DNA of 59,446 nt from Thermoguttaceae bacterium (GTDB taxonomy: Bacteria; Planctomycetota; Planctomycetia; Pirellulales; Thermoguttaceae): contig JAZNJF010000508.1 in NCBI GenBank assembly GCA_045577885.1, positions 1 through 59,446 of the forward strand, in the 5' to 3' direction. Positions 1 through 59,446 of the stretch are shown here, one piece after another. Under the pieces are notes generated by a model that searched no databases, was not told the DNA's origin, and saw nothing but the letters and a program-made list of their open reading frames with translations. Position numbers and translations under genes: made by a program. Each line of letters opens with the position of its first letter. The stretch's first letter is position 1.

Positions 1-823
1 TGTGTCCGGACGCGTGCAGGGTGAACATGCCGGCTTGGCAAGCGTCCCAGTTCTTGACGCGTTGGCCCTTCGAGTACGAGCCTTCGTCGACGATGTCGAA
101 GCAGTGGCACGTCGGGCAGACGTAAGCGCAGGCGCCGCAACCGACGCAACGCAACGACAGCTTTTCCCACTCCGGCGACCCAAAGTTTTCGGTGATCCAA
201 ACGGCGACCTTTTCGACGTCGAAATCGCACGTCGGCGGAGCGCAAGCGGAACCGGTTTTGTCCGATTCGGTCGCGATTCCGGCGAAGAGCGCGGCGCCTT
301 TGTCGGTGAACGTTCGCACTTCGAACGAACCGTCGCCGAGGTCGAACAGCATCGCGTCGGATCCGGCTTGGTTGTCCGGGCCGCCGTCGACCGCCGCGCA
401 GAAGCAGTGCGCGTCCGTCTCTTTGCAGGCGAACGTAACGACCGTCGTCTTGGCGCGGCGTTGTTGGTAGAAGCGGTCTTGGTAGTCCCAACCGAAGAGC
501 GGGTCCAAAATCGGGAGCGCCGCCGCGTCGCACGGACGGGCGCCGATAATGATTTGGTCGTCTTCAAAGTCCGGCGCGTCGATCACTTCGACGTCGTTTC
601 CCTTGCGAACGAAGGTGAAAATAACTTCGTGCTTCGGGAAGAAAAATTCCTTAATCGAGTTCTGAACGCGAACTTGCGGCGCGAACGTCGCTTGCGCGGC
701 GTCGGAGATTTCTTTGAAGGAAACCAAACCGCCGTCGACGACCGGCGCGACGACGCGAGCGCCCGCGCTCAACTTGTCGGCGGCCAGTTTCTTTAATTGT
801 TCCAGCGTAACGACTTGGCTCAT
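1..823 (-). CDS. Fe-S oxidoreductase subunit, AsrA/sulfhydrogenase-beta-like. Only the N-terminal part is present; the gene continues past the window start.
   Basis: Absent from the supplied track because it has no stop inside the window. My own reverse-strand translation from the ATG at 823..821 gives MSQVVTLEQLKKLAADKLSAGARVVAPVV...GARPCDAAALPILD...LRCVGCGACAYVCPTCHCFDIVDE, with no stop down to base 2. An AGGAGG SD lies at 834-839 (rc). The start overlaps the upstream gene's stop as ATGA (820-823). Confidence 0.6.
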   Translation of the reverse strand, partial: MSQVVTLEQLKKLAADKLSAGARVVAPVVDGGLVSFKEISDAAQATFAPQVRVQNSIKEFFFPKHEVIFTFVRKGNDVEVIDAPDFEDDQIIIGARPCDAAALPILDPLFGWDYQDRFYQQRRAKTTVVTFACKETDAHCFCAAVDGGPDNQAGSDAMLFDLGDGSFEVRTFTDKGAALFAGIATESDKTGSACAPPTCDFDVEKVAVWITENFGSPEWEKLSLRCVGCGACAYVCPTCHCFDIVDEGSYSKGQRVKNWDACQAGMFTLHASGH

Positions 824-1716
824 CGAATGAATTCCTCCTTATCGTTCTCGGCGTAAGTCCCGATCAACGGCGCGGCGCCGAGTTCTTTCCCGGCGACGTA
901 ACCGAATTGTTCGTCGGCGGCGTTCGCGAGCGTCAAATTCAACAAATCGAGGTCGATCCCGGCCGGGCAAGCGGCGGAGCAGGCGCCGCAACCGACGCAA
1001 CGACCGGCCAAGTGGAACGCGCGCAGAATATTCCAAGCGAAGTTCCCTTTGAGCGTGGCCGACGTGTCGATCCGCGTCGGACGGTTTTTGTCGGCGACGC
1101 AACGGTTGCAGTAGCAAAGCGGGCAACTTTGACGGCAAGCGTGGCAACGAACGCAACGCGAAAATTCGTCGCGCCAATATTGGAAGCGCTCTTCCGGCGT
1201 TTTTTGGAGAAGCGCGGCCAACTTCGCTTGTTTCCCGGCGGTCTTGGCGTTCGGGGCGTTCGCGGCGTCGAGCTCGGCGGCCTTCGCGGCGTCGCCAATA
1301 AGAATATCGACGTTTTGCGCGGCGTGTTCGACGCACGTAACGCATTTATCGAGAAGGGTTCCGGTCGCGACGCCGGACGCGTCCGCGCCTTGGATTCCTT
1401 CGCAAACGACGCCGACAACGACGACGTTCTCGCGTTCGATTTGGCCTTCGTTCGCCAACACGACGACGGCGCGAGCGTCGCAACCTTTCACGACGATCGC
1501 CGGTTTGCCGAGCGCTTTCACTTCCGGTCGCGAAAGGTGAACGGCGAGGTTTTGACGACATTCGGCGTTCCAAACGAGGCGGTCGACTTCGTTCGGATCC
1601 GTAACGAAAACCGCTCCGACCGCGCCGCCGACGCCGACGCGTCCGTACCCGATCGCGACGTCGACGGTCTTCTCTTCGAGAAGTTTCCGAATCGCGTTTC
1701 TAAGTTGATTTTCCAT
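820..1716 (-). CDS. 4Fe-4S dicluster protein, FrhB/FdhB-like, Hdr-associated
   Basis: 298-aa ORF starting at the ATG at 1716. Cys motifs CVRCHACRQSCPLCYC and CVGCGACSAACP. It lies directly downstream of mvhD and is translationally coupled to the next gene. Confidence 0.7.
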   Translation of the reverse strand: MENQLRNAIRKLLEEKTVDVAIGYGRVGVGGAVGAVFVTDPNEVDRLVWNAECRQNLAVHLSRPEVKALGKPAIVVKGCDARAVVVLANEGQIERENVVVVGVVCEGIQGADASGVATGTLLDKCVTCVEHAAQNVDILIGDAAKAAELDAANAPNAKTAGKQAKLAALLQKTPEERFQYWRDEFSRCVRCHACRQSCPLCYCNRCVADKNRPTRIDTSATLKGNFAWNILRAFHLAGRCVGCGACSAACPAGIDLDLLNLTLANAADEQFGYVAGKELGAAPLIGTYAENDKEEFIR

Positions 1717-1811
1717 AATATTTTATCGTTTTACTCGTTAATCGTTTTGTTCGATACGCGAGGTTCGCCGTCGCCGTCGGCGGTCGAACCGTGCTTCGCG
1801 GCGGGGCGACG

Positions 1812-2261
1812 TTACTTTTCGGCGACGATCGCTTTGTAATCTTCGTAAGGGCCGAGTTCGCGGGTCTTCTCGACGATCTCGGTAACGAGCTTTTGGAACT
1901 TCGCGCCTTCGGCGGCGGAAATCCAGGAGAAGTGAACGCGGCGCGAGTCGATCCCGAGCGTGTCGAGGAGTTCGCGGAAGAGCCCCCAACGACGACGGGC
2001 GTGGAAGTTCCCGGCGGCGTAGTGGCAGTCGCCCGGGTGGCAACCGGAAACAAGCACCGCGTCGGCGCCGACCTCGAACGCCTTCACGAGGAGGTTGAAG
2101 TCGACGCGCCCGGTGCAGGGCAAACGAACGATGCGGACGTTCGCCGGGTATTCGAGGCGGTTCGTGCCGGCCAAGTCGGCGCCCAAATAGGTGCACCAGT
2201 TGCAAACGAACGCGACGATTTTCGGCTCGAAACCGCCGGTTGTTTTCGTTTCGGAATTCAT
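1812..2261 (-). CDS. mvhD: MvhD/FlxD-type [2Fe-2S] subunit (methyl-viologen-reducing hydrogenase delta-like)
   Basis: 149 aa. Motifs FVCNWCTY, RLPCTGRVD and SGCHPGDCHY. Same strand as hdrA and about 190 nt downstream of it. Confidence 0.85.
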   Translation of the reverse strand: MNSETKTTGGFEPKIVAFVCNWCTYLGADLAGTNRLEYPANVRIVRLPCTGRVDFNLLVKAFEVGADAVLVSGCHPGDCHYAAGNFHARRRWGLFRELLDTLGIDSRRVHFSWISAAEGAKFQKLVTEIVEKTRELGPYEDYKAIVAEK

Positions 2262-2452
2262 AAAAATAAGTCCTTATAATCGCGGCGTCGGTCGCCGTCG
2301 GGTCGCGCCGCTCCTTGCGAAAGCGGCGTCGATTCGGCGCGGCGACGTCGGCCAATCAACGTTTATTCCGTTTGCGGTTGGCGACGGAGCGCCCCGTCGG
2401 CTCCGCTCGACGCGGTTTCGACGAGGCGTTCGAGTTCGCCCGGTCGTCGGCG

Positions 2453-4510
2453 TTAGTCGGCCAACGACTCGACTTGCGCGTAAATTTGGTCGTCGGTGAA
2501 GCCGATGAGGTCGACCGATTTCGACGGGCAGACGGCGACGCAGGTGCCGCACCCCATGCAGAGGCCGGGGTTGACGCGCGACGTCGTTTTGACCAAATTT
2601 CCGTTGCGGTCGCGAATTTCTTCCTTCGTAATCGCTTGGAACGGGCAGGCTTTGACGCAAGCGCCGCAGGACGCGCAGAGGCGTTCGTCGACGCGGGCGA
2701 TTTCCGGTTCGCGCGTCAGGTTCGGTTGGCTCAACATGATGAGCACCTTGCCGGCCGCCGCGGACGCTTGCGCGACCGTTTCCGGAATGTCTTTCGGGCC
2801 TTGGCAAGCGCCGCAGACGAAAACGCCCGCCGCGTTCGTTTCGACCGGACGAAGTTTCGGGTGCGATTCGCTAAGGAAACCGTATTCGTCGTACCCAACC
2901 GACAGCTTTTGCGCCAGTTGCGGCGCGCCGGTCGTCGGCGTCATCGCGCACGCCAAAACGACCATGTCGGCTTCGACGACGACCGGTTTGCCGGACAGCG
3001 TGTCGGCGCCGTACACCATCAGCTTCTTCACGCCGTCGACCGTTTGCTCTTCGATCTTCGAAACGCGGCCGCGGTGGTAAATCGCGCCGTCTTGCTCGAT
3101 CGCGCGGCGGACGAACTCGTCGTATTTCTTCCCGCCCGAGCGAATGTCCATATAGAAGACGTGCGCTTCGCCGTCGTGCACCTTGTGCTTGTAGAGCATC
3201 GTGTGCTTGGCGGTGTACATGCAGCAGATCTTCGAACAGTACGTGATCCCCTTGGCGTTGTCGCGGCTCCCGACGCATTGGATGAAGACGATTTTCTCCG
3301 GAACGCGCCCGTCGGACGGTCGCAACGGCTCGCCGCCGGTCGGGCCGGACGCCGAAATAATGCGCTCGAATTGGAGCGAGTCGACGACGTCCTTATATTT
3401 GCCGTAACCGTATTCGGCGTAACCTTGAATGTTCGGGTTTTCTTGCTCTTTGCCGATGCTGTAGAGCTGGTACCCGGTCGCGACGACGATAGCGCCGACT
3501 TCGATTTCGATCAGTTCGTCTTGGTCGTGGAAGTTGATCGCGTTGGCGGCGCATTGCTTTTGGCAGATACCGCAAAGCTCTTTGCCGTTCTTCATGCTCT
3601 TGAGGCGCAGGCAGTTTTCCGCGTCGACCGTCGGGCGCGCCGGAACCGCTTGCGGGAACGGAACGTAAATCGCGGAGCGCTTGCCGAGCTTCTTGTCGTG
3701 CCCGAACCCGAGGTTGAAGTCGAACGCGTTGTCGATTTTCCCCTTCATCGGGCAAGCGTTCCAACAGGCGCCGCACCCGGTGCACTTCGTAATGTCGACG
3801 TAGCGCGCCTTTTTGCGGATCGTAACCTTGAAGTTGCCGACGAAGCCTTCGACTTTCTCGACTTCGCAGTACGTCATCAACTTGATGTTCGGGTGTTGGC
3901 CGACTTCGACCATGCGCGGCGTCAGAATGCATTGCGAGCAGTCGAGCGTCGGGAACGTTTCGGAGAGCCCCGCCATCTTGCCGCCGACCGACGGCTCTTT
4001 TTCGACGACGACGACTTCGACGCCCCCGGCCGCGACGTCGAGCGCCGCTTGAATCCCCGCGACGCCGGCGCCGATCACGAGCGCGCGCTTCGTTACCGGG
4101 ACTTTAATCGGCTCGAGCGCGTGGTTGCGACGCACCTTTTCAACCGCCATTCCGATCAGTTCGATCGCTTTCGCGGTCGCGATTTCTCGGTCGGAGTGCA
4201 CCCAAGAGCATTGCTCGCGGATGTTCGCCATTTCGACCAGATACGGATTGAGGCCCGCGTTTTCCGCCGTTTTGCGGAACGTCTTCAAGTGCATATGCGG
4301 CGAGCAGCTCGCGACGACGACGCCGGTGAGCCCGAGTTCCTTGATCTTTTCGGCGATCATATTTTGACCCGGCTCGGAACACATATACTTATAATTCAGG
4401 CTGCAGTGAACGCCGGGGAGCTTCGCCACGGCATTCGACACTGCGTCGCAATCCACGTGGCGGGCGATATTCTCGCCGCACCAACACGTAAAAACGCCAA
4501 TCTTCGCCAT
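2453..4510 (-). CDS. hdrA: Heterodisulfide reductase subunit A-like flavoprotein
   Basis: 685 aa. N-terminus MAKIGVFTCWCGENIARHVD. Dinucleotide-binding motif VIGAGVAGIQAALD. Ferredoxin motifs CTGCGACWNACP, CASCGACVKACP and CMGCGTCVAVCP. Confidence 0.9.
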   Translation of the reverse strand: MAKIGVFTCWCGENIARHVDCDAVSNAVAKLPGVHCSLNYKYMCSEPGQNMIAEKIKELGLTGVVVASCSPHMHLKTFRKTAENAGLNPYLVEMANIREQCSWVHSDREIATAKAIELIGMAVEKVRRNHALEPIKVPVTKRALVIGAGVAGIQAALDVAAGGVEVVVVEKEPSVGGKMAGLSETFPTLDCSQCILTPRMVEVGQHPNIKLMTYCEVEKVEGFVGNFKVTIRKKARYVDITKCTGCGACWNACPMKGKIDNAFDFNLGFGHDKKLGKRSAIYVPFPQAVPARPTVDAENCLRLKSMKNGKELCGICQKQCAANAINFHDQDELIEIEVGAIVVATGYQLYSIGKEQENPNIQGYAEYGYGKYKDVVDSLQFERIISASGPTGGEPLRPSDGRVPEKIVFIQCVGSRDNAKGITYCSKICCMYTAKHTMLYKHKVHDGEAHVFYMDIRSGGKKYDEFVRRAIEQDGAIYHRGRVSKIEEQTVDGVKKLMVYGADTLSGKPVVVEADMVVLACAMTPTTGAPQLAQKLSVGYDEYGFLSESHPKLRPVETNAAGVFVCGACQGPKDIPETVAQASAAAGKVLIMLSQPNLTREPEIARVDERLCASCGACVKACPFQAITKEEIRDRNGNLVKTTSRVNPGLCMGCGTCVAVCPSKSVDLIGFTDDQIYAQVESLAD

Positions 4511-4551
4511 TTAATCGTCTCGTTCGTATTAATAATAACAATGAAAACGTT

Positions 4552-5403
4552 TTACAACGTTTCGACAAATTCTTTCCAAAGCGCGTCCGGAGTCGTTTGA
4601 TACTCTTCCGCGAAAAACTTCTCGCCGTTTTTGCGGGCTCGCAGGGCGCGGTGCAATTTAATCAAAAATTCGGGGTCTTTTTCGCGAATCATCCAATCGA
4701 AAAACGTCGCGGTAATCCCGTAACCTTGTTTGTAGCTCGAGCGTTTCGGGTCGATACGCCAATGGTTGCGCGAACGCGGTTCCGAAACGTAATAGCGGAC
4801 GTAGTCGGCGATCCCTTCGGTCGTCCAAAATTCGCCGCGACGGTACGCTTGCACGACGTGCGTCGCTTCGTGAACGACGAGGCCGAAATCGTTCGGGCTC
4901 TTCTTAATCCAATTACTCGAAACGGTGATCTCGCGACCCGCCGCGTAAGCGACGCCGTCCATATCCTTGAAGACCAAGCGAATCGTATAATCGTCCGGAA
5001 TTTTCGCGACCGCGTCTTTGCCGTCGAGCGCTTCGACGATTTTCGGGAACCAGTAAATCAGGCGATTCTTCGCGGACTCGGCCCACTCGGCGGCTTCCGG
5101 CGCGTCGGTAACGTCGACTTCGACGTTAATCGTTTTGGCCGGGAATTCGCCGGTTTTCGTCCATTCGGCGCGGACGTATTCGCGGACTTGCTCCGGCAAT
5201 TTGTCGAGCGGTTCGAACGCTTCGATTCGCGTTTCGACGCCGTCGACCGTCGCGATCGCGACCGCCGGTTGGTTCTCCGTTTTCTCGAACTTCACCGAAA
5301 CGCCCTCGGGCAGCGTCGGCGCGTCCTGCGCAAAAGTCGACGGAACGACGCAAAACGCCGTCGTCGCCAATAAAGCCAATAATTTTCCGCGCGTCGTTTT
5401 CAT
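4552..5403 (-). CDS. Secreted zinc-metallopeptidase-like protein (basic-secretory-protein family-like)
   Basis: Signal peptide MKTTRGKLLALLATTAFCVVPSTFAQ. HEATHVVQ motif. The family assignment is from memory of the BSP peptidase family. Confidence 0.6.
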   Translation of the reverse strand: MKTTRGKLLALLATTAFCVVPSTFAQDAPTLPEGVSVKFEKTENQPAVAIATVDGVETRIEAFEPLDKLPEQVREYVRAEWTKTGEFPAKTINVEVDVTDAPEAAEWAESAKNRLIYWFPKIVEALDGKDAVAKIPDDYTIRLVFKDMDGVAYAAGREITVSSNWIKKSPNDFGLVVHEATHVVQAYRRGEFWTTEGIADYVRYYVSEPRSRNHWRIDPKRSSYKQGYGITATFFDWMIREKDPEFLIKLHRALRARKNGEKFFAEEYQTTPDALWKEFVETL

Positions 5404-5436
5404 CGGCGCTCCTTTTTCCTGTGCGATTTGATAAGA

Positions 5437-6396
5437 CTATTCGTTAAAATACAAGTTTTCGCGCAACAGGGCCAAGCTCTTCGGAATCGCGGTCGCCGGA
5501 TTTTCTTTTCCCTCGAACTCGAGCGAAACGAAGCCTCGGTAGTTGTATTTCCGGAAGAGTTCCCCATATTTAGCGTAATCGAGCGGAAGCGAGTACCACA
5601 AGCCGCCGCCGTAATAAGTTTTCGCCTGCACAAAATGAGCGCGCGGCAACACTTTTTCGAACTGCTCGACCGTGTCGTCGAGGAAGTTGCCGGTGTCGAG
5701 GCAACAACCGAAATACGGCGAGTCGATCGCGTCGAGAACCTTAATCAACCCGTCGGCGGTGCGCGCCAAGCCCCAGTGATTTTCAAGGCAGAGCATGACG
5801 CCGTTCTTTTCGGCGCACGGCAAAATTTTCTCGAACGCGTCGACGACCCAGTCGAACGCTTCCTCGTCGGTATGCCCCGGGAGCGGATTTTCGATCCCGC
5901 GGTGTTCCATCAACGCGTCGAAGCTGCCCCAAGAGTCCCAACGCCCGGTGTTGACGCGGATCGCCGGAATCCCCATTTCGGCGGCCAGTTCGACGCTATG
6001 TTTGGTGATTTCGATATTTTTTTGGCGCTCTTCGGCGTCCGGACGCACGAACGTTTGGTGCGTCGACATACAGCAGAGCGACAGCCCGTATTTGAACGCG
6101 TCGCGACGCAAGCTCTTCAAATACGGCATGTCGACGCGGTCGAGCTGCTTTTCCAAGACTTCGAACGCGTCGAACCCGGCGTCGGCGGCTTGGCGCAAAC
6201 ACCAATCCATCGGCGCCTTGTCTTTCGCGAAATGCCAATAGGAGTAACTCGAAACCGCGATCGGGTTCCCGCGACGCGCCCCGGACGCCGATTTCGGCGG
6301 CTCTTGCGCTTGAACGTTGTTCGCGCCGACGGCCAAGCCGGTCAATCCGAGCGCCGCGTTTTTCAAGAAAGAACGTCGATTCGCGTTGTTTTCCAT
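5437..6396 (-). CDS. Tat-exported sugar phosphate isomerase/epimerase (xylose-isomerase-like TIM barrel)
   Basis: Twin-arginine leader NRRSFLKNAALGLTGLAVGA. The body is typical of AP-endonuclease-2/xylose-isomerase-fold proteins. Confidence 0.75.
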   Translation of the reverse strand: MENNANRRSFLKNAALGLTGLAVGANNVQAQEPPKSASGARRGNPIAVSSYSYWHFAKDKAPMDWCLRQAADAGFDAFEVLEKQLDRVDMPYLKSLRRDAFKYGLSLCCMSTHQTFVRPDAEERQKNIEITKHSVELAAEMGIPAIRVNTGRWDSWGSFDALMEHRGIENPLPGHTDEEAFDWVVDAFEKILPCAEKNGVMLCLENHWGLARTADGLIKVLDAIDSPYFGCCLDTGNFLDDTVEQFEKVLPRAHFVQAKTYYGGGLWYSLPLDYAKYGELFRKYNYRGFVSLEFEGKENPATAIPKSLALLRENLYFNE

Positions 6397-6485
6397 CGCC
6401 GATTTACTCCTCGTATTCGCTAAATTTCCTCTATACTAACGGCGCCGCCGCCCGACGACGCCGTTTTTCGCCTTTTTCGCTTCGC

Positions 6486-7331
6486 CTACTTCGACAATTT
6501 CGTTTGCGTGAAGTGGCGATGCACGTCGAGTTGCGACGGTTTCAGCCCGAGCGCCATCCCGACCAAGTCGGTCAGGTAGAAAATCGGAACGTCCGCCGCC
6601 AAGCCGAGTTTCTTCGCGTCGGCTTGCTTCATATCGAGGTTGACTTGGCACATCGGGCACGCGACGACGACGCAGTTGGCGCCGGAATCGAGCGCGTTTT
6701 TCAAGATGCGATGCGACATTTGCGCGACGCCGTCCGCGTCGCAGAGCGTCAACCCGCCGCCGCAACAGACCGTCTTGCAGTTCCATTCGACCGGCGACGC
6801 GCCGAGTTTCGCAAGGAGCTCGTCCATCGACGTCGGATGTTCGAAGTCGTCGAATTTCAACGTCTTCGGCGGACGCGTCAGGAGGCAGCCGTAATAGCAG
6901 GCCGGTTTGAACTCTTCAAGTTTGCGCGTCGCTTTTTCGGCGATGGCGTCGTATCCGACCGCTTGGAAAACTTGAATCAGGTTAAGGACGTCGACCGAAC
7001 CGGAGAGCGGCGTTTCGACGATTTTTTCCATCTCGGCGCGCACTTCTTCGTTTTGAAGTTCGTCGCTCGCCTTTTTCAGCTCCATCGAGCACATCGGGCA
7101 CGGCGCGAAAAGGCGGTCGAGATTCATTTTTTGCGCGATCCCCAAGTTGCGGGCCGGAAGCGCGGTCGCCAGCTTCTTGTTGATCGAGTGCGCCGCGGTC
7201 GCGCCGCAGCAAATCCAATCTTGAAGTTCGTCGAGTTGAACGTCCAACGCCTTCAAACACGCGCGCACCGACGTTTCGTAATCGTCCGACGAACCGTGCA
7301 GAGCGCAACCCGGATAATAACCGATATTCAT
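6486..7331 (-). CDS. hdrB: Heterodisulfide reductase subunit B-like (two CCG domains)
   Basis: MNIGYYPGC...WICCGA in the first half and CYYGCLL...VCCGGG in the second. I prefer the ATG at 7331 because it avoids overlapping the hdrC stop at 7361. The ORF is open up to 7379. Confidence 0.85.
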   Translation of the reverse strand: MNIGYYPGCALHGSSDDYETSVRACLKALDVQLDELQDWICCGATAAHSINKKLATALPARNLGIAQKMNLDRLFAPCPMCSMELKKASDELQNEEVRAEMEKIVETPLSGSVDVLNLIQVFQAVGYDAIAEKATRKLEEFKPACYYGCLLTRPPKTLKFDDFEHPTSMDELLAKLGASPVEWNCKTVCCGGGLTLCDADGVAQMSHRILKNALDSGANCVVVACPMCQVNLDMKQADAKKLGLAADVPIFYLTDLVGMALGLKPSQLDVHRHFTQTKLSK

Positions 7332-7360
7332 TTTCGAAACCTCTTTCAAACGTTCGTCGT

Positions 7361-7927
7361 TCAGATTTTCACGCCGCACTTGTCGAAGATGCGCTTCACG
7401 ATCGCCTTGTCTTTAACCGGCGACCCCAGTTTGAAGTGCAACTTTTTCTTGCCCAACATTTTCGGGCCGAGCGTCGCGTCTTTGAGCGCGCCCATCAGCT
7501 CGAAACGGCTCAAGAAATGACGAATTTCGAAGTCGGCGACCATTTCCAGCTCGTTCGTGCGGCCGTTTTTGCGAACGCTGCGCAGGAACGCCTTTTGGAA
7601 CGCGACGATTTTCGCCGCTTCCGGCGACGCGCAATTTTCTTCGATCGCGATTTGACGCATCGCGTCGATGACGCCGGCGACTTCGCAAGATTTCGGGCAG
7701 CGCGCCGAGCAGGTCAAGCAGGAAACGCAGCGCCAAATCGAGTCCGATTCCGCCCCTTCGAGAACGTCGCCCGTTTGCGCGGCGCGCATCAAACGCGTCG
7801 GCGACAGCTTCATCGAAACGCCGCGAGGGCACCCCGCCGCGCATTTGCCGCATTGGTAACAGTCGTTAAGTCGCGTGTGCGCCAAAGTCTCGACGCGCGT
7901 TTTCCAATCTCGTTTCGACGTCCCCAT
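7361..7927 (-). CDS. hdrC: Heterodisulfide reductase subunit C-like
   Basis: Two ferredoxin-type motifs, CYQCGKCAAGCP and CVSCLTCSARCP. GAGGAGA SD upstream of the ATG at 7927. Confidence 0.85.
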   Translation of the reverse strand: MGTSKRDWKTRVETLAHTRLNDCYQCGKCAAGCPRGVSMKLSPTRLMRAAQTGDVLEGAESDSIWRCVSCLTCSARCPKSCEVAGVIDAMRQIAIEENCASPEAAKIVAFQKAFLRSVRKNGRTNELEMVADFEIRHFLSRFELMGALKDATLGPKMLGKKKLHFKLGSPVKDKAIVKRIFDKCGVKI

Positions 7928-8314
7928 TCCGTCTCCTCGAATATTTATTTAAAATGCTCTATAAAAGCGCGAACTATTAGACGACGCTAACTATCTCCTC
8001 CGCGCCGTTAATCCGCGATTCTTACAATTATGACGATTCATTTAATTCTGTCAAGACGAATTAAGCCGACGGAAGCCAAAAGTTCCCGTCTTATTTCTTA
8101 TTTTAAATCGCGCCGACAAAATTTTCAAGTTTTTTTGACGAAAAAATCTCCATTCTTAAGGATTTTTCAAGCGCTTCGACCGTTTCTCCGAACGATAAAG
8201 GTTACTACGCGCTTAGGTTCGTCGCTTTCTTAAAGGATAACGAGCGTTCCTTAGGCGCCGTCGTTTTTGCGTCCGCTTTCGTCCCGTTTCACCCCAAAAT
8301 CGAGAAATCAACGA

Positions 8315-10060
8315 ATGGAAAACGCCTCGTCGGAAAACGTCCGCTCGTTTTTTGGGAAAACGCTCTTTTTTTACGGTCGGCTCGCCTTTTCGACGCGCCG
8401 CGACGCCGAGCGGTTCGCCCGCGAACGCGGTTTCCGGGTCGCTTCGACGCTTCGCGAAACGGTCGACCGAATCGTTCTCGGCGAAGGAGAGCCGCTCGCG
8501 CAAGTTCGGGCCCGACTCGCCGCCGAGTTCGACGAACGCTCGCGGCGCGCTTTCGAGTTGGGAACGCTCGCCGTCGTTTCGGAAACGCAATTTTGGGACG
8601 AATTAGCGGCGACATATCCGACCGACGCGCCGAAATCGCTCCCAACGTCTCAATCGCCGACGCCGCCGTTAACGCCGGAAGAACCTCGCCGCTCGCCGAA
8701 CAACGCGTTTCTCTTCCCGGAACTCGCCCCTCGCTCGCTTCCGCCGACGCCGACCGAATTAAAAACGGAAGCGGAAGCCGCGTCGGAGCCGGAACCGACG
8801 CTCGAAACGCTCGAAGAACTCGCCGCGTCCGAACAATTCGGCTGCACTCCGGCCGCGCTCGCGGAGCTGGTCGGCGTCTCGATCGAAACGGTTCGACGTT
8901 GGCGCCGTCGCGGGCTCCTCTCGACGACGGTCGAAAACGGGCGGCTCCCGTCGTTCTCGACGCGCGCCGTTCTCGTCGCCAAGCGGCTCGCGTTCCTTTG
9001 CTCGACCGGGCTTTCCGACGAGTTCGTCGAACGCCGCGTCGCCGCGTTTCGCGATTTCGGCCCGGACGCGGAGTCGATTATTTTGCGCCTAACCCTCTCG
9101 AGCGACGGTCGCGACGTTCTCCTCGACGGCGACGCGGGTCCGGTCGACTTCCGCGGCCAACGCCGGTTCGATTTCGGCGCGCTCCCAACCGACGGTTCCG
9201 GGCCGATTCCGCCGACGCCGCCCTTTCTTTCGCAAGCGGAGGAGGAAATCGCGTTGGCCGAACGCCTCGCCGAACGATTCGAAACGCCGATCCAAGCGTC
9301 CGAACCGCTCGCGCCGCCGCCGTTTCTCGCGTTTTTCGCCGATTCGCCGACTCCGGTCGCGCCAACTTCGCCTATTCTTCCCAATTCGTCCGTTTCGTCA
9401 AGTTCGCCCAATTCCCCAAGCTCGCCGACTCGCGTCGCCAAAGCGCCGACGAAACGAATCGAGTTTTCCGCCGCCCCGTCGACGCGGTTCGACTTTTCCG
9501 TTTCCCCCTTTTCCGACGCCGAACAAACGACGCGCCCCGTTCTCGCGTTCGACAAAGCCGCTCGCGAACGTTGGCGCGACGCGACGAAACGCCGAGTCGT
9601 CCGACTTTGCGAATCCGCTTGGAACCTCGAACGCGAAGGGTATTGGGAAGAAGCGGCGCGGCTCTATCGCGGCGCGCTCTTGGCGGGCGGGCTCGACGCC
9701 GGCGTCTGCTTCCGGTTGGGAAAACTCCTTTATTTGCTCGGCGACTTCGCGGCGGCTCGCGAACGATTTTACGCGACGCTCGAACTCGACGAAGATTTCG
9801 TCGACGCTCGCTTCGAGTTGGCGAAAACGCTCGTCGCGCTCGGCGAGTTCGACGACGCGGCCGCCGCGTTCGAAGGCGCGCTCGCCGAACGTCCGGACGA
9901 CCCGAACGTCCGCTTCGAACTCGGGAAACTTTATCTTCGACTCGGACGCCGGGAAGCCGCCGTCGACGAACTGCGCCAAGCCGCCGCGACGCTCGACGAC
10001 GAAAAAATCGCCGACGACGTTCGCCGCCTCCTCTTCGCGTTGGCGCGCAACGATTTTTAA
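8315..10060 (+). CDS. BRCT-like + MerR-type HTH + Pro/Ser-rich linker + TPR protein
   Basis: FFGKTLFFYGRL...RRDAERFARERGFRV resembles a BRCT start. AALAELVGVSIETVRRWRRRGLL is HTH-like. The C-terminal ~170 aa are TPR-like (WEEAARLYRGALLAG..., FDDAAAAFEGALAERPDDP...). The ATG at 8315 is preferred over the track's TTG at 8267. Confidence 0.6.
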   Translation: MENASSENVRSFFGKTLFFYGRLAFSTRRDAERFARERGFRVASTLRETVDRIVLGEGEPLAQVRARLAAEFDERSRRAFELGTLAVVSETQFWDELAATYPTDAPKSLPTSQSPTPPLTPEEPRRSPNNAFLFPELAPRSLPPTPTELKTEAEAASEPEPTLETLEELAASEQFGCTPAALAELVGVSIETVRRWRRRGLLSTTVENGRLPSFSTRAVLVAKRLAFLCSTGLSDEFVERRVAAFRDFGPDAESIILRLTLSSDGRDVLLDGDAGPVDFRGQRRFDFGALPTDGSGPIPPTPPFLSQAEEEIALAERLAERFETPIQASEPLAPPPFLAFFADSPTPVAPTSPILPNSSVSSSSPNSPSSPTRVAKAPTKRIEFSAAPSTRFDFSVSPFSDAEQTTRPVLAFDKAARERWRDATKRRVVRLCESAWNLEREGYWEEAARLYRGALLAGGLDAGVCFRLGKLLYLLGDFAAARERFYATLELDEDFVDARFELAKTLVALGEFDDAAAAFEGALAERPDDPNVRFELGKLYLRLGRREAAVDELRQAAATLDDEKIADDVRRLLFALARNDF

Positions 10061-10123
10061 ACGTTTTTCAACCGTCGCGCCGAAAATAACTTGCGAACGC
10101 CCGACTTTCCCCTTTCAAACGCT

Positions 10124-10160
10124 AAAACGCCGCGTCGAGCGAACTCGAACGCGGCGTTTT
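10124..10160. terminator. Bidirectional intrinsic terminator between convergent genes
   Basis: AAAACGCCGCG-N15-CGCGGCGTTTT. The GC-rich stem is flanked by an A-run and a T-run. Confidence 0.65.
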
Positions 10161-10213
10161 CGTTTTCCGTTTTTCCCTTTTTCCTTTCCGCTTCTTCAAG
10201 CGGCGTTAATCGG

Positions 10214-11293
10214 TCATTTCGCGAATTTTTCAATCGGCGGCGTCGGAACCGTTTCGAGCAACTTCGCGATAATTTTATCGGTCGTCATCCCCTCGGCTTG
10301 CGCTTGGAAGTTCGCGCCGACCCGCTTGCGCAGAACCGGAATCGCGGCGGCTTTGACGTCCTCGACCGAAACGGCGAACCGCCCGTCCATCGCGGCGAAC
10401 GCTTTCCCGCCGTTGATCAAATATTGCCCGGCGCGCGGCCCGGCGCCCCAGTCGACCAACTCGCGAACGAACTCCGGCGCGCTCGGGTCGGCCGGTCGCG
10501 TCGCTCGAACGAGCCGCGCCGCGTATTGAATAACGTACTGGCTGACGGCGACCGACGAAACGAGCTTTTGCATCCCGAGCAACGTTTTCGCGTTCAGGAG
10601 TCGACGCGGTTCGACCGATTCGCCGCGAGTCGTCGCCGTCAAAATCTTTTCCTCCTCTTCGAGCGTCGGATAGTCGATTTTGACGTTGAACATAAAGCGG
10701 TCGAGCTGCGCCTCCGGAAGCGGATACGTTCCTTCTTGGTCGATCGGGTTTTGCGTCGCGACGACCAAGAACGGCTCCGGCAGCTTGTACGTCTTCCCGG
10801 CGACGGTAACTTCCCGCTCCTGCATCGCTTGGAGCAGCGCGGACTGCGTTTTCGGCGGCGTTCGGTTGATTTCGTCGGCGAGCAAAACGTTCGTAAAAAC
10901 GGGCCCTTCGACAAAGCGGAACGTCCGTTTCCCTTGCGCGTCTTCTTCCAAAACAGTCGTTCCGGTAATGTCGGACGGCGTCAAGTCCGGGGTGAACTGA
11001 ATCCGCTGGAAATTAACGTCGAGAATCTTCGCGATCGTCGAAACGGTCAACGTTTTGGCCAACCCCGGAACGCCTTCGAGCAAACAATGTCCGCGGGTGA
11101 AAATCGCCGCGAAAATCTGTTTAATAACGTCTTTTTGCCCGACGACGACCTTCGCCAGCTCCGCTTCCAACGCCTGCCGCGTTTGCCCGAACTCCTGAAG
11201 GAGCGCGCCCAAGTCGAGCCGACCTTGCGGCGTCAACTTCGCGACGCCCGGCGCCGCCGCGTTTCCCGAATTTCCCGCTTCCGTTCTTTCCAT
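10214..11293 (-). CDS. MoxR-family AAA+ ATPase
   Basis: VVGQKDVIKQIF..HCLLEGVPGLAKT (Walker A) and LLADEINR (Walker B). Length 359 aa. Confidence 0.9.
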   Translation of the reverse strand: MERTEAGNSGNAAAPGVAKLTPQGRLDLGALLQEFGQTRQALEAELAKVVVGQKDVIKQIFAAIFTRGHCLLEGVPGLAKTLTVSTIAKILDVNFQRIQFTPDLTPSDITGTTVLEEDAQGKRTFRFVEGPVFTNVLLADEINRTPPKTQSALLQAMQEREVTVAGKTYKLPEPFLVVATQNPIDQEGTYPLPEAQLDRFMFNVKIDYPTLEEEEKILTATTRGESVEPRRLLNAKTLLGMQKLVSSVAVSQYVIQYAARLVRATRPADPSAPEFVRELVDWGAGPRAGQYLINGGKAFAAMDGRFAVSVEDVKAAAIPVLRKRVGANFQAQAEGMTTDKIIAKLLETVPTPPIEKFAK

Positions 11294-11385
11294 CGCTTCG
11301 TTTCGATTCCTTTCGTCGCTCGACGCGCTTCCCCAAACCGCCTAAGTTAACGCGGTCGACTTTTCGGCGCCGACGTTCGCTCTCG

Positions 11386-12303
11386 TTACTTTTCCAAAAA
11401 TTCGCGAATCGCCGCGATCGTTTCTTCCGGCGCGTCTTCCGTCAGGTAGTGCCCGATTCCTTTGAGTTCGCGAACGAAGGCGTTCGGGTAATACTCTTGG
11501 AACTTCTTCATGAAGATTTCCGGCGGGAAGCACCAGTCTTCCATCCCCCAAATCAGCGCGATATCTTTGTCGGCGAGCGTCGGGAGCTTTTCTTGAATCG
11601 TTTTCAGCGTCTCGTACGAGCGGTGCCGCGGCGACGTCGGAATGTCTTGAACGAATTCGCAAACGGCGATCCGGTTCGACCAAGAGTCGTAAGGCGCGAG
11701 GAGACCGGCTTTCACTTCTTCGGAGAGGCCCTTTTCGGTCGCCATTTTCGTCGCGGCGCGCGGGAAAACGTTCAAGCCTTGGAGCATAATCCGCTTCAAA
11801 ATCGGGATATGGCAAAGGCGAATCCGTTTCGGAACGCGGTCGCTCAAATACGCGGCGGTGTTCATCAGGACGATTTTCGAAAAGCGTTCCGGAATTCGCG
11901 TAACGGTTCCCATCGCGACGGCCCCGCCCCAGTCGTGCGCGATCATCGCGACGTTCTTCAAGTCGAGTTTTTCGACGAACTTGCGCAAGTCCTCGGCGCG
12001 GCGGTCGAGCGAATACGGGTACTTGCGAATCGACGGTTTCTCCGAAAGTCCGCAACCGATATGGTCGACGGCGATCGTTCGATATTTCCCGCGAAACGCC
12101 TTGATTACGTCGCGGAAAACGAACGACCAAGTCGGGTTCCCGTGCGACATTAGGAGCGTCGGGCGCTCGACGCCGTCCGGCTCGGTCGGGCCTTCGTCGA
12201 CGTAATGATATTGGAATCCGTCGATTTCGACGTAACGCGATTCAAACGGGTAAAGCGGGCGCCAAAGCGCGTCGTTTTTGGTCTTGACGGAAAAAGTCGA
12301 CAT
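11386..12303 (-). CDS. Alpha/beta hydrolase, haloalkane-dehalogenase-like
   Basis: HGNPTWSFVFR and the nucleophile elbow IAHDWGG. 305 aa. Confidence 0.8.
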   Translation of the reverse strand: MSTFSVKTKNDALWRPLYPFESRYVEIDGFQYHYVDEGPTEPDGVERPTLLMSHGNPTWSFVFRDVIKAFRGKYRTIAVDHIGCGLSEKPSIRKYPYSLDRRAEDLRKFVEKLDLKNVAMIAHDWGGAVAMGTVTRIPERFSKIVLMNTAAYLSDRVPKRIRLCHIPILKRIMLQGLNVFPRAATKMATEKGLSEEVKAGLLAPYDSWSNRIAVCEFVQDIPTSPRHRSYETLKTIQEKLPTLADKDIALIWGMEDWCFPPEIFMKKFQEYYPNAFVRELKGIGHYLTEDAPEETIAAIREFLEK

Positions 12304-12396
12304 AGCGCGATTGCTCCAAATTTTAGGGGAAACGTCGCGACGCCCAACGGCGCGAAACGACGTTCGTCGTTAATGTTGAGAAAAGGGGAAACGGCG

Positions 12397-13533
12397 TCAA
12401 AGGGCGCGATACTTCCGCAACGCTTCGAGGGTCGCCGTCATATCGGGCGGCAACGGCGCCTCGACGACGATCGTTTCGCGGGTCGTCGGATGCTCGAACG
12501 TAATTTTGCGCGCGTGCAACGCTTGACGCGCCAAAATCGGCGTCGGCCCGGCGTCGGCGGCGTCCGAATCGACGGCGTTTTTGCCGGAACGGGGCGCTCG
12601 GTCGACGATTCCGGCGAGTTCGTTTTCGGTAATCGCGGCGCGACCTCCGTACAACTTGTCGCAAAGAATCGGACAGCCGACGTGCGCCAAGTGAACGCGA
12701 ATTTGGTGCGTTCGCCCGGTTTTCGGGAGGCAGCGAATCGTCGAAAAACCGCGGAACCGCTCGTCGACTTCGAAGAACGTTTGCGCCGTCTTCGCTTCCG
12801 GGTCGTTCGGCGCGATCGTCATTCGCTCGCGGAATTTCGGGTGATGGCCGATCGGTTGGTCGACGACGTCGCGGTCGACGTTCGGAACGCCGAGAACGAT
12901 CGCGAAGTATTCCTTCTGAATCCGCTTTTCTTCGAAGAGCGCGGCGAGGTTCGCGTGCGCGACGTCGTTTTTCGCGACGATAATCGCGCCGCTCGTGTCG
13001 CGGTCGAGTCGGTGAACGATTCCCGGGCGGGCCGGGCCGCGGTTCGAACTCAACTGACCGGCGAAACGGTGCGCGAGCGCGCCGACGAGCGTTCCCGACC
13101 AATGCCCCCGCGACGGGTGAACGACCATATTCGACGGCTTGTTGATGACCGCCATATCGTCGTCTTCGAACAGAACGTCGAGCGGAATGTCCTCCGGAAT
13201 CGGCGACTCGCGCGGCGGTTCGACGAGGCGGAACGTAACGACGGAGCCCGGTTTCAGGCGGAACGACGGCTTCCCGTGTTTCCCGTCGACGGCGACGCCG
13301 TCCGCCGCTTGAATCGCTTTGCGGAGCAAGACGCGGCTGTACTGCGGGAACTTCGCGGCGAGAAAAAGGTCGAGCCGCCAACCGGCTTCGGCGTCGGAAA
13401 CGACGCGGGTCGCGACGTCGCCCGGCTTTTCGGTCGCGGGCGTCCAAAGTTCGACGTCGGCGGGCGCCTCCAATTCGTCGAGCGGTTCGAGTTCGTCGAG
13501 CGGTTCCATTTCCGGACGTTCGGCGTCGGACAT
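12397..13533 (-). CDS. RluA-family (RluD-like) 23S rRNA pseudouridine synthase
   Basis: HRLDRDTSG catalytic motif preceded by an S4-like segment. The ATG at 13533 has a GGGAGA SD and is preferred over the track's TTG at 13548. Confidence 0.85.
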   Translation of the reverse strand: MSDAERPEMEPLDELEPLDELEAPADVELWTPATEKPGDVATRVVSDAEAGWRLDLFLAAKFPQYSRVLLRKAIQAADGVAVDGKHGKPSFRLKPGSVVTFRLVEPPRESPIPEDIPLDVLFEDDDMAVINKPSNMVVHPSRGHWSGTLVGALAHRFAGQLSSNRGPARPGIVHRLDRDTSGAIIVAKNDVAHANLAALFEEKRIQKEYFAIVLGVPNVDRDVVDQPIGHHPKFRERMTIAPNDPEAKTAQTFFEVDERFRGFSTIRCLPKTGRTHQIRVHLAHVGCPILCDKLYGGRAAITENELAGIVDRAPRSGKNAVDSDAADAGPTPILARQALHARKITFEHPTTRETIVVEAPLPPDMTATLEALRKYRAL

Positions 13534-13582
13534 AAAACGTTCTCCCAAAACGGGTTAAAAATTCGCAAAAACGGCGCGTCCT

Positions 13583-13636
13583 AAAAATATCGACGGAAGC
13601 GGCGACGCGGTTCGGTTCCCCGACGCTCCGCTTCCG
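13583..13636 (-). terminator. Candidate terminator after argH
   Basis: 9-bp stem CGGAAGCGG/CCGCTTCCG (13594-13602 with 13628-13636), followed on the minus strand by a T-rich run. Confidence 0.45.
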
Positions 13637-13650
13637 ACGAAACGGCGCGA

Positions 13651-15048
13651 TTAAAGGCCCAAGCGCTCCTTCCAAGCGTCGATTTGGAAACGCACTTGCT
13701 CCGGCGCGGTCGAACCGTAACTCTTCATCGCCTTGACCGCGTTGGCGGCGCCGAGGTAATTGTAAACTTCTTCGTCGACGGCGTCGCAAACGGCGCGCAT
13801 TTCGTCGAGCGAAAGTTCGGCGAGCGCGCGGCCCGAGTCGAGCCCGATTCGCACCAAGCGCCCGACGGCGCCGTGCGCGGAGCGTTGCGGAACGCCGCGT
13901 CGAATCAGGTACTCCATCAAGCTCGTCGCGTCGAGATGGCCGCGCTCGATGCGGGCGGCGATCGACTCGCGCTTCAAAACCGTTCCGGCGACGAGCGGCG
14001 CGGCGAGGGCCAACGACGCTTCGACCGTGTCGAACGAGTCGAAAATCGGCTCTTTGTCTTCTTGCAGGTCGCGGTTGTACGCGAGCGGGAGGCCCTTCGT
14101 CAAAACGAGGAGCGACTGCAGATTCCCAATGACGCGCGCCGTCTTCCCGCGAATCAGCTCGAGGGCGTCCGGGTTGACCTTTTGCGGCATAATCGACGAC
14201 CCCGTCGAAAACGCTTGCGGAATTTGCAGGAAGCTAAATTCGACCGTCGAGTGCCAAATCCAGTCTTCGGCCCAACCGCTAAGGTGAATCGCGATTTGCG
14301 CCATATCGAACGCGAACTCGACGGCGAAGTCGCGGTCGCTCGAAACGTCGACGCTGTTGGCCGCGATCGACTCGAACCCGAGATATTCGGCGGTTTTCGT
14401 TCGATCGATAGGAAGGCTCGTTCCGGCGCAAGCGGCGGCGCCGAGCCCCATCGAGTTGACGCGTTTGCGGCAGTCGGCCAAGCGCTCGCGGTCGCGTTGG
14501 AGTTTTTCGACGTAAGCGAGCCAAATATGCGGCGCCAAGACCGGTTGCGCGCGTTGCGTGTGCGTGTACGCCGGAACGACGACGTCGAAATCGCCGTCGC
14601 AACGCCCGACGAACGCCCGTTGCAGGTCGGCGAGAAGAACGTCGAGACGGTCGATCGCGTCGCGAATCCAAAGGCGGAAGTCGGTCGAAACTTGGTCGTT
14701 GCGGCTGCGCGCGGTGTGCAGTTTGCGCCCGACGTCGCCGATTTTCTCGATCAGCGCGCCTTCGACGTGCATGTGAATATCTTCTTTCGAGATCGAGTAT
14801 TCGAAATCGCCTTTGACGATCCGCTCTTCGATCGCCGTCAGTTCGCGCTCGATCGCGGCGAACTCGTCCGCCGTCAGAATCCCGACGTCGGCGAGCATCC
14901 GAGCGTGCGCGATGGAGCCGCGGACGTCCTGCTCGTGCATTCGGCTGTCGAAACTAATGCTTTCGGAAAATTTTTCCATCCGGGCGTCGGTCGCTTCGGT
15001 GAAGACGCCCCCCCAAGCCTTGGCGGGTTTGCCGGTCGATTCGCTCAT
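13651..15048 (-). CDS. argH: Argininosuccinate lyase
   Basis: Fumarate-lyase signature [13 protein letters not shown]-terminus [10 protein letters not shown]... Confidence 0.95.
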
Positions 15049-15152
15049 TTTTTCGCCGTTTTTAACCGTTTTTCGTTTGTTTTTTTCGTTAGTTTGTCAA
15101 TATATATTAATAAGCCGCTAACGCGCCGCTTTTTTCGCCGCTTTCGCCGCCG

Positions 15153-16226
15153 TCAATCGAGCGGAACGACTTCGAAGTTCTCCGGAAGGCGAACGAAACA
15201 CGCGCCCCAAGAGAGCCCGACGCCGAACCCAACCAACAAGGCGACCGAACCCGGTTTCAGGAGTCCGGCGGCGGTCGCGTCGATCATCGCGATCGGAATA
15301 CTGCTCGAAACGGTGTTGCCGCGCTCCGTCATGTCGTTGAAAAAGCGCGCTTCGTCGAGTTCGCAAAGGTCGCGCAGACGGTCGAGCATAAACTTGTTCG
15401 CTTGGTGAAAAACGAACGCGTCGATTCCGACGCCGCGTTTTTGGGCCTCCGCGACGAGCCGCTTCGTCAACGCCGGAACGACGTCGACCGAAAAATTGAA
15501 AATCCCGGGACCGTTCATGAAGAGCTGGTCTTCCGAATGGAACCCGCCGAACGCGTCGAGCGCCGGAACCGCCGTTTCGGGCGTCGACGGTTTCCGCGCC
15601 GCGCCCGCCGGAACGATCAACATCTCGGCGCCGGAACCGTCCGTTCCGAACTCGAACGGGCCGACCGTCGGCGCTCCGCTCCAAACGTCGTTCGAAACCG
15701 CGTCGACTTCGACCGCTTCGAGAAGCGTCGCGGAGGCGCCGTCCGCGAAAAGGGGACGCGTCGCTCGGTCTTCGGCGTTAATGTATTTCGAGTAAGTTTC
15801 GCCGGTTACGAAGAGGACCTTCTTCGCGACGCCGGTCTCGATCAGCCCCTTGCAAATCGAGAGGCCGTAAGGGTACCCGCTGCAGCCGAGGTTTATGTCG
15901 AACGCGCCGCACTCGCGCCGCAGTCCGAGCCGATTCTGCATAACGCAAGCGGACGACGGCAAGAAATAATCGGGCGACTGGGTGCAAAAAACGACGAAAT
16001 CGATCTCGTCCGGCGTCGCGATTCCGGCTTCGAAGAGCCGCTCCGCCGCCCGGACGCCGAGATCGAGCGCCGTTTCGTTTTCCGCCGCTATCGGTCGCGT
16101 CGCGATCCCGAGCTTGCGTCGAATTTTCTCCTCCGTCCAAAAGGGGAAAACTCGCGCCAACTCGCGATTGTCCAACCGACCGTCGGGAAGGCTCGCGGCG
16201 ATCCCTCTAATTTGCGCAACTTTCAC
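15153..16226 (-). CDS. 3-oxoacyl-ACP synthase III (FabH-like)
   Basis: N-terminus VKVAQIRGIAASLP, NLGCSGYPYG around the active-site Cys, and C-terminal GFGVGLSWGA. The GTG at 16226 fits FabH N-termini better than the track's TTG at 16238. Confidence 0.8.
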   Translation of the reverse strand: MKVAQIRGIAASLPDGRLDNRELARVFPFWTEEKIRRKLGIATRPIAAENETALDLGVRAAERLFEAGIATPDEIDFVVFCTQSPDYFLPSSACVMQNRLGLRRECGAFDINLGCSGYPYGLSICKGLIETGVAKKVLFVTGETYSKYINAEDRATRPLFADGASATLLEAVEVDAVSNDVWSGAPTVGPFEFGTDGSGAEMLIVPAGAARKPSTPETAVPALDAFGGFHSEDQLFMNGPGIFNFSVDVVPALTKRLVAEAQKRGVGIDAFVFHQANKFMLDRLRDLCELDEARFFNDMTERGNTVSSSIPIAMIDATAAGLLKPGSVALLVGFGVGLSWGACFVRLPENFEVVPLD

Positions 16227-16417
16227 AACAACTCTCAACGCGAAAAATCGCTCGACGCGCTCGCGAACGCCGTTTCTTCCCGCCGCTTCCTAAAAAACGA
16301 CGCGAAACGACGCTCCGCCAAGCGCGAAAATGTTAATTTGTCGAGGTCGAAAACGTCGACGCCGCTTCCAAACGCGCCGCCGACGTTCTCGCAACCGTTA
16401 AAACGCGACGTCCGAAA

Positions 16418-19183
16418 TCACTTCTCGGCGTCGGCGTCCGGTTGAACGCGTCCGAAGAATTGCGCCAAGTCGCTGAAACTGCGCATCGCCTCTTTGCCGG
16501 ACTTCATCTCGTCGGAAATCGGCTTGATCTTCTTGTCTTTCGGCGCGGCGACGACGACTCGCGGCGCTCGTTCCGAACGGTCGTCGCGACCTCGGCCCCG
16601 ACGGCCGCCTTCGGGACGTTCGCCCCGTTCCCCGCGTTCGCTTCGCTCGCCCCGTTCGCGGCGCGGTCGCCGTTCTTCGCCGTCTCGTTCGCGACGCGGA
16701 CGACGTTCGCCGCCGTTCTCGGAAGCGGTTCCGGCGGAAGCGTTTTCGTCGCGGCGCGGTCGACGCGGGCCGTCTTGGCGACGTTCGCGAACCGTTCCGG
16801 GCGCCAGCGTCGTCAGCGAAACGCGGCGACGTTTCGGGTCGACTTCAAGGACCCAAACCTTCAAGACGTCGCCGACCGCGACCTTTTGGTGCGCGTCGCG
16901 AACGTAAGAGTCGCCGAGTTGGCTGATGTGAACGAGGCCCGACTCGTGAAGCCCGACGTCGACGAAAGCGCCGAAATCGACGACGTTCAAGACGACGCCG
17001 GTCAGCTCCATCCCCGGTTGCAGGTCTTCCATTTTCAGGACGCCCTTCTTGAAAATCGGGCCCGGGAGCGAGTCGCGCGGGTCGAGGCCCGGTCGGACGA
17101 ACTGTTCGAGCAGGTCGGCGACGGCGAGCGGCCCGGCGCCAAATTCTTCCGCGAGCGCGGCGGCGTCGGTCGCTTTGATCGCTTCGGCCAATTCGGCGAC
17201 TTTCGACGGAACGCGCAGGTCGTCGGCGGTAAAGCCCAATTTTTCAAGAAGTTTCGTCGCGAGTTCGTAACTTTCCGGGTGAATCCAAGTCGCGTCGAGC
17301 GGGTTGTCGCCGCCGACGATCTTCAGGAACCCGGCGCAGTGCGCGAAAGCCGTTTCGCCGAGCCCGGAGACTTCCTTCAACTCTTCGCGGCGGCGATACG
17401 GGCCGTTGGCGACGCGGCGTTCGTACACGCGCTTGGCCGTCAGTTGGTTGAGCCCGGCGACGTAACGCAAAATGGCCGGCGTCGCGGCGTTCAGGTCGAC
17501 GCCGACGCGGTTGACGCAGGACGCGACGACGTTCGTCAGCGCGTCTTTGAGCGCCTTCGACTTGACGTCGTGTTGGTACATGCCGACGCCGAGCCGTTCC
17601 GCGTCGATCTTAACCAATTCGTTGAGCGGGTTTTGCAAACGGCGCCCGATCGACGCGGCCCCGCGAACGAGCGGATCGTAATTCGGGAACTCGTCCTTCG
17701 CGATTTGGCTCGTCGAGTAAACGCTCGCGCCCGCTTCGTTGACGACGATGTACGCGACGTCGGCGTCGGCGAACTTTTCTTCGATGATTTTCGCGACGAA
17801 GTTTTCGGCTTCGCGGCAGCCGGTTCCGTTCCCGATCGCGAAAACGCTCAACTTGTACTTTTCGACGAACTCGACGATTTTCGCGGAAGCGGCGGCGCGA
17901 CGCTCGGCGTTCCCTTGCAGGAAGACGGCGTCGAAGTCGAGAACGTTCCCGAATTCGTCGAGCGCGACCAGTTTGCAACCGTTTTTGAAGCCCGGGTCGA
18001 GCGCCAAAACGCGGCGGCGGTTCAGCGGACGCTGCATCAAGAGGTTGCGCAGATTCTTCGCAAAGACCGAAACGGCTTGCTCTTCGGCGCGGTCGGTTAA
18101 TTCGCGGCGCGCTTCCCGTTCGAGCGACGGCGCGGCCAAGCGGACGACGGCGTCGTCGGCGCAAGCGTTCAGGAAGTCGGCGAACGGGCGGCCCTCGGCG
18201 ACGAGCGTTTCGCGAGCGATCGCTTTCAGTTGGTCGACGTCGACGTCCAATTTGACCGAAATGATCTTCGCGTTTTCGCCGCGATTCAGCGCGAGCGCGC
18301 GGTGCGGCGGGCAGGAGCGCAGGTCGAACGACGCGTCGAAGTAATCGACGAACTGCTTTTCGAGCTGTTCCGCTTGTTGTTCTTTGAACGTCTTCTTTTT
18401 CTTCTTTTTGTCGGCTTTAGCGGCGGCGTCCTTCGCTTGCGCGTCGGTCGTTTCGGCGGCGGCTTCCGCGTTTTCGACGGTTTCGGCGTTCGCTTCGACC
18501 GGCGTTTCGGCGGTTTCTTCCGCGACCGGTTCGACCGGCGCTTCGGCGGCTCCCGCTTCCGGTTCCGCGGCGGCGCCCTTCTTCTCGATCTTCTTCGAAA
18601 CGAGCTTGCCGGTTCGTTGGATTTTATCGCGCAAACGACGGCGAACTTCGAACGTTTCGGCGAACCGTTCGGCGATAATATCGGCGGCGCCCTTCAACGC
18701 TTCCTCGACGGTCGCGACGCCCTTTTCCGCGTCGACGAACGGCGCGGCGAGCGCGTTCAAGTCGGCGGATTCGTCGGCGGCGTTCAAAATTGCGTCGGCG
18801 AGCGGTTCAAGCCCTTTTTCGCGAGCGGCTTGCGCCAACGTTTGACGCTTCGACTTAAACGGCAAATAGAGGTCGTCCAAACGGCGAGCGGTGCGGGCTT
18901 CGCGAATCTTTTGCTCGAGTTCCGGCGTCAGTTTGCCTTGCGATTCGATCGTTTTCAGGAACGAAAGTTTGCGGTCGGTCAGTTGACGTTGCTTTTGATA
19001 CGCCGCGGCGACTTTCGCGACGCCGTCTTCGCTCAAATTCTTCGTTTGGTCCTTGCGATAGCGCGCGATGAAGGGAACGGGATACCCTTCTTCCAACAGG
19101 GCGACCGTCGCTTCGACTTGGTCGAGCGGCAGTTCGAGTTCGCGAGCGAGAAAAACGGGATTGACAATAATGGGTTCGGTCAT
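16418..19183 (-). CDS. tex: Tex-like transcription accessory protein with extra low-complexity segments
   Basis: IARYRKDQTKNL, a YqgF-like VLALDPGFKNGCKLVALD, and the S1 domain GMELTGVVLNVVDFGAFVDVG. 921 aa, which is longer than the roughly 750-800 aa I recall for typical Tex proteins. Confidence 0.9.
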   Translation of the reverse strand: MTEPIIVNPVFLARELELPLDQVEATVALLEEGYPVPFIARYRKDQTKNLSEDGVAKVAAAYQKQRQLTDRKLSFLKTIESQGKLTPELEQKIREARTARRLDDLYLPFKSKRQTLAQAAREKGLEPLADAILNAADESADLNALAAPFVDAEKGVATVEEALKGAADIIAERFAETFEVRRRLRDKIQRTGKLVSKKIEKKGAAAEPEAGAAEAPVEPVAEETAETPVEANAETVENAEAAAETTDAQAKDAAAKADKKKKKKTFKEQQAEQLEKQFVDYFDASFDLRSCPPHRALALNRGENAKIISVKLDVDVDQLKAIARETLVAEGRPFADFLNACADDAVVRLAAPSLEREARRELTDRAEEQAVSVFAKNLRNLLMQRPLNRRRVLALDPGFKNGCKLVALDEFGNVLDFDAVFLQGNAERRAAASAKIVEFVEKYKLSVFAIGNGTGCREAENFVAKIIEEKFADADVAYIVVNEAGASVYSTSQIAKDEFPNYDPLVRGAASIGRRLQNPLNELVKIDAERLGVGMYQHDVKSKALKDALTNVVASCVNRVGVDLNAATPAILRYVAGLNQLTAKRVYERRVANGPYRRREELKEVSGLGETAFAHCAGFLKIVGGDNPLDATWIHPESYELATKLLEKLGFTADDLRVPSKVAELAEAIKATDAAALAEEFGAGPLAVADLLEQFVRPGLDPRDSLPGPIFKKGVLKMEDLQPGMELTGVVLNVVDFGAFVDVGLHESGLVHISQLGDSYVRDAHQKVAVGDVLKVWVLEVDPKRRRVSLTTLAPGTVRERRQDGPRRPRRDENASAGTASENGGERRPRRERDGEERRPRRERGERSERGERGERPEGGRRGRGRDDRSERAPRVVVAAPKDKKIKPISDEMKSGKEAMRSFSDLAQFFGRVQPDADAEK

Positions 19184-19711
19184 AGCGCCGCGTCCGTCAA
19201 TTAATATTATATAAAGGTCGCTCGAGCGGAGCCGCGAATCGGGGCTCGAGCCGGTTTAACCAGTTCCGACGTCGCGTCGGAAACGCTTCGATCGCGCTTC
19301 GGCGTTCGTCGAGCGTTCTCGGCGAACCGCCCGTCGCCGCGCCTTACCGTCGAAAAAATCGAAAACCGGAGCGCGACGAACGAAAAATTGGCGACCATTC
19401 TAAAATCTAAAAGAATTTGCGCCGTTTGTCAAGGGAAGTCGACGTTTTCTCGACAAAAAGTTTAGGAGACGCGTCGTTTTATTTTACCTTACTTACCTAT
19501 CTCGCCTTGTTTAACAAATTAAAAACGCGAAGAGAGGCCGCCCCCCCCTGTCGCGCTTTTTAAAAAGGAGTAAAATGAGAGCGACTATAGAAAACGAACG
19601 CGCCGTTCGAGCGTCGCTTCCCGTCGCTCCCGGTCTCGTTCGCGCAAGCCGACGACGGAAAGCCGCCGCTTCGGTCTCCGTTTCACTTCGACGACGAGGA
19701 TATCGACTCCC

Positions 19712-20800
19712 ATGGAAGAACGCGTTTACAATTTCTCCGCCGGTCCGGCCGTCCTGCCGGTCTCCGTTTTGAAAAAGGCTCAAGAAGAACTCCTCTGCCT
19801 CCCCGGTTGCGGCGCCTCGATTCTTGAAATCAGCCACCGCTCGAAGCAATTCGGCGAAATCCTCGCGCAAACGAAAGCGAACGTCCGCGAACTCCTGAAC
19901 GTTCCGGAAAATTACAAAATTATGTTCCTGCAAGGCGGCTCGATCACGCAATTCGCGCTCCTTCCGATGAACATCATCCGCAACACGAACAAAGCCGGCG
20001 ACTATATCGTTACCGGGACTTGGAGCAAGAAAGCCGCGTCGGAAGCGAAGACGCAAGGCAAAGTCAACGTCATTTGGAACGGTCAAGACGAAAAATTCAT
20101 CCGCAAACCGAGCGACGCGGAACTGCAAACGTCGGCCGACGCCGCGTACTGCTATTACTGCGCGAACGAAACGATCGAAGGGATTCAATTCCCGACCGAG
20201 CCGAACGTTTCGGTTCCGTTGATCTGCGACGCGTCGAGCGAAATCTTCAGCCGTCCGGTTCAAATGGAAAAATACGGCGTTTTGTTCGCTTGCGCTCAAA
20301 AGAACGCGGGCCCGGCGGGCGTTACGCTGGTGATTATGCGCGACGATTTCGTCGAAATGAGCGGCGCCGACCTCCCGTCGATGTTCTCGTATAAGCAACT
20401 CGCGGACAAAGACTCGATGCTGAACACGCCGCCGACGTTCGGCATTTACATCATGAAGCTCGTTACCGAATGGCTGAAAGAACAAGGCGGTTTGGAAGTC
20501 ATGCGTCAAAAGAACGTCGAGAAAGCGCAACTCCTTTACGACGCGATCGACGCTTCGAACGGTTTCTACCGCGTCCACGGGAACAAAGAGTTCCGTTCGT
20601 TTATGAACGTTTCGTTCCGCCTCCCGACGGAAGAACTCGACAAAAAATTCCAAGAGGAAGCGAAGGCGTTCAAACTGGCGAGCCTCGCCGGCCACCGCAG
20701 CGTCGGCGGCGAGCGCGCCTCGATTTACAACGCCATGCCGCGCGAAGGCGTCGTCGCTCTCCGCGACTTTATGGTCGATTTCGCGAAGAAAAACGCTTAG
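19712..20800 (+). CDS. serC: Phosphoserine aminotransferase
   Basis: MEERVYNFSAGPAVLP... 362 aa, class-V aminotransferase pattern. Confidence 0.95.
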   Translation: MEERVYNFSAGPAVLPVSVLKKAQEELLCLPGCGASILEISHRSKQFGEILAQTKANVRELLNVPENYKIMFLQGGSITQFALLPMNIIRNTNKAGDYIVTGTWSKKAASEAKTQGKVNVIWNGQDEKFIRKPSDAELQTSADAAYCYYCANETIEGIQFPTEPNVSVPLICDASSEIFSRPVQMEKYGVLFACAQKNAGPAGVTLVIMRDDFVEMSGADLPSMFSYKQLADKDSMLNTPPTFGIYIMKLVTEWLKEQGGLEVMRQKNVEKAQLLYDAIDASNGFYRVHGNKEFRSFMNVSFRLPTEELDKKFQEEAKAFKLASLAGHRSVGGERASIYNAMPREGVVALRDFMVDFAKKNA

Positions 20801-20841
20801 TTTAGCGTAATTTAGCGAACGCGAAGAACCGCGAACAACGA

Positions 20842-20878
20842 ACCCGGCGTCGAAACCTCGGCGCCGGGTTTTTATTTT
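20842..20878 (+). terminator. Intrinsic terminator after serC
   Basis: ACCCGGCG-N12-CGCCGGGT followed by TTTTTATTTT. Confidence 0.8.
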
Positions 20879-21016
20879 ACGCTCCGAAACCGTCGAAGCG
20901 AAACGTCTAAAAAACGCGCTCGAAACGTCGCTCGCTATTTTTTACACTATATAGCTTATCGGCAATTTCTTAATTGGGAGCGTTTTTTAATTATTTATAC
21001 TACAACAAATTGCCGC

Positions 21017-23143
21017 TTACAAACCGAAATTCGGGGCAATATCGCTGGGGTCTTTCACATCCCAAATATCATACACCGTACCATACGTTGGTCTCTGCTC
21101 CGCTTTCTTAACCTCGTTAGAGGCCCAATTCAACGCGGAACCATAACCTTGCGCTCGAATAGCGCTATTGGCGACCGGTTGAAGATAAACGGTACAATCA
21201 CCGTTAGGCACCCCCACAAGCGTGAATTCAAAAACATTTGGCAATCCGATATCCTTATACGACGGCACGGCCATCATATACTCATATTTTTCCCCCGAAG
21301 CATACTCAAGAACGCACATAAAATACGCTCCGTCCATCTGAACCTCTTTCCCCGACACCGATACCCCTTCAACCGTCGAAGAAACCTCTTTCGGCTTTTC
21401 ATAAATTACGTACATGTTTAAACCAAGATTTCCATCACGATCTTGAATCCAGTACGTCTCATTAATTGTCGCGTTCGGCAACGCCTTTAATCCTTCGTTC
21501 GGATTCTCTTGCTTCGGAACCGTCGCTTCGATCATCTCCGATCGCTCCGACATTGTGTGCGTGGTCGCCGCTAGATTCTTCTTCGGGAAAGCGAACGCGT
21601 AAATTTCGTAGGTTTTGCCCGCGACGCCGGTAATTTGGCACGAGGTTTTGTTGATTTCGCCCGAAGAGCTCGGAGTCAATTCTCCCTTTTCCCTCCAGAA
21701 AACCTCGTAACCGCGCGCGTTATCGACTTTGTTCCACGAAACCGTAATCGTCGTTCCGCTGACTTTCGCGCTCAAAACCGGCGCGGCGATCGGCGTTTTC
21801 GTCGGGTTCGGGTTCGGGTCGACCGGCGTATCCGGGTTCGGATTCGGGTCGACCGGCGCGTCCGGGTTCGGATTCGGGTCGACCGGCGGGTTCACGACGT
21901 TATTGCCGTCGAGCGTAATCGTCTTCGTTTCGGACGCGGCGGAAACTTCGTAACCGTTGTTATATTCCGGGTTCGCGACCAAGTAGAATTCGTAGGTTTT
22001 CCCCTTGATTCCGTAGTAGGTCGTCGACGTTTTGCCGATAACGAGCTTGACGAAATTCTTCGCCGTCGCTTCTTTGTAGAAGAGCGAGTAGTTCAACGCG
22101 CCGTCGACTTCGTTCCACGACAACGAAATCTTCGTTTTCGACGCGGAAACGTTCGTCCAGGTCGGCGTCGCGAGCGGTTCTTTCGGGTTCGCTTCTTCGT
22201 TCAGAAGAATCGTCTTCGTTTCGGACGCGGCGGAAGCGGCGTTACCGTCGTTATATTTCGGGTTCGCGACGACGAAGAAATCGTAGGTACGGTTTTTAAT
22301 CCCGTAGTAGGTCGTCGAGTTCGTCGAGGCGACGAGTTGTTGGAACTTCGAAGCCGTCGACTCTTTGTAGTACACCGTGTAGTTCAGCGCGTCTTCGACT
22401 TTGCTCCACTCCAGCTTAATTTCCGTGTTCTTGACGCTGTGCATCGTCCAAGTCGGCGTCGGGAGCGGTTCTTTCGGGTTCGCTTCTTCGTTCAGAAGAA
22501 TCGTCTTCGTTTCGGACGCGGCGGAAACGGCGTTACCGTCGTTATACTTCGGGTTCGCGACGACGAAGAAATCGTAAGTACGGTTCTTAATCCCGTAGTA
22601 AGTCGTCGAGTTCGTCGCGACGACGAGTTGCTGGAACTTCGAAGCCGTCGACTCTTTGTAGTACAGCGTGTAGTTCAGCGCGTCTTCGACTTTGCTCCAC
22701 TCCAGCTTAATTTCCGTGTTCTTGACGCTGTGCATCGTCCAAGTCGGGGTCGGGAGCGGTTCTTTCGGGTTCGCTTCTTCGTTCAGAAGAACCGTCTTCG
22801 TTTCGGACGCGGCGGACTTTTCCAAATCCTTGCCGGCTTTCGGGTTAGCGACGAGATAGAAATCGTAGCTCTTGTTCTTGACGCCGTAATAGGTCGTCGA
22901 GTTCGTCGCGACGACGGCGTATTGTCGGAACTTGTCCGCCGTCGACTCTTTAAAATACACCGTGTAATTCAGCGCGTTATCGACTTTCGACCATTCCAGC
23001 TTAATTTCCGTGTTCTTGACGCTGTGCATCGTCCACGTCGGAGCCGAAAGCGGAGTCGCCGCCCAGGCCGCCGTCGCGACGAACGCGGTTCCGACCGCCA
23101 AGAGCGCCGCCAACGCTCGGCGACATTTTTTCAAAATGTTCAT
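21017..23143 (-). CDS. Secreted protein with five Fn3-like repeats, a PVDPNPNPD linker and a distinct C-terminal domain
   Basis: Signal peptide MNILKKCRRALAALLAVGTAFVATAAWA from the ATG at 23143. Repeated ~97-aa units PTWTMHSVKNTEIKLEWSKVEDALNYTVYYKEST... Confidence 0.75.
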   Translation of the reverse strand: MNILKKCRRALAALLAVGTAFVATAAWAATPLSAPTWTMHSVKNTEIKLEWSKVDNALNYTVYFKESTADKFRQYAVVATNSTTYYGVKNKSYDFYLVANPKAGKDLEKSAASETKTVLLNEEANPKEPLPTPTWTMHSVKNTEIKLEWSKVEDALNYTLYYKESTASKFQQLVVATNSTTYYGIKNRTYDFFVVANPKYNDGNAVSAASETKTILLNEEANPKEPLPTPTWTMHSVKNTEIKLEWSKVEDALNYTVYYKESTASKFQQLVASTNSTTYYGIKNRTYDFFVVANPKYNDGNAASAASETKTILLNEEANPKEPLATPTWTNVSASKTKISLSWNEVDGALNYSLFYKEATAKNFVKLVIGKTSTTYYGIKGKTYEFYLVANPEYNNGYEVSAASETKTITLDGNNVVNPPVDPNPNPDAPVDPNPNPDTPVDPNPNPTKTPIAAPVLSAKVSGTTITVSWNKVDNARGYEVFWREKGELTPSSSGEINKTSCQITGVAGKTYEIYAFAFPKKNLAATTHTMSERSEMIEATVPKQENPNEGLKALPNATINETYWIQDRDGNLGLNMYVIYEKPKEVSSTVEGVSVSGKEVQMDGAYFMCVLEYASGEKYEYMMAVPSYKDIGLPNVFEFTLVGVPNGDCTVYLQPVANSAIRAQGYGSALNWASNEVKKAEQRPTYGTVYDIWDVKDPSDIAPNFGL
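22176..23048 (-). repeat. 291-nt (97-codon) tandem repeats inside the Fn3 gene
   Basis: Units begin at 22176, 22467 and 22758, an exact 291-nt period. The first two are near-identical at the nucleotide level. More diverged copies flank them. Confidence 0.9.
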
Positions 23144-23512
23144 CGGTTTTCCTTTCACATTTTGAGACAAATATTAGTTATCGATTCAAACCAAGCGTTC
23201 GAATCGCCGTTACGCAAATTCATTTCTTGCGCTTTCGCTTATACAAGACGAGCGCGTTCATTTTTCTCGTCGAAAAACAAGGCGACGAGAATTTTTCTAT
23301 TTTTCCTATCTTTCCTAAATTTGTCCTAATTTTCATTATAGTAAGAAAAAAAAAAAACAAGCGCCCAGTTTGTCTATTTTCACATTTTCCTATTTTTTTT
23401 ACCGACGTCGCCCTTCGTTCTTACGCGCTTTTTTCGCCGATTCTCCGCTTTTTCCCGCGTTCGCCGATTTCTCGAAGGCTTTAAAAAATTTTTCGATTTT
23501 CTTAAAAATTTC

Positions 23513-23541
23513 TTGAAATCGCGCTCGACCGCCGGTATAAT
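23513..23541 (+). promoter_or_regulatory. Sigma70-like promoter for the Gfo/Idh/MocA gene
   Basis: TTGAAA (23513-23518), 17-nt spacer, TATAAT (23536-23541). Confidence 0.6.
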
Positions 23542-23623
23542 AACGACCGAAGCGGCAAAGAAGCCGTCTTGTCGAGCGTTCGCCGCGCCGCGCTTAAACC
23601 GTTGATTTATCGGAGCTTTCACT

Positions 23624-24850
23624 ATGTCGCAACGTTTTTCTCGCCGTTCTTTCCTCGCCGCCGGAACCGGAGCCGCCGCGTTCGCCGCTCTTTCGGGCGC
23701 CCAATACGTTAAAGCGCAAGACGCGCCGCAAATCCAAGGTTTCGACGAAACGCAAACGAACGTCGACGCGCAAAACGTTTGGAAACCGTTTACCGACCGC
23801 AAGTTGCGAATCGGGATCGCCGGGTTCGGCCTTTGCCAATTCGGCGCGCAGTTCGGGCTCCAAGACTGTCCGAACGCGGAAGTCGTCGCCGTCTCCGACC
23901 TCTTCGCCGACCGCCGCGACGCGCTCGCCAAGGCTTGCCGCTGCGAAAAAACCTACGAATCGCTCGAAAAAATGCTCGAAGACGACGCGATCGAAGCCGT
24001 TTTCATCGCCACCGACGCGCCGAGCCACTGCGATCACGTCGTGAAGGCGTTGAAAGCGGGGAAACACGTCGCCTGCGCCGTCCCGGCCGTTTGGGGTTCG
24101 CTCGAAGACGCCGACCGTCTTTTCGACGCGGTAAAAACGTCCGGCTTAACTTACGCGATGTTCGAAACTTCCGCTTACCACGACGCCGTTTACGCCTCGC
24201 GCAAAATCTACGAGGCGGGCGGTTTCGGGCGGATGATCTACACCGAAGGCGAGTACTACCACTACGGCGCCGGAACGCTCCCGGGCTATAAAGATTGGCG
24301 ACGCGGACTCCCGCCGCAATGGTACCCGACGCACTCGAACGCTTATTACACTTGCGTTACCGGCAAGACGTTTACGTCGGTTTCCTGCGTCGGTTGGCGG
24401 AGCAAGCTCGAAGAATACCAAAAGGGCGCGAACCCTTACGACAACCCGTTCGGAACCGAAATCGCGCTTTTCGAAACGAGCGAAGGGGGCGCGGCGCGGA
24501 TGGCGGTCAGTTGGGACAGCGCGGGCTGGGGCGGCGAAGTCGGACGCAATCGCGGTGAAATCGGCGCTTACAACGCGGCCTTCGAACCGCTGAACGACGA
24601 AGCGAAGGCAATCGTCGCGAACCTCGGCGACCTCCGCAAACCGGCGCTTCCGCCGAACGTCGGCGCGGGCGGACACGGCGGCTCGCACGGCTACCTCGGC
24701 TCGAACTTTATCGAGTCCGTCTTGAAGGGCGTTCGCCCGACCGTCGACGTCGCGACCGCGCTGAACACGACCGTTCCGGGAATCGTCGCGCACCTGTCGG
24801 CGCTCAAAGACGGCGAGCGGCTCCCGATTCCGCAATACAAACTCGACTGA
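23624..24850 (+). CDS. Tat-exported Gfo/Idh/MocA-family oxidoreductase
   Basis: Tat leader SRRSFLAAGTGAAAFAALSGAQ and a Rossmann start LRIGIAGFGLCQFG. GGAG SD. Confidence 0.85.
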   Translation: MSQRFSRRSFLAAGTGAAAFAALSGAQYVKAQDAPQIQGFDETQTNVDAQNVWKPFTDRKLRIGIAGFGLCQFGAQFGLQDCPNAEVVAVSDLFADRRDALAKACRCEKTYESLEKMLEDDAIEAVFIATDAPSHCDHVVKALKAGKHVACAVPAVWGSLEDADRLFDAVKTSGLTYAMFETSAYHDAVYASRKIYEAGGFGRMIYTEGEYYHYGAGTLPGYKDWRRGLPPQWYPTHSNAYYTCVTGKTFTSVSCVGWRSKLEEYQKGANPYDNPFGTEIALFETSEGGAARMAVSWDSAGWGGEVGRNRGEIGAYNAAFEPLNDEAKAIVANLGDLRKPALPPNVGAGGHGGSHGYLGSNFIESVLKGVRPTVDVATALNTTVPGIVAHLSALKDGERLPIPQYKLD

Positions 24851-24918
24851 ACCGGAAGCGAATCGTTAAAATCCGCCGTCGAGAACGCGATTCGTCGGCG
24901 GAAACGCGACTTAGGCTC

Positions 24919-24949
24919 TTGACAAACGCCGCCGCGTCATTAATATAAT
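24919..24949 (+). promoter_or_regulatory. Sigma70-like promoter upstream of ald
   Basis: TTGACA (24919-24924), then either TAATAT at a 16-nt spacing or TATAAT at a 19-nt spacing. Confidence 0.5.
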
Positions 24950-25085
24950 AACGTCGCGGCGAAAAAAACGATGGGAAAACGTTTCGACGCGCGTCGAAAC
25001 GCTTTCCCGTTTTGCGTATTTTCGCCGTTTTAACGTCAATTTTTCTTTTTACCGTCGACTCGACCGCCGTCGAGAGGAGCGCGTT

Positions 25086-26198
25086 ATGAAAATCGGAACC
25101 GTTAAGGAAATCAAGCAACACGAATACCGCGTCGGGCTTACGCCGGACGTCGTCGCCGCTTATGTCGCCGCCGGGCACGAAGTTTACGTCGAAACCGGCG
25201 CGGGCGAAGGTTCCGCTTTTCCGGACGAAGAGTACGTCGAAGCGGGCGCGAAGATTCTTCCGACGGCGCTCGAAGTCGCGTCGACGGTCGATATGCTTGT
25301 GAAGGTGAAAGAGCCGCTTCCGCGAGAATACAACCTCCTTCGTCCGGGCTTGATTCTTTACACTTACCTTCACTTGGCGGCGGAGCGTCGCTTGGCGGAA
25401 GAACTCGCGGCGAAAAAGGTGAAGGCGGTCGCTTACGAAACGATTCAAGAGCCGACAGGGCTTCCGTGTTTGCGTCCGATGTCGGAAATCGCCGGGCGTT
25501 TGAGCATTCAAGAAGGCGCGAAATATATCGAAAGCGCTTACGGCGGTCGCGGGATTTTGCTCGGCGGCGTTCCGGGCGTCGAACGCGGCAAGGTCGTTAT
25601 CGTCGGCGGCGGTATCGCCGGGACTTACGCGGCGAAGGCGGCGGTCGGAATGGGCGCGCAAGTTACGATCATCGACGTCAGCCTGCAACGCTTGACCTAC
25701 TTGGACGACATTTTCGGCGCCGGCGTTACGACGTTGTTCGCGTCGGAACGCAACATCGCCCGCGCGCTTTCCGAAGCGGACTTGGTCGTCGGGACGGTCT
25801 TGGTTCCGGGCGGTTCGACGCCGAAACTGATTCGCCGCGAACACTTGAAAACGATGAAGCGCGGCGCGGTGATCGTCGACGTCGCGGTCGACCAAGGCGG
25901 CTGCTGCGAAACGTCGCGCGTTACGTATCACGACGACCCGGTCTTCATCGAAGAAGGCGTCGTTCACTATTGCGTCGGGAACATGCCGGGCGCCGTTCCG
26001 CGCACGTCGACGGTCGCGCTGACGAACGCGACGCAAATTTACGGCCTGCAAATCGCGAACCTCGGCCTCGAAGAAGCGGCGCGTCGCAACCCGGCGTTGG
26101 CCAAGGGCGTCAACTATTACGACGGCAAGTGCGTCAACGCGAACGTCGCCCGCAGTCTCGGCGTCGAGTTGGTCGACCTCGCGACGCTGATCGGCTGA
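25086..26198 (+). CDS. ald: Alanine dehydrogenase
   Basis: MKIGTVKEIKQHEYRVGLTP and the NAD motif VVIVGGGIAGTYAA. 370 aa. Confidence 0.95.
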   Translation: MKIGTVKEIKQHEYRVGLTPDVVAAYVAAGHEVYVETGAGEGSAFPDEEYVEAGAKILPTALEVASTVDMLVKVKEPLPREYNLLRPGLILYTYLHLAAERRLAEELAAKKVKAVAYETIQEPTGLPCLRPMSEIAGRLSIQEGAKYIESAYGGRGILLGGVPGVERGKVVIVGGGIAGTYAAKAAVGMGAQVTIIDVSLQRLTYLDDIFGAGVTTLFASERNIARALSEADLVVGTVLVPGGSTPKLIRREHLKTMKRGAVIVDVAVDQGGCCETSRVTYHDDPVFIEEGVVHYCVGNMPGAVPRTSTVALTNATQIYGLQIANLGLEEAARRNPALAKGVNYYDGKCVNANVARSLGVELVDLATLIG

Positions 26199-26237
26199 AC
26201 GCTTAACCGCCGCTAAAACAAGCGCTTAAAAAAAACA

Positions 26238-26274
26238 AAACGCCGCCGAGCCAACCGACTCGACGGCGTTTTTA
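26238..26274 (+). terminator. Intrinsic terminator after ald
   Basis: AAAACGCCGCCGAG-N8-CTCGACGGCGTTTTT. Confidence 0.75.
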
Positions 26275-26327
26275 ACGCGCCTTCCTTCGCTGAACGGTTT
26301 GCGCGCCGTTTTTTTCCTTGCTTACCG

Positions 26328-26374
26328 CTTTGCGCCCCCGTTGTTTTAAACTTTGCGCCCCCCGTTGTTTTAAA
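26328..26374 (+). repeat. Tandem direct repeat (23 + 24 nt) immediately upstream of the acetyltransferase SD
   Basis: CTTTGCGCCCCCGTTGTTTTAAA then CTTTGCGCCCCCCGTTGTTTTAAA, followed directly by GGAGA and the ATG at 26387. Confidence 0.9.
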
Positions 26375-26386
26375 GGAGAAAGCGCA

Positions 26387-27061
26387 ATGTCCGAAGCCGC
26401 CCGTTCCCGCCGCGACGCCGCCGAAATCGTCGTTCGTTCCGCCGTCGAAGCCGACTTGGAAGCGGTCGGCGCGGTCGCAGAGGCAATTTTCGGCGACGAA
26501 ATCGCCGGGACGCCGCCGTCGCTTTTGCCGACGCTTTATCGTTATTTAGCGCGTTATTATTGGTTCCCGAAGTCGCCGTTCAACTTGGCGGCGCTCGTCG
26601 ACGGGCGGCTTTGCGGCGCGCTCTTCGCGGCTCCGGCAAATTTAGCGGAAAACGCCGACGCCGCCGACGCTTGGATCGCGCCGCGCCTCGCGACGTCGGA
26701 GGAACGGGCATTTTTCTCGAAATATCGCGCTTACCTCGACGCGAACCGTCGCGCCGAACTCGCCGCGGCGCGCCCGAACGAAACGCTTCTTCTCTTTTTC
26801 GTTAGCGTTCGGCCAGGTTGCGGTCGCGCGGCGTCGCGAGAGTTCGAGCGGCGTTTGCGAGCGCACGTCGCCGAGTCGTCGACGCAGCCGAATGCAAACG
26901 CCGCGCCCGTTCCGCTTTCGACGCTCCTTTGGACGGACGACACTTGCGATTTCGGCTGGTACGAACGCAACGGTTTTGTCGAAGTCGCGCGTTTTCCGCA
27001 ACAAACCGAACTGCGCCCGGAACCGTTTTCGACCTTCCTCTTCCGCAAAGAATACCGCTAA
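26387..27061 (+). CDS. GNAT-like acetyltransferase
   Basis: IVVRSAVEADLEAV at the N-terminus and WYERNGFVEVARF at the C-terminus. AGGAGA SD before the ATG at 26387. The track's upstream extension is translated repeat DNA. Confidence 0.6.
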   Translation: MSEAARSRRDAAEIVVRSAVEADLEAVGAVAEAIFGDEIAGTPPSLLPTLYRYLARYYWFPKSPFNLAALVDGRLCGALFAAPANLAENADAADAWIAPRLATSEERAFFSKYRAYLDANRRAELAAARPNETLLLFFVSVRPGCGRAASREFERRLRAHVAESSTQPNANAAPVPLSTLLWTDDTCDFGWYERNGFVEVARFPQQTELRPEPFSTFLFRKEYR

Positions 27062-27126
27062 ACCGCCGCGTTCGAACGAACTTTGAGCCGTCAAGCGCGC
27101 CGCTCGACGTTCCGACGCTCGACGCA

Positions 27127-27166
27127 AAAAACGCCGCCGAGTCCGCAAAACTCGACGGCGTTTTTT
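27127..27166. terminator. Bidirectional terminator between convergent genes
   Basis: AAAAACGCCGCCGAG-N8-CTCGACGGCGTTTTTT. The stem arms are identical to those of the terminator at 26238. Confidence 0.75.
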
Positions 27167-27204
27167 AACGCGCTCGCGACTCGACGCGAACGGTTCCGCT
27201 TCGT

Positions 27205-28050
27205 CTAAGCGTTTTCGCCGCCGTCGCCGCCGCGTTTCGAATCCAAAATCTTGCGCCAAACGAAGCGCGAAAGGAAACTTTCGTCGGCGGAAGCGTCCAT
27301 TTTTTGAAAAAGCTCCCAAGGCGCCGCGAACGCGACGATCTCTTCGCCGAGCGCTTTGCGCAAGACGAGCCGCGCCGAAACGTCGATTCCGCCGACGACC
27401 GCCCGCCCTTCGCCGTCCGGACGGTTCGCCTCCGCGAACGGAAAAAGCGCGACGCTCGCGCAACCGGAAGCGAACGGAATCCGAACCGCGTCGGTCGAAG
27501 CGCCGCGAACGTAATTCGCCAAAACGACGAGCGCGCTCAAAGCGTCCGCGTCGACCAAAAAGACGACGGCTTTCGGCGTTTCGTTCGACGTCAACTTCGC
27601 CAACGGCTTGAAAACGACGCAAACGCCTTCGGGTTCGACGGTCGGCAAAGACGCGACATAGCGTTTCGCCGCGTCGGGCGTCGGCGCGTAACCTTCGCCC
27701 TTCTCGAACTTGCGACGCGCCGCCGGTTCCATTTGCGCCAACGTTTCGTCGCCCGGCGGCCAACCGGCGAACCCGGTCGAAAAGAAACGTTCGAACCCGG
27801 CCGCGCCGCAAGGAAACCGCTCCGACGCGAACGGCCCGAGCGCGAGTCCGCCGACCGCGCCCGGACAACGGCAGTTTTCAAGGTCGACGTAAACCGTTTC
27901 GCCGCGCGCCGCTTGCGCCAACGCGAGCGCGGCGCAACGCCCGACGAGCGGACGAGCGTTCGGCGGAATTTCGTTCGCGTAAAAAACGGCGAGCGGCGGG
28001 AATTTCAGCGCGAGCGTCGTCTCCCAAAGCGTCCGCGTTTGTCGCGTCAT
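27205..28050 (-). CDS. DUF169-like protein
   Basis: N-terminal LALKFPPLAVFYA resembles the DUF169 signature as I recall it. AAGGAG SD before the ATG at 28050. Confidence 0.5.
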   Translation of the reverse strand: MTRQTRTLWETTLALKFPPLAVFYANEIPPNARPLVGRCAALALAQAARGETVYVDLENCRCPGAVGGLALGPFASERFPCGAAGFERFFSTGFAGWPPGDETLAQMEPAARRKFEKGEGYAPTPDAAKRYVASLPTVEPEGVCVVFKPLAKLTSNETPKAVVFLVDADALSALVVLANYVRGASTDAVRIPFASGCASVALFPFAEANRPDGEGRAVVGGIDVSARLVLRKALGEEIVAFAAPWELFQKMDASADESFLSRFVWRKILDSKRGGDGGENA

Positions 28051-28106
28051 TGGCGCTCCTTTTCGGCAAAGCGGTTAAAGGGTTGAATCGCAACGTTTGC
28101 ACGCGT

Positions 28107-29837
28107 TTATTTCTCGACGATTTCAATCTTCGCGAAGTACGCCGCTTCCCAACTCCAGCCGTTCGGTTGGTTGACGATTTCGATTTTCGTCTCTTTTCCG
28201 GCGTATTGCGACAAGTCGACTTCGACGGTCAGCCAACCGTCCGCGCCGACGACGTCTTTCGAAACGACAAGCTCTTTCGCCGTTTCTCCGTTCAGTTTAA
28301 CGATCAGCGAATAGTCGCCGACGACGTCGCCCGCTTGGTGATGCGAAACTTCCAAAACGAGCGTCGACTTCGCCGTCGGAACGACCGTCTTCGAAACGAC
28401 CGCGCCGATTTCGCGAAGTTCCGGGTGAGTCATCAAAACGTTTTGACGACCGCGGTACTCGGCGCGGAAACCGGGGTTCATGTCCGGGCCCATATGCGAA
28501 ACTTGGAAGCCGTTAAAGTGTTTCGCCGTCAACTCTTCGAGCGAATATTCGCGGAACTTGATTTGCTTCAACTCTTCCTCGGTGAAGCGAATCGCGGCGC
28601 CGTCGCTCGGGAGTTCTTCGCTCGGCGCGACGCACGACGCGAGCGCGCTCGGCTTCGTCTCCGTTTGCGGAATGAAATACGTCGGAACGCCGTCGACGTC
28701 GCGGACGAACCCGCCCTCTTTCTTAATCGCTTGGAGCGCCAACGAGTCGCAAACGTCGATCAGCGCCGGGAAGTTGTACGCCGTATGACTGAAGACGCCG
28801 GTTTCGTCGAGTTTTTCCGAGAAGCGCGCCGGAAGTTTCGAGAACCCGAGCGTCGCGAAGAGGACGCCCCCCGCGTTCGACGGGTTGCAGTCGGAGTCTT
28901 GCCCGGCTTGCATCGAAATTTTGATCGTTTCGTCGAGATCGCCCTTGCCGTACAGGAGGCCGAGCAAGATGTACGCGCCGTTGATTTTCGCGTCGATATT
29001 AAACGCGGAGTCATGCCCGCTGCACGACCAAGCGCGGTATTTCGGGTTGTGTTGGTACTTTTCGTTAATCTTGTCCCAGCAAGACTTCCAGTCGTTCGGG
29101 TTCTCGCGATACCAAGCGAGCAGGTCGCGAACCATCTCCGCGTATTGCGACTCGGCGGGAATCGCTTCCAACGCTTTTTCGATAATCTTCACGACGTCGG
29201 TTTCGAAAAACGCTTCGGCGTACATCGCGCCGACGAACTGACCGGCGTACATCCCGTCGCCGTAATTCATCAGTCGCCCGAATTTTTCGCCCATTCGAAT
29301 CGCGTTGTTCGGCAGGCCCGGCGAAATCAAGCCGGAAAAGTCCGCTTCGATTTGATAGTCGATGTCGTCCGCGCACTTGTTCAGCGTCGGATAACTCGAG
29401 TACGGCGGCGCGATCCCGCAACGCAAGTTGTGTCGCCCGGCGACGTTGGCGTGCCAAAGCGCGTATTCGCTGTTCGCGAAATCGATCCCGGCTTGGCGGA
29501 TGGAAACGTCGAGCCCGTGTTCCTCCATCGAGCGCAGGAACGTCATTTCGACGTAAAGGTCGTCTTGGCCGAACGCGTTGTTGATCATTTCCGGCGTCCA
29601 TTTCGGCATGTCGGCGTCCGGAATGATTCGGTCGCAGAAGCGGAACTCGGTCGGCGCGCCCCAGCAGACCCCGGCGATTTGGCCGATCCAACCGGCTTTC
29701 ATTTTGTCGCGATACTCGGCGACCGGAAGCGTTCGGTAAAGTTTGCCGTCGATTTCGACGGGTTCGGCGGCGAGCGACGCGGCGGCGGAACCGAAAAGCG
29801 TCGCGGTTCCCAACAGAGCGGCCCAAAGTTTTTTCAT
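28107..29837 (-). CDS. Secreted ADP-ribosylglycohydrolase-family protein with a C-terminal beta-sandwich-like domain
   Basis: Signal peptide MKKLWAALLGTATLFGSAAASLAA from the ATG at 29837. GQDSDCNPSNAGG motif. The track's 70-aa N-terminal extension looks non-coding. Confidence 0.75.
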   Translation of the reverse strand: MKKLWAALLGTATLFGSAAASLAAEPVEIDGKLYRTLPVAEYRDKMKAGWIGQIAGVCWGAPTEFRFCDRIIPDADMPKWTPEMINNAFGQDDLYVEMTFLRSMEEHGLDVSIRQAGIDFANSEYALWHANVAGRHNLRCGIAPPYSSYPTLNKCADDIDYQIEADFSGLISPGLPNNAIRMGEKFGRLMNYGDGMYAGQFVGAMYAEAFFETDVVKIIEKALEAIPAESQYAEMVRDLLAWYRENPNDWKSCWDKINEKYQHNPKYRAWSCSGHDSAFNIDAKINGAYILLGLLYGKGDLDETIKISMQAGQDSDCNPSNAGGVLFATLGFSKLPARFSEKLDETGVFSHTAYNFPALIDVCDSLALQAIKKEGGFVRDVDGVPTYFIPQTETKPSALASCVAPSEELPSDGAAIRFTEEELKQIKFREYSLEELTAKHFNGFQVSHMGPDMNPGFRAEYRGRQNVLMTHPELREIGAVVSKTVVPTAKSTLVLEVSHHQAGDVVGDYSLIVKLNGETAKELVVSKDVVGADGWLTVEVDLSQYAGKETKIEIVNQPNGWSWEAAYFAKIEIVEK

Positions 29838-30074
29838 CGGCGCAAATCCTTTAATGAAAACGGGTTGACTCGACGGCTTTCGCTCGCTCGCGACGTTTTC
29901 CCCTTTTCCTTCTCTCTTTCCCGAAAAGTCTGAAAACGTCGCCCGGCGCCGCCGCAAGAAAACAAAAAAACGCGGAGCCGAAACTCCGCGTTCATTATAC
30001 CCGAATCGCCCGGCGATTTCAAACGGTTTCCGCCGCCGTTTCGTCAAAATTCGGATTTTATTTCAAATCGACGC

Positions 30075-31373
30075 TCAACGGACGATCGTTTGCTCGCGAC
30101 CCGGACCGACCGAGACGATCGAAATCGGGCGACCGAGGATTTCTTCGAGGCGCGCGACGTATTTTTTCGCGTTTTCCGGAAGATCGTCGTATTTCGAGAT
30201 TTGGTCGATCTCTTCCGTCCAACCCGGCAGCGTTTCGTAAATCGGTTTCGCGCGGGCCAAGTCGTCGACGTCGGACGGGAACGACTCGATTCGCTTGCCG
30301 TCCAGCTCGTAAGCGACGCAAACGTTAATCGTTTCGAAACCGCTCAACACGTCGAGCAACATCAGCGACAGTTCGGTCGCGCCGCTCAAACGGCTCGTGT
30401 AACGGACGGCGACGGCGTCGAACCAACCGCAACGGCGCGGGCGTTTCGTCACGGTGCCGTATTCGTTGCCGCGGTCGCGAATGCGTTGACCGATTTCGTC
30501 GTCGAGTTCCGTCGGGAACGGGCCGCCGCCGACGCGAGTCGAGTACGCCTTGATAATCCCGACGACGCGCTTAATGAAGGTCGCCGGAAGACCGGAACCG
30601 GCGGTAACGCCGACCCCGGAGCTGTTGCTGCTCGTAACGTACGGGAACGTTCCGTAATCGACGTCGAGAAGCGCGCCTTGCGCTCCTTCGAGCAAAATTT
30701 TCTTGTCGGCGTCGACCGCGTCGAGGAGATAATCGACGACGTCGGCGACAAACGGCTTCAGGCGCGCCGCGAAATCGGTATATTGCGCGATAATTTCTTC
30801 CGCGTCAAACTTTTTGACGGTCGCTTTGACTTCGTCGTCGCGAGCCATTCCCGGGAGCGCGCGGTTCTTCAGCTCGACGATTTTGCGGATTTTTTCCGGG
30901 AAGTCGGCGCGGTACATATCGCCGACGCGCACCGCCGTCGAACGCCCGACTTTGTCGCGATAACACGGGCCGATCCCGCGCATCGTCGTCCCGATCGCTT
31001 CCGAACGGACGCCGGCGTCGTTCATGAGACGGTCTTCCTCTTTATGCCAAGGGAAGATGACGTGCGCTCGCGAACTCAACATGAGGTTCTTTTCGATTTC
31101 GACGCCCGCGTCGCGCAGACGGTCGATTTCGCCGAGAATCGATTCCGGGTCGACGACGACGCCGTTGGCGATGACGGATTGCACTTCCGGACGGAAAATA
31201 CCGCTCGGAATCAGCGACAACTTGTATTTTTTCCCGTCGAAGACAACCGTGTGTCCGGCGTTCGCGCCCCCTTGATAGCGGACGACGATTTCGTTTTGAG
31301 CGGTCAACAGGTCGACGATTTTACCTTTCGCCTCGTCGCCCCATTGCAATCCGATAACGCAAGTTGCGGCCAT
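30075..31373 (-). CDS. purA: Adenylosuccinate synthase
   Basis: QWGDEAKGK and GGANAGHT. 432 aa. Confidence 0.95.
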   Translation of the reverse strand: MAATCVIGLQWGDEAKGKIVDLLTAQNEIVVRYQGGANAGHTVVFDGKKYKLSLIPSGIFRPEVQSVIANGVVVDPESILGEIDRLRDAGVEIEKNLMLSSRAHVIFPWHKEEDRLMNDAGVRSEAIGTTMRGIGPCYRDKVGRSTAVRVGDMYRADFPEKIRKIVELKNRALPGMARDDEVKATVKKFDAEEIIAQYTDFAARLKPFVADVVDYLLDAVDADKKILLEGAQGALLDVDYGTFPYVTSSNSSGVGVTAGSGLPATFIKRVVGIIKAYSTRVGGGPFPTELDDEIGQRIRDRGNEYGTVTKRPRRCGWFDAVAVRYTSRLSGATELSLMLLDVLSGFETINVCVAYELDGKRIESFPSDVDDLARAKPIYETLPGWTEEIDQISKYDDLPENAKKYVARLEEILGRPISIVSVGPGREQTIVR

Positions 31374-31930
31374 TTTTATCCCTCGGCAGTTGTCGCGGCG
31401 ACTCCGGCGCTCTCCGTTTTTACCGTTTCGTTATTTTAACGGTTCAAGATCGCGGCGGCGGTCGGCGCGGAAACGTGTCGCGCTCCGGCGTTCGGCTTTC
31501 CCTCTCCTTTCGTCAGTATCGGCGCATAAGGCGGGAGACGCGGCGAACGCGGCGGAAATTCGCGCTTTTTAAAAAAGTTTCGACGGTGCGAAACATTCAA
31601 ACCCCATCATCTTACCACAAACAAATTTCTTTTGAAGGGGGGGCGGGCGCAAAATATTGCAAGCGTTCGGCGACGCGACGGAAGCGGACGGCTCGTCGTC
31701 GCGCCGCAAATATTTTTATTTTTAGAAAAAAACCTTTCAAACTTTACGTTATCGCGCTCTTAATTGGCGTCCGAGGGACGGGCGCAAGCGATTACGCGAA
31801 TCGATCGCGCTCATTTTTATTTTAACCGTTTTCTCGACCGTCGCAAACGTTTTCGCCAAACGCGGCGACATTTCGACGGCGCTAGTTTAGCGGACGGGAA
31901 AACGACAATAATATATTGAAGGAGAGAATA

Positions 31931-32275
31931 ATGTTTGCGCAATGCGTTTTCCGTTTCCTGTTCGGCGGTCTGTTGATGCTCGCCGTTTACCTTGTCGGCC
32001 AAAAATCGGTCAACTTTGCCGGTCTGCTTTCCGCCGCGCCTATTTTTAGCGGCGCGTTCCTGGCGCTGAATATGTCGCAAGGCAAGCCCAACGCGCAACT
32101 TATCGCGCAAACGATCGGTTCCGCCGAAGGGATGCTTTGCGGTTTTGGGTTTTACGTCGCCGCCAACTTGGCGCTGCGTTGCAAACTCCCCGCTTCGGCG
32201 GTCGTCGGCGTCGGTTGCGCGGCCTGCGTCGCGACGTATTTCGCCGTTAAATACGTCAAAAAGCTCGCCGCTTAA
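31931..32275 (+). CDS. Small polytopic membrane protein (DUF3147-like)
   Basis: AAGGAGA SD before the ATG at 31931. About four hydrophobic helices, including FRFLFGGLLMLAVYLVG. Confidence 0.6.
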   Translation: MFAQCVFRFLFGGLLMLAVYLVGQKSVNFAGLLSAAPIFSGAFLALNMSQGKPNAQLIAQTIGSAEGMLCGFGFYVAANLALRCKLPASAVVGVGCAACVATYFAVKYVKKLAA

Positions 32276-32311
32276 AAGACTTGTCCTTCTTTCTCTCCTT
32301 GACGCAAAACG

Positions 32312-32341
32312 CCGACTCGGCTCAAACCGAGTCGGTTTTTT
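32312..32341 (+). terminator. Intrinsic terminator
   Basis: CCGACTCGG-N6-CCGAGTCGG followed by TTTTTT. Confidence 0.8.
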
Positions 32342-32596
32342 ATTCCGTTCGTTCGTCGGCGTCGCTTCGTCGTCGAACGCTTTTGGAAAAATTTTGAGTT
32401 TTTTGAAAAATTTTCTTCAAAATTTCCGCTCTCCGCCTCTTAAGAAGCAAAGAGAAGAAAAACACGAAAACCGACGCAAACGTCGGCGACGTTAAGCCGA
32501 TATCGCGTCAAACGAGCGTTTCCGAAACGCAAGTCGAACTGAAACGCGATAAACCGTTTCTCAAAAAAAATAATTAAAAAATTGTCAGAAACACGC

Positions 32597-32624
32597 TTGA
32601 CGGAACAAAATTCCGCGTTAAAAT
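32597..32624 (+). promoter_or_regulatory. Sigma70-like promoter at the head of the non-coding array
   Basis: TTGACG (32597-32602), 16-nt spacer, TAAAAT (32619-32624). No credible ORF follows it. Confidence 0.5.
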
Positions 32625-32630
32625 GAAAGA

Positions 32631-32741
32631 AGAAGAGGGGCGGCGTAGAGATCGAGTTACTTCGTCGCTTCATTTACAATGCAGCCCGACGGCTCAAAAA
32701 CTTGGCTTCGCCTTTTCTCTCCTCTTCGTTTTAACTTTTTT
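32631..32741 (+). ncRNA. Candidate structured small RNA, module Y0 (Y-RNA-like)
   Basis: Starts just downstream of the promoter above. The purine-rich 5' end GAGGGGCG can pair with CGCCUUUU (32709-32716), which needs G-U pairs and so only works on the + strand. Contains CGAGUUACUUC (32653-32663) and an inner CGUCG/CGACG helix. Ends in U-runs at 32729-32732 and 32736-32741. Confidence 0.4.
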
Positions 32742-33134
32742 AAGCGACGCGTTTAGAATCGGTCGCCGCAATTTGTCGGAATATGTCGGTCGGTAGTTAG
32801 TTGTTATTGTTTTTATTTGTCGTTCTTCTTACTTAACAAGTTGTTAACCTAATTTTAGCCTGTACAGTCGGCGAGTCGCGAACGCGGCGTTTGTTTCCCT
32901 CGTTGGTTAAAAATTTTAGTATTTTTTATTTTTCCAACAAAATTTTCCTTTTCGTTCCTCTTATACAACGAAAAGTCCAAAGAACCAAACGTTTAACTTA
33001 CCCCTTTCCTTTAACGGACGCGTTTTCCTTGCGTCGTCCCCTTTACCCAACGTGCGCTTAAATTAAATTTTACGCGGCGCAACTGCTACACAATGAAACA
33101 AAAACTGACGGGATTTGCGTTCCCGTCGCGTTCA

Positions 33135-33274
33135 CCGCGATAAGGCAGCGCGGTCGGCGAGTTACTTCGAACCTTTAAACTTTGACCTGAAATTGAATAG
33201 AGAGCGTCCCTCGACGTTGCAAAACGTCCGCGACGTTCGCACTTGCCGCTAATTTTCTCCTTATCGCATATTTT
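33135..33274 (+). ncRNA. Candidate Y-RNA-like structured RNA, module Y1
   Basis: Closing helix GCGAUAAGG (33137-33145) with CCUUAUCGC (33259-33267), followed by AUAUUUU. CGAGUUACUUC at 33158-33168. Internal hairpin GACGUU-GCAA-AACGUC with a GNRA tetraloop (33212-33227). Homologous in order to Y2 and Y3, with compensatory changes in the closing helix. Confidence 0.45.
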
Positions 33275-33439
33275 CGCGCTTGCGACGGCGCGCCGGACGG
33301 CTTGCCGCTCCCGACGCGACCGCGAAGCGCCCCTTTCCAACCAACCGCCAACCCTTTACTTAACCCTTTATCCCCTTTTATCGCGTCGTTTAGCGACGGC
33401 GCGATAAACTTCCGACGCGGCGAAAGTCGCGGCGACGCT

Positions 33440-33522
33440 CCGCGTCAAGGCAGCGGGACGAGCGAGTTACTTCAACCTTTTGCAACCCATTCTCGCCGCA
33501 AGATACTCTTTGACGCGGTTTT
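33440..33522 (+). ncRNA. Candidate Y-RNA-like structured RNA, module Y2
   Basis: 11-bp closing helix CCGCGUCAAGG (33440-33450) with CUUUGACGCGG (33508-33518), containing one G-U pair. An 11x11-nt internal loop. Inner helix GCGAG (33462-33466) with CUCGC (33492-33496). 25-nt apical loop starting UUACUUC. UUUU at 33519-33522. Confidence 0.5.
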
Positions 33523-33686
33523 AACGCTTCGACGGCGCGCCGGACGGCTTGCCGCTTCCGACGCGACCGCGAAGCGCCCCTTTCCAACCAACCGCCAACC
33601 CTTTACTTAACCTTTTATCCCCTTTTATCGCGACGTTTAGCGACGGCGCGATAAACTGTCGACGCGGCGAAAGTCGCGGCGACGCT

Positions 33687-33769
33687 CCGCGTCAAGGCAG
33701 CGGGACGAGCGAGTTACTTCAACCTTTTGCAACCCATTCTCGCCGCAAGATACTCCTTGACGCGGTTTT
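33687..33769 (+). ncRNA. Candidate Y-RNA-like structured RNA, module Y3
   Basis: Same architecture as Y2. Closing helix 33687-33697 with 33755-33765. A U-to-C change turns the G-U pair of Y2 into G-C. UUUU at 33766-33769. Confidence 0.5.
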
Positions 33770-33963
33770 AACGCTTGCGACGGCGCGCCGGACGGCTTGC
33801 CGCTCCCGACGCGACCGCGAAGCGCCCTTTTCCAACCAACCGCCCCCTTATTACCCTTATTCTCTTTTATCGCGTCGTTTAGCGACGGCGCGATAAACTT
33901 CCGACGCGGCGAAAGTCGCGTTCGCCAAAATATCTAATTGTCCTATTTAACGAGGAACCGAAC

Positions 33964-35664
33964 ATGTCGAAACTGAATCCTACCGCCCAACAACAAGAAG
34001 CGAACGCCTCCCACCTTAACTGGATGGGCGGAAACAGCTGGGACGTTAACGATCCGTTCGTCCGGTTGCGGATGGCGGCGGCCTCCTGTTTCTTCGGCGA
34101 ACCGAAATACTACGACCCGTCGGGAACGGAACCGACGCGTTCCCAGTTCGCGAACCATTCTCGCTTGTCGGCGGAAAACTTCGCTTACCTGCGTTCGACG
34201 CTCAACGCGCTCTCGCCGAGCGAATGGCGCGACCTGTCGCCGCGAAAAACGATCGAAAGATGCGTCGACGAATGCCTCGCGGTCGACCCGGAACGAACGC
34301 TCCAAATCGCGTCGGCGCTCCGCAACGAGGACTTTATGCGCTCGACGCCGCAAGTTATCCTCGTTCGCGCGGCGCTCTCCCCCCAAACGAAGGGGACCGG
34401 TCTCGTCCGCCGTTACGCGCCGGAAATTTGCCGTCGCGGCGACGAACCGGCGGTCGGGTTCGCGTATTTCCTCGACGAATACGGTCGGAAAACGCCGCTC
34501 CCGAACGCCTTGAAAAAGGCTTGGCGCGACGCGCTCGAGTCGTTCGACGACTACGTTCTCGCGAAGTACCGCTTGGAACGCAACGCCGTCAAGACGGTCG
34601 ACGTCGTCAACTTGACGCACGCCCATTCGGAGTCGATCGACCGTCTGAAGCGCGACGAACTGCGTCAAAAGGACGCTTGGGAAAGCGTCGTTTCGAACGG
34701 CGGCTCCTGGCGCGACGCGGCCAAAATCACGCCGCATATGGCGACGCTGCGCAACTTGCGCAACTTCGCGCAAAACGGCGTCGAAATCGGCGAAATCGCC
34801 GACCGTCTGCGCGACGGCGTTCGCGGCGGCAAGCAACTGCCGTTCCGGTACTACGCGGCGTACAAAGCGCTCGACGGTTACCCGGCTTGGCAAGATTTGG
34901 CCGAGGAATGCCTCGAAATTTCGTTCGCAAACGCTCCGCGCTTCAAGGGTCGCGTCGCGTCGTTGAGCGACAACTCCGGTTCCGCTTGGGGAACGCTGAC
35001 GTCCGAACTCGGCTCGATGCACGTCGCGGAAATCGGCAACCTGATGGGCGTTATCGCCGGCAAATGCGCCGACGAAGGCTGGCTTTACGTCTTCGGCGAC
35101 CGACTGGCACGAACGCCGGTTCGCAAGAACAGCTCCGTTTTCGACCTTTGCGACAAGGCGAAGCAAGCCGGTCAAGGAATCGGCGGAGCGACCGAAAACG
35201 GGATTTGGCTCTTCTTCGACCGAGCGATCCGCGCCCGCGAGCATTGGGATCACATTTTCGTTTATTCCGACATGCAAGCGGGACACGGCGGCCTTTACGG
35301 CGTCGACCCAAACGCTTACGCCGATTACCGTTGGAACGGCTCGCATTACATCGACGTCGCGAAGCTGATTCGGACGTACCGCGAACGCGTCAACCCGAAC
35401 GTTATGATTTACCTCGTCCAAACGGCGGGTTACGTCGACGCGCTCGTTCCGGAATATTACGACCGGACGTTCGTCCTCGGCGGTTGGTCGACGAACATCC
35501 TGAAGTTCGCCGACGCGATGAACCGCGCTTACGACGGCGACGCTCCGTCGAAGGCGGAAGTCGCGGAAGCGGCCGCGGAAAACCGCGTTAGCGCCGACGA
35601 CGTCGAAGCGACTTGCGACGACGTTACCCAAACGCTCAAAGTGAAAACGCTCCTCGACGACTAA
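33964..35664 (+). CDS. rsr: Ro60-type protein (TROVE domain + C-terminal vWA domain)
   Basis: TROVE-like N-terminal pattern NWMGGNSWDVNDPFVRLRMAAASCFFGEPKYY. MIDAS-type DxSxS motif in SLSDNSGSAWG, with IFVYSDMQ further on. GAGGA SD before the ATG at 33964. Confidence 0.8.
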   Translation: MSKLNPTAQQQEANASHLNWMGGNSWDVNDPFVRLRMAAASCFFGEPKYYDPSGTEPTRSQFANHSRLSAENFAYLRSTLNALSPSEWRDLSPRKTIERCVDECLAVDPERTLQIASALRNEDFMRSTPQVILVRAALSPQTKGTGLVRRYAPEICRRGDEPAVGFAYFLDEYGRKTPLPNALKKAWRDALESFDDYVLAKYRLERNAVKTVDVVNLTHAHSESIDRLKRDELRQKDAWESVVSNGGSWRDAAKITPHMATLRNLRNFAQNGVEIGEIADRLRDGVRGGKQLPFRYYAAYKALDGYPAWQDLAEECLEISFANAPRFKGRVASLSDNSGSAWGTLTSELGSMHVAEIGNLMGVIAGKCADEGWLYVFGDRLARTPVRKNSSVFDLCDKAKQAGQGIGGATENGIWLFFDRAIRAREHWDHIFVYSDMQAGHGGLYGVDPNAYADYRWNGSHYIDVAKLIRTYRERVNPNVMIYLVQTAGYVDALVPEYYDRTFVLGGWSTNILKFADAMNRAYDGDAPSKAEVAEAAAENRVSADDVEATCDDVTQTLKVKTLLDD

Positions 35665-35680
35665 CCGTCGTCAAGCGGAG

Positions 35681-35746
35681 CGGCGTCCCCAAGAGCGCCG
35701 TTTTTAAGCGCGCGCCGTCGAAAACGCTTCGTCTCCGACGGCGCGC
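35681..35746 (+). terminator. Two hairpins after rsr (weak terminator candidate)
   Basis: CGGCG-N10-CGCCG followed by TTTTT (35681-35705). Then an 11-bp stem GCGCGCCGTCG/CGACGGCGCGC (35710-35720 with 35736-35746) that has no immediate T-run. Confidence 0.4.
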
Positions 35747-35891
35747 AAAAAAAACGTTTTTTAAGAAAATTTTTTAATAATTAAGCGAAACGCGCCTCTT
35801 AGTAAGCGAAAGAAGAAAACAACGCGACGCGAAAACGTTGCTCCAAGCGTTGGAACGCTCGGCAAAATAAAGACTTAAATTAAACGCAAAA

Positions 35892-37505
35892 ATGAAAAAG
35901 AACGCTAAAGAATACGCCCTTACCAAGAACGTTATCGCCTTCCGTCGCGGGCTCTTCCTCCTCGGAGGGAACGAAAACAACCCGACCGTCGCGGCGACGA
36001 TTCAAGCGGAGCTGATGAATCTCGGCTTCATGCTCGACGAAGCGGCGTATAAAAAACTGCAAGCGACGCCGAAACGCGACGCGATCGCGTTTTACGAAGA
36101 AGTCGCCGCTTGGATTAAAGCGACGATCGGCGACGGGTGTTACACGCCCCTTTACGCCGGCTTCCCGCAGGACGTTATGGCGCTCTCCGACGTCGAGCTG
36201 TTCCTCAACGCGATAACGCACTACCTTAGCGGCGGAACGTTCCTCGTCAACGCGTTCACGCAAAAACGTCCGACGGCGTTCGAACGCCCGAATTACAAGA
36301 TTATTACCGTCGGAACGCAAGAGGATTTCGAGCAAATCCCGCGCGACCTCCTTTCGGCGGAACAATCGCTCGCGCCGGAAGACGTCGACGTCCTCCGTTG
36401 GTTCTTCGCGAACTACCCGAAGAACCGCGTTCAAGAGCTTTTGCCGAGCCGCATTCCGTTTAAGGAGAACCTTTGCGTCCTCGTCGCGGAATTGAAAATT
36501 ATTCCGCAAAAAATGACGACGACCGACGCGCTCCGCGTTATCGTCGCTCAAAGCGGCGGCGACGTAACGCTGACGAAGAAAGGCGAAAAGATCGGCCCGT
36601 TTTCGCGCGCCGAACGTCGGGAAATCCTCGACATGCTCGAAGCGATCGAGCTGTCGCCGTCGGAGATGAAAACGCGGGAAAACCGTTGGCTCCGCGTCGG
36701 CGAAGTCCTTCACCCGGGCGAGTACGCCGGACGTTGCCCGAAAACGTTCGCCGCGTTCCAACGCTTGCGCAACGAGAAAATCCGCACTTGGGCGAGCGCG
36801 GTCGAAAACGCCGCGACGCTCGACGAAAAGCTCGACCTCTTGACGCAACGTCCCGGCGAGTTCGCCCGTCGGCTCGACGCGCTCGTTCGCGGGTCGAAAT
36901 CGATTTCGGCGCTTTACCGCAAGTTCAACGCCGAGGAACGTTTGCGTCGCCGTCAAGCGCGGAGCGAAGCGCGCCGAGAGGCGATTCGCAAATACGAAGC
37001 CAATTTGCGGCGTCTGCGCGAAAACGCGGAAAAATGGCTCGAAAAAGAAAAAGCGAAAGCCGCCGCCAAGGCCGCCGCCAAAGCCGCTAAGGCGCAAAAG
37101 GGCGAGAAAAACGCTCAAGAAGAAACCGACGCCGAAACCCCGCGCGGGCTCTTCGACGCCGCCTACGCCTTCGTCCAACGGCTCGAAACGGAAGAACCCG
37201 AAACCCCCGAAGAAGCGAAAAAACAACGCCGCCCCAGCGACGCTTACCTCGTCCGCGAAGCGCGCGAACGCGAACGGCGAGAGGAAGAAGAGAAAAAAGC
37301 GAAACGCGAAGCGGTCGAACGCCGTTTGGCCGAAAACCGCCGCGTCGCTCGCGCCAAAGGTTACCGTCTTCCGGCGGGCTGGAACGGCGACGGCGAAAAA
37401 CACCAACGTCGTTTCGACGCCGAGATTTACGGTCGCGAACGCGAAACGCAAACGGCGCGAATTCCGCGTCGTTTGCGGCGCCTTCAAGCGCGCCTTCAAA
37501 TCTGA
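35892..37505 (+). CDS. Hypothetical protein: N-terminal part of a ~950-codon frame, ending in a long Lys/Glu/Arg-rich segment
   Basis: 537-aa ORF from the ATG at 35892 with no clear SD. The helical-looking N-terminal ~330 aa match no family I recognise. It ends at the TGA at 37503-37505, and the same frame stays open beyond it. Confidence 0.6.
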   Translation: MKKNAKEYALTKNVIAFRRGLFLLGGNENNPTVAATIQAELMNLGFMLDEAAYKKLQATPKRDAIAFYEEVAAWIKATIGDGCYTPLYAGFPQDVMALSDVELFLNAITHYLSGGTFLVNAFTQKRPTAFERPNYKIITVGTQEDFEQIPRDLLSAEQSLAPEDVDVLRWFFANYPKNRVQELLPSRIPFKENLCVLVAELKIIPQKMTTTDALRVIVAQSGGDVTLTKKGEKIGPFSRAERREILDMLEAIELSPSEMKTRENRWLRVGEVLHPGEYAGRCPKTFAAFQRLRNEKIRTWASAVENAATLDEKLDLLTQRPGEFARRLDALVRGSKSISALYRKFNAEERLRRRQARSEARREAIRKYEANLRRLRENAEKWLEKEKAKAAAKAAAKAAKAQKGEKNAQEETDAETPRGLFDAAYAFVQRLETEEPETPEEAKKQRRPSDAYLVREARERERREEEEKKAKREAVERRLAENRRVARAKGYRLPAGWNGDGEKHQRRFDAEIYGRERETQTARIPRRLRRLQARLQI

Positions 37506-37727
37506 ATCACGCCCAAACCGCCGACGCCGGTCGAGCTCTGGCGCCAATTCGAACAACGCCGAGCGCTTTACATCGCGAACTGGGTCGCGGACCGCGTCCG
37601 TTGGGCGCGCGTTTCCCCGGAAGCGCGTTGGGACGCTTGGCGCCAATTCCTCGAAGCGGAGCAAAAACGTTGCGAAGAATCGCGTCCGGAAATCCAATCG
37701 CTCGACGCGCCGACGCTCGACAAAATT

Positions 37728-38741
37728 TTGACGCGCTTCGAAAGCGTCGCGGACAAAGTTTCGTTGAAAGTTCTTTACGAACTTTACGGTCGCTTCGAAG
37801 AGCGTCGCGAAGCGGACGAAACCCGGACGATTTTTGTCAAGGGCGCGCGCCGCCCGACGACGCTCCTTCCGCTCCCGGCGCTCGACGCTCCGATCGTCGA
37901 CCGCGTCCAAGCGGCGGTCGTTTCGGGAATTAAGGGCCGTTACGCGACCCTTCCGCCGCTCGAAACGTGTTGGATCGATCCGAAACTTCGCTGGGTTCCG
38001 CTCCCGACGAACATGCGCAGCGTTTCGGAATCGCTCGCGCCGACCGTTCGCGGAACGCGGGTTCCGCTCGGGAATAAAAACGCGAAAGTCGTTCGCTTTT
38101 ACGTCCATTGGTTCGACGAAAAAGGGAACGTCGATTTGGACTTGTCGGCGACTTACGTCGGTAAAGACGGGATCGACGTCGTCGCCTGGAACAGCGGTTT
38201 AAACAAGCCGCACGCCGTCCACAGCGGCGACGTTCGCCACCGTCAAGGGCATTGCGCCGAATACGTCGACGTCGTTATCGAAGAAGCGCGCCAAAAGTTC
38301 GACTACGTCGTCGTCGACGTTCGCAACTTCGACAATCGCCCATTGGCCGAGGTCAAGCCGACTTGCGGTTATATGGAGCGCGAAACGCCGGAAGCGAACG
38401 ACATTTGGGTTCCCCAAACGGTCGCCGGCGCCTTCAGCCTAACGTCGCGCTATCAATCGACGCTTGTCGCGGCTATCGACCTCAAGAGGATGGAATACCT
38501 TATTTTGGACGTCGACGCGAGAGAAATCGCCGCGTCGCTCGACCTGAAAACGACGCTTGCGCTCCTGCGCCGTTACTCCCAACCGCCGAAACTTTCGGTC
38601 GCCGACCTTATCCGTTGGCATATCGAAGCGCGCGGCGGAACGGAGGTCGCGGAAAAAGAAAACGCAAAAACCGTTTTCAACGCCCTTGACTTTACCAAAG
38701 ATTACGTTAAAATTCTAAAAACGATGTTCCCCCACGAATAA
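37728..38741 (+). CDS. TerD-like domain protein: C-terminal part of the same frame as 35892..37505
   Basis: FYVHWFDEKGNVDLDLSATYVGKDG...AVHSGDVRHRQGHCAEYVDVVI...YVVVDVRNF resembles the TerD beta-sandwich hallmarks DLD(A/L)SA and HSGD. The frame is already open and coding-like from 37506. The only start candidate is a TTG at 37728 with no SD. Confidence 0.6.
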   Translation: MTRFESVADKVSLKVLYELYGRFEERREADETRTIFVKGARRPTTLLPLPALDAPIVDRVQAAVVSGIKGRYATLPPLETCWIDPKLRWVPLPTNMRSVSESLAPTVRGTRVPLGNKNAKVVRFYVHWFDEKGNVDLDLSATYVGKDGIDVVAWNSGLNKPHAVHSGDVRHRQGHCAEYVDVVIEEARQKFDYVVVDVRNFDNRPLAEVKPTCGYMERETPEANDIWVPQTVAGAFSLTSRYQSTLVAAIDLKRMEYLILDVDAREIAASLDLKTTLALLRRYSQPPKLSVADLIRWHIEARGGTEVAEKENAKTVFNALDFTKDYVKILKTMFPHE

Positions 38742-38760
38742 TCGTTTTTATTTCGAAAAT

Positions 38761-38835
38761 CCGGCTTCCGGCCTTCGACGCGGCTTACTTCATAAAAACG
38801 TAGATTGAGCCCGTCTCTTTCCGGAAGTCGATTTT
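38761..38835 (+). ncRNA. Candidate structured small RNA, module Y4
   Basis: Outer 9-bp helix GGCUUCCGG (38763-38771) with CCGGAAGUC (38821-38829), containing one G-U pair. Inner helix ACG(C)GGCU (38778-38785, bulged C81) with AGCCCGU (38808-38814). The apical loop starts UACUUC. UUUU at 38832-38835. Confidence 0.4.
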
Positions 38836-38887
38836 CGCCCCCATTTGAAGACGCGCGCTTTGCCGAGCGAGCGTTTTCCTCGAAAAT

Positions 38888-38962
38888 CCGGCTTCCGGCT
38901 TTCGACGCGGCTTACTTCATAAAAACGTAGATTGAGCCCGTCTCTTTCCGGAAGTCGGTTCT
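38888..38962 (+). ncRNA. Candidate structured small RNA, module Y5 (second copy of Y4)
   Basis: A 78-nt repeat copy 127 nt downstream of Y4. Helices at 38890-38898 with 38948-38956. The one substitution within the structured core lies in the internal loop. A U-rich tail follows. Confidence 0.4.
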
Positions 38963-39017
38963 TTATTTCTTGACTTCTAAAAACCGCGAAATTTCTTGTT
39001 TTCGCGCCGCGAACCGC

Positions 39018-39046
39018 TTGATTTTCGCCCTTAAACCGGGTATCCT
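39018..39046 (+). promoter_or_regulatory. Possible promoter of the 1344-aa gene
   Basis: TTGATT (39018-39023), 17-nt spacer, TATCCT (39041-39046). Confidence 0.35.
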
Positions 39047-39118
39047 AAAGAGGTCGTTTCGTCGTTTTCACGACCTTTCGCCGTTTGCCGTTGACCGCTT
39101 GTTTTAGGAGTCCGAACA

Positions 39119-42100
39119 ATGCGCTCGCCCCTGCGAATCGTTTTCGCCGTTTTGTCCTTATTATTAATAGCGCCGCTCGCGACGTTCGCCGACTCGCCCG
39201 TTTCCGAACGCCGGGTCGCGTTGATTCTCGACCAACCGCCGCGCGTCCCGATGCAAATCGAATCCGATTTCGTCGCCGAGATCGCGTCCGACCTTGACGC
39301 CGCCGACGCGACGCTCGCGATTACCGTTCTGAACGTTTCCGCCGATTCCGGCGTCGTTTCCCGCTCCGGCGAACCGGTCGACCTCGCCGCGTTCGACGTC
39401 GTTTGGCTCCACCAAGGCGACGCGATCTCCGCTTCGACCGCGCTCTCTGCGGAACCGGTCGTTTCGGCGTTGCGTTCGTTCGTCGAGTCGGCCCCGGAAC
39501 GCGGCGTCTTTTTGACCGGCGGAGCGGCCGCGCTCCTCGACCCGCTCGGCTTCGGCCCGATCAAAACCGCTCCGGTTACCTTCGGCGACGACCGCGCGCA
39601 AGCGGGCCTTATCCCGGTCAACCCCGACGCCGCCTTTTTCGCCGACGTCGAACCGGACCGCGAAACCTGCTGGATAACGAACGCCGCGTTCCCCGCCTTC
39701 GCCGATTTCGCTTGCGAAGCGCCGAACGTCCGAACGCTCGCGACGACGCCGGGCGGCCCCGCGCTCCCGCTCTTGGTCGCGCTCGACGAAAGCGGCAAAA
39801 CGGACGAAAACGCCGGTCGAATCAAAGCGGCGGCGTTCGCTTGGCGCGTCTCCCCGCTCTTCGACCGCGCCGCGCCGTTCTTTAAGAACAATCTCAAAGC
39901 GTTCTTCCGCAACGGCTTAAAACAAGTCGGCGCCGATATTTCCGCGTCCGATTTCGTCGCGCCCGCTTTCGTTCTCCCCGACTTCGACGCGCTCGAACGC
40001 TCCGTTTCTCACCTCGTCGAGACGTTCGCCGACGATTACCCGAACGGCGCCCAATACCTCGAACGCCTCGCCGAACTGCGCGAAAAAGCGAAAACGGTCG
40101 CCGACGCCGAAAGCGCCGCCGCGTTGACCGCCGACTTTGCCGCGCTCCAAAAAGAAGCGCTCCTCGCGAACCCCGACCTCGACTTCGACGCGTTCCTCGC
40201 CGTCCGCCGCGACCCGAACAAACTCGGTTTCCCCGATAATTACAACAGCAACTCCGTCCTTCCGACGACCGGCTACCGCGACGCGCTCGTTCGCGTCGAC
40301 GTCCGAACCGGCGAAAAATCCGACGTTTACGTCCCGAAACACGGCGAGTTCGTCGGCGACCTCGAACTCCATTACGACGCCGACAAAGTGATGTTCTCCG
40401 CGCCGGACGCCGGAAACGCCGATCCGGAACTCGCGAAGCGTTGGCGTCTTTGGGAACTTCCGCTCGATTCGGAAGGAAACGCGACCGGAGCCCCCGCCCT
40501 TCTCCCGACCGTCGAAGCGCCGGACGTCGACAATTACGACGCTTGTTACCTCCCGGACGGGCGAATCGTCTTCTGCTCGACCGCTTGCCAAACCGGCGTT
40601 CCTTGCATCGACGGGAGCGGGCACGTCTGCAACCTTTACCTCCGCGAAAAAGACGGCTCCGTCCGCCAGCTGACGCTCGAGCAAGACCACGACTGGAACC
40701 CGGTCGTTCTTAACAACGGTCGCGTTATGTACTTGCGTTGGGAATACGTCGACCTGCCGCACGCGTTTTCCCGCATTATGTTCCACATGAACCCGGACGG
40801 GACGAACCAAACGGAGCTTTACGGAAGCGGCTCTTATTGGCCGACGGCGATGTTCGGCGCGCGCCCGCTCCCCGGCGACTCCTCGAAGTTCGTCGCGATC
40901 GTCGGCGGGCACCACGAAACGCCGCGAATCGGCGACCTCGTTATTTTCGACCCGGCGCAAGGCCGACAAGAGGCGACCGGCGCCGTCCAGCGAATCCCCG
41001 GTTACGGCAAGGAAGTTCAGCCGACCGTTATCGACCTGCCGATCGCGCAAACTTGGCCGAAATTCGTTCACCCGTTCCCGATTTCGGAGGAATTTTTCCT
41101 CGTTTCCTGCAAGCGTTCCGCGTCGGAGCCTTGGGAAATTTGCCTCGTCGACGTGTTCGACAATATCGTTACCCTTTGCCGCGACGCGGAAAACGCGCTC
41201 CTCGAACCGATTCCGCTCCGCCCGACCGAGCGCCAACCGATCGTTCCCGACCGCGTTATCCCCGACGCCCCGGAAGCCGACGTTTTCATCGCCGATATTT
41301 ACGAAGGGCGCGGTTTGCCCGGCGTCGAACGGGGCGAAGTCGCCGCGTTGCGCGTTTTCAGCTATCATTTTAGCTATCAAGGTATGGGCGCCGAGCCGCA
41401 CGGCGTCGGCCTCGACGGCCCTTGGGACCCGCGCCGCATTATCGGGACGGTTCCGGTTCTCGAAGACGGTTCCGCGACGTTCAAAATCCCGGCGATGACG
41501 CCGATCGCGCTCCAACCGATCGACAAAAACGGCAAGGCGCTCCAACTGATGCGCAGCTGGATCACCGCGCTTCCGGGCGAATCGGTCTCTTGCGTCGGTT
41601 GCCACGAGGATCAAAACGAAACGTCGCCGACGACGCCGCGAACGCTCGCCGGTCAAACGAAGCCGCTCGAACTCGAACCGTTCTTCGGCCCGACGCGCGG
41701 TTTCTCGTTCGAACGCGAAATTCAGCCGATTCTTGACCGTTACTGCCTCGACTGCCATCGCCCGGACTCCGAAACGGTCGCGAAAATGATCGCCGACGGC
41801 AAGCTCCCCGCCGACGTTCGCTCGACCGAAAAGCGCCCGCGTCAAACGTTCGGTTTCGACCGAATCCCCGATTTCCGCCCGACGGAGCCGAAACGCCTCT
41901 TGGTCGACGGCGGTTATATCGACGCCGCGTCGCGTTACTCCAACGCTTATTACCAACTGCGTCGTTTCACGACCGTTTCGACGAAGGAAAACCAAATGGC
42001 GACGCACCGACCTTACGAGTTTTACGCCGACGTCAGCGAAGTCGTTCGGCTCCTCGAAGCCGGGCACTTCGGCGTCGAACTCGACGAGGAATCTTGGGCG

Positions 42101-43153
42101 AAGCTGATCGCTTGGATCGACCTCGGCGCGCCGTATTACGGCAACTGGGGCGAAATCCGCAATTACGCGATTCCGGAACATGTCAAAAGCCAATGGTCGC
42201 GCCGCGAAGAGCTCCGCCGCCTTTACTCCGGGAACGTTCCGCGACTCGACGACGACCCGACCGTTCCGGTCAAGCCGGTCGAACCGGCGCAAGCGTCCGC
42301 CGAGTCGAAGCGCCGCCTCCGTTTTTCGCTTGAAAAAGTCGCCGACGCCGCCGAATCGACTTGGCGCCGCGACGGAGCTGACGAGCGCGCCCCGTTCTCG
42401 GTCGACCTCGGCGACGGCTTGACGCTCGAAATGGTTCCGATTCCCGGAACGAATTTCTTCGCGAGTCGTTTCGAAATAACGAACGAGCAGTTCCGCGCCT
42501 TCAATCCGTCGTTCGACGCCGGGCTCGAATACGGCGACTTCATCCAATTCAGCCCGGGCGAAATCGGTTGGCTTCTGTCGCGCAAAAAGCAGCCGGTCGC
42601 GCGAACGACTTGGAACGACGCCGCCGAATTTTGCGCTTGGTTGAGCGAAAAGACCGGGCGCAAGTTCCGCCTTCCGACCGCGTCCGAATGGCGTTTCGCG
42701 GCGTCCGGCGGCGACTCGACGGCGAAAAACTGGTTCGGCGACGCCGCCGATTACGCGCCGTTCGAGAACTTCGCCGACTCGACGTTCGCGAAGATCGACC
42801 CGTTCTCTTGGGCCGGTCGCGTCGACAACCTGCCCGCTTGGCGTCCGGCCGACTGGAACGTCGACGACCGCAGTCGCGTTTCGGCGCCGGTCGGTTCGTA
42901 CTCGGCGAACCCGTTCGGCCTGTTCGACGTTCAAGGGAACGTCGCCGAGTGGACGTCGTCGGAAGTCGTTCAACGCCGCGAAGTCGTCGACGAAACCGGC
43001 GCGGTCGTCGCAAGTTCGGAAACGCCGAAAAAGGTCGTTTGCGGCGGTTCTTGGCGCCTCGAAGCGCGCAAAGGAACGCTCGACGCCGAACGTTACTTCC
43101 CGGCCCGTTTCAACCTCCGCGACGTCGGCTTCCGCGTCATTTGCGTCGACTAA
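39119..43153 (+). CDS. Large secreted multidomain protein: GATase1/ThuA-like N-terminal region, beta-propeller/HzsA-middle-domain-like region with CxxCH motifs, and a C-terminal SUMF1/FGE-type domain
   Basis: Signal peptide MRSPLRIVFAVLSLLLIAPLATFA. CVGCHE and CLDCHR motifs. The C-terminus (...WNDAAEFCAWLS...NPFGLFDVQGNVAEW...GGSWR...RDVGFRVICVD) is typical of formylglycine-generating-enzyme-fold domains. AGGAG SD. Confidence 0.8.
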   Translation: MRSPLRIVFAVLSLLLIAPLATFADSPVSERRVALILDQPPRVPMQIESDFVAEIASDLDAADATLAITVLNVSADSGVVSRSGEPVDLAAFDVVWLHQGDAISASTALSAEPVVSALRSFVESAPERGVFLTGGAAALLDPLGFGPIKTAPVTFGDDRAQAGLIPVNPDAAFFADVEPDRETCWITNAAFPAFADFACEAPNVRTLATTPGGPALPLLVALDESGKTDENAGRIKAAAFAWRVSPLFDRAAPFFKNNLKAFFRNGLKQVGADISASDFVAPAFVLPDFDALERSVSHLVETFADDYPNGAQYLERLAELREKAKTVADAESAAALTADFAALQKEALLANPDLDFDAFLAVRRDPNKLGFPDNYNSNSVLPTTGYRDALVRVDVRTGEKSDVYVPKHGEFVGDLELHYDADKVMFSAPDAGNADPELAKRWRLWELPLDSEGNATGAPALLPTVEAPDVDNYDACYLPDGRIVFCSTACQTGVPCIDGSGHVCNLYLREKDGSVRQLTLEQDHDWNPVVLNNGRVMYLRWEYVDLPHAFSRIMFHMNPDGTNQTELYGSGSYWPTAMFGARPLPGDSSKFVAIVGGHHETPRIGDLVIFDPAQGRQEATGAVQRIPGYGKEVQPTVIDLPIAQTWPKFVHPFPISEEFFLVSCKRSASEPWEICLVDVFDNIVTLCRDAENALLEPIPLRPTERQPIVPDRVIPDAPEADVFIADIYEGRGLPGVERGEVAALRVFSYHFSYQGMGAEPHGVGLDGPWDPRRIIGTVPVLEDGSATFKIPAMTPIALQPIDKNGKALQLMRSWITALPGESVSCVGCHEDQNETSPTTPRTLAGQTKPLELEPFFGPTRGFSFEREIQPILDRYCLDCHRPDSETVAKMIADGKLPADVRSTEKRPRQTFGFDRIPDFRPTEPKRLLVDGGYIDAASRYSNAYYQLRRFTTVSTKENQMATHRPYEFYADVSEVVRLLEAGHFGVELDEESWAKLIAWIDLGAPYYGNWGEIRNYAIPEHVKSQWSRREELRRLYSGNVPRLDDDPTVPVKPVEPAQASAESKRRLRFSLEKVADAAESTWRRDGADERAPFSVDLGDGLTLEMVPIPGTNFFASRFEITNEQFRAFNPSFDAGLEYGDFIQFSPGEIGWLLSRKKQPVARTTWNDAAEFCAWLSEKTGRKFRLPTASEWRFAASGGDSTAKNWFGDAADYAPFENFADSTFAKIDPFSWAGRVDNLPAWRPADWNVDDRSRVSAPVGSYSANPFGLFDVQGNVAEWTSSEVVQRREVVDETGAVVASSETPKKVVCGGSWRLEARKGTLDAERYFPARFNLRDVGFRVICVD

Positions 43154-43460
43154 GCGTCGCCGTCAAGCCTTCAAAAGTTCGCGCGAACCCGACGTTCAAA
43201 CCGCAATTGAGCGCGCCCGCAAGCGAACGAAGGGAGCGAAGAAAACGAGTTCGCGCGGAAGCGCGGGCCCGGAGCGCCCGGCGGCGCCCCGGCCCGCTTC
43301 AACCTCCGCGACGTCGGCTTCCGCGTTATTTGCGTCGACTGATTCGCGAATCGACGCAACAAAATTGAGCGGGCCCGCAAGCGACCGAAGAGAGCGAAGA
43401 AAGCGAACTCGCGCGGAAGCGCGGGTAAAACCGCCTTCGGCGGGCCCGGCGGCGCCGCGG
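43101..43460 (+). repeat. About 190-nt tandem duplication covering the last 15 codons plus stop of the preceding gene and the downstream sequence
   Basis: 43101-43153 (..RFNLRDVGFRVICVD*) recurs at 43291-43342. 43204-43266 recurs at 43363-43425 and includes a CGCGC-GGAA-GCGCG hairpin. Confidence 0.85.
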
Positions 43461-43611
43461 TTCGTTCGATTCGGCGAAACGCGTTTTTCTCTTTTCCCTT
43501 TCGCGCCTCCTCGTTCCCCGTTTAAAGGAGGCGCGTTTATCCGCTTGACAAAAAACGATTTTCGCGCTATAAATATTAACGTTTAGTTTACTTTGCCTTG
43601 CGGAGGTTCTT

Positions 43612-44346
43612 ATGGATGCGTCGGAAGAACGCGATAATACCGTTAAAATCAATAAATCCGAATCGAAATCTCGCTTTTTCGGCGGCGTTTCCGCGTTCGC
43701 TCATTCGGTCGGCGGCTCGATGAAAAGCGCCGCGAACGCCGTCGGGAGCGCGACGTCTTCCGCCGCTTCAGCCGTCGCGTCGACGACCGTTTCCGCCGCG
43801 AACGCCGTTGGAAGCGCGACGTCTTCCGCCGCTTCCGCCGTCGTCGAGGGCGCGAAAAGTCTCGTTCCGGAGAAGAAACCGGAAACCGCGCTCGTCTTTT
43901 ATCGCGGCGATTTTCTTATTTTTGAAGACCGAATCGAAAAACACGGTCGCAAATATTACTTCAACGCGTTGAAAAACTTGACGATAGAAAAGCGCGTCCG
44001 CGAAACGTCGAACGTCGAAGTCGGTTCCCTTTTGGGTCGGGCGGCGATGGGCGCGTTGAACGGCGCGGCGAACGGCGGGCTCATCGGCGCGGTCGCGGGC
44101 GGCGTTTCCGGAGCGATCGACGGCGGCGACGCGAAAGAGTCGAAGCCGAAGGAAACGCGAACCGAGTATTTAATCGGCGCGCCGGAGCGTCCCGATCGCG
44201 ACGAAACGATCTACTCGACCGACGACGCCGACGACGCGAACGAAACGTTGCGCGAAATCCTCGCCGCGCTTGCCGCCTCCGAAACAACCCCGGCGCTTTG
44301 GAAAAACGGTCGCAAAACCGACGCGGAAAATTTCCGCTTCGACTGA
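43612..44346 (+). CDS. Hypothetical protein with an Ala/Ser-rich N-terminal repeat and a glycine-zipper segment
   Basis: GGAGG SD. Internal repeat SAANAVGSATSSAASAV occurs twice. GSLLGRAAMGALNGAANGGLIGAVAGGVSGAIDGG. Confidence 0.55.
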   Translation: MDASEERDNTVKINKSESKSRFFGGVSAFAHSVGGSMKSAANAVGSATSSAASAVASTTVSAANAVGSATSSAASAVVEGAKSLVPEKKPETALVFYRGDFLIFEDRIEKHGRKYYFNALKNLTIEKRVRETSNVEVGSLLGRAAMGALNGAANGGLIGAVAGGVSGAIDGGDAKESKPKETRTEYLIGAPERPDRDETIYSTDDADDANETLREILAALAASETTPALWKNGRKTDAENFRFD

Positions 44347-44427
44347 TTTTCGCCTTCTCTTTACTCGGCGACGCTCGACAAAGACGCCGCCGTCATCTTT
44401 TGTTTTTAGCGTCTCGGAGGAATCAAA

Positions 44428-45198
44428 ATGGCCGATAAAAAACTTTTCGGAAAAATCGCCGGAACCGCGTTCCAAGCCGTCGGAACCGCCGCGAACGTCG
44501 TCGGCGGCGCCGCCAATCTCGTCGGAACGACCGCGAGCGTCGCCGGGAAAGCGGTAAGCGCGGTCGGCAAGGCCGCGAACGCCGTCGGCGAAAAAATGAA
44601 AGACGACGCGCCGACCTCCGCCGAAACCGCGTCGCCCGACGCCGAAGAAGAGCTTGAAGTTACGACGCTTGCGCCGGAGCCTGACGACGAAGAAGAGGAC
44701 GACCGCCCGCTCCCTAAAGAGCGACTCCAAGGTCAATATTTCGATTTTAAGGTTTACCAAACCTTCCTTCTTAAGAAAAAACGACGAATCGATTACCAAA
44801 CGGCGCGGCGCGTTTGCTTGAAAACGAACGTTCCCGTTAAGCTGTCGTACTGCCAACGCGCGCTCGACCGCGCTCGTCCGACGGCGAACCGCGTGGGCGA
44901 CGCCGATTTAGTCGGTCAAGTGGACGGGTTGTCCGGCCTTGCCGGAGGTTACGCGATTTCGTTGGCGATCGGCGCCGTCGCGGCGCTCGACGGCGCGCCC
45001 GAGTCGCACTTTCAAATCTGGATCGAAACGGATAAACGCCCGGAAGGGGTTTTGCTCTGCTCGACCAGACACAAAGCGGACGTCGACGGAATTTTAAAAA
45101 CGTTCCTTAAAGCGCTTGAAAAGTTCGGCGCGCACCCGGAAATAACGCTCGACGGTCAGCCGCTCGAACTCCGCAAAATCACCCGCGCAAGTTTTTAA
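44428..45198 (+). CDS. Hypothetical protein with an Ala/Gly/Val-rich N-terminal repeat and a glycine-zipper segment
   Basis: GGAGGA SD. AVGTAANVVGGAANLVGTTASVAGKAVSAVGKAANAVG, an acidic linker, and GLSGLAGGYAISLAIGAVAALDG. Confidence 0.55.
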   Translation: MADKKLFGKIAGTAFQAVGTAANVVGGAANLVGTTASVAGKAVSAVGKAANAVGEKMKDDAPTSAETASPDAEEELEVTTLAPEPDDEEEDDRPLPKERLQGQYFDFKVYQTFLLKKKRRIDYQTARRVCLKTNVPVKLSYCQRALDRARPTANRVGDADLVGQVDGLSGLAGGYAISLAIGAVAALDGAPESHFQIWIETDKRPEGVLLCSTRHKADVDGILKTFLKALEKFGAHPEITLDGQPLELRKITRASF

Positions 45199-45389
45199 AA
45201 TATTCGTTACCCGTGTCTATTCCGTGTCTATTTTTTAAGGAAAACGGGGCGTTTTTCGCGTTTTTGCGCTTTTCGGAAAAGCGGCGAAAAATCGCGTTTC
45301 GCCCGCGTTTTTGCGGAGTTTAAACTCAACTCAACAAAATCGCGTTTTCGCCCTGTTTTTTTAACCAATGCACGCGAAAGCAAGAAAAT

Positions 45390-45436
45390 GGAAGACGCGC
45401 CCTCGGTTCCTCTAAGAGCGCGTCTTCCGGCTTTTT
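45390..45436. terminator. Bidirectional terminator
   Basis: 11-bp stem GGAAGACGCGC (45390-45400) with GCGCGTCTTCC (45418-45428), then GGCTTTTT. An A-rich stretch (AAGAAAAT, 45382-45389) lies on the other side. Confidence 0.7.
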
Positions 45437-45492
45437 AAATTCAACGCGTTAGAACTTTAGCGTTAGCGGTTCAACGTTTTATCTCTCAAAAT

Positions 45493-46413
45493 TCAAACGT
45501 TTTCGATTTCTTCTCGAGTCGGCAAGGACGGTTGCGCGCCGAACTTTTGGACGCTCAGCGACGCCGCCTTCGAGGCGAACGCGACCGCGTCGGTCAACGC
45601 TTGTCCCTCCGCCAACGCGACCGCCAACGCCCCGGAGTAAGAGTCGCCCGCCGCCGTCGCGTCGACCGCGTCGACGCGAAGCGCAGGAACCTTTTCGCGA
45701 ACGCCGTCCGACGTCGCGACGAAAGAACCCGACGCCCCGAGCGTTACGATCGCCGTCGAAACGCCGAGTTCGAGCAGTTTTTCCGCCGCCGCTCGCGCCG
45801 TCGCGTCGTCGACGACTTCGATTCCGGTCAAACGCGTCGCCTCCGATTCGTTCGGTTTAATAACCGCGACGTTTTTCAAGAGTTCCGCCGGAAGCGGTTC
45901 GCTCGGCGCCGGGGCCGGGTCGAGAAGGAGCGGAACTCCCGCTTCCGCCGCGATCTCCGCGACGCGAAGAACCGTTTCAAGGGGCGTTTCCAACTGAACG
46001 ACGACGCCTTGCGCCGACCGGATAACGTCCGCCGCCGCGTCGACGTCCGCCGGAGAAAGCGCGAAGTTGGCGCCCGACGCGACCGAAATTAAGTTCTCCC
46101 CTTGCGCGTCGACCAAAATCAACGCGACGCCGGTCGCCAACTTCTCGTCGCGCCGAATCCAAGAAACGTCGATTCCCTCGCGCTCGTACCCTTCGACCGC
46201 GCTCGCGCCGAACACGTCGTTCCCGACCCGAGCGATAAAAACGACGTCGCCCCCGGCGCGGGCCGCCGCGACCGCTTGGTTCGCGCCCTTCCCGCCCGGA
46301 ACCATCGCAAACGTTCCGCCGACGACCGTTTCGCCCGGCGCCGGTATCCGCTCCGATTTGACGACCATATCCGCGTTCGAACTCCCGACGACGACAATCT
46401 TCGGTTTCCCCAT
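45493..46413 (-). CDS. rbsK: Ribokinase
   Basis: MGKPKIVVVGSSNADMV, GGKGANQAVAAAR and DATAAGDSYSGAL (PfkB signatures). GAAGGAG SD before the ATG at 46413. The track's 76-aa extension is rejected. Confidence 0.85.
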   Translation of the reverse strand: MGKPKIVVVGSSNADMVVKSERIPAPGETVVGGTFAMVPGGKGANQAVAAARAGGDVVFIARVGNDVFGASAVEGYEREGIDVSWIRRDEKLATGVALILVDAQGENLISVASGANFALSPADVDAAADVIRSAQGVVVQLETPLETVLRVAEIAAEAGVPLLLDPAPAPSEPLPAELLKNVAVIKPNESEATRLTGIEVVDDATARAAAEKLLELGVSTAIVTLGASGSFVATSDGVREKVPALRVDAVDATAAGDSYSGALAVALAEGQALTDAVAFASKAASLSVQKFGAQPSLPTREEIENV

Positions 46414-46586
46414 TTTCACTCTCCTTCGGTCGTTGCCCGTTTTAACGATTTTGCGCCGCCCGCCCGTTTTAACGCAAGCCGTCGCGAAACCGTCCTTTTC
46501 GTTGAATCGAAGCGTCGTTTTCTCCGCGTTTCCCGTCGACGACGCGACGGCGAGAAACAGTCTTCTCCGTTGTCGTTCTTCGTCCG

Positions 46587-47561
46587 TTAATAATTCGGCG
46601 TCGGCGGGCGGAACTCCGCGACGTCGATCGAGCGGAACCACTCGACCGTCTTGCGCAACCCCTCCTCGATTTGCACTTTAGGTTCCCAACCGAGTTTCTC
46701 TTTCGCCAACGAAATATCCGGACGGCGGCGGCAAGGATCGTCGACCGGCAGTTCCTTAAAAACGAACTTCGGCTCTTTCCCAAGCGTTTTCCAGACGAGT
46801 TCGCCGAGTTCGCGGATAGTGAACTCGTTCGGATTCCCGAGATTCACCGGCCCGACGAATCCGGTTTCGTCCTCCATTAGACGAATCAGCCCGTCGAGCA
46901 AGTCGTCGTAATAACAGAACGACCGCGTTTGCGACCCGTCGCCAAAAATGGTGATCGGCTCGTCGGTCAGCGCCTGCCGAATAAAATTCGAAACGACGCG
47001 CCCGTCGTAAGGATGCATTTTCGGCCCGTACGTGTTGAAAATCCGCGCGACGCAAATTTTCGTTCCGTACATCCGAAATTCGTCCATAAAGAGCGACTCG
47101 GCGGCGCGTTTCCCTTCGTCGTAACAGGAACGCGGCCCGATCGGGTTGACGGCGCCGCGGTAATCCTCTCGCTGCGGGTGAACTTCCGGGTCGCCGTAAA
47201 CTTCGCTCGTCGACGCTTGCAGAATCTTCGCTCGACAGTTGCGCGCCAACTCCAACAAATTGATCGCGCCGAGCAACGACGTTTTCATCGTCTTGAGCGG
47301 GTTGTACTGATAGTGTCCCGGCGCCGCGGGACACGCTAGATTGTAAATCTCGTCGACTTCCAACGTCAACGGCAACGTTACGTCGTGCCGAATCAACTCG
47401 AAATTCGGCCGCCCGATCAAATGCGCGACGTTCGCCTTTTGACTCGTAAAAAAGTTGTCGACGCAAATGACGTCGTGTCGCCGTTCGACCAGTTTTTCGC
47501 AAAGATGCGAACCGAGAAACCCGGCGCCCCCCGCGACCAAAATACGCTTAATCTTTGCCAT
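46587..47561 (-). CDS. UDP-glucuronate decarboxylase (UDP-xylose synthase), SDR family
   Basis: [13 protein letters not shown] and YDEGKR. 324 aa, with strong resemblance to UXS enzymes. Confidence 0.9.
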
Positions 47562-47686
47562 TGCGTTCCTTATTCAACGCCCGCGCGACTCGTCGCGTCG
47601 TCGCGGGCGAAAAAACGTCGAAGCGCGCACCGCTTTCCCAACGAACCGTCGCGCTTCGTTGAACGCCGTTTCCGACGTTCGCGTTT

Positions 47687-47713
47687 AAAAGAAAAGAGGG
47701 CCGTCGGGCCCCC
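47687..47713 (-). terminator. Intrinsic terminator downstream of the giant gene
   Basis: On the minus strand: GGGCC-CGAC-GGCCC followed by TCTTTTCTTTT. Confidence 0.55.
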
Positions 47714-47848
47714 TTCGCTTCGTCGACGGATTTTTAACCGTCGACGGGGCCGCTAGTTAGCGACCGTTAGTTTCTCCGGGCGACGCGAGCCGAACGTCGT
47801 TTCCTCCGCTCGACTCGGCGTCGATTTTTCCCGAAAGCTCGCTTCGGC

Positions 47849-50800
47849 TCAGTCGCCGAAGAGTTCGCTCAAAAACGCGTCGTCGAACGCGGTTTCGTTC
47901 GTCGCGTTTTCGACCGCGAAGTCGACGTCGACCGTTTCGAACTCGTCCGCGCCAAATTCGGCGAACGCGGCGCCGAGCGCTTCGAAGACGACGGCGCGTT
48001 CGACGCGAGTCGTCGGAGCGGCGACGAGAGCGACGCCGGCTTCGACGTTCGACTCGACCGCGAGCGATTCGGCGATTTCGTTCCAAGCGACCGTTTCGTC
48101 GGCGAGGAGCGCGGCGCTAACCGCGATCTCTTCCGCTTGCGGCGCGACGTTGGCGACGGCGACCGGCGCGAGAGCCGAGAAGACGTTCGTCGTTTCGACG
48201 GTCAAGGCGTCGAGAACCGCGCTCGAAGCGACGGACGCTTCGAAGACGCCGAGTTCGTACCCGACTTCGTCGTTGTTGACGAAGAGCTTCATTTCGTAAT
48301 CGCCGGACGCGGCGTAAACGTGTCGGAAAACGCCTTGCGTCGCGAGTTCGTTGACGACCGTTTCGGTTCCGTCGCCCCAAACGACTCGCCAGTAAGCGAC
48401 CGGCGAGAAGTTGGAATCGACCGTCAACGTAACGAGCGCGCCTTCGCCGGCCGTCGCGACGTTGAACGCCTTCGGCGGTTCCGCGACGACGTAAGTTTCG
48501 ACTTCGGACCAATCGGACCCGTTCTTTTCAGCGGCGCCGACCGCGCGAATGCGAACTTGAACGACGTCGCCGACGTTGAAGTCGCCTTCGATCGTCCCGT
48601 GTTCGCCGGTCAAGGCGTTCGTTTCGATCCAAGCGCCGTCGCCGACGCGGTACGAAACGACGTATTCCTTCGCCGGGTCGCCGGTCGTCCAGAAGACTTC
48701 CAACGCGGAGCCGGATTCGTTCGAAACGGACGCGATCGTCGGAGCGGCGTAGCTTTCCGCGGCCGGATTGACGACGACGAACCGCGCCGTTCCTTCGACG
48801 CTCTTGCCGCCTTGGTCGGTCGAACGAACGACGAGTTCGTACGATCCGGCCGGGACGTTTTGCGTCGCGACGATCTTGTCGCCGTCGAGCGCGAAGTAGT
48901 CGGACGCGCCGAGGAGTTCGTACTCGTAAACGTCTTCGTCGCCGTTCGCGTCTTCGGTCGTCAAGGTCGCGACAACCGCTCCGGCGACCAACGTTTCGGT
49001 CGTCAATTCGCCGTTGAATTCGACGACGACGCCGGTCGGAGCGACGTTGCCTTGTTCTTCGTAAGCGCCCATGTCGATCGCCTTGCCGACGACGCGCTTA
49101 TCGCCCGCCAAGTCGGTCGTCAACTTGACGCCGTTCGCGTCGACCGCGAGTTTTTCGGCGCCCGCGTCGATCGCCGGCGAACCGACGGCCAACTCGAGGT
49201 TCCAAGCCTTCCAAGCGTTCGCCGTCCAGGAACCGGCGGTCGGAGCCGCGAAGTCGACGAAGTTCGGATCGGCGTTCGCAACGACGCCGACGCCGGAAAT
49301 CTTCGCGTTCGAAGCGCCGACGAGCGAGTAACGAACGTCCGCTTTCGCCGAACCGGCCAAGTAAACGTCGGCGGCGTTCTTCGCGACGTTCCCCGCGACG
49401 ATCGTGTTGACGACGTTCAAAACGTCGTTCGCCCAAACGCCGCCGCCCGCGTCGGTCGCGACGTTGCCCGCGACGGTGCAGTTCGTCAACGTCGTTTCCG
49501 GCGCGACTTGCGAACCGGAAGCGTTGGCCAACGCCAAGACGCCGGCGCCGGTTTCGGCGCGGTTGCCGACGATAGCGGTTCCGACGAGCGTCGCCGCCGC
49601 GAAGTTGCCGAGGCCGCCGCCGCTGTAGGTCGCTTCGTTGCCGGCGATCGTCGAATTTTCGACGTAAAGTTCGCCGCGGTTGTAAACGCCGCCGTAGTAC
49701 AGCGCGACGTTGTTCGCGATCGTCGAGTTGTAGACGCGCATAACGCCGAGGTTGTACAAACCGCCGCCGTAAGCCGCGACGTTGCCGGTGATCGTCGCGT
49801 CGCGGAGGACCACTTCGCCCGCGTTCCAAACGGCGCCGCCGGAGTAGTCCGGTCGGTCGTTGTCTTCGCGCAGCCAATCCCGCGCGTTCGCCGAGGAGTT
49901 CGTGATCGTCAAGGAGACGAGCGAAACCTTCGCGCCTTCGTTAATCTCGATAGCCGACGCGGCGTCGACAAAGCGGCAAGCGTCGAGGACGACGCCGCCG
50001 ACCGCGGACGCGTCGAGCGTAATCGACGAATCGAGTTCCAACGTCGAGTTGAGGTAGATCGTCGCCAAACCTTCGGCGAAGGAGACGGTCGATTCGCCGA
50101 GTTGCGCGGCGTATTCGATCGCTTCGCGGAGCGAAATCTTGTCGTCGGTAACGTCGACGACGTCGAGATCGGTCGTAACGACGGTCGACGGTTCCTCGAA
50201 CTGGAATTCGTAGGCGCCCATGTCGACGTTCGCCACCTTCGTCGCGACGCGGTCGCCGTCGGCGAGGTCGGTCGTCAGGGTCGTCGAACCGGTCGCGTCC
50301 TTAGCGTAAGCGTTGTTCCCGGCGTCGACGGCGATCGAGTCGTACACGAGACGCAGGTCGAGCGCGGCGCCGTTGGCGAGCGTTCCGTCGCCGTAGAAGA
50401 CCGGCGCGACGACGAAGCCCGGATCGACGTCGAGAAGCGAGTTCGTCGCGCTCGGTTTCGTTCCGATTCCTTCGGTCGACCCGACGAGCGAGTTCAGCAG
50501 TTTCGCGGAACCGTTCGAGTAAAGGTCGACGGCGGTCGTCGCGGAGTTCGCGGCGATAATCGTATTGTACGCGGTCAACGTTCCGAGGTTGCGAACGCCG
50601 CCGGCGGTCGTCGCGACGTTCGCGGCGATCGTGGCGTTGCGCAGCTCGAGGGTCGCGCCCTTGGCGTTCGCAATCGCGCCGCCTTCGTTTGCGACGTTTT
50701 GCGCGACGAGAGCGTTGGCGAGGCTCGCTTTACCGGCGAGGTTGTAAATCGCGCCGCCGAGGCCGTTCGCTTCGTTGGCGACAAATTCGCTCGTCGTCGC

Positions 50801-53800
50801 GTAGAACGTTCCGACGTTGGCGACCGCGCCGCCGTCCTTCGTCGCGACGTTGCCGTCGAACTTGGCGCCGGTCAGGGTCGCGGTTCCGGCGTTGTAAATC
50901 GCGCCGCCGGTCGCCGCGGAGTTCGCGGAGAACGTCGCGTCGGTCGCGAAGGTCGCGGTTCCGGCGTTGTAAATCGCGCCGCCTTCGGTCGCGGCGGAGT
51001 TCGCGGAGAACGAAACCGCGCCGGTCGCTTCGACGACGGACCCCTTGGCGTTGTAAATCGCGCCGCCGGTCGTCGCGGAGTTGCCGTTGAAAACGACGTC
51101 GCTCAACGAAACGGAGTAAGCGTCGGAGGTCGAAGCGCTTTCGCTGTTGTAAATCGCGCCGCCGGCGACCGCCGCTTCGTTGTTTTCAAACGAAACGCCG
51201 TTGAGCGTCAGTTCGCCGTAGTTGTCGATCGCGCCCGCGGAGGAAGTCGCTTTGTTGGAAGCGAAGGTCGCGCCGACGATCGTCGCGACGCCTTGGTAGT
51301 TGACGACCGCGCCGCCGTAAACGGCTTGGTTGCCGACGAAGGACGCGTCGTCGACGACGAGTTCGCCGCCGTCGTTGTAAATCGCGCCGCCTTGCGCCGT
51401 CGCGACGCCGTCGACGAACGAAACGCCCGCGAAGAGAGCCTCTCCGACGTTGTACAGGCCCGCGCCGTAAGCGGCGTTGGCGCCGGAAATCGCGACTTCT
51501 TCGCCGAAGAGGTTTCCGGCGTTGTAAATCGCGCCGCCGTTCGTCGCCGCCGCGCCGAGGATTTCGACGTTCGTCAGCGTCAGTTCGCCGCCGAGCGCGT
51601 TGTAAATCGCGCCGCCGTCTTCCGTCGCGGAGCTATTCTTGACGGAAACGTTCGTCAACGTCAGGTTCGCGGCGTTGTAAATCGCGCCGCCGAGGTTCGC
51701 CGAACCGTTTTCGAAGGTCAAACCGAAGACGGAGACCGTCCCGCGAGCGACCGTCGCGATTCGCGAGGCGTTCGCGCCGGAAACGACGACGTTCGCGTCC
51801 GTTCCGTCGATCGTCATCGAGCGGTCGATCGTCAGTTCGCTCGTCAGTTCGATCGTCTTGCCGTAAACCGACTCGGCGAAGGTGATCGCGGAACCGATCG
51901 CGTCGCCGCGCGTCGCGACCGCGCAACCGAGGTGTTCTTGCCAAACGAACGTCGTTCCGTCGGCCAACGCGTATTCGACGTTTTGCGCCAATTCGATCGT
52001 TTCTTCGCCGACCGCGACGGTAATCTTGCCGTCGGCGTAAGTCGCGACCGCGCCCGCCGGAATTCCGAGAGCGGCGTTTTCAGCCAAGACGAACGTTTCG
52101 CCTTCGGTCAAAACTTCGTTCAACTGCATCCCGACCGAACCGTCGGGGCCGACGTTGGCGATCGCTTCGCGGAGCGAGGTTTCGCCGTCGTACGGGTTAA
52201 CGACGTCTTGCTCGGTCGTAACGACGAGGCTCGGACGTTCGCGAACCGCGAAGTTCGTTTCGAAGACGTTGTTCGTTTCGTCGAGTTCGACAACCGAGTC
52301 GGCGGCGTCGACCGTCAGCGTCAGTTTGTATTGACCGGCTTCGAAGGCCGCGCCAAGGTTCCAAAGTTCGACGAACGCTTCGCCGGACGCGAGCCAATCT
52401 TCGACGTTGAAGTAGCCGGACTCGTCGCCGAAGACGCGAGTAACGACCGTTTCGGTTCCGGCAACCGCGTTTCCGTCGGCGTCGAGGCGAACCGTCTTCA
52501 ACTCGACCGCGAACGATTCGAAGCAATAGGCGTTCCCCGCGTTGCCGTAGCCGACCGCGAAGGAGACGTCCCAACCTTCGACGAAATCGCCCGTGTTGGA
52601 GAAGCCTTCGCCGCCGAAACCGGAGAGCGACAGGGTGAAGCCCGCGATCGGTTTTTCTTGTCCGTTAAGGAACGCCGAACCGTCTTCTTTGTAGAAGCCG
52701 AGGTCCGGAGCGGCGACCGTTTGGAATTCGAGCGCGCCCATGTCGACCGAGTAAATCGTTCCGTCTTTGTCGACGCCGATAATTCGGTCGGCGCCGAACG
52801 CGTCGGCGGTCAACGCGGAACCGTCGGTCGCCGTCGCGAACGCGTTCGAACCGGAGTTGAGCGCCGGGGAAACGACGGTCGGGCGACCTTCGGCGTCGAG
52901 GGCCGGGTCGACCGGGTTTTCGGTCGTTCCGTAGAACGAACGGGTTCCGGCGTCGAAGTTGAGCGTTCCGCCGCAGTCGTCCGCGACGCCGATCAAGCTC
53001 GCGTAAACGTTCGCGGTCGCGGAGCCGACGAGCGCGAGGTCGGTCGCGCCTTCGGTCGCTTCGTTCGTCGCGACGATCGAGTTTTTGAGGGTCAACGTCG
53101 CGTCGCCGACGTAAATCGCGCCGCCTTGTTCCGCGACGTTGGCGATCAACGTCGATTGCGTCGCTTCGATCGAGGCGTTCGGGCCCCAAGCGTAGAGCGC
53201 GCCGCCGAGCGTCCCGATATTTTCGGTAAAGATCGAGTTCGCGGCTTTCAGCGAGACCGCCGTCGCGACGGCGCCGCCGTATTGCGCTTTGTTCCCCTTG
53301 AAGACGCTCGAATCGACCGTCGCGGTTCCGTCTTGGACGTAAATCGCGCCGCCGTAGTACTCGGAAACGTTCCCTTCGAAGGTCGCGTTCTTGACCGCCA
53401 AGGAGCCGACCGAGTAGATCGCGCCGCCGTGGAAGGTCGAAACGTTGTTCGCGAAGGAGCCGCCGTCGACGGAAAGCGAACCGGCGTTGTAAATCGCGGC
53501 GCCGACGCCTTCGGTCAAAATCTTGTCGGCGAACGGTTCGTCCGCTTCGCTCGTCGCTTTCGTTCCGCTAATCGAAACGTCGACCAACGAGAGCGTTCCG
53601 TAGTTCGCGACGCCCGCGCCGATTTGCGCGACGGCGTTCTTGATCGACAACGAGGTCATCGTCGCGGTCGCGCCTTCGGCGACGACGAAGACGTTCGTCT
53701 TGTTCGCGCCGGAAACCGAAACGTTCGTTCGGTCGGACGCGTCGATCGTCAGGTCGCGGTCGACGGTAATCGCCGATTCGAGTTTAATCGTCGCTTTGTC

Positions 53801-56800
53801 GAGGTTCGCGGCGAACGTAACGTCCGTCCCGACTTGCGTCGAAACGTTCGCGGAACCGTCGCCGAGGAATTCGACGCGGCGACCGTTTTCGAGGTCGAGG
53901 ACGCCCGTAACGATTTCGTCGACTTGCGTCATCGCGACCGTCGAACCGTTTTCGCAAACGAGCGTTTCGCCCGCGACGAACTCGACGACTTCGCCGGTCG
54001 GCAGGACGAACGCGGCGCCGACGAAGGTCGCCGCGACGCCGTCGATTTCAATCGCGGCGCCGTCGGTCAAGCGCGCGAACGAACCGTCTTCGAAGCGAAC
54101 CGCGCCGTTTTGATAAACGCCCGCTTTGCCGTCGACGGTCAGCGTCGCGCCTTCGGCGAACGAAATCGCGTTCCCTTCGGCGTCGACCGCGGCGAGTTCG
54201 TAATAAGTCGCGAACGTTTCGCCGTAGTAGAACTCGGTTTGTTCGAAGTGTTCGAGCGCGATCATATCGCCGTTCGGCATAATAATCACGTCGATCGTCA
54301 GAACGTTCGGGTCGGAAACCGGTTGACCGCCGTTCATAATGTAATCGTAAGCCGATTCCGGCTTGACGACGTAGGTCGTTCCGTCGGCGGCCTCGAACGT
54401 CAGCGGATTTTCGCCGTCGTAGGTCGCGGTCGTTCCGTCCGGGTAGGCGACGACGCCGTTTTCGAACGTCATATAGCTCGTACCGAACGCGAACTTATCG
54501 CCGTCGCGCAACGTCGTTTGCGATTCGACGAGCGTCGCGACGTCGCGCGAAACCGTCGCGTTTCCATCCTTAACGACGACGTGAGTCAAATCGTCGAGAA
54601 CGTATTCCGCGCCGTCGCCGATCATAATCGTCGACGAATACCAGTAGGAACCGGCGTAAACTTCGACCGCTTCGCGGAGCGAAATCAAATCGTCGGTCGG
54701 GTCGACGACGTCTTTGTCGGTCGTAACGACCGTCGACGGGGCTTCGCGGACTTCGAACGCGGTCGTGTAAACGTTGTCGTTCGCCGCTTCGGAACCGTCT
54801 TCTTCGCCGCGTTCGACGATTTCGTCGTTAACGTCGAGCGAAATCGACAGCGAGTAATTACCGACCGGCAGGACGCCGAGGTTTTGGCGCGCGTAGGAAA
54901 CGAGTTCGTCCGCGTCGAGCCAATCGCCCGTCGACAGCCAATCGAAGTAATCCGATTCCGGTTGGTAACGGTATTCGAACGTTTGCGAAATCGTATCGCC
55001 GTTCGCGGCGACGCCTTCGACGACGAAGGAGACCGAGAACTTGTCGATCACCATTCCGGAGCCGATTTCGGCAAGCGTCGAGGCCGCGTTCAGGAACGAG
55101 AAGTCGAGGACGACGTCTTCGCCGAAGATATAGTAGTCCTTCTTCTCGCCGTCGACCGTCGCGTACCAGAAGTTCACCGGGTTTTCGGCGAACGTCAGGT
55201 TCGGCGCGGCGACCGTTTGGTATTCGAACGCGCCCATATCGATCGCGTAAACTTCGCCGTCGACCGTCAAACCGACGTAGCGCGACGCGCCCGCCAAGTC
55301 GACGTCGGAAGCGCCCGCCAAGGCGTTCGAACCGGCGTTGATCGCCGGCGAGGTCGCCTTCAACGAGTAGTCGTCGTTGAATTGCGGATCGACGCCGAGA
55401 AGCGAGCGATATTCTTCGACGAGAACGAGTTCGCCCGCGCCGACTTCGACGTTTTGCAACAGCGAGTTGCGGAGCGTAACCGTTCCTTCGGTCGCGACGT
55501 AAACATCGACGCCTTCGCCGGTTTCGCCGGTCGCTTTGTTGCCGGCGACGATCGTGTTGTCGAGCGTCGCGGATTCGCCGACGTAGAGAGCGCCGCCGTT
55601 CGCCGCGGAGTTCCCGGCGACCGTCGCGCTAACGAGCGTCAACGCGTTCGCGTAAACCGCGCCGCCGGAAACGCCCGCGACGTTGTCGGTCAAGAGCGCG
55701 CCGTCTTTCAAGGCGACGGTCGAGGCGTAAATCGCGCCGCCGGAGCCTTGCGCCGAGTTGCCGGTCAATTTCGCGAGACCGTCGACGGTCAGCGTTTCGA
55801 CGTTGAACGCGCCGCCGTCGTTCGCCGCTTTGTTGCCCTTCGCGGTCAGCGAGCCGCCGATTTCGACCGCGCCCGCGTAAACCGCGCCGCCGGAAGCGAG
55901 CAAGACGGTTTCTTCGACCGTCGTTTCGGTCGTCGCGTCGCCTTCGACCGGGGTCGTAACGACCGTCGTTTCGACGACGACCGAACCGGCGTTCGCGGCG
56001 TTGTTTTCGAACGTCGCGTTTCCGGCGAAGGTCGCGTTTTCGGCGTAAATCGCGCCGCCGCGACCGTTGGACGAGTTGCCGGTCAAGATCGCGTCGCCGC
56101 CGACCGAGAGGTCGCCCTTCGGCGCGGCGATCGCGCCGCCGAAGCCGTCGGTAATCGTCGTTTTGACCGTCGTAACGACCGTCGTTCCGTCTTCGAGCGT
56201 TTCGGTTTCCGTCGTTTCGGTTTCCAAAACTTGCGCGCCCGCTTTGTTGTCGGAAGCGGTCAACGCGCCGACGATAGCGACGTCGCCGTCCTTCGCGTAA
56301 ATCGCGCCGCCGGAGAACTTGGCTTCGTTGCCGGAAGCGGTCGCGTCGCCGCCGATTTCGACCGCGCCGCCGACCGCGACCGCGCCGCCGAAGCCGCCCG
56401 ACGTATTGTCGGAAGCGGTCAACGCGCCGACGATTTCGAGCGAACCGTTCGCGGAGATCGCGCCGCCCGCTTCGCCCGCCGAGTTGCCGGTCAAGGTCGC
56501 GGAACCGCCGAGCGCGACGTCGCCGAGAGCGACGACCGCGCCGCCCGCCGCTTGCGCCGCGTTGTTGGCGAAGGTCGCGTCGCCGCCGATTTCGACGGAA
56601 CCGTCCGCCGCGATCGCGCCGCCGGAGAGCCCCGCCGCGTTGTTTTCGGCTTTCGCCGCGCCGACGATAACGACGTTTTCAAGCGCCGCGATCGCGCCGC
56701 CGGAGCCCGCCGCCGTATTGCCGGACAAGGTCGCGTCGCCGCCGACCGAAACGCTCGCGCCGGAGACGATAACGCCGCCCGCGGTTCCGGTCGCTTCGTT

Positions 56801-59446
56801 GTTCGTCGCGGTAAGAGCGCCGCCGATAGCGACGTCGCCGTTCGCGGAGATCGCGCCGCCGTTGGCCGCTTTGTTGTCGTTCGCGGTCAACGCGCCGCCG
56901 ATTTCGACGTTTTGCGTCGCCGCGATCGCGCCGCCCGCGCCCGCCGCCGTATTGCCGGTCAGCGTCGCGTCGAGTTCGACCGAAACGCCCGCGCCGGAGA
57001 GGATCGCGCCGCCGACCGTCGCCGCGTTGTTCGTCGCGGTCAAGGAACCGCCGAGCGTAACCGCGCCGTTCGCCGCGAGAGCGCCGCCGACTTGCGCCGC
57101 TTCGTTGCCGGTCAAGATCGCGTCGCCGCCGACCGTCAAGGAACCGACCGCGGAGATCGCGCCGCCGGAACCGGTCGCCTTGTTGTTTTCAGCCGTCAAA
57201 GCGCCGTCGATTTGGACGTCGGCTCGCGAAAGAATCGCGCCGCCGTTCGCGCCTTCGTTTCCGGTCAAAGTCGCGTCGCCGCCGACGGTAAGCGAGCCGT
57301 TGGCGTAAATCGCGCCGCCGTTTTCGGTCGATTTGTTGTTCGTCGCCGTCAACGCGCCGCCGATAGCGACGCCTTCGGTCTTCGAAATCAACGCGCCGCC
57401 GTCTTTACCGGCTTCGTTTCCGGTCAAGGTCGCGTCGCCGCCGACGGTAATCGCGTCGTTGGCGAAGACCGCGCCGCCGTAACCCGCCGCCTTATTGTTT
57501 TCGGCGGTCAAGGCTCCGACGACGTCGAACGCGCCGTTCGCCGCGATCGCGCCGCCGTGTCCGACCGTCGCGATCAGCGTTTCGCTCGTCGTTTCAGTCG
57601 TCGCTTCGCCTTCGACCGGGGTCGTAACGACCGTCGTTTCGGTAGTCGTCGTCGCGTCTTTCGCTTCGTTGTTCGCAAGGGTCGCGGAACCGCCGAACGA
57701 GACTACGCCGCCCGCGTAAACCGCGCCGCCGTAACCCGCCGAGGAGTTGCCGGTAATCGTCGCGTCGCCGCCGACCGAAACGTCGCCGTTCGGCGCGGCG
57801 ATAGCGCCGCCGAAGCCGTCGGTCGCGAACGTCTTGACCGTCGTTTCGACGACCGTTCCGTCTTCGAGCGTCGTCGTTTCGACCGTCGAGCCGATTTCGA
57901 CGGTTTGCGCGCCCGCTTTGTTGTCCGAAGCGTTCAGGACGCCGGCAATTTCGACCGCGCCGTCCTTCGCGTAAATCGCGCCGCCGGAGAACGCCGCTTC
58001 GTTGCCGGTCAGCGTCGCGTCCGCGCCGACCGTAACGTCGCCGCCGACCGCGACCGCGCCGCCGAAACCGTCCGCCGTATTGTCGGAAGCGGTCAACGCG
58101 CCGACGATTTCGAGCGAACCGTTCGTCGAAATCGCGCCGCCCGCCGCGCCCGCTTCGTTGCCGGTCAAGATCGCGGAAGCGCCGAGCGAGACGGAACCGA
58201 GCGCGACGACCGCGCCGCCGGATTCGCCCGCCGCGTTGTTCGCGAAGGTCGCGTCGCCGCCGACGGAGAGGGAACCGTCGGTCGCGATAGCGCCGCCGGA
58301 GAGCGCCGCCGAGTTGTTTTCGAGCGTCGCCGCGCCGGTAATAACGACGTCTTGGACCGCCGCGATCGCGCCGCCGGAGCCTTGCGCCGAGTTGCCGGTC
58401 AAGGTCGCGCCGCCGCCGACGGAGACGCCCGCGTTCGTCGCGATAACGCCGCCCGCGAGGGTCGTCGCGGCGTTGTTCGTCGCGGTCAAGGAACCGCCGA
58501 TTTCAACCGCGCCGGTCGCGTAAATCGCGCCGCCGGTCGCCGCCGAGTTGTCGGAAGCGGTCAAGGAACCGTCGATAGCGACGGTTTGAGCCGCGATCGC
58601 GCCGCCCGCGCCGCCCGCGGTATTGCCGGTCAAGGTCGCGTCGCCGACGACCGAGAGGCCCGAACCCGCGAGAATCGCGCCGCCGGAACCGACCGCTTTG
58701 TTGTTCGTCGCGGTCAAGGAACCGCCGAACGCAACCGCGCCGTTCGCCGCGACCGCGCCGCCGGAAGCGCCCGCTTCGTTGCCGACGAAGGTAGCGTCGC
58801 CGCCGACCGTCAAGGAGCCAACCGCGGCGACAACGGCGCCGGAAGCGGTCGCTTTGTTGCTTTCCGCCGTCAACGCGCCGCCGATTTCAACGTCGCCGAG
58901 CGACAGAATCGCGCCGGTCGTCGATTCGTTGCTCGTCAGCGTCGCGTCGCCGACGACGTCGACCGTCGAACCGGAGATAATCGCGCCTTCCGTCGCCTTA
59001 TTGCTCGTCGCGGCGAGAGCGCCGCCGAATTCAACCGCGTCCGTCGCGAGAACCGCGCCCGTCGTCGATTCGTTGCTCGTCAGCGTCGCGTCGCCGACGA
59101 CGTCGACCGTCGAACCGGAAATAATCGCGCCTTCCGTCGCCTTATTGCCCGTCGCGGCGAGGGTCGCGCCGAACGTAATCGCGTCGGTCGCCGTCAAAAC
59201 GCCCGTCGTCGATTCGTTGCTTTCGAGCGTCGCCGCCCCGACGACGTTGATCGTCGAGCCGGAAACGACCGAACCGGCCGTCGCTTTGTTGCTCGTCGCG
59301 GTAAGCGCGCCGCCGAATTCGACCGCGTCGGTCGCGAGAATCGCGCCCGTCGTCGATTCGTTGCTCATCAGCGTCGCGTCGCCGACGACGTCGACCGTCG
59401 AACCGGAAATAATCGCGCCTTCCGTCGCCTTATTGCCCGTCGCGGC
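47849..59446 (-). CDS. Giant extracellular repeat protein (Pmp-type GGAI beta-helix repeats, CSLREA-like motifs, CARDB-like, cadherin-like, Fn3- and PKD-like C-terminal domains). The N-terminus lies beyond the window end.
   Basis: The frame is open from the TGA at 47849 to the window edge. The 26 codons upstream of the track's Met (AATGNKATEGAIISGSTVDVVGDATL) continue the repeat pattern. There are dozens of GGAIYA/GGAIAA motifs, four D(M)GA(F/Y/L)E(Y/F/E)Q module ends, several (I/T)SLREA(I/V) motifs, and WGDGTE near the C-terminus. Confidence 0.85.
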   Translation of the reverse strand, partial: AATGNKATEGAIISGSTVDVVGDATLMSNESTTGAILATDAVEFGGALTATSNKATAGSVVSGSTINVVGAATLESNESTTGVLTATDAITFGATLAATGNKATEGAIISGSTVDVVGDATLTSNESTTGAVLATDAVEFGGALAATSNKATEGAIISGSTVDVVGDATLTSNESTTGAILSLGDVEIGGALTAESNKATASGAVVAAVGSLTVGGDATFVGNEAGASGGAVAANGAVAFGGSLTATNNKAVGSGGAILAGSGLSVVGDATLTGNTAGGAGGAIAAQTVAIDGSLTASDNSAATGGAIYATGAVEIGGSLTATNNAATTLAGGVIATNAGVSVGGGATLTGNSAQGSGGAIAAVQDVVITGAATLENNSAALSGGAIATDGSLSVGGDATFANNAAGESGGAVVALGSVSLGASAILTGNEAGAAGGAISTNGSLEIVGALTASDNTADGFGGAVAVGGDVTVGADATLTGNEAAFSGGAIYAKDGAVEIAGVLNASDNKAGAQTVEIGSTVETTTLEDGTVVETTVKTFATDGFGGAIAAPNGDVSVGGDATITGNSSAGYGGAVYAGGVVSFGGSATLANNEAKDATTTTETTVVTTPVEGEATTETTSETLIATVGHGGAIAANGAFDVVGALTAENNKAAGYGGAVFANDAITVGGDATLTGNEAGKDGGALISKTEGVAIGGALTATNNKSTENGGAIYANGSLTVGGDATLTGNEGANGGAILSRADVQIDGALTAENNKATGSGGAISAVGSLTVGGDAILTGNEAAQVGGALAANGAVTLGGSLTATNNAATVGGAILSGAGVSVELDATLTGNTAAGAGGAIAATQNVEIGGALTANDNKAANGGAISANGDVAIGGALTATNNEATGTAGGVIVSGASVSVGGDATLSGNTAAGSGGAIAALENVVIVGAAKAENNAAGLSGGAIAADGSVEIGGDATFANNAAQAAGGAVVALGDVALGGSATLTGNSAGEAGGAISANGSLEIVGALTASDNTSGGFGGAVAVGGAVEIGGDATASGNEAKFSGGAIYAKDGDVAIVGALTASDNKAGAQVLETETTETETLEDGTTVVTTVKTTITDGFGGAIAAPKGDLSVGGDAILTGNSSNGRGGAIYAENATFAGNATFENNAANAGSVVVETTVVTTPVEGDATTETTVEETVLLASGGAVYAGAVEIGGSLTAKGNKAANDGGAFNVETLTVDGLAKLTGNSAQGSGGAIYASTVALKDGALLTDNVAGVSGGAVYANALTLVSATVAGNSAANGGALYVGESATLDNTIVAGNKATGETGEGVDVYVATEGTVTLRNSLLQNVEVGAGELVLVEEYRSLLGVDPQFNDDYSLKATSPAINAGSNALAGASDVDLAGASRYVGLTVDGEVYAIDMGAFEYQTVAAPNLTFAENPVNFWYATVDGEKKDYYIFGEDVVLDFSFLNAASTLAEIGSGMVIDKFSVSFVVEGVAANGDTISQTFEYRYQPESDYFDWLSTGDWLDADELVSYARQNLGVLPVGNYSLSISLDVNDEIVERGEEDGSEAANDNVYTTAFEVREAPSTVVTTDKDVVDPTDDLISLREAVEVYAGSYWYSSTIMIGDGAEYVLDDLTHVVVKDGNATVSRDVATLVESQTTLRDGDKFAFGTSYMTFENGVVAYPDGTTATYDGENPLTFEAADGTTYVVKPESAYDYIMNGGQPVSDPNVLTIDVIIMPNGDMIALEHFEQTEFYYGETFATYYELAAVDAEGNAISFAEGATLTVDGKAGVYQNGAVRFEDGSFARLTDGAAIEIDGVAATFVGAAFVLPTGEVVEFVAGETLVCENGSTVAMTQVDEIVTGVLDLENGRRVEFLGDGSANVSTQVGTDVTFAANLDKATIKLESAITVDRDLTIDASDRTNVSVSGANKTNVFVVAEGATATMTSLSIKNAVAQIGAGVANYGTLSLVDVSISGTKATSEADEPFADKILTEGVGAAIYNAGSLSVDGGSFANNVSTFHGGAIYSVGSLAVKNATFEGNVSEYYGGAIYVQDGTATVDSSVFKGNKAQYGGAVATAVSLKAANSIFTENIGTLGGALYAWGPNASIEATQSTLIANVAEQGGAIYVGDATLTLKNSIVATNEATEGATDLALVGSATANVYASLIGVADDCGGTLNFDAGTRSFYGTTENPVDPALDAEGRPTVVSPALNSGSNAFATATDGSALTADAFGADRIIGVDKDGTIYSVDMGALEFQTVAAPDLGFYKEDGSAFLNGQEKPIAGFTLSLSGFGGEGFSNTGDFVEGWDVSFAVGYGNAGNAYCFESFAVELKTVRLDADGNAVAGTETVVTRVFGDESGYFNVEDWLASGEAFVELWNLGAAFEAGQYKLTLTVDAADSVVELDETNNVFETNFAVRERPSLVVTTEQDVVNPYDGETSLREAIANVGPDGSVGMQLNEVLTEGETFVLAENAALGIPAGAVATYADGKITVAVGEETIELAQNVEYALADGTTFVWQEHLGCAVATRGDAIGSAITFAESVYGKTIELTSELTIDRSMTIDGTDANVVVSGANASRIATVARGTVSVFGLTFENGSANLGGAIYNAANLTLTNVSVKNSSATEDGGAIYNALGGELTLTNVEILGAAATNGGAIYNAGNLFGEEVAISGANAAYGAGLYNVGEALFAGVSFVDGVATAQGGAIYNDGGELVVDDASFVGNQAVYGGAVVNYQGVATIVGATFASNKATSSAGAIDNYGELTLNGVSFENNEAAVAGGAIYNSESASTSDAYSVSLSDVVFNGNSATTGGAIYNAKGSVVEATGAVSFSANSAATEGGAIYNAGTATFATDATFSANSAATGGAIYNAGTATLTGAKFDGNVATKDGGAVANVGTFYATTSEFVANEANGLGGAIYNLAGKASLANALVAQNVANEGGAIANAKGATLELRNATIAANVATTAGGVRNLGTLTAYNTIIAANSATTAVDLYSNGSAKLLNSLVGSTEGIGTKPSATNSLLDVDPGFVVAPVFYGDGTLANGAALDLRLVYDSIAVDAGNNAYAKDATGSTTLTTDLADGDRVATKVANVDMGAYEFQFEEPSTVVTTDLDVVDVTDDKISLREAIEYAAQLGESTVSFAEGLATIYLNSTLELDSSITLDASAVGGVVLDACRFVDAASAIEINEGAKVSLVSLTITNSSANARDWLREDNDRPDYSGGAVWNAGEVVLRDATITGNVAAYGGGLYNLGVMRVYNSTIANNVALYYGGVYNRGELYVENSTIAGNEATYSGGGLGNFAAATLVGTAIVGNRAETGAGVLALANASGSQVAPETTLTNCTVAGNVATDAGGGVWANDVLNVVNTIVAGNVAKNAADVYLAGSAKADVRYSLVGASNAKISGVGVVANADPNFVDFAAPTAGSWTANAWKAWNLELAVGSPAIDAGAEKLAVDANGVKLTTDLAGDKRVVGKAIDMGAYEEQGNVAPTGVVVEFNGELTTETLVAGAVVATLTTEDANGDEDVYEYELLGASDYFALDGDKIVATQNVPAGSYELVVRSTDQGGKSVEGTARFVVVNPAAESYAAPTIASVSNESGSALEVFWTTGDPAKEYVVSYRVGDGAWIETNALTGEHGTIEGDFNVGDVVQVRIRAVGAAEKNGSDWSEVETYVVAEPPKAFNVATAGEGALVTLTVDSNFSPVAYWRVVWGDGTETVVNELATQGVFRHVYAASGDYEMKLFVNNDEVGYELGVFEASVASSAVLDALTVETTNVFSALAPVAVANVAPQAEEIAVSAALLADETVAWNEIAESLAVESNVEAGVALVAAPTTRVERAVVFEALGAAFAEFGADEFETVDVDFAVENATNETAFDDAFLSELFGD
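55880..58800 (-). repeat. Large internal duplication in the giant gene (1671-nt offset; approximate bounds)
   Basis: GCGTCGCCGCCGACCGA... at 56091 matches 57762. At protein level, ...TDGFGGAIAAP(N/K)GD(V/L)SVGGDA... and the flanking ~400 aa are collinear in both copies. Confidence 0.75.
58921..59446 (-). repeat. 144-nt (48-codon) tandem repeats at the N-terminal end of the giant gene
   Basis: TCGATTCGTTGCT... recurs at 58921, 59065, 59209 and 59353, an exact 144-nt period. Confidence 0.9.

What the first reader, a model, noticed from the sequence alone, without database searches (positions are those of the whole stretch)
32471..33925. 1.4-kb non-coding array of structured, covarying RNA modules immediately upstream of a Ro60 (TROVE) gene: candidate expanded Y-RNA family
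There is no credible ORF between 32276 and 33964.

What the region contains instead:
- Three small hairpins at 32471-32550: CCGACG-CAAA-CGUCGG, AUCGCG..CGCGAU and GCGUUU-CCG-AAACGC.
- A near-consensus promoter at 32597-32624.
- Four modules (Y0 at 32631, Y1 at 33135, Y2 at 33440, Y3 at 33687). Each has a closing helix formed by distant 5' and 3' segments, an internal loop, and an inner helix ending in GAG followed by UUACUUC. Each has a U-run right after the 3' arm.

Evidence for RNA structure in the closing helix:
- Y2 has CCGCGUCAAGG with CUUUGACGCGG.
- Y1 has GCGAUAAGG with CCUUAUCGC at the homologous positions, so U-A becomes A-U and C-G becomes U-A.
- Y3 converts the G-U pair of Y2 into G-C.
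- The G-U pairs and the GNRA tetraloops (GAAA at 33422-33425, GCAA at 33218-33221) only make sense on the + strand, the same strand as rsr.

Established knowledge: Ro60 orthologues bind Y RNAs through a helix formed by the RNA's 5' and 3' ends, and bacterial Y RNA genes lie close to rsr. Four tandem modules, two of them inside a 247-nt repeat that also supplies the rsr 5' leader, is much more elaborate than the one or two neighbouring Y RNAs I recall from bacterial rsr loci.
Basis: partly seen in the sequence, partly recalled or inferred. Interest (0 to 1): 0.85.

Follow-up and report, generated by a model that had tools for sequence, protein, structure and literature searches.

The report
Y RNA array upstream of Ro60 gene
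The 1.4-kb gap holds four copies of a small structured RNA module found next to Ro60-type genes in many bacteria and large phages, so it is a real but fairly ordinary Y-RNA-like gene array, and one copy is a recent duplicate.

Summary
GAGTTACTTC occurs four times in 59 kb, all on the + strand within 1.06 kb, directly upstream of a Ro60-fold gene (33964-35664). Each copy lies in the same frame: 5' arm, GG-C(A/G)GCG, inner helix, GAG-UUACUUC, variable interior, inner 3' strand, U/C-rich stretch, 3' arm, U-run.

A covariance model built only from modules beside orthologous TROVE genes in other phyla ranks Y3 and Y2 first in the window (33.3 and 29.4 bits). It gave 128 hits in about 1.35 Mb of TROVE loci, all on the TROVE strand. 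It gave none in 649 kb of control DNA that carries the bare motif. Both helices covary across the family.

The modules are therefore Y-RNA-like (YrlB/Yrn2-type) genes. None has a tRNA-like domain. Y0 and Y1 carry insertions and pass only a rule-based test.

"Expanded" is overstated. Arrays of 3 to 6 modules occur in other loci, including Bacillus phage G. A 97%-identical strain lacks one 247-nt unit, so Y3 is a recent duplicate.

An unexplained, structured 165-nt spacer (S) follows Y1, Y2 and Y3. Expression and Rsr binding are inferred, not shown.

The parts
32311..32342 (+). Intrinsic-terminator-like hairpin and T-run that ends the upstream gene. It marks the left edge of the non-coding region and is not part of the array.
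   Evidence: Terminator scan found 10 pairs, 7 of them G-C, then TTTTTTATTCC.
32519..32533 (.). Perfect palindrome GCGTTTCCGAAACGC about 65-80 nt upstream of the -35 element. It may be an operator, but that is unassigned.
   Evidence: Read from the sequence. It is identical in L001, although the surrounding intergenic DNA is only 78% identical.
32597..32624 (+). Sigma-70-type promoter-like site, TTGACG-16 nt-TAAAAT. The predicted transcription start, about 32631, coincides with the 5' end of Y0.
   Evidence: Scores 10 of 12 in the consensus scan. Conservation with L001 rises sharply from here on. The start site is inferred, not shown.
32632..32727 (+). Y0: a Y-like module with a 45-nt inserted hairpin. 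The closing helix is GAAGAGGGG (32632-32640) with CUCCUCUUC (32719-32727). The core is GGCGGCG..AUCGAG-UUACUUC, the 3' motif is UUUUCU, and GUUUUAACUUUUUU follows.
   Evidence: The composite family rule finds it, against 0.01 hits per shuffled window. Model R1 gives only 10.3 bits, E 3.7. It is 94.8% identical to L001. Its 5' core closely resembles module 3 of phage-like locus L085, GGUAGCGUAGAGGUGAGUUACUUC.
32728..33134 (+). AT-rich gap between Y0 and Y1. It shows no family motif, no significant structure and near-neutral divergence, so it is probably spacer.
   Evidence: Fold z is -1.27 on the + strand and +0.56 on the - strand. It is 91.6% identical to L001 with a 15-nt indel. Its only BLAST relative is L001.
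33135..33267 (+). Y1: a Y-like module with a 77-nt insertion that contains a GCAA-capped hairpin (loop 33219-33222). The closing helix is CCGCGAUAAGG with CCUUAUCGC. The inner helix is GGCGAG with CUUGCC. The 3' motif is UUUUCU.
   Evidence: The composite rule detects its core; the 3' arm it chose is the longer alternative at 33376-33385. R1 does not find it. It is the most conserved non-coding segment, 98.5% identical to L001.
33271..33439 (+). S1: a structured spacer. It consists of H1 (33276-33330), a G-poor C/U/A-rich linker (33331-33376), H2 (33377-33408) and H3 (33411-33436, with its GAAA loop at 33422-33425).
   Evidence: Consensus fold of five copies, with G-U pairs that are possible only on the + strand and one G-C to U-A compensatory change in H1 between strains. 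Fold z is -3.1 on the + strand and 0.0 on the - strand. No relatives outside L001.
33440..33518 (+). Y2: a short (YrlB-like) module. The closing helix is CCGCGUCAAGG with CUUUGACGCGG and includes one G-U pair. The inner helix is GCGAG with CUCGC. UUUU follows.
   Evidence: R1 gives 29.4 bits, E 8.5e-5, and it ranks second in the window. It is 97.5% identical to L001.
33519..33686 (+). S2: the second copy of the spacer (H2 at 33624-33655).
   Evidence: 95% identical to S1. Fold z is -3.2 on the + strand.
33687..33765 (+). Y3: a recent tandem duplicate of Y2, with G-C where Y2 has G-U. It is absent from the sister strain L001.
   Evidence: R1 gives 33.3 bits, E 9.4e-6, and it ranks first in the window. 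The 247-nt repeat is 98% identical. L001 lacks one unit.
33766..33925 (+). S3: the third copy of the spacer (H2 at 33866-33897; the H3 core ends at 33920). It forms the proximal 5' leader of the Ro60-like gene.
   Evidence: 92% identical to S1. Also supported.
33952..33956 (+). GAGGA ribosome-binding site, 7 nt upstream of the ATG.
   Evidence: Read from the sequence. The 43-nt leader 33921-33963 is identical in L001.
33964..35664 (+). Gene for a 566-aa Ro60-like protein with a TROVE/HEAT ring, a vWA domain and the MIDAS motif DNSGS.
   Evidence: Pfam TROVE 28 bits, above the cutoff of 23. phiRo60 (9kop/9l5y) E 7e-21; human and Xenopus Ro60 are reached by profile. The AF2 model has pLDDT 77.7, and all 13 Foldseek PDB hits with E <= 0.001 are Ro60 or Rsr. 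The MIDAS residues are invariant across 27 homologues.

Best explanation
The region is a cluster of Y-RNA-like non-coding RNA genes that serve the adjacent Ro60-like (Rsr) protein.

Shown here:
- Four + strand modules share the architecture conserved beside this TROVE subfamily. A closing helix formed by the 5' and 3' ends abuts a conserved asymmetric internal loop: GG-CAG(U/C)G on the 5' side and (U)UCU-CC on the 3' side. An inner helix ends at G, followed by the nearly invariant UUACUUC. The interior is variable.
- Both helices covary across phyla.
- The modules are strictly co-oriented with, and adjacent to, TROVE genes.

Inferred by homology with D. radiodurans, M. smegmatis, S. Typhimurium and Thermus phage phiLo:
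- The internal loop plus closing helix is the Rsr-binding site.
- The variable interior contacts an effector such as PNPase.
- The array is transcribed from the promoter at 32597-32624 as a precursor that may run on into rsr.
- The precursor is cut into discrete RNAs of about 80-135 nt that are stabilised by Rsr. The closing helix plus U-run at each module's end may also give partial termination.

Y2 and Y3 are ordinary short (YrlB/Yrn2-like) modules. Y0 and Y1 are the same Ro-binding frame with lineage-specific insertions. None has the tRNA-like domain of YrlA.

The [Y+S] unit varies in copy number between strains through 247-nt tandem duplication. The closest protein relatives (59% identity) sit in contigs of up to 175 kb that look like phage genomes or are catalogued as viral. 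The cassette was therefore probably acquired from a large phage.
For: - Exact 10-mer four times, on one strand only.
- Architecture read from the sequence and from folds.
- Family consensus and covariation in 35 seeds from other phyla: closing helix 94% paired, with compensatory changes at 7 of 8 pairs.
- Model R1 was built without any window or L001 sequence. It ranks Y3 and Y2 first in 2 x 59 kb; the next hit scores 13.7 bits.
- 82 hits in 774 kb of genomic TROVE loci and 46 hits in 574 kb of viral TROVE loci, all on the TROVE strand and mostly within about 700 nt upstream of the gene.
- No hit at E <= 0.01, and only one up to E = 1 (E 0.98), in 649 kb of viral DNA selected to contain the bare motif; none of those contigs has a TROVE gene.
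- On the model-fitted alignment, 89% of cells are paired and 13 of 15 pairs show compensatory change.
- A composite rule finds Y0 and Y1, against 0.01 hits per shuffled window.
- The protein has a Ro60 fold.
- Y1 and Y2 are 98.5% and 97.5% identical to L001, against 78% for the intergenic DNA just upstream of the promoter.
Against: - There is no expression, processing or binding data for this organism.
- Rfam has no match, including Y_RNA, even at E <= 10.
- Y0 scores only 10.3 bits and Y1 is missed by R1.
- The published YrlA motif GNCGAAN0-1G is not literally present in the 5' strands; they read GCAGCG or GCGGCG.
- No module has a tRNA-like domain, although Chen et al. found one in at least one Y RNA per species.
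- Within-lineage comparison gives no compensatory change inside Y0-Y2. L001 Y1 has an A.C mismatch in its closing helix.
- Local neutral divergence is uneven: four-fold sites differ by 1.7% in rsr and 6.6% in purA. The high identity of Y1 and Y2 is therefore only suggestive.
- No independent promoters are predicted for Y1-Y3.
Confidence: 0.8

Rival explanations
1. The modules act mainly in cis, as a regulatory leader of the rsr mRNA. In this reading they are Rsr-binding sites and/or helix-plus-U-run attenuators that set rsr expression, for example by autoregulation, and do not yield free small RNAs. The S copies would be leader structure duplicated along with them.
For: - No promoter-like site is found between Y1 and rsr.
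- S3 abuts the ribosome-binding site, and the last 43 nt of the leader are identical between strains.
- Each closing helix is followed by a U-run.
- In most family loci the modules lie within a few hundred nt upstream of the gene, on the same strand.
Against: - In several loci the modules lie downstream of the TROVE gene (L008, L046, L067). That placement does not fit a 5' leader.
- In the characterised systems, upstream Y RNAs are processed into stable trans-acting RNAs bound by Rsr (PMC4201824).
- The two roles are not mutually exclusive.
Confidence: 0.2
2. The array is a decaying remnant of a phage-derived TROVE/Y cassette. Y0 and Y1 would be degenerate former tRNA-like Y RNAs, the cassette would be under relaxed constraint, and little of it would still function.
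For: - The closest protein relatives (59%) are in phage-like or viral contigs. Two of the three modules in the phage-like loci L081/L085 carry tRNA-like domains.
- Y0's 5' core resembles L085 module 3, but its interior is reduced to one hairpin.
- rsr differs from L001 at 15 non-synonymous and only 6 synonymous codons.
- L001 Y1 has a mismatch in its closing helix.
Against: - The ORF is intact in both strains, with all family-invariant residues including the MIDAS motif.
- Promoter, ribosome-binding site and Y1/Y2 are far better conserved than the adjacent intergenic DNA.
- Y2/Y3 still score as full-length family members.
- A unit was recently duplicated, not lost.
Confidence: 0.1
3. The repeats are generic DNA-level elements (REP/MITE-like palindromes, iterons or protein-binding repeats) that happen to lie beside rsr.
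For: The region contains tandem and inverted repeats and is AT-rich in part.
Against: - The module occurs nowhere else in 59 kb.
- It is found beside TROVE genes in Myxococcota, Chloroflexota, Bacillota, Deinococcota, Nitrospirota and large phages, always on the gene's strand.
- Covariation preserves base-pairing while the sequence changes.
- G-U pairs are tolerated on the + strand only.
Confidence: 0.02

Closest known systems
YrlB / Yrn2-type bacterial Y RNAs (S. Typhimurium YrlB, M. smegmatis YrlB, D. radiodurans Yrn2; Chen et al. 2014, PMC4201824)
   Same: Both are small RNAs encoded within about 2 kb of rsr. In both, a long stem formed by the 5' and 3' ends carries the Ro-binding site, the loop is small and pyrimidine-rich, and there is no full tRNA-like domain. 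They occur together with other Y RNAs, and in M. smegmatis and D. radiodurans they come from one precursor. Y2 and Y3 fit this description.
   Different: The Ro-binding 5' strand reads GG-CAGCG here, whereas the published motif is GNCGAAN0-1G. Related loci with CCGAAGCGG and GAAGCGG (L073, L078, phage G) bridge the two. The conserved UUACUUC and (U)UCU-CC elements are not described in the text I could read. No binding data exist here.
YrlA (tRNA-mimicking Y RNA; PMC4201824; structure 6CU1, bioRxiv 10.1101/312249)
   Same: Both lie near a TROVE gene on the same strand and have a Ro-binding stem formed by the RNA ends. The UUAC of the window's GUUACUUC fits the conserved YUAY that Chen et al. 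place after the Ro-binding strand. Sister loci in my set (L008, L046, L061, L067, L078) carry the same core followed by V-T-AS-D arms, which is bona fide YrlA architecture.
   Different: None of the four window modules has T, D or acceptor-like arms.
Metazoan Y RNAs (Rfam RF00019)
   Same: Both have a terminal stem with a Ro60-binding site, a pyrimidine-rich interior and a 3' U-run. From memory, hY1 reads GGUAGUGAGUUAUCUC, which resembles GGCAGCG...GAGUUACUUC. I treat this as a lead only.
   Different: There is no Rfam match at E <= 10. Bacterial transcription and processing replace Pol III.
Yrl1/Yrl2 of Thermus phage phiLo with phiRo60 (PMC12135203; PDB 9KOP, 9L5Y)
   Same: phiRo60 is the nearest solved homologue of the window protein. 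It has two Y-like RNAs upstream of the gene, binds them and forms complexes with host PNPase.
   Different: Protein identity is only about 24%. The Yrls were identified by a CGAA motif. Model R1 finds nothing significant upstream of the phiLo gene.
Unannotated module array upstream of Bacillus phage G gp540 (TROVE), NC_023719
   Same: The protein is 38% identical. About 1 kb of non-coding DNA upstream of the gene holds five or more tandem modules of the same frame: GA(A/U)GCGG-N-CAG(U/C)UACUUC...UCUC-arm. This is the closest architectural match to the window's array.
   Different: It is in a phage genome, is AT-rich, and has tRNA genes downstream. There is no S-like spacer. As far as the record shows, the modules are not annotated.

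Membership tests
Bacterial Y RNA-like RNAs (YrlA/YrlB sensu Chen et al. 2014) | Encoded within about 4 kb of a Ro60/TROVE gene, on the same strand | tested here: met
   All four modules lie 200-1330 nt upstream of the TROVE gene on the + strand.
Bacterial Y RNA-like RNAs (YrlA/YrlB sensu Chen et al. 2014) | Long stem formed by pairing of the 5' and 3' ends | tested here: met
   Closing helices of 9-11 bp are present in all four modules. The homologous helix is 92-94% paired, with compensatory changes at 7 of 8 pairs across the family.
Bacterial Y RNA-like RNAs (YrlA/YrlB sensu Chen et al. 2014) | GNCGAAN0-1G motif in the 5' strand (proposed Ro60 contact) | tested here: not met
   The 5' strands read AAGGCAGCG (Y1-Y3) and GGGGCGGCG (Y0). 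There is no CGAA. Related loci read CCGAAGCGG or GAAGCGG at the same position, so this looks like a variant of the motif and not its absence. The only literal match, GGCGAAAG, is the H3 hairpin loop of spacer S.
Bacterial Y RNA-like RNAs (YrlA/YrlB sensu Chen et al. 2014) | Bound and stabilised by Rsr in vivo | not testable with these tools
   Needs co-immunoprecipitation or EMSA.
YrlA (tRNA-mimic subclass) | tRNA-like domain: T arm with a UUCRANY loop, D arm and acceptor-like stem-loop | tested here: not met
   No tRNA match at E <= 10 in 32200-34050 and no ARAGORN call there. The only T-loop-like string, UUCGAACC at 33166, has no flanking stem.
YrlA (tRNA-mimic subclass) | Conserved YUAY after the Ro-binding strand | tested here: met
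   UUAC lies within the invariant GUUACUUC in all four modules.
Short TROVE-associated module defined here (model R1, 71 positions) | Significant full-length match to a covariance model built from other phyla | tested here: met
   Met for Y3 (33.3 bits, E 9e-6) and Y2 (29.4 bits, E 8.5e-5). Not met for Y0 (10.3 bits, E 3.7). Y1 gave no hit.
Short TROVE-associated module defined here (model R1, 71 positions) | Frame: arm-GG-NAGYG-inner helix-G(U/C)UACUUC ... inner 3' strand-YCY-arm | tested here: met
   The composite rule, derived from other loci, finds Y0 and Y1, against 0.01 hits per shuffled window. Y2 and Y3 have ACU where the rule expects YCY and fail it, but they pass R1.
Metazoan Y RNA (Rfam RF00019) | Match to the Rfam covariance model | tested here: not met
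   No hit at the gathering score or at E <= 10.
Ro60/Rsr protein family (the partner gene) | TROVE HEAT-repeat ring plus a vWA domain with a MIDAS motif | tested here: met
   Pfam TROVE scores above its cutoff. All 13 Foldseek PDB hits with E <= 0.001 are Ro60 or Rsr, with TM 0.5-0.7. The DNSGS motif is invariant. Sequence identity to canonical Ro60 is only about 14%, so this is a divergent subfamily.

The most novel reading that the evidence does not exclude
The 165-nt spacer S (long irregular hairpin, roughly 45-nt G-poor C/U-rich single strand, then two hairpins) is co-amplified with the Y module and conserved in structure. It could be a new functional RNA partner of this Ro60 system. For example, it might be the effector- or PNPase-recruiting part, or a Rho/processing element that sets Y RNA stoichiometry. 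It would then substitute for the tRNA-like domain that every module here lacks, with [Y+S] acting as a dosage-variable unit.
Probability: 0.12. Interest if true: 0.5.

Novelty: new member of a known kind. Interest (0 to 1): 0.35.

Why it matters
This locus extends Ro60/Y-RNA systems to a gut Planctomycete (Thermoguttaceae).

It also documents a sharply defined module consensus (GG-CAGYG / G-UUACUUC / UUCU-CC) for a divergent TROVE subfamily shared between large phages and many bacterial phyla. No Rfam model other than tRNA matched these loci. A model such as R1 would therefore annotate hundreds of currently blank intergenic regions.

The locus has no tRNA-mimic module and varies in module copy number between strains. 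That makes it a natural test of whether tRNA mimicry is needed for bacterial Ro60 function.

None of this overturns current understanding. It is an incremental addition.

Tried and rejected
- **Rfam.** Nothing at gathering score over the whole window. At E <= 10 over 32200-34050 there were only noise hits (miRNA, LhrC, RRE).
- **Rfam on 16 related loci.** Only tRNA and tRNA-Sec matched, and no Y-type family.
- **Second model, R2.** I built it from trimmed chimeric seeds (53 positions) to bridge the insertions in Y0 and Y1. It found none of the four modules, not even Y2/Y3. I think real modules exceed the size range the short model allows. I treat the result as uninformative and not as evidence against the modules. 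The 96% pairing on its seed alignment is inflated, because the seeds were chosen for complementarity.
- **Motif scan of viral contigs** with GCAGYG-N8-12-GAGTTACTTC. It returned 120 or more single matches. None of the 80 examined has a TROVE gene, and none has a model hit below E = 0.98. I estimate they are chance matches in a very large collection. They served as a negative control.
- **BLAST of S, the Y0-Y1 gap and the Y1 insert** against all fetched loci. Only L001 matched.
- **Coding potential of region ORFs.** No Pfam match.
- **Literature access.** The Chen 2014 supplement and the 2020 Annual Review (PMC10870794) are not held. I could not check whether this subfamily was among their 254 species.
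- **ARAGORN 'tRNA-Pro' at 15146-15246.** It lies almost wholly within an ORF (15153-16238, - strand) and Rfam does not support it, so I rejected it as a tRNA.
- **Neighbouring genes.** purA, an ADP-ribosylglycohydrolase and alanine dehydrogenase indicate a chromosomal setting. No RNA-repair or phage genes were seen.
Full report
**Setting**

The window matches a Thermoguttaceae (Planctomycetota) MAG from roe-deer colon. Locus L001 encodes a 97%-identical TROVE protein. Neighbouring genes are chromosomal in character: purA, an ADP-ribosylglycohydrolase and alanine dehydrogenase.

The gene at 33964-35664 (+) encodes a 566-aa protein.
- It scores above the Pfam TROVE cutoff, 28 bits against 23.
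- Its nearest solved relative is phiRo60 of Thermus phage phiLo (9KOP/9L5Y, E 7e-21). Human and Xenopus Ro60 are reached only with a family profile, at E 9e-5 and 2e-3.
- An AlphaFold model (pLDDT 77.7) has Ro60-family structures as all 13 of its Foldseek PDB hits with E <= 0.001. These include D. radiodurans Rsr.
- The vWA MIDAS motif DNSGS is invariant in 27 homologues.

It is therefore a Ro60-fold protein of a divergent subfamily. Identity is about 14% to canonical Ro60 and about 24% to phiRo60.

**Checking the observation**

GAGTTACTTC occurs exactly four times in the window, at 32654, 33159, 33464 and 33711. All are on the + strand.

Each copy sits in the same frame:
- a 9-11-bp closing helix between distant 5' and 3' segments;
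- GG-C(A/G)GCG immediately 3' of the 5' arm;
- an inner helix ending in GAG, then UUACUUC;
- a variable interior;
- the inner 3' strand (CUC or CUU...);
- a U/C-rich stretch (UUUUCU in Y0 and Y1, AUACU in Y2 and Y3) directly before the 3' arm;
- a U-run after the 3' arm.

So are the 247-nt tandem repeat (98% identical) and the promoter-like site at 32597-32624 (10 of 12).

Minor corrections: the GCAA loop is at 33219-33222. Mechanical ORFs exist but have no Pfam match. A repeat unit of 247 nt with variable copy number is incompatible with coding.

**What it is: comparative evidence**

I fetched 80 genomic loci encoding relatives of the protein. They come from Myxococcota, Chloroflexota, Armatimonadota, Nitrospirota, Deinococcota, Bacillota and other phyla.

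Most carry G(C/U)AG(U/C)G-N6-9-GGUUACUUC just upstream of the gene on the same strand, commonly twice.

Thirty-five non-redundant short modules from these loci align to this consensus: 5'arm-GG-CAGUGAG-inner 5'-GGUUACUUC-A-rich loop-CC-inner 3'-N-GUUCU-CC-3'arm, 65-78 nt long. The closing helix is 94% paired, with compensatory changes at 7 of 8 pairs. Shuffled and slid controls score far lower.

A covariance model built from these seeds alone (R1; no window or L001 sequence) was run over the whole window, both strands, with filters off.
- The top two hits are Y3 (33690-33762, 33.3 bits, E 9e-6) and Y2 (33443-33515, 29.4 bits, E 8.5e-5). Both are full-length.
- The next hit scores 13.7 bits.

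Across 774 kb of genomic TROVE loci, R1 gives 82 hits at E <= 0.01. Across 574 kb of viral TROVE loci it gives 46. All 128 are on the TROVE strand and close to the gene.

As a negative control I took 649 kb of viral DNA chosen only because it contains the bare motif. It has no TROVE gene and no hit better than E 0.98.

On the model-fitted alignment, 13 of 15 pairs in the two helices show compensatory changes and 89% of cells are paired. This figure leans towards the model by construction.

**Y0 and Y1**

R1 scores Y0 at only 10.3 bits and misses Y1. They carry 45-nt and 77-nt insertions in the interior.

A rule derived from other loci requires four things: the core motif; a closing helix of at least 6 bp that starts right after YCY; an inner helix paired at 5 or more of 7 positions; and a total span within 250 nt. 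This rule finds Y0 and Y1 in the real window and 0.01 hits per shuffled window.

Y0's 5' core (GGCGGCGUAGAGAUCGAG-UUACUUC; GGCAGCGCAGAGGUCGAG in L001) closely resembles module 3 of the phage-like locus L085 (GGUAGCGUAGAGGUGAG-UUACUUC).

I accept Y0 and Y1 as the same Ro-binding frame with lineage-specific interiors. The support is less formal than for Y2 and Y3. A trimmed chimeric model meant to test them (R2) failed even on Y2 and Y3, so it is uninformative.

**Relation to known Y RNAs**

Chen et al. 2014 (PMC4201824) define bacterial Y RNA-like RNAs by these features:
- proximity and co-orientation with a TROVE gene;
- a stem formed by the RNA ends;
- a GNCGAAN0-1G motif in the 5' strand;
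- a conserved YUAY;
- in YrlA, a tRNA-like domain.

They also report several Y RNAs per locus made from one precursor. M. smegmatis has YrlA plus YrlB. D. radiodurans has five small RNAs upstream of rsr, and Yrn1 and Yrn2 are co-transcribed with a tRNA.

In the window:
- Proximity, the terminal stem and YUAY (UUAC) are met.
- The literal GNCGAA motif is not. The strand reads GCAGCG. Sister loci read CCGAAGCGG or GAAGCGG at the same position, so I read this as a variant of the same contact site.
- No module has a tRNA-like domain. By a crude T-loop test, 25 of 73 genomic loci also lack one.

Sister loci with the same core do carry the YrlA arm order V-T-AS-D (L008, L046, L061, L067, L078). This ties the family to YrlA.

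Y2 and Y3 are therefore best described as YrlB/Yrn2-type modules. Rfam has no matching family.

**Is the array "expanded"?**

Only modestly. By a loose count, two modules per locus is typical. Larger arrays include:
- L043 with six and L008 with four;
- L216 with four;
- the phage-like closest relatives with three;
- Bacillus phage G, with at least five tandem modules in about 1 kb of non-coding DNA upstream of its TROVE gene gp540.

The sister strain L001 has Y0, Y1, S, Y2, S and then rsr. It lacks one 247-nt [Y+S] unit. Y3 is therefore a recent duplicate, and the G-U/G-C difference between Y2 and Y3 is one substitution. L001 Y2 has G-C.

**Conservation within the lineage**

Identity to L001 by segment:

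| Segment | Identity |
|---|---|
| Intergenic DNA upstream of the promoter | 78% |
| Promoter | 91% |
| Y0 | 94.8% |
| Y0-Y1 gap | 91.6% |
| Y1 | 98.5% |
| S1 | 94.1% |
| Y2 | 97.5% |
| S2 | 96.9% |
| Last 43 nt of the leader | 100% |

Four-fold sites differ by 6.6% in purA but only 1.7% in rsr. Local rates therefore vary, and the high identity of Y1 and Y2 is suggestive but not decisive.

The Y0-Y1 gap has no significant structure and looks like spacer.

**The spacer S**

S follows each of Y1, Y2 and Y3. S3 runs up to the rsr ribosome-binding site. Each S is about 165 nt long and has four parts:
- a long irregular hairpin H1;
- a G-poor C/U/A-rich stretch of about 45 nt;
- a perfect 14-bp hairpin H2;
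- a GAAA-capped hairpin H3.

Fold z-scores are about -3 on the + strand and 0 to -1.7 on the - strand. Several G-U pairs exist only on the + strand. Between strains, H1 shows one clean G-C to U-A double change, and further substitutions re-form a helix.

S has no relative outside L001. Its role is unexplained. Candidates are a processing or insulating element, a Rho-loading site, a leader, or an additional functional RNA.

Two oddities are worth recording:
- The H3 loop reads GGCGAAAG, a literal GNCGAANG.
- The halves of H2 resemble the two arms of Y1. As a result, Y1's 5' arm can also pair with 33376-33385.

**Mechanism**

Shown:
- the architecture;
- covariation;
- linkage and co-orientation with a Ro60-fold gene;
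- a consensus promoter whose predicted start coincides with Y0's 5' end.

Inferred from characterised systems:
- transcription as a precursor from 32597-32624, possibly continuing into rsr;
- processing to discrete RNAs stabilised by Rsr binding at the closing-helix/internal-loop junction;
- a variable interior that recruits an effector such as PNPase (PMC4201824, PMC12135203);
- a closing helix plus U-run that gives partial termination.

A purely cis-regulatory role is the main rival, and the two are not exclusive.

**Verdict**

This is a real, well-supported Y-RNA-like gene array beside a divergent Ro60 gene. It is a new member of a known kind. The claim of unusual elaboration does not hold up against related loci. 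The residual novelty lies in the absence of any tRNA-like module, the strain-variable copy number, and the unexplained S element.

Noticed in passing
L010 3708-3841; also L005 3121-3262, and apparently L017, L022, L027, L040, L044, L049 and L055 upstream of the TROVE gene: In Myxococcota loci the first module is a tRNA-shaped RNA with an open acceptor stem, a D arm and a T arm. In its anticodon-arm position it carries a Y module whose outer stem is capped by a loop (GUUCUCC-GGCGC-GAUGA-GCGCC-GG-CAGUGAG...GGUUACUUC). This looks like a circular permutation of YrlA. Rfam calls it a tRNA with a large insertion (47.9 bits).
   Followed up: partly
L043 5682-9140, L046 6091-7909, L069 6147-8702, L080 5949-7916, L063 344-1652, L087 5706-7584: Many TROVE loci of this subfamily are flanked by tRNA gene arrays of 5-15 tRNAs on the same strand. 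Y modules are sometimes interspersed, for example L043 5977-6091. Bacillus phage G and large viral contigs show the same arrangement.
   Followed up: no
L087 (Bacillus phage G, NC_023719) 2245-2930 and 771-926: At least five tandem Y-like modules fill the roughly 1-kb non-coding stretch upstream of gp540 (TROVE). A sixth lies about 2 kb upstream. The record annotates no feature there.
   Followed up: partly
window 35714-38626: A segment of about 2.9 kb just downstream of rsr is absent from the sister strain L001. It contains a 742-aa ORF on the - strand (35880-38108) with no Pfam or NCBIfam match.
   Followed up: partly
window 33964-35664 compared with L001 4001-5701: The Ro60-like gene differs from its 97%-identical orthologue at 15 non-synonymous and only 6 synonymous codons. 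Its four-fold-site divergence is 1.7%, against 6.6% in nearby purA. This suggests recent recombination, relaxed constraint or positive selection.
   Followed up: no
window 33416-33431, 33663-33678, 33905-33920: The H3 hairpin of each spacer S has the loop context GGCGAAAG. This is a literal match to the published YrlA Ro-binding motif GNCGAAN0-1G, although here it sits in a hairpin loop. It could be chance, since only six positions are specified.
   Followed up: no
window 33377-33408 (H2) compared with 33135-33145 and 33259-33267 (Y1 arms): The two halves of spacer hairpin H2 (UUUAUCGCG...CGCGAUAAA) resemble the 3' and 5' arms of Y1. Y1's 5' arm can therefore pair alternatively with 33376-33385 (10 bp). 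This may be a relic of a junction between tandem modules, or an alternative conformation.
   Followed up: no
window 15146-15246 (-): ARAGORN calls a 101-nt tRNA-Pro(GGG) here. It lies almost wholly within a 361-aa ORF (15153-16238, - strand), and Rfam's tRNA model does not match at gathering score. It is probably a false positive, so the window appears to have no tRNA gene.
   Followed up: partly
window 56248-56273, 56407-56432, 58081-58106: Three identical short hairpin-like sequences (UGUCGGAAGCG...CCGACG) appeared as equal-scoring weak R2 hits. This suggests a repeated element near the 3' end of the window.
   Followed up: no
L081-L085, L234: The closest relatives of the window protein (59% identity) are in contigs of up to 175 kb that are phage-like or catalogued as viral. 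These carry many small ORFs, glutaredoxins and an RNA ligase. About 1 kb of non-coding DNA upstream holds three modules, two of them with tRNA-like domains in D-anticodon-T order. This points to horizontal acquisition of the cassette.
   Followed up: partly
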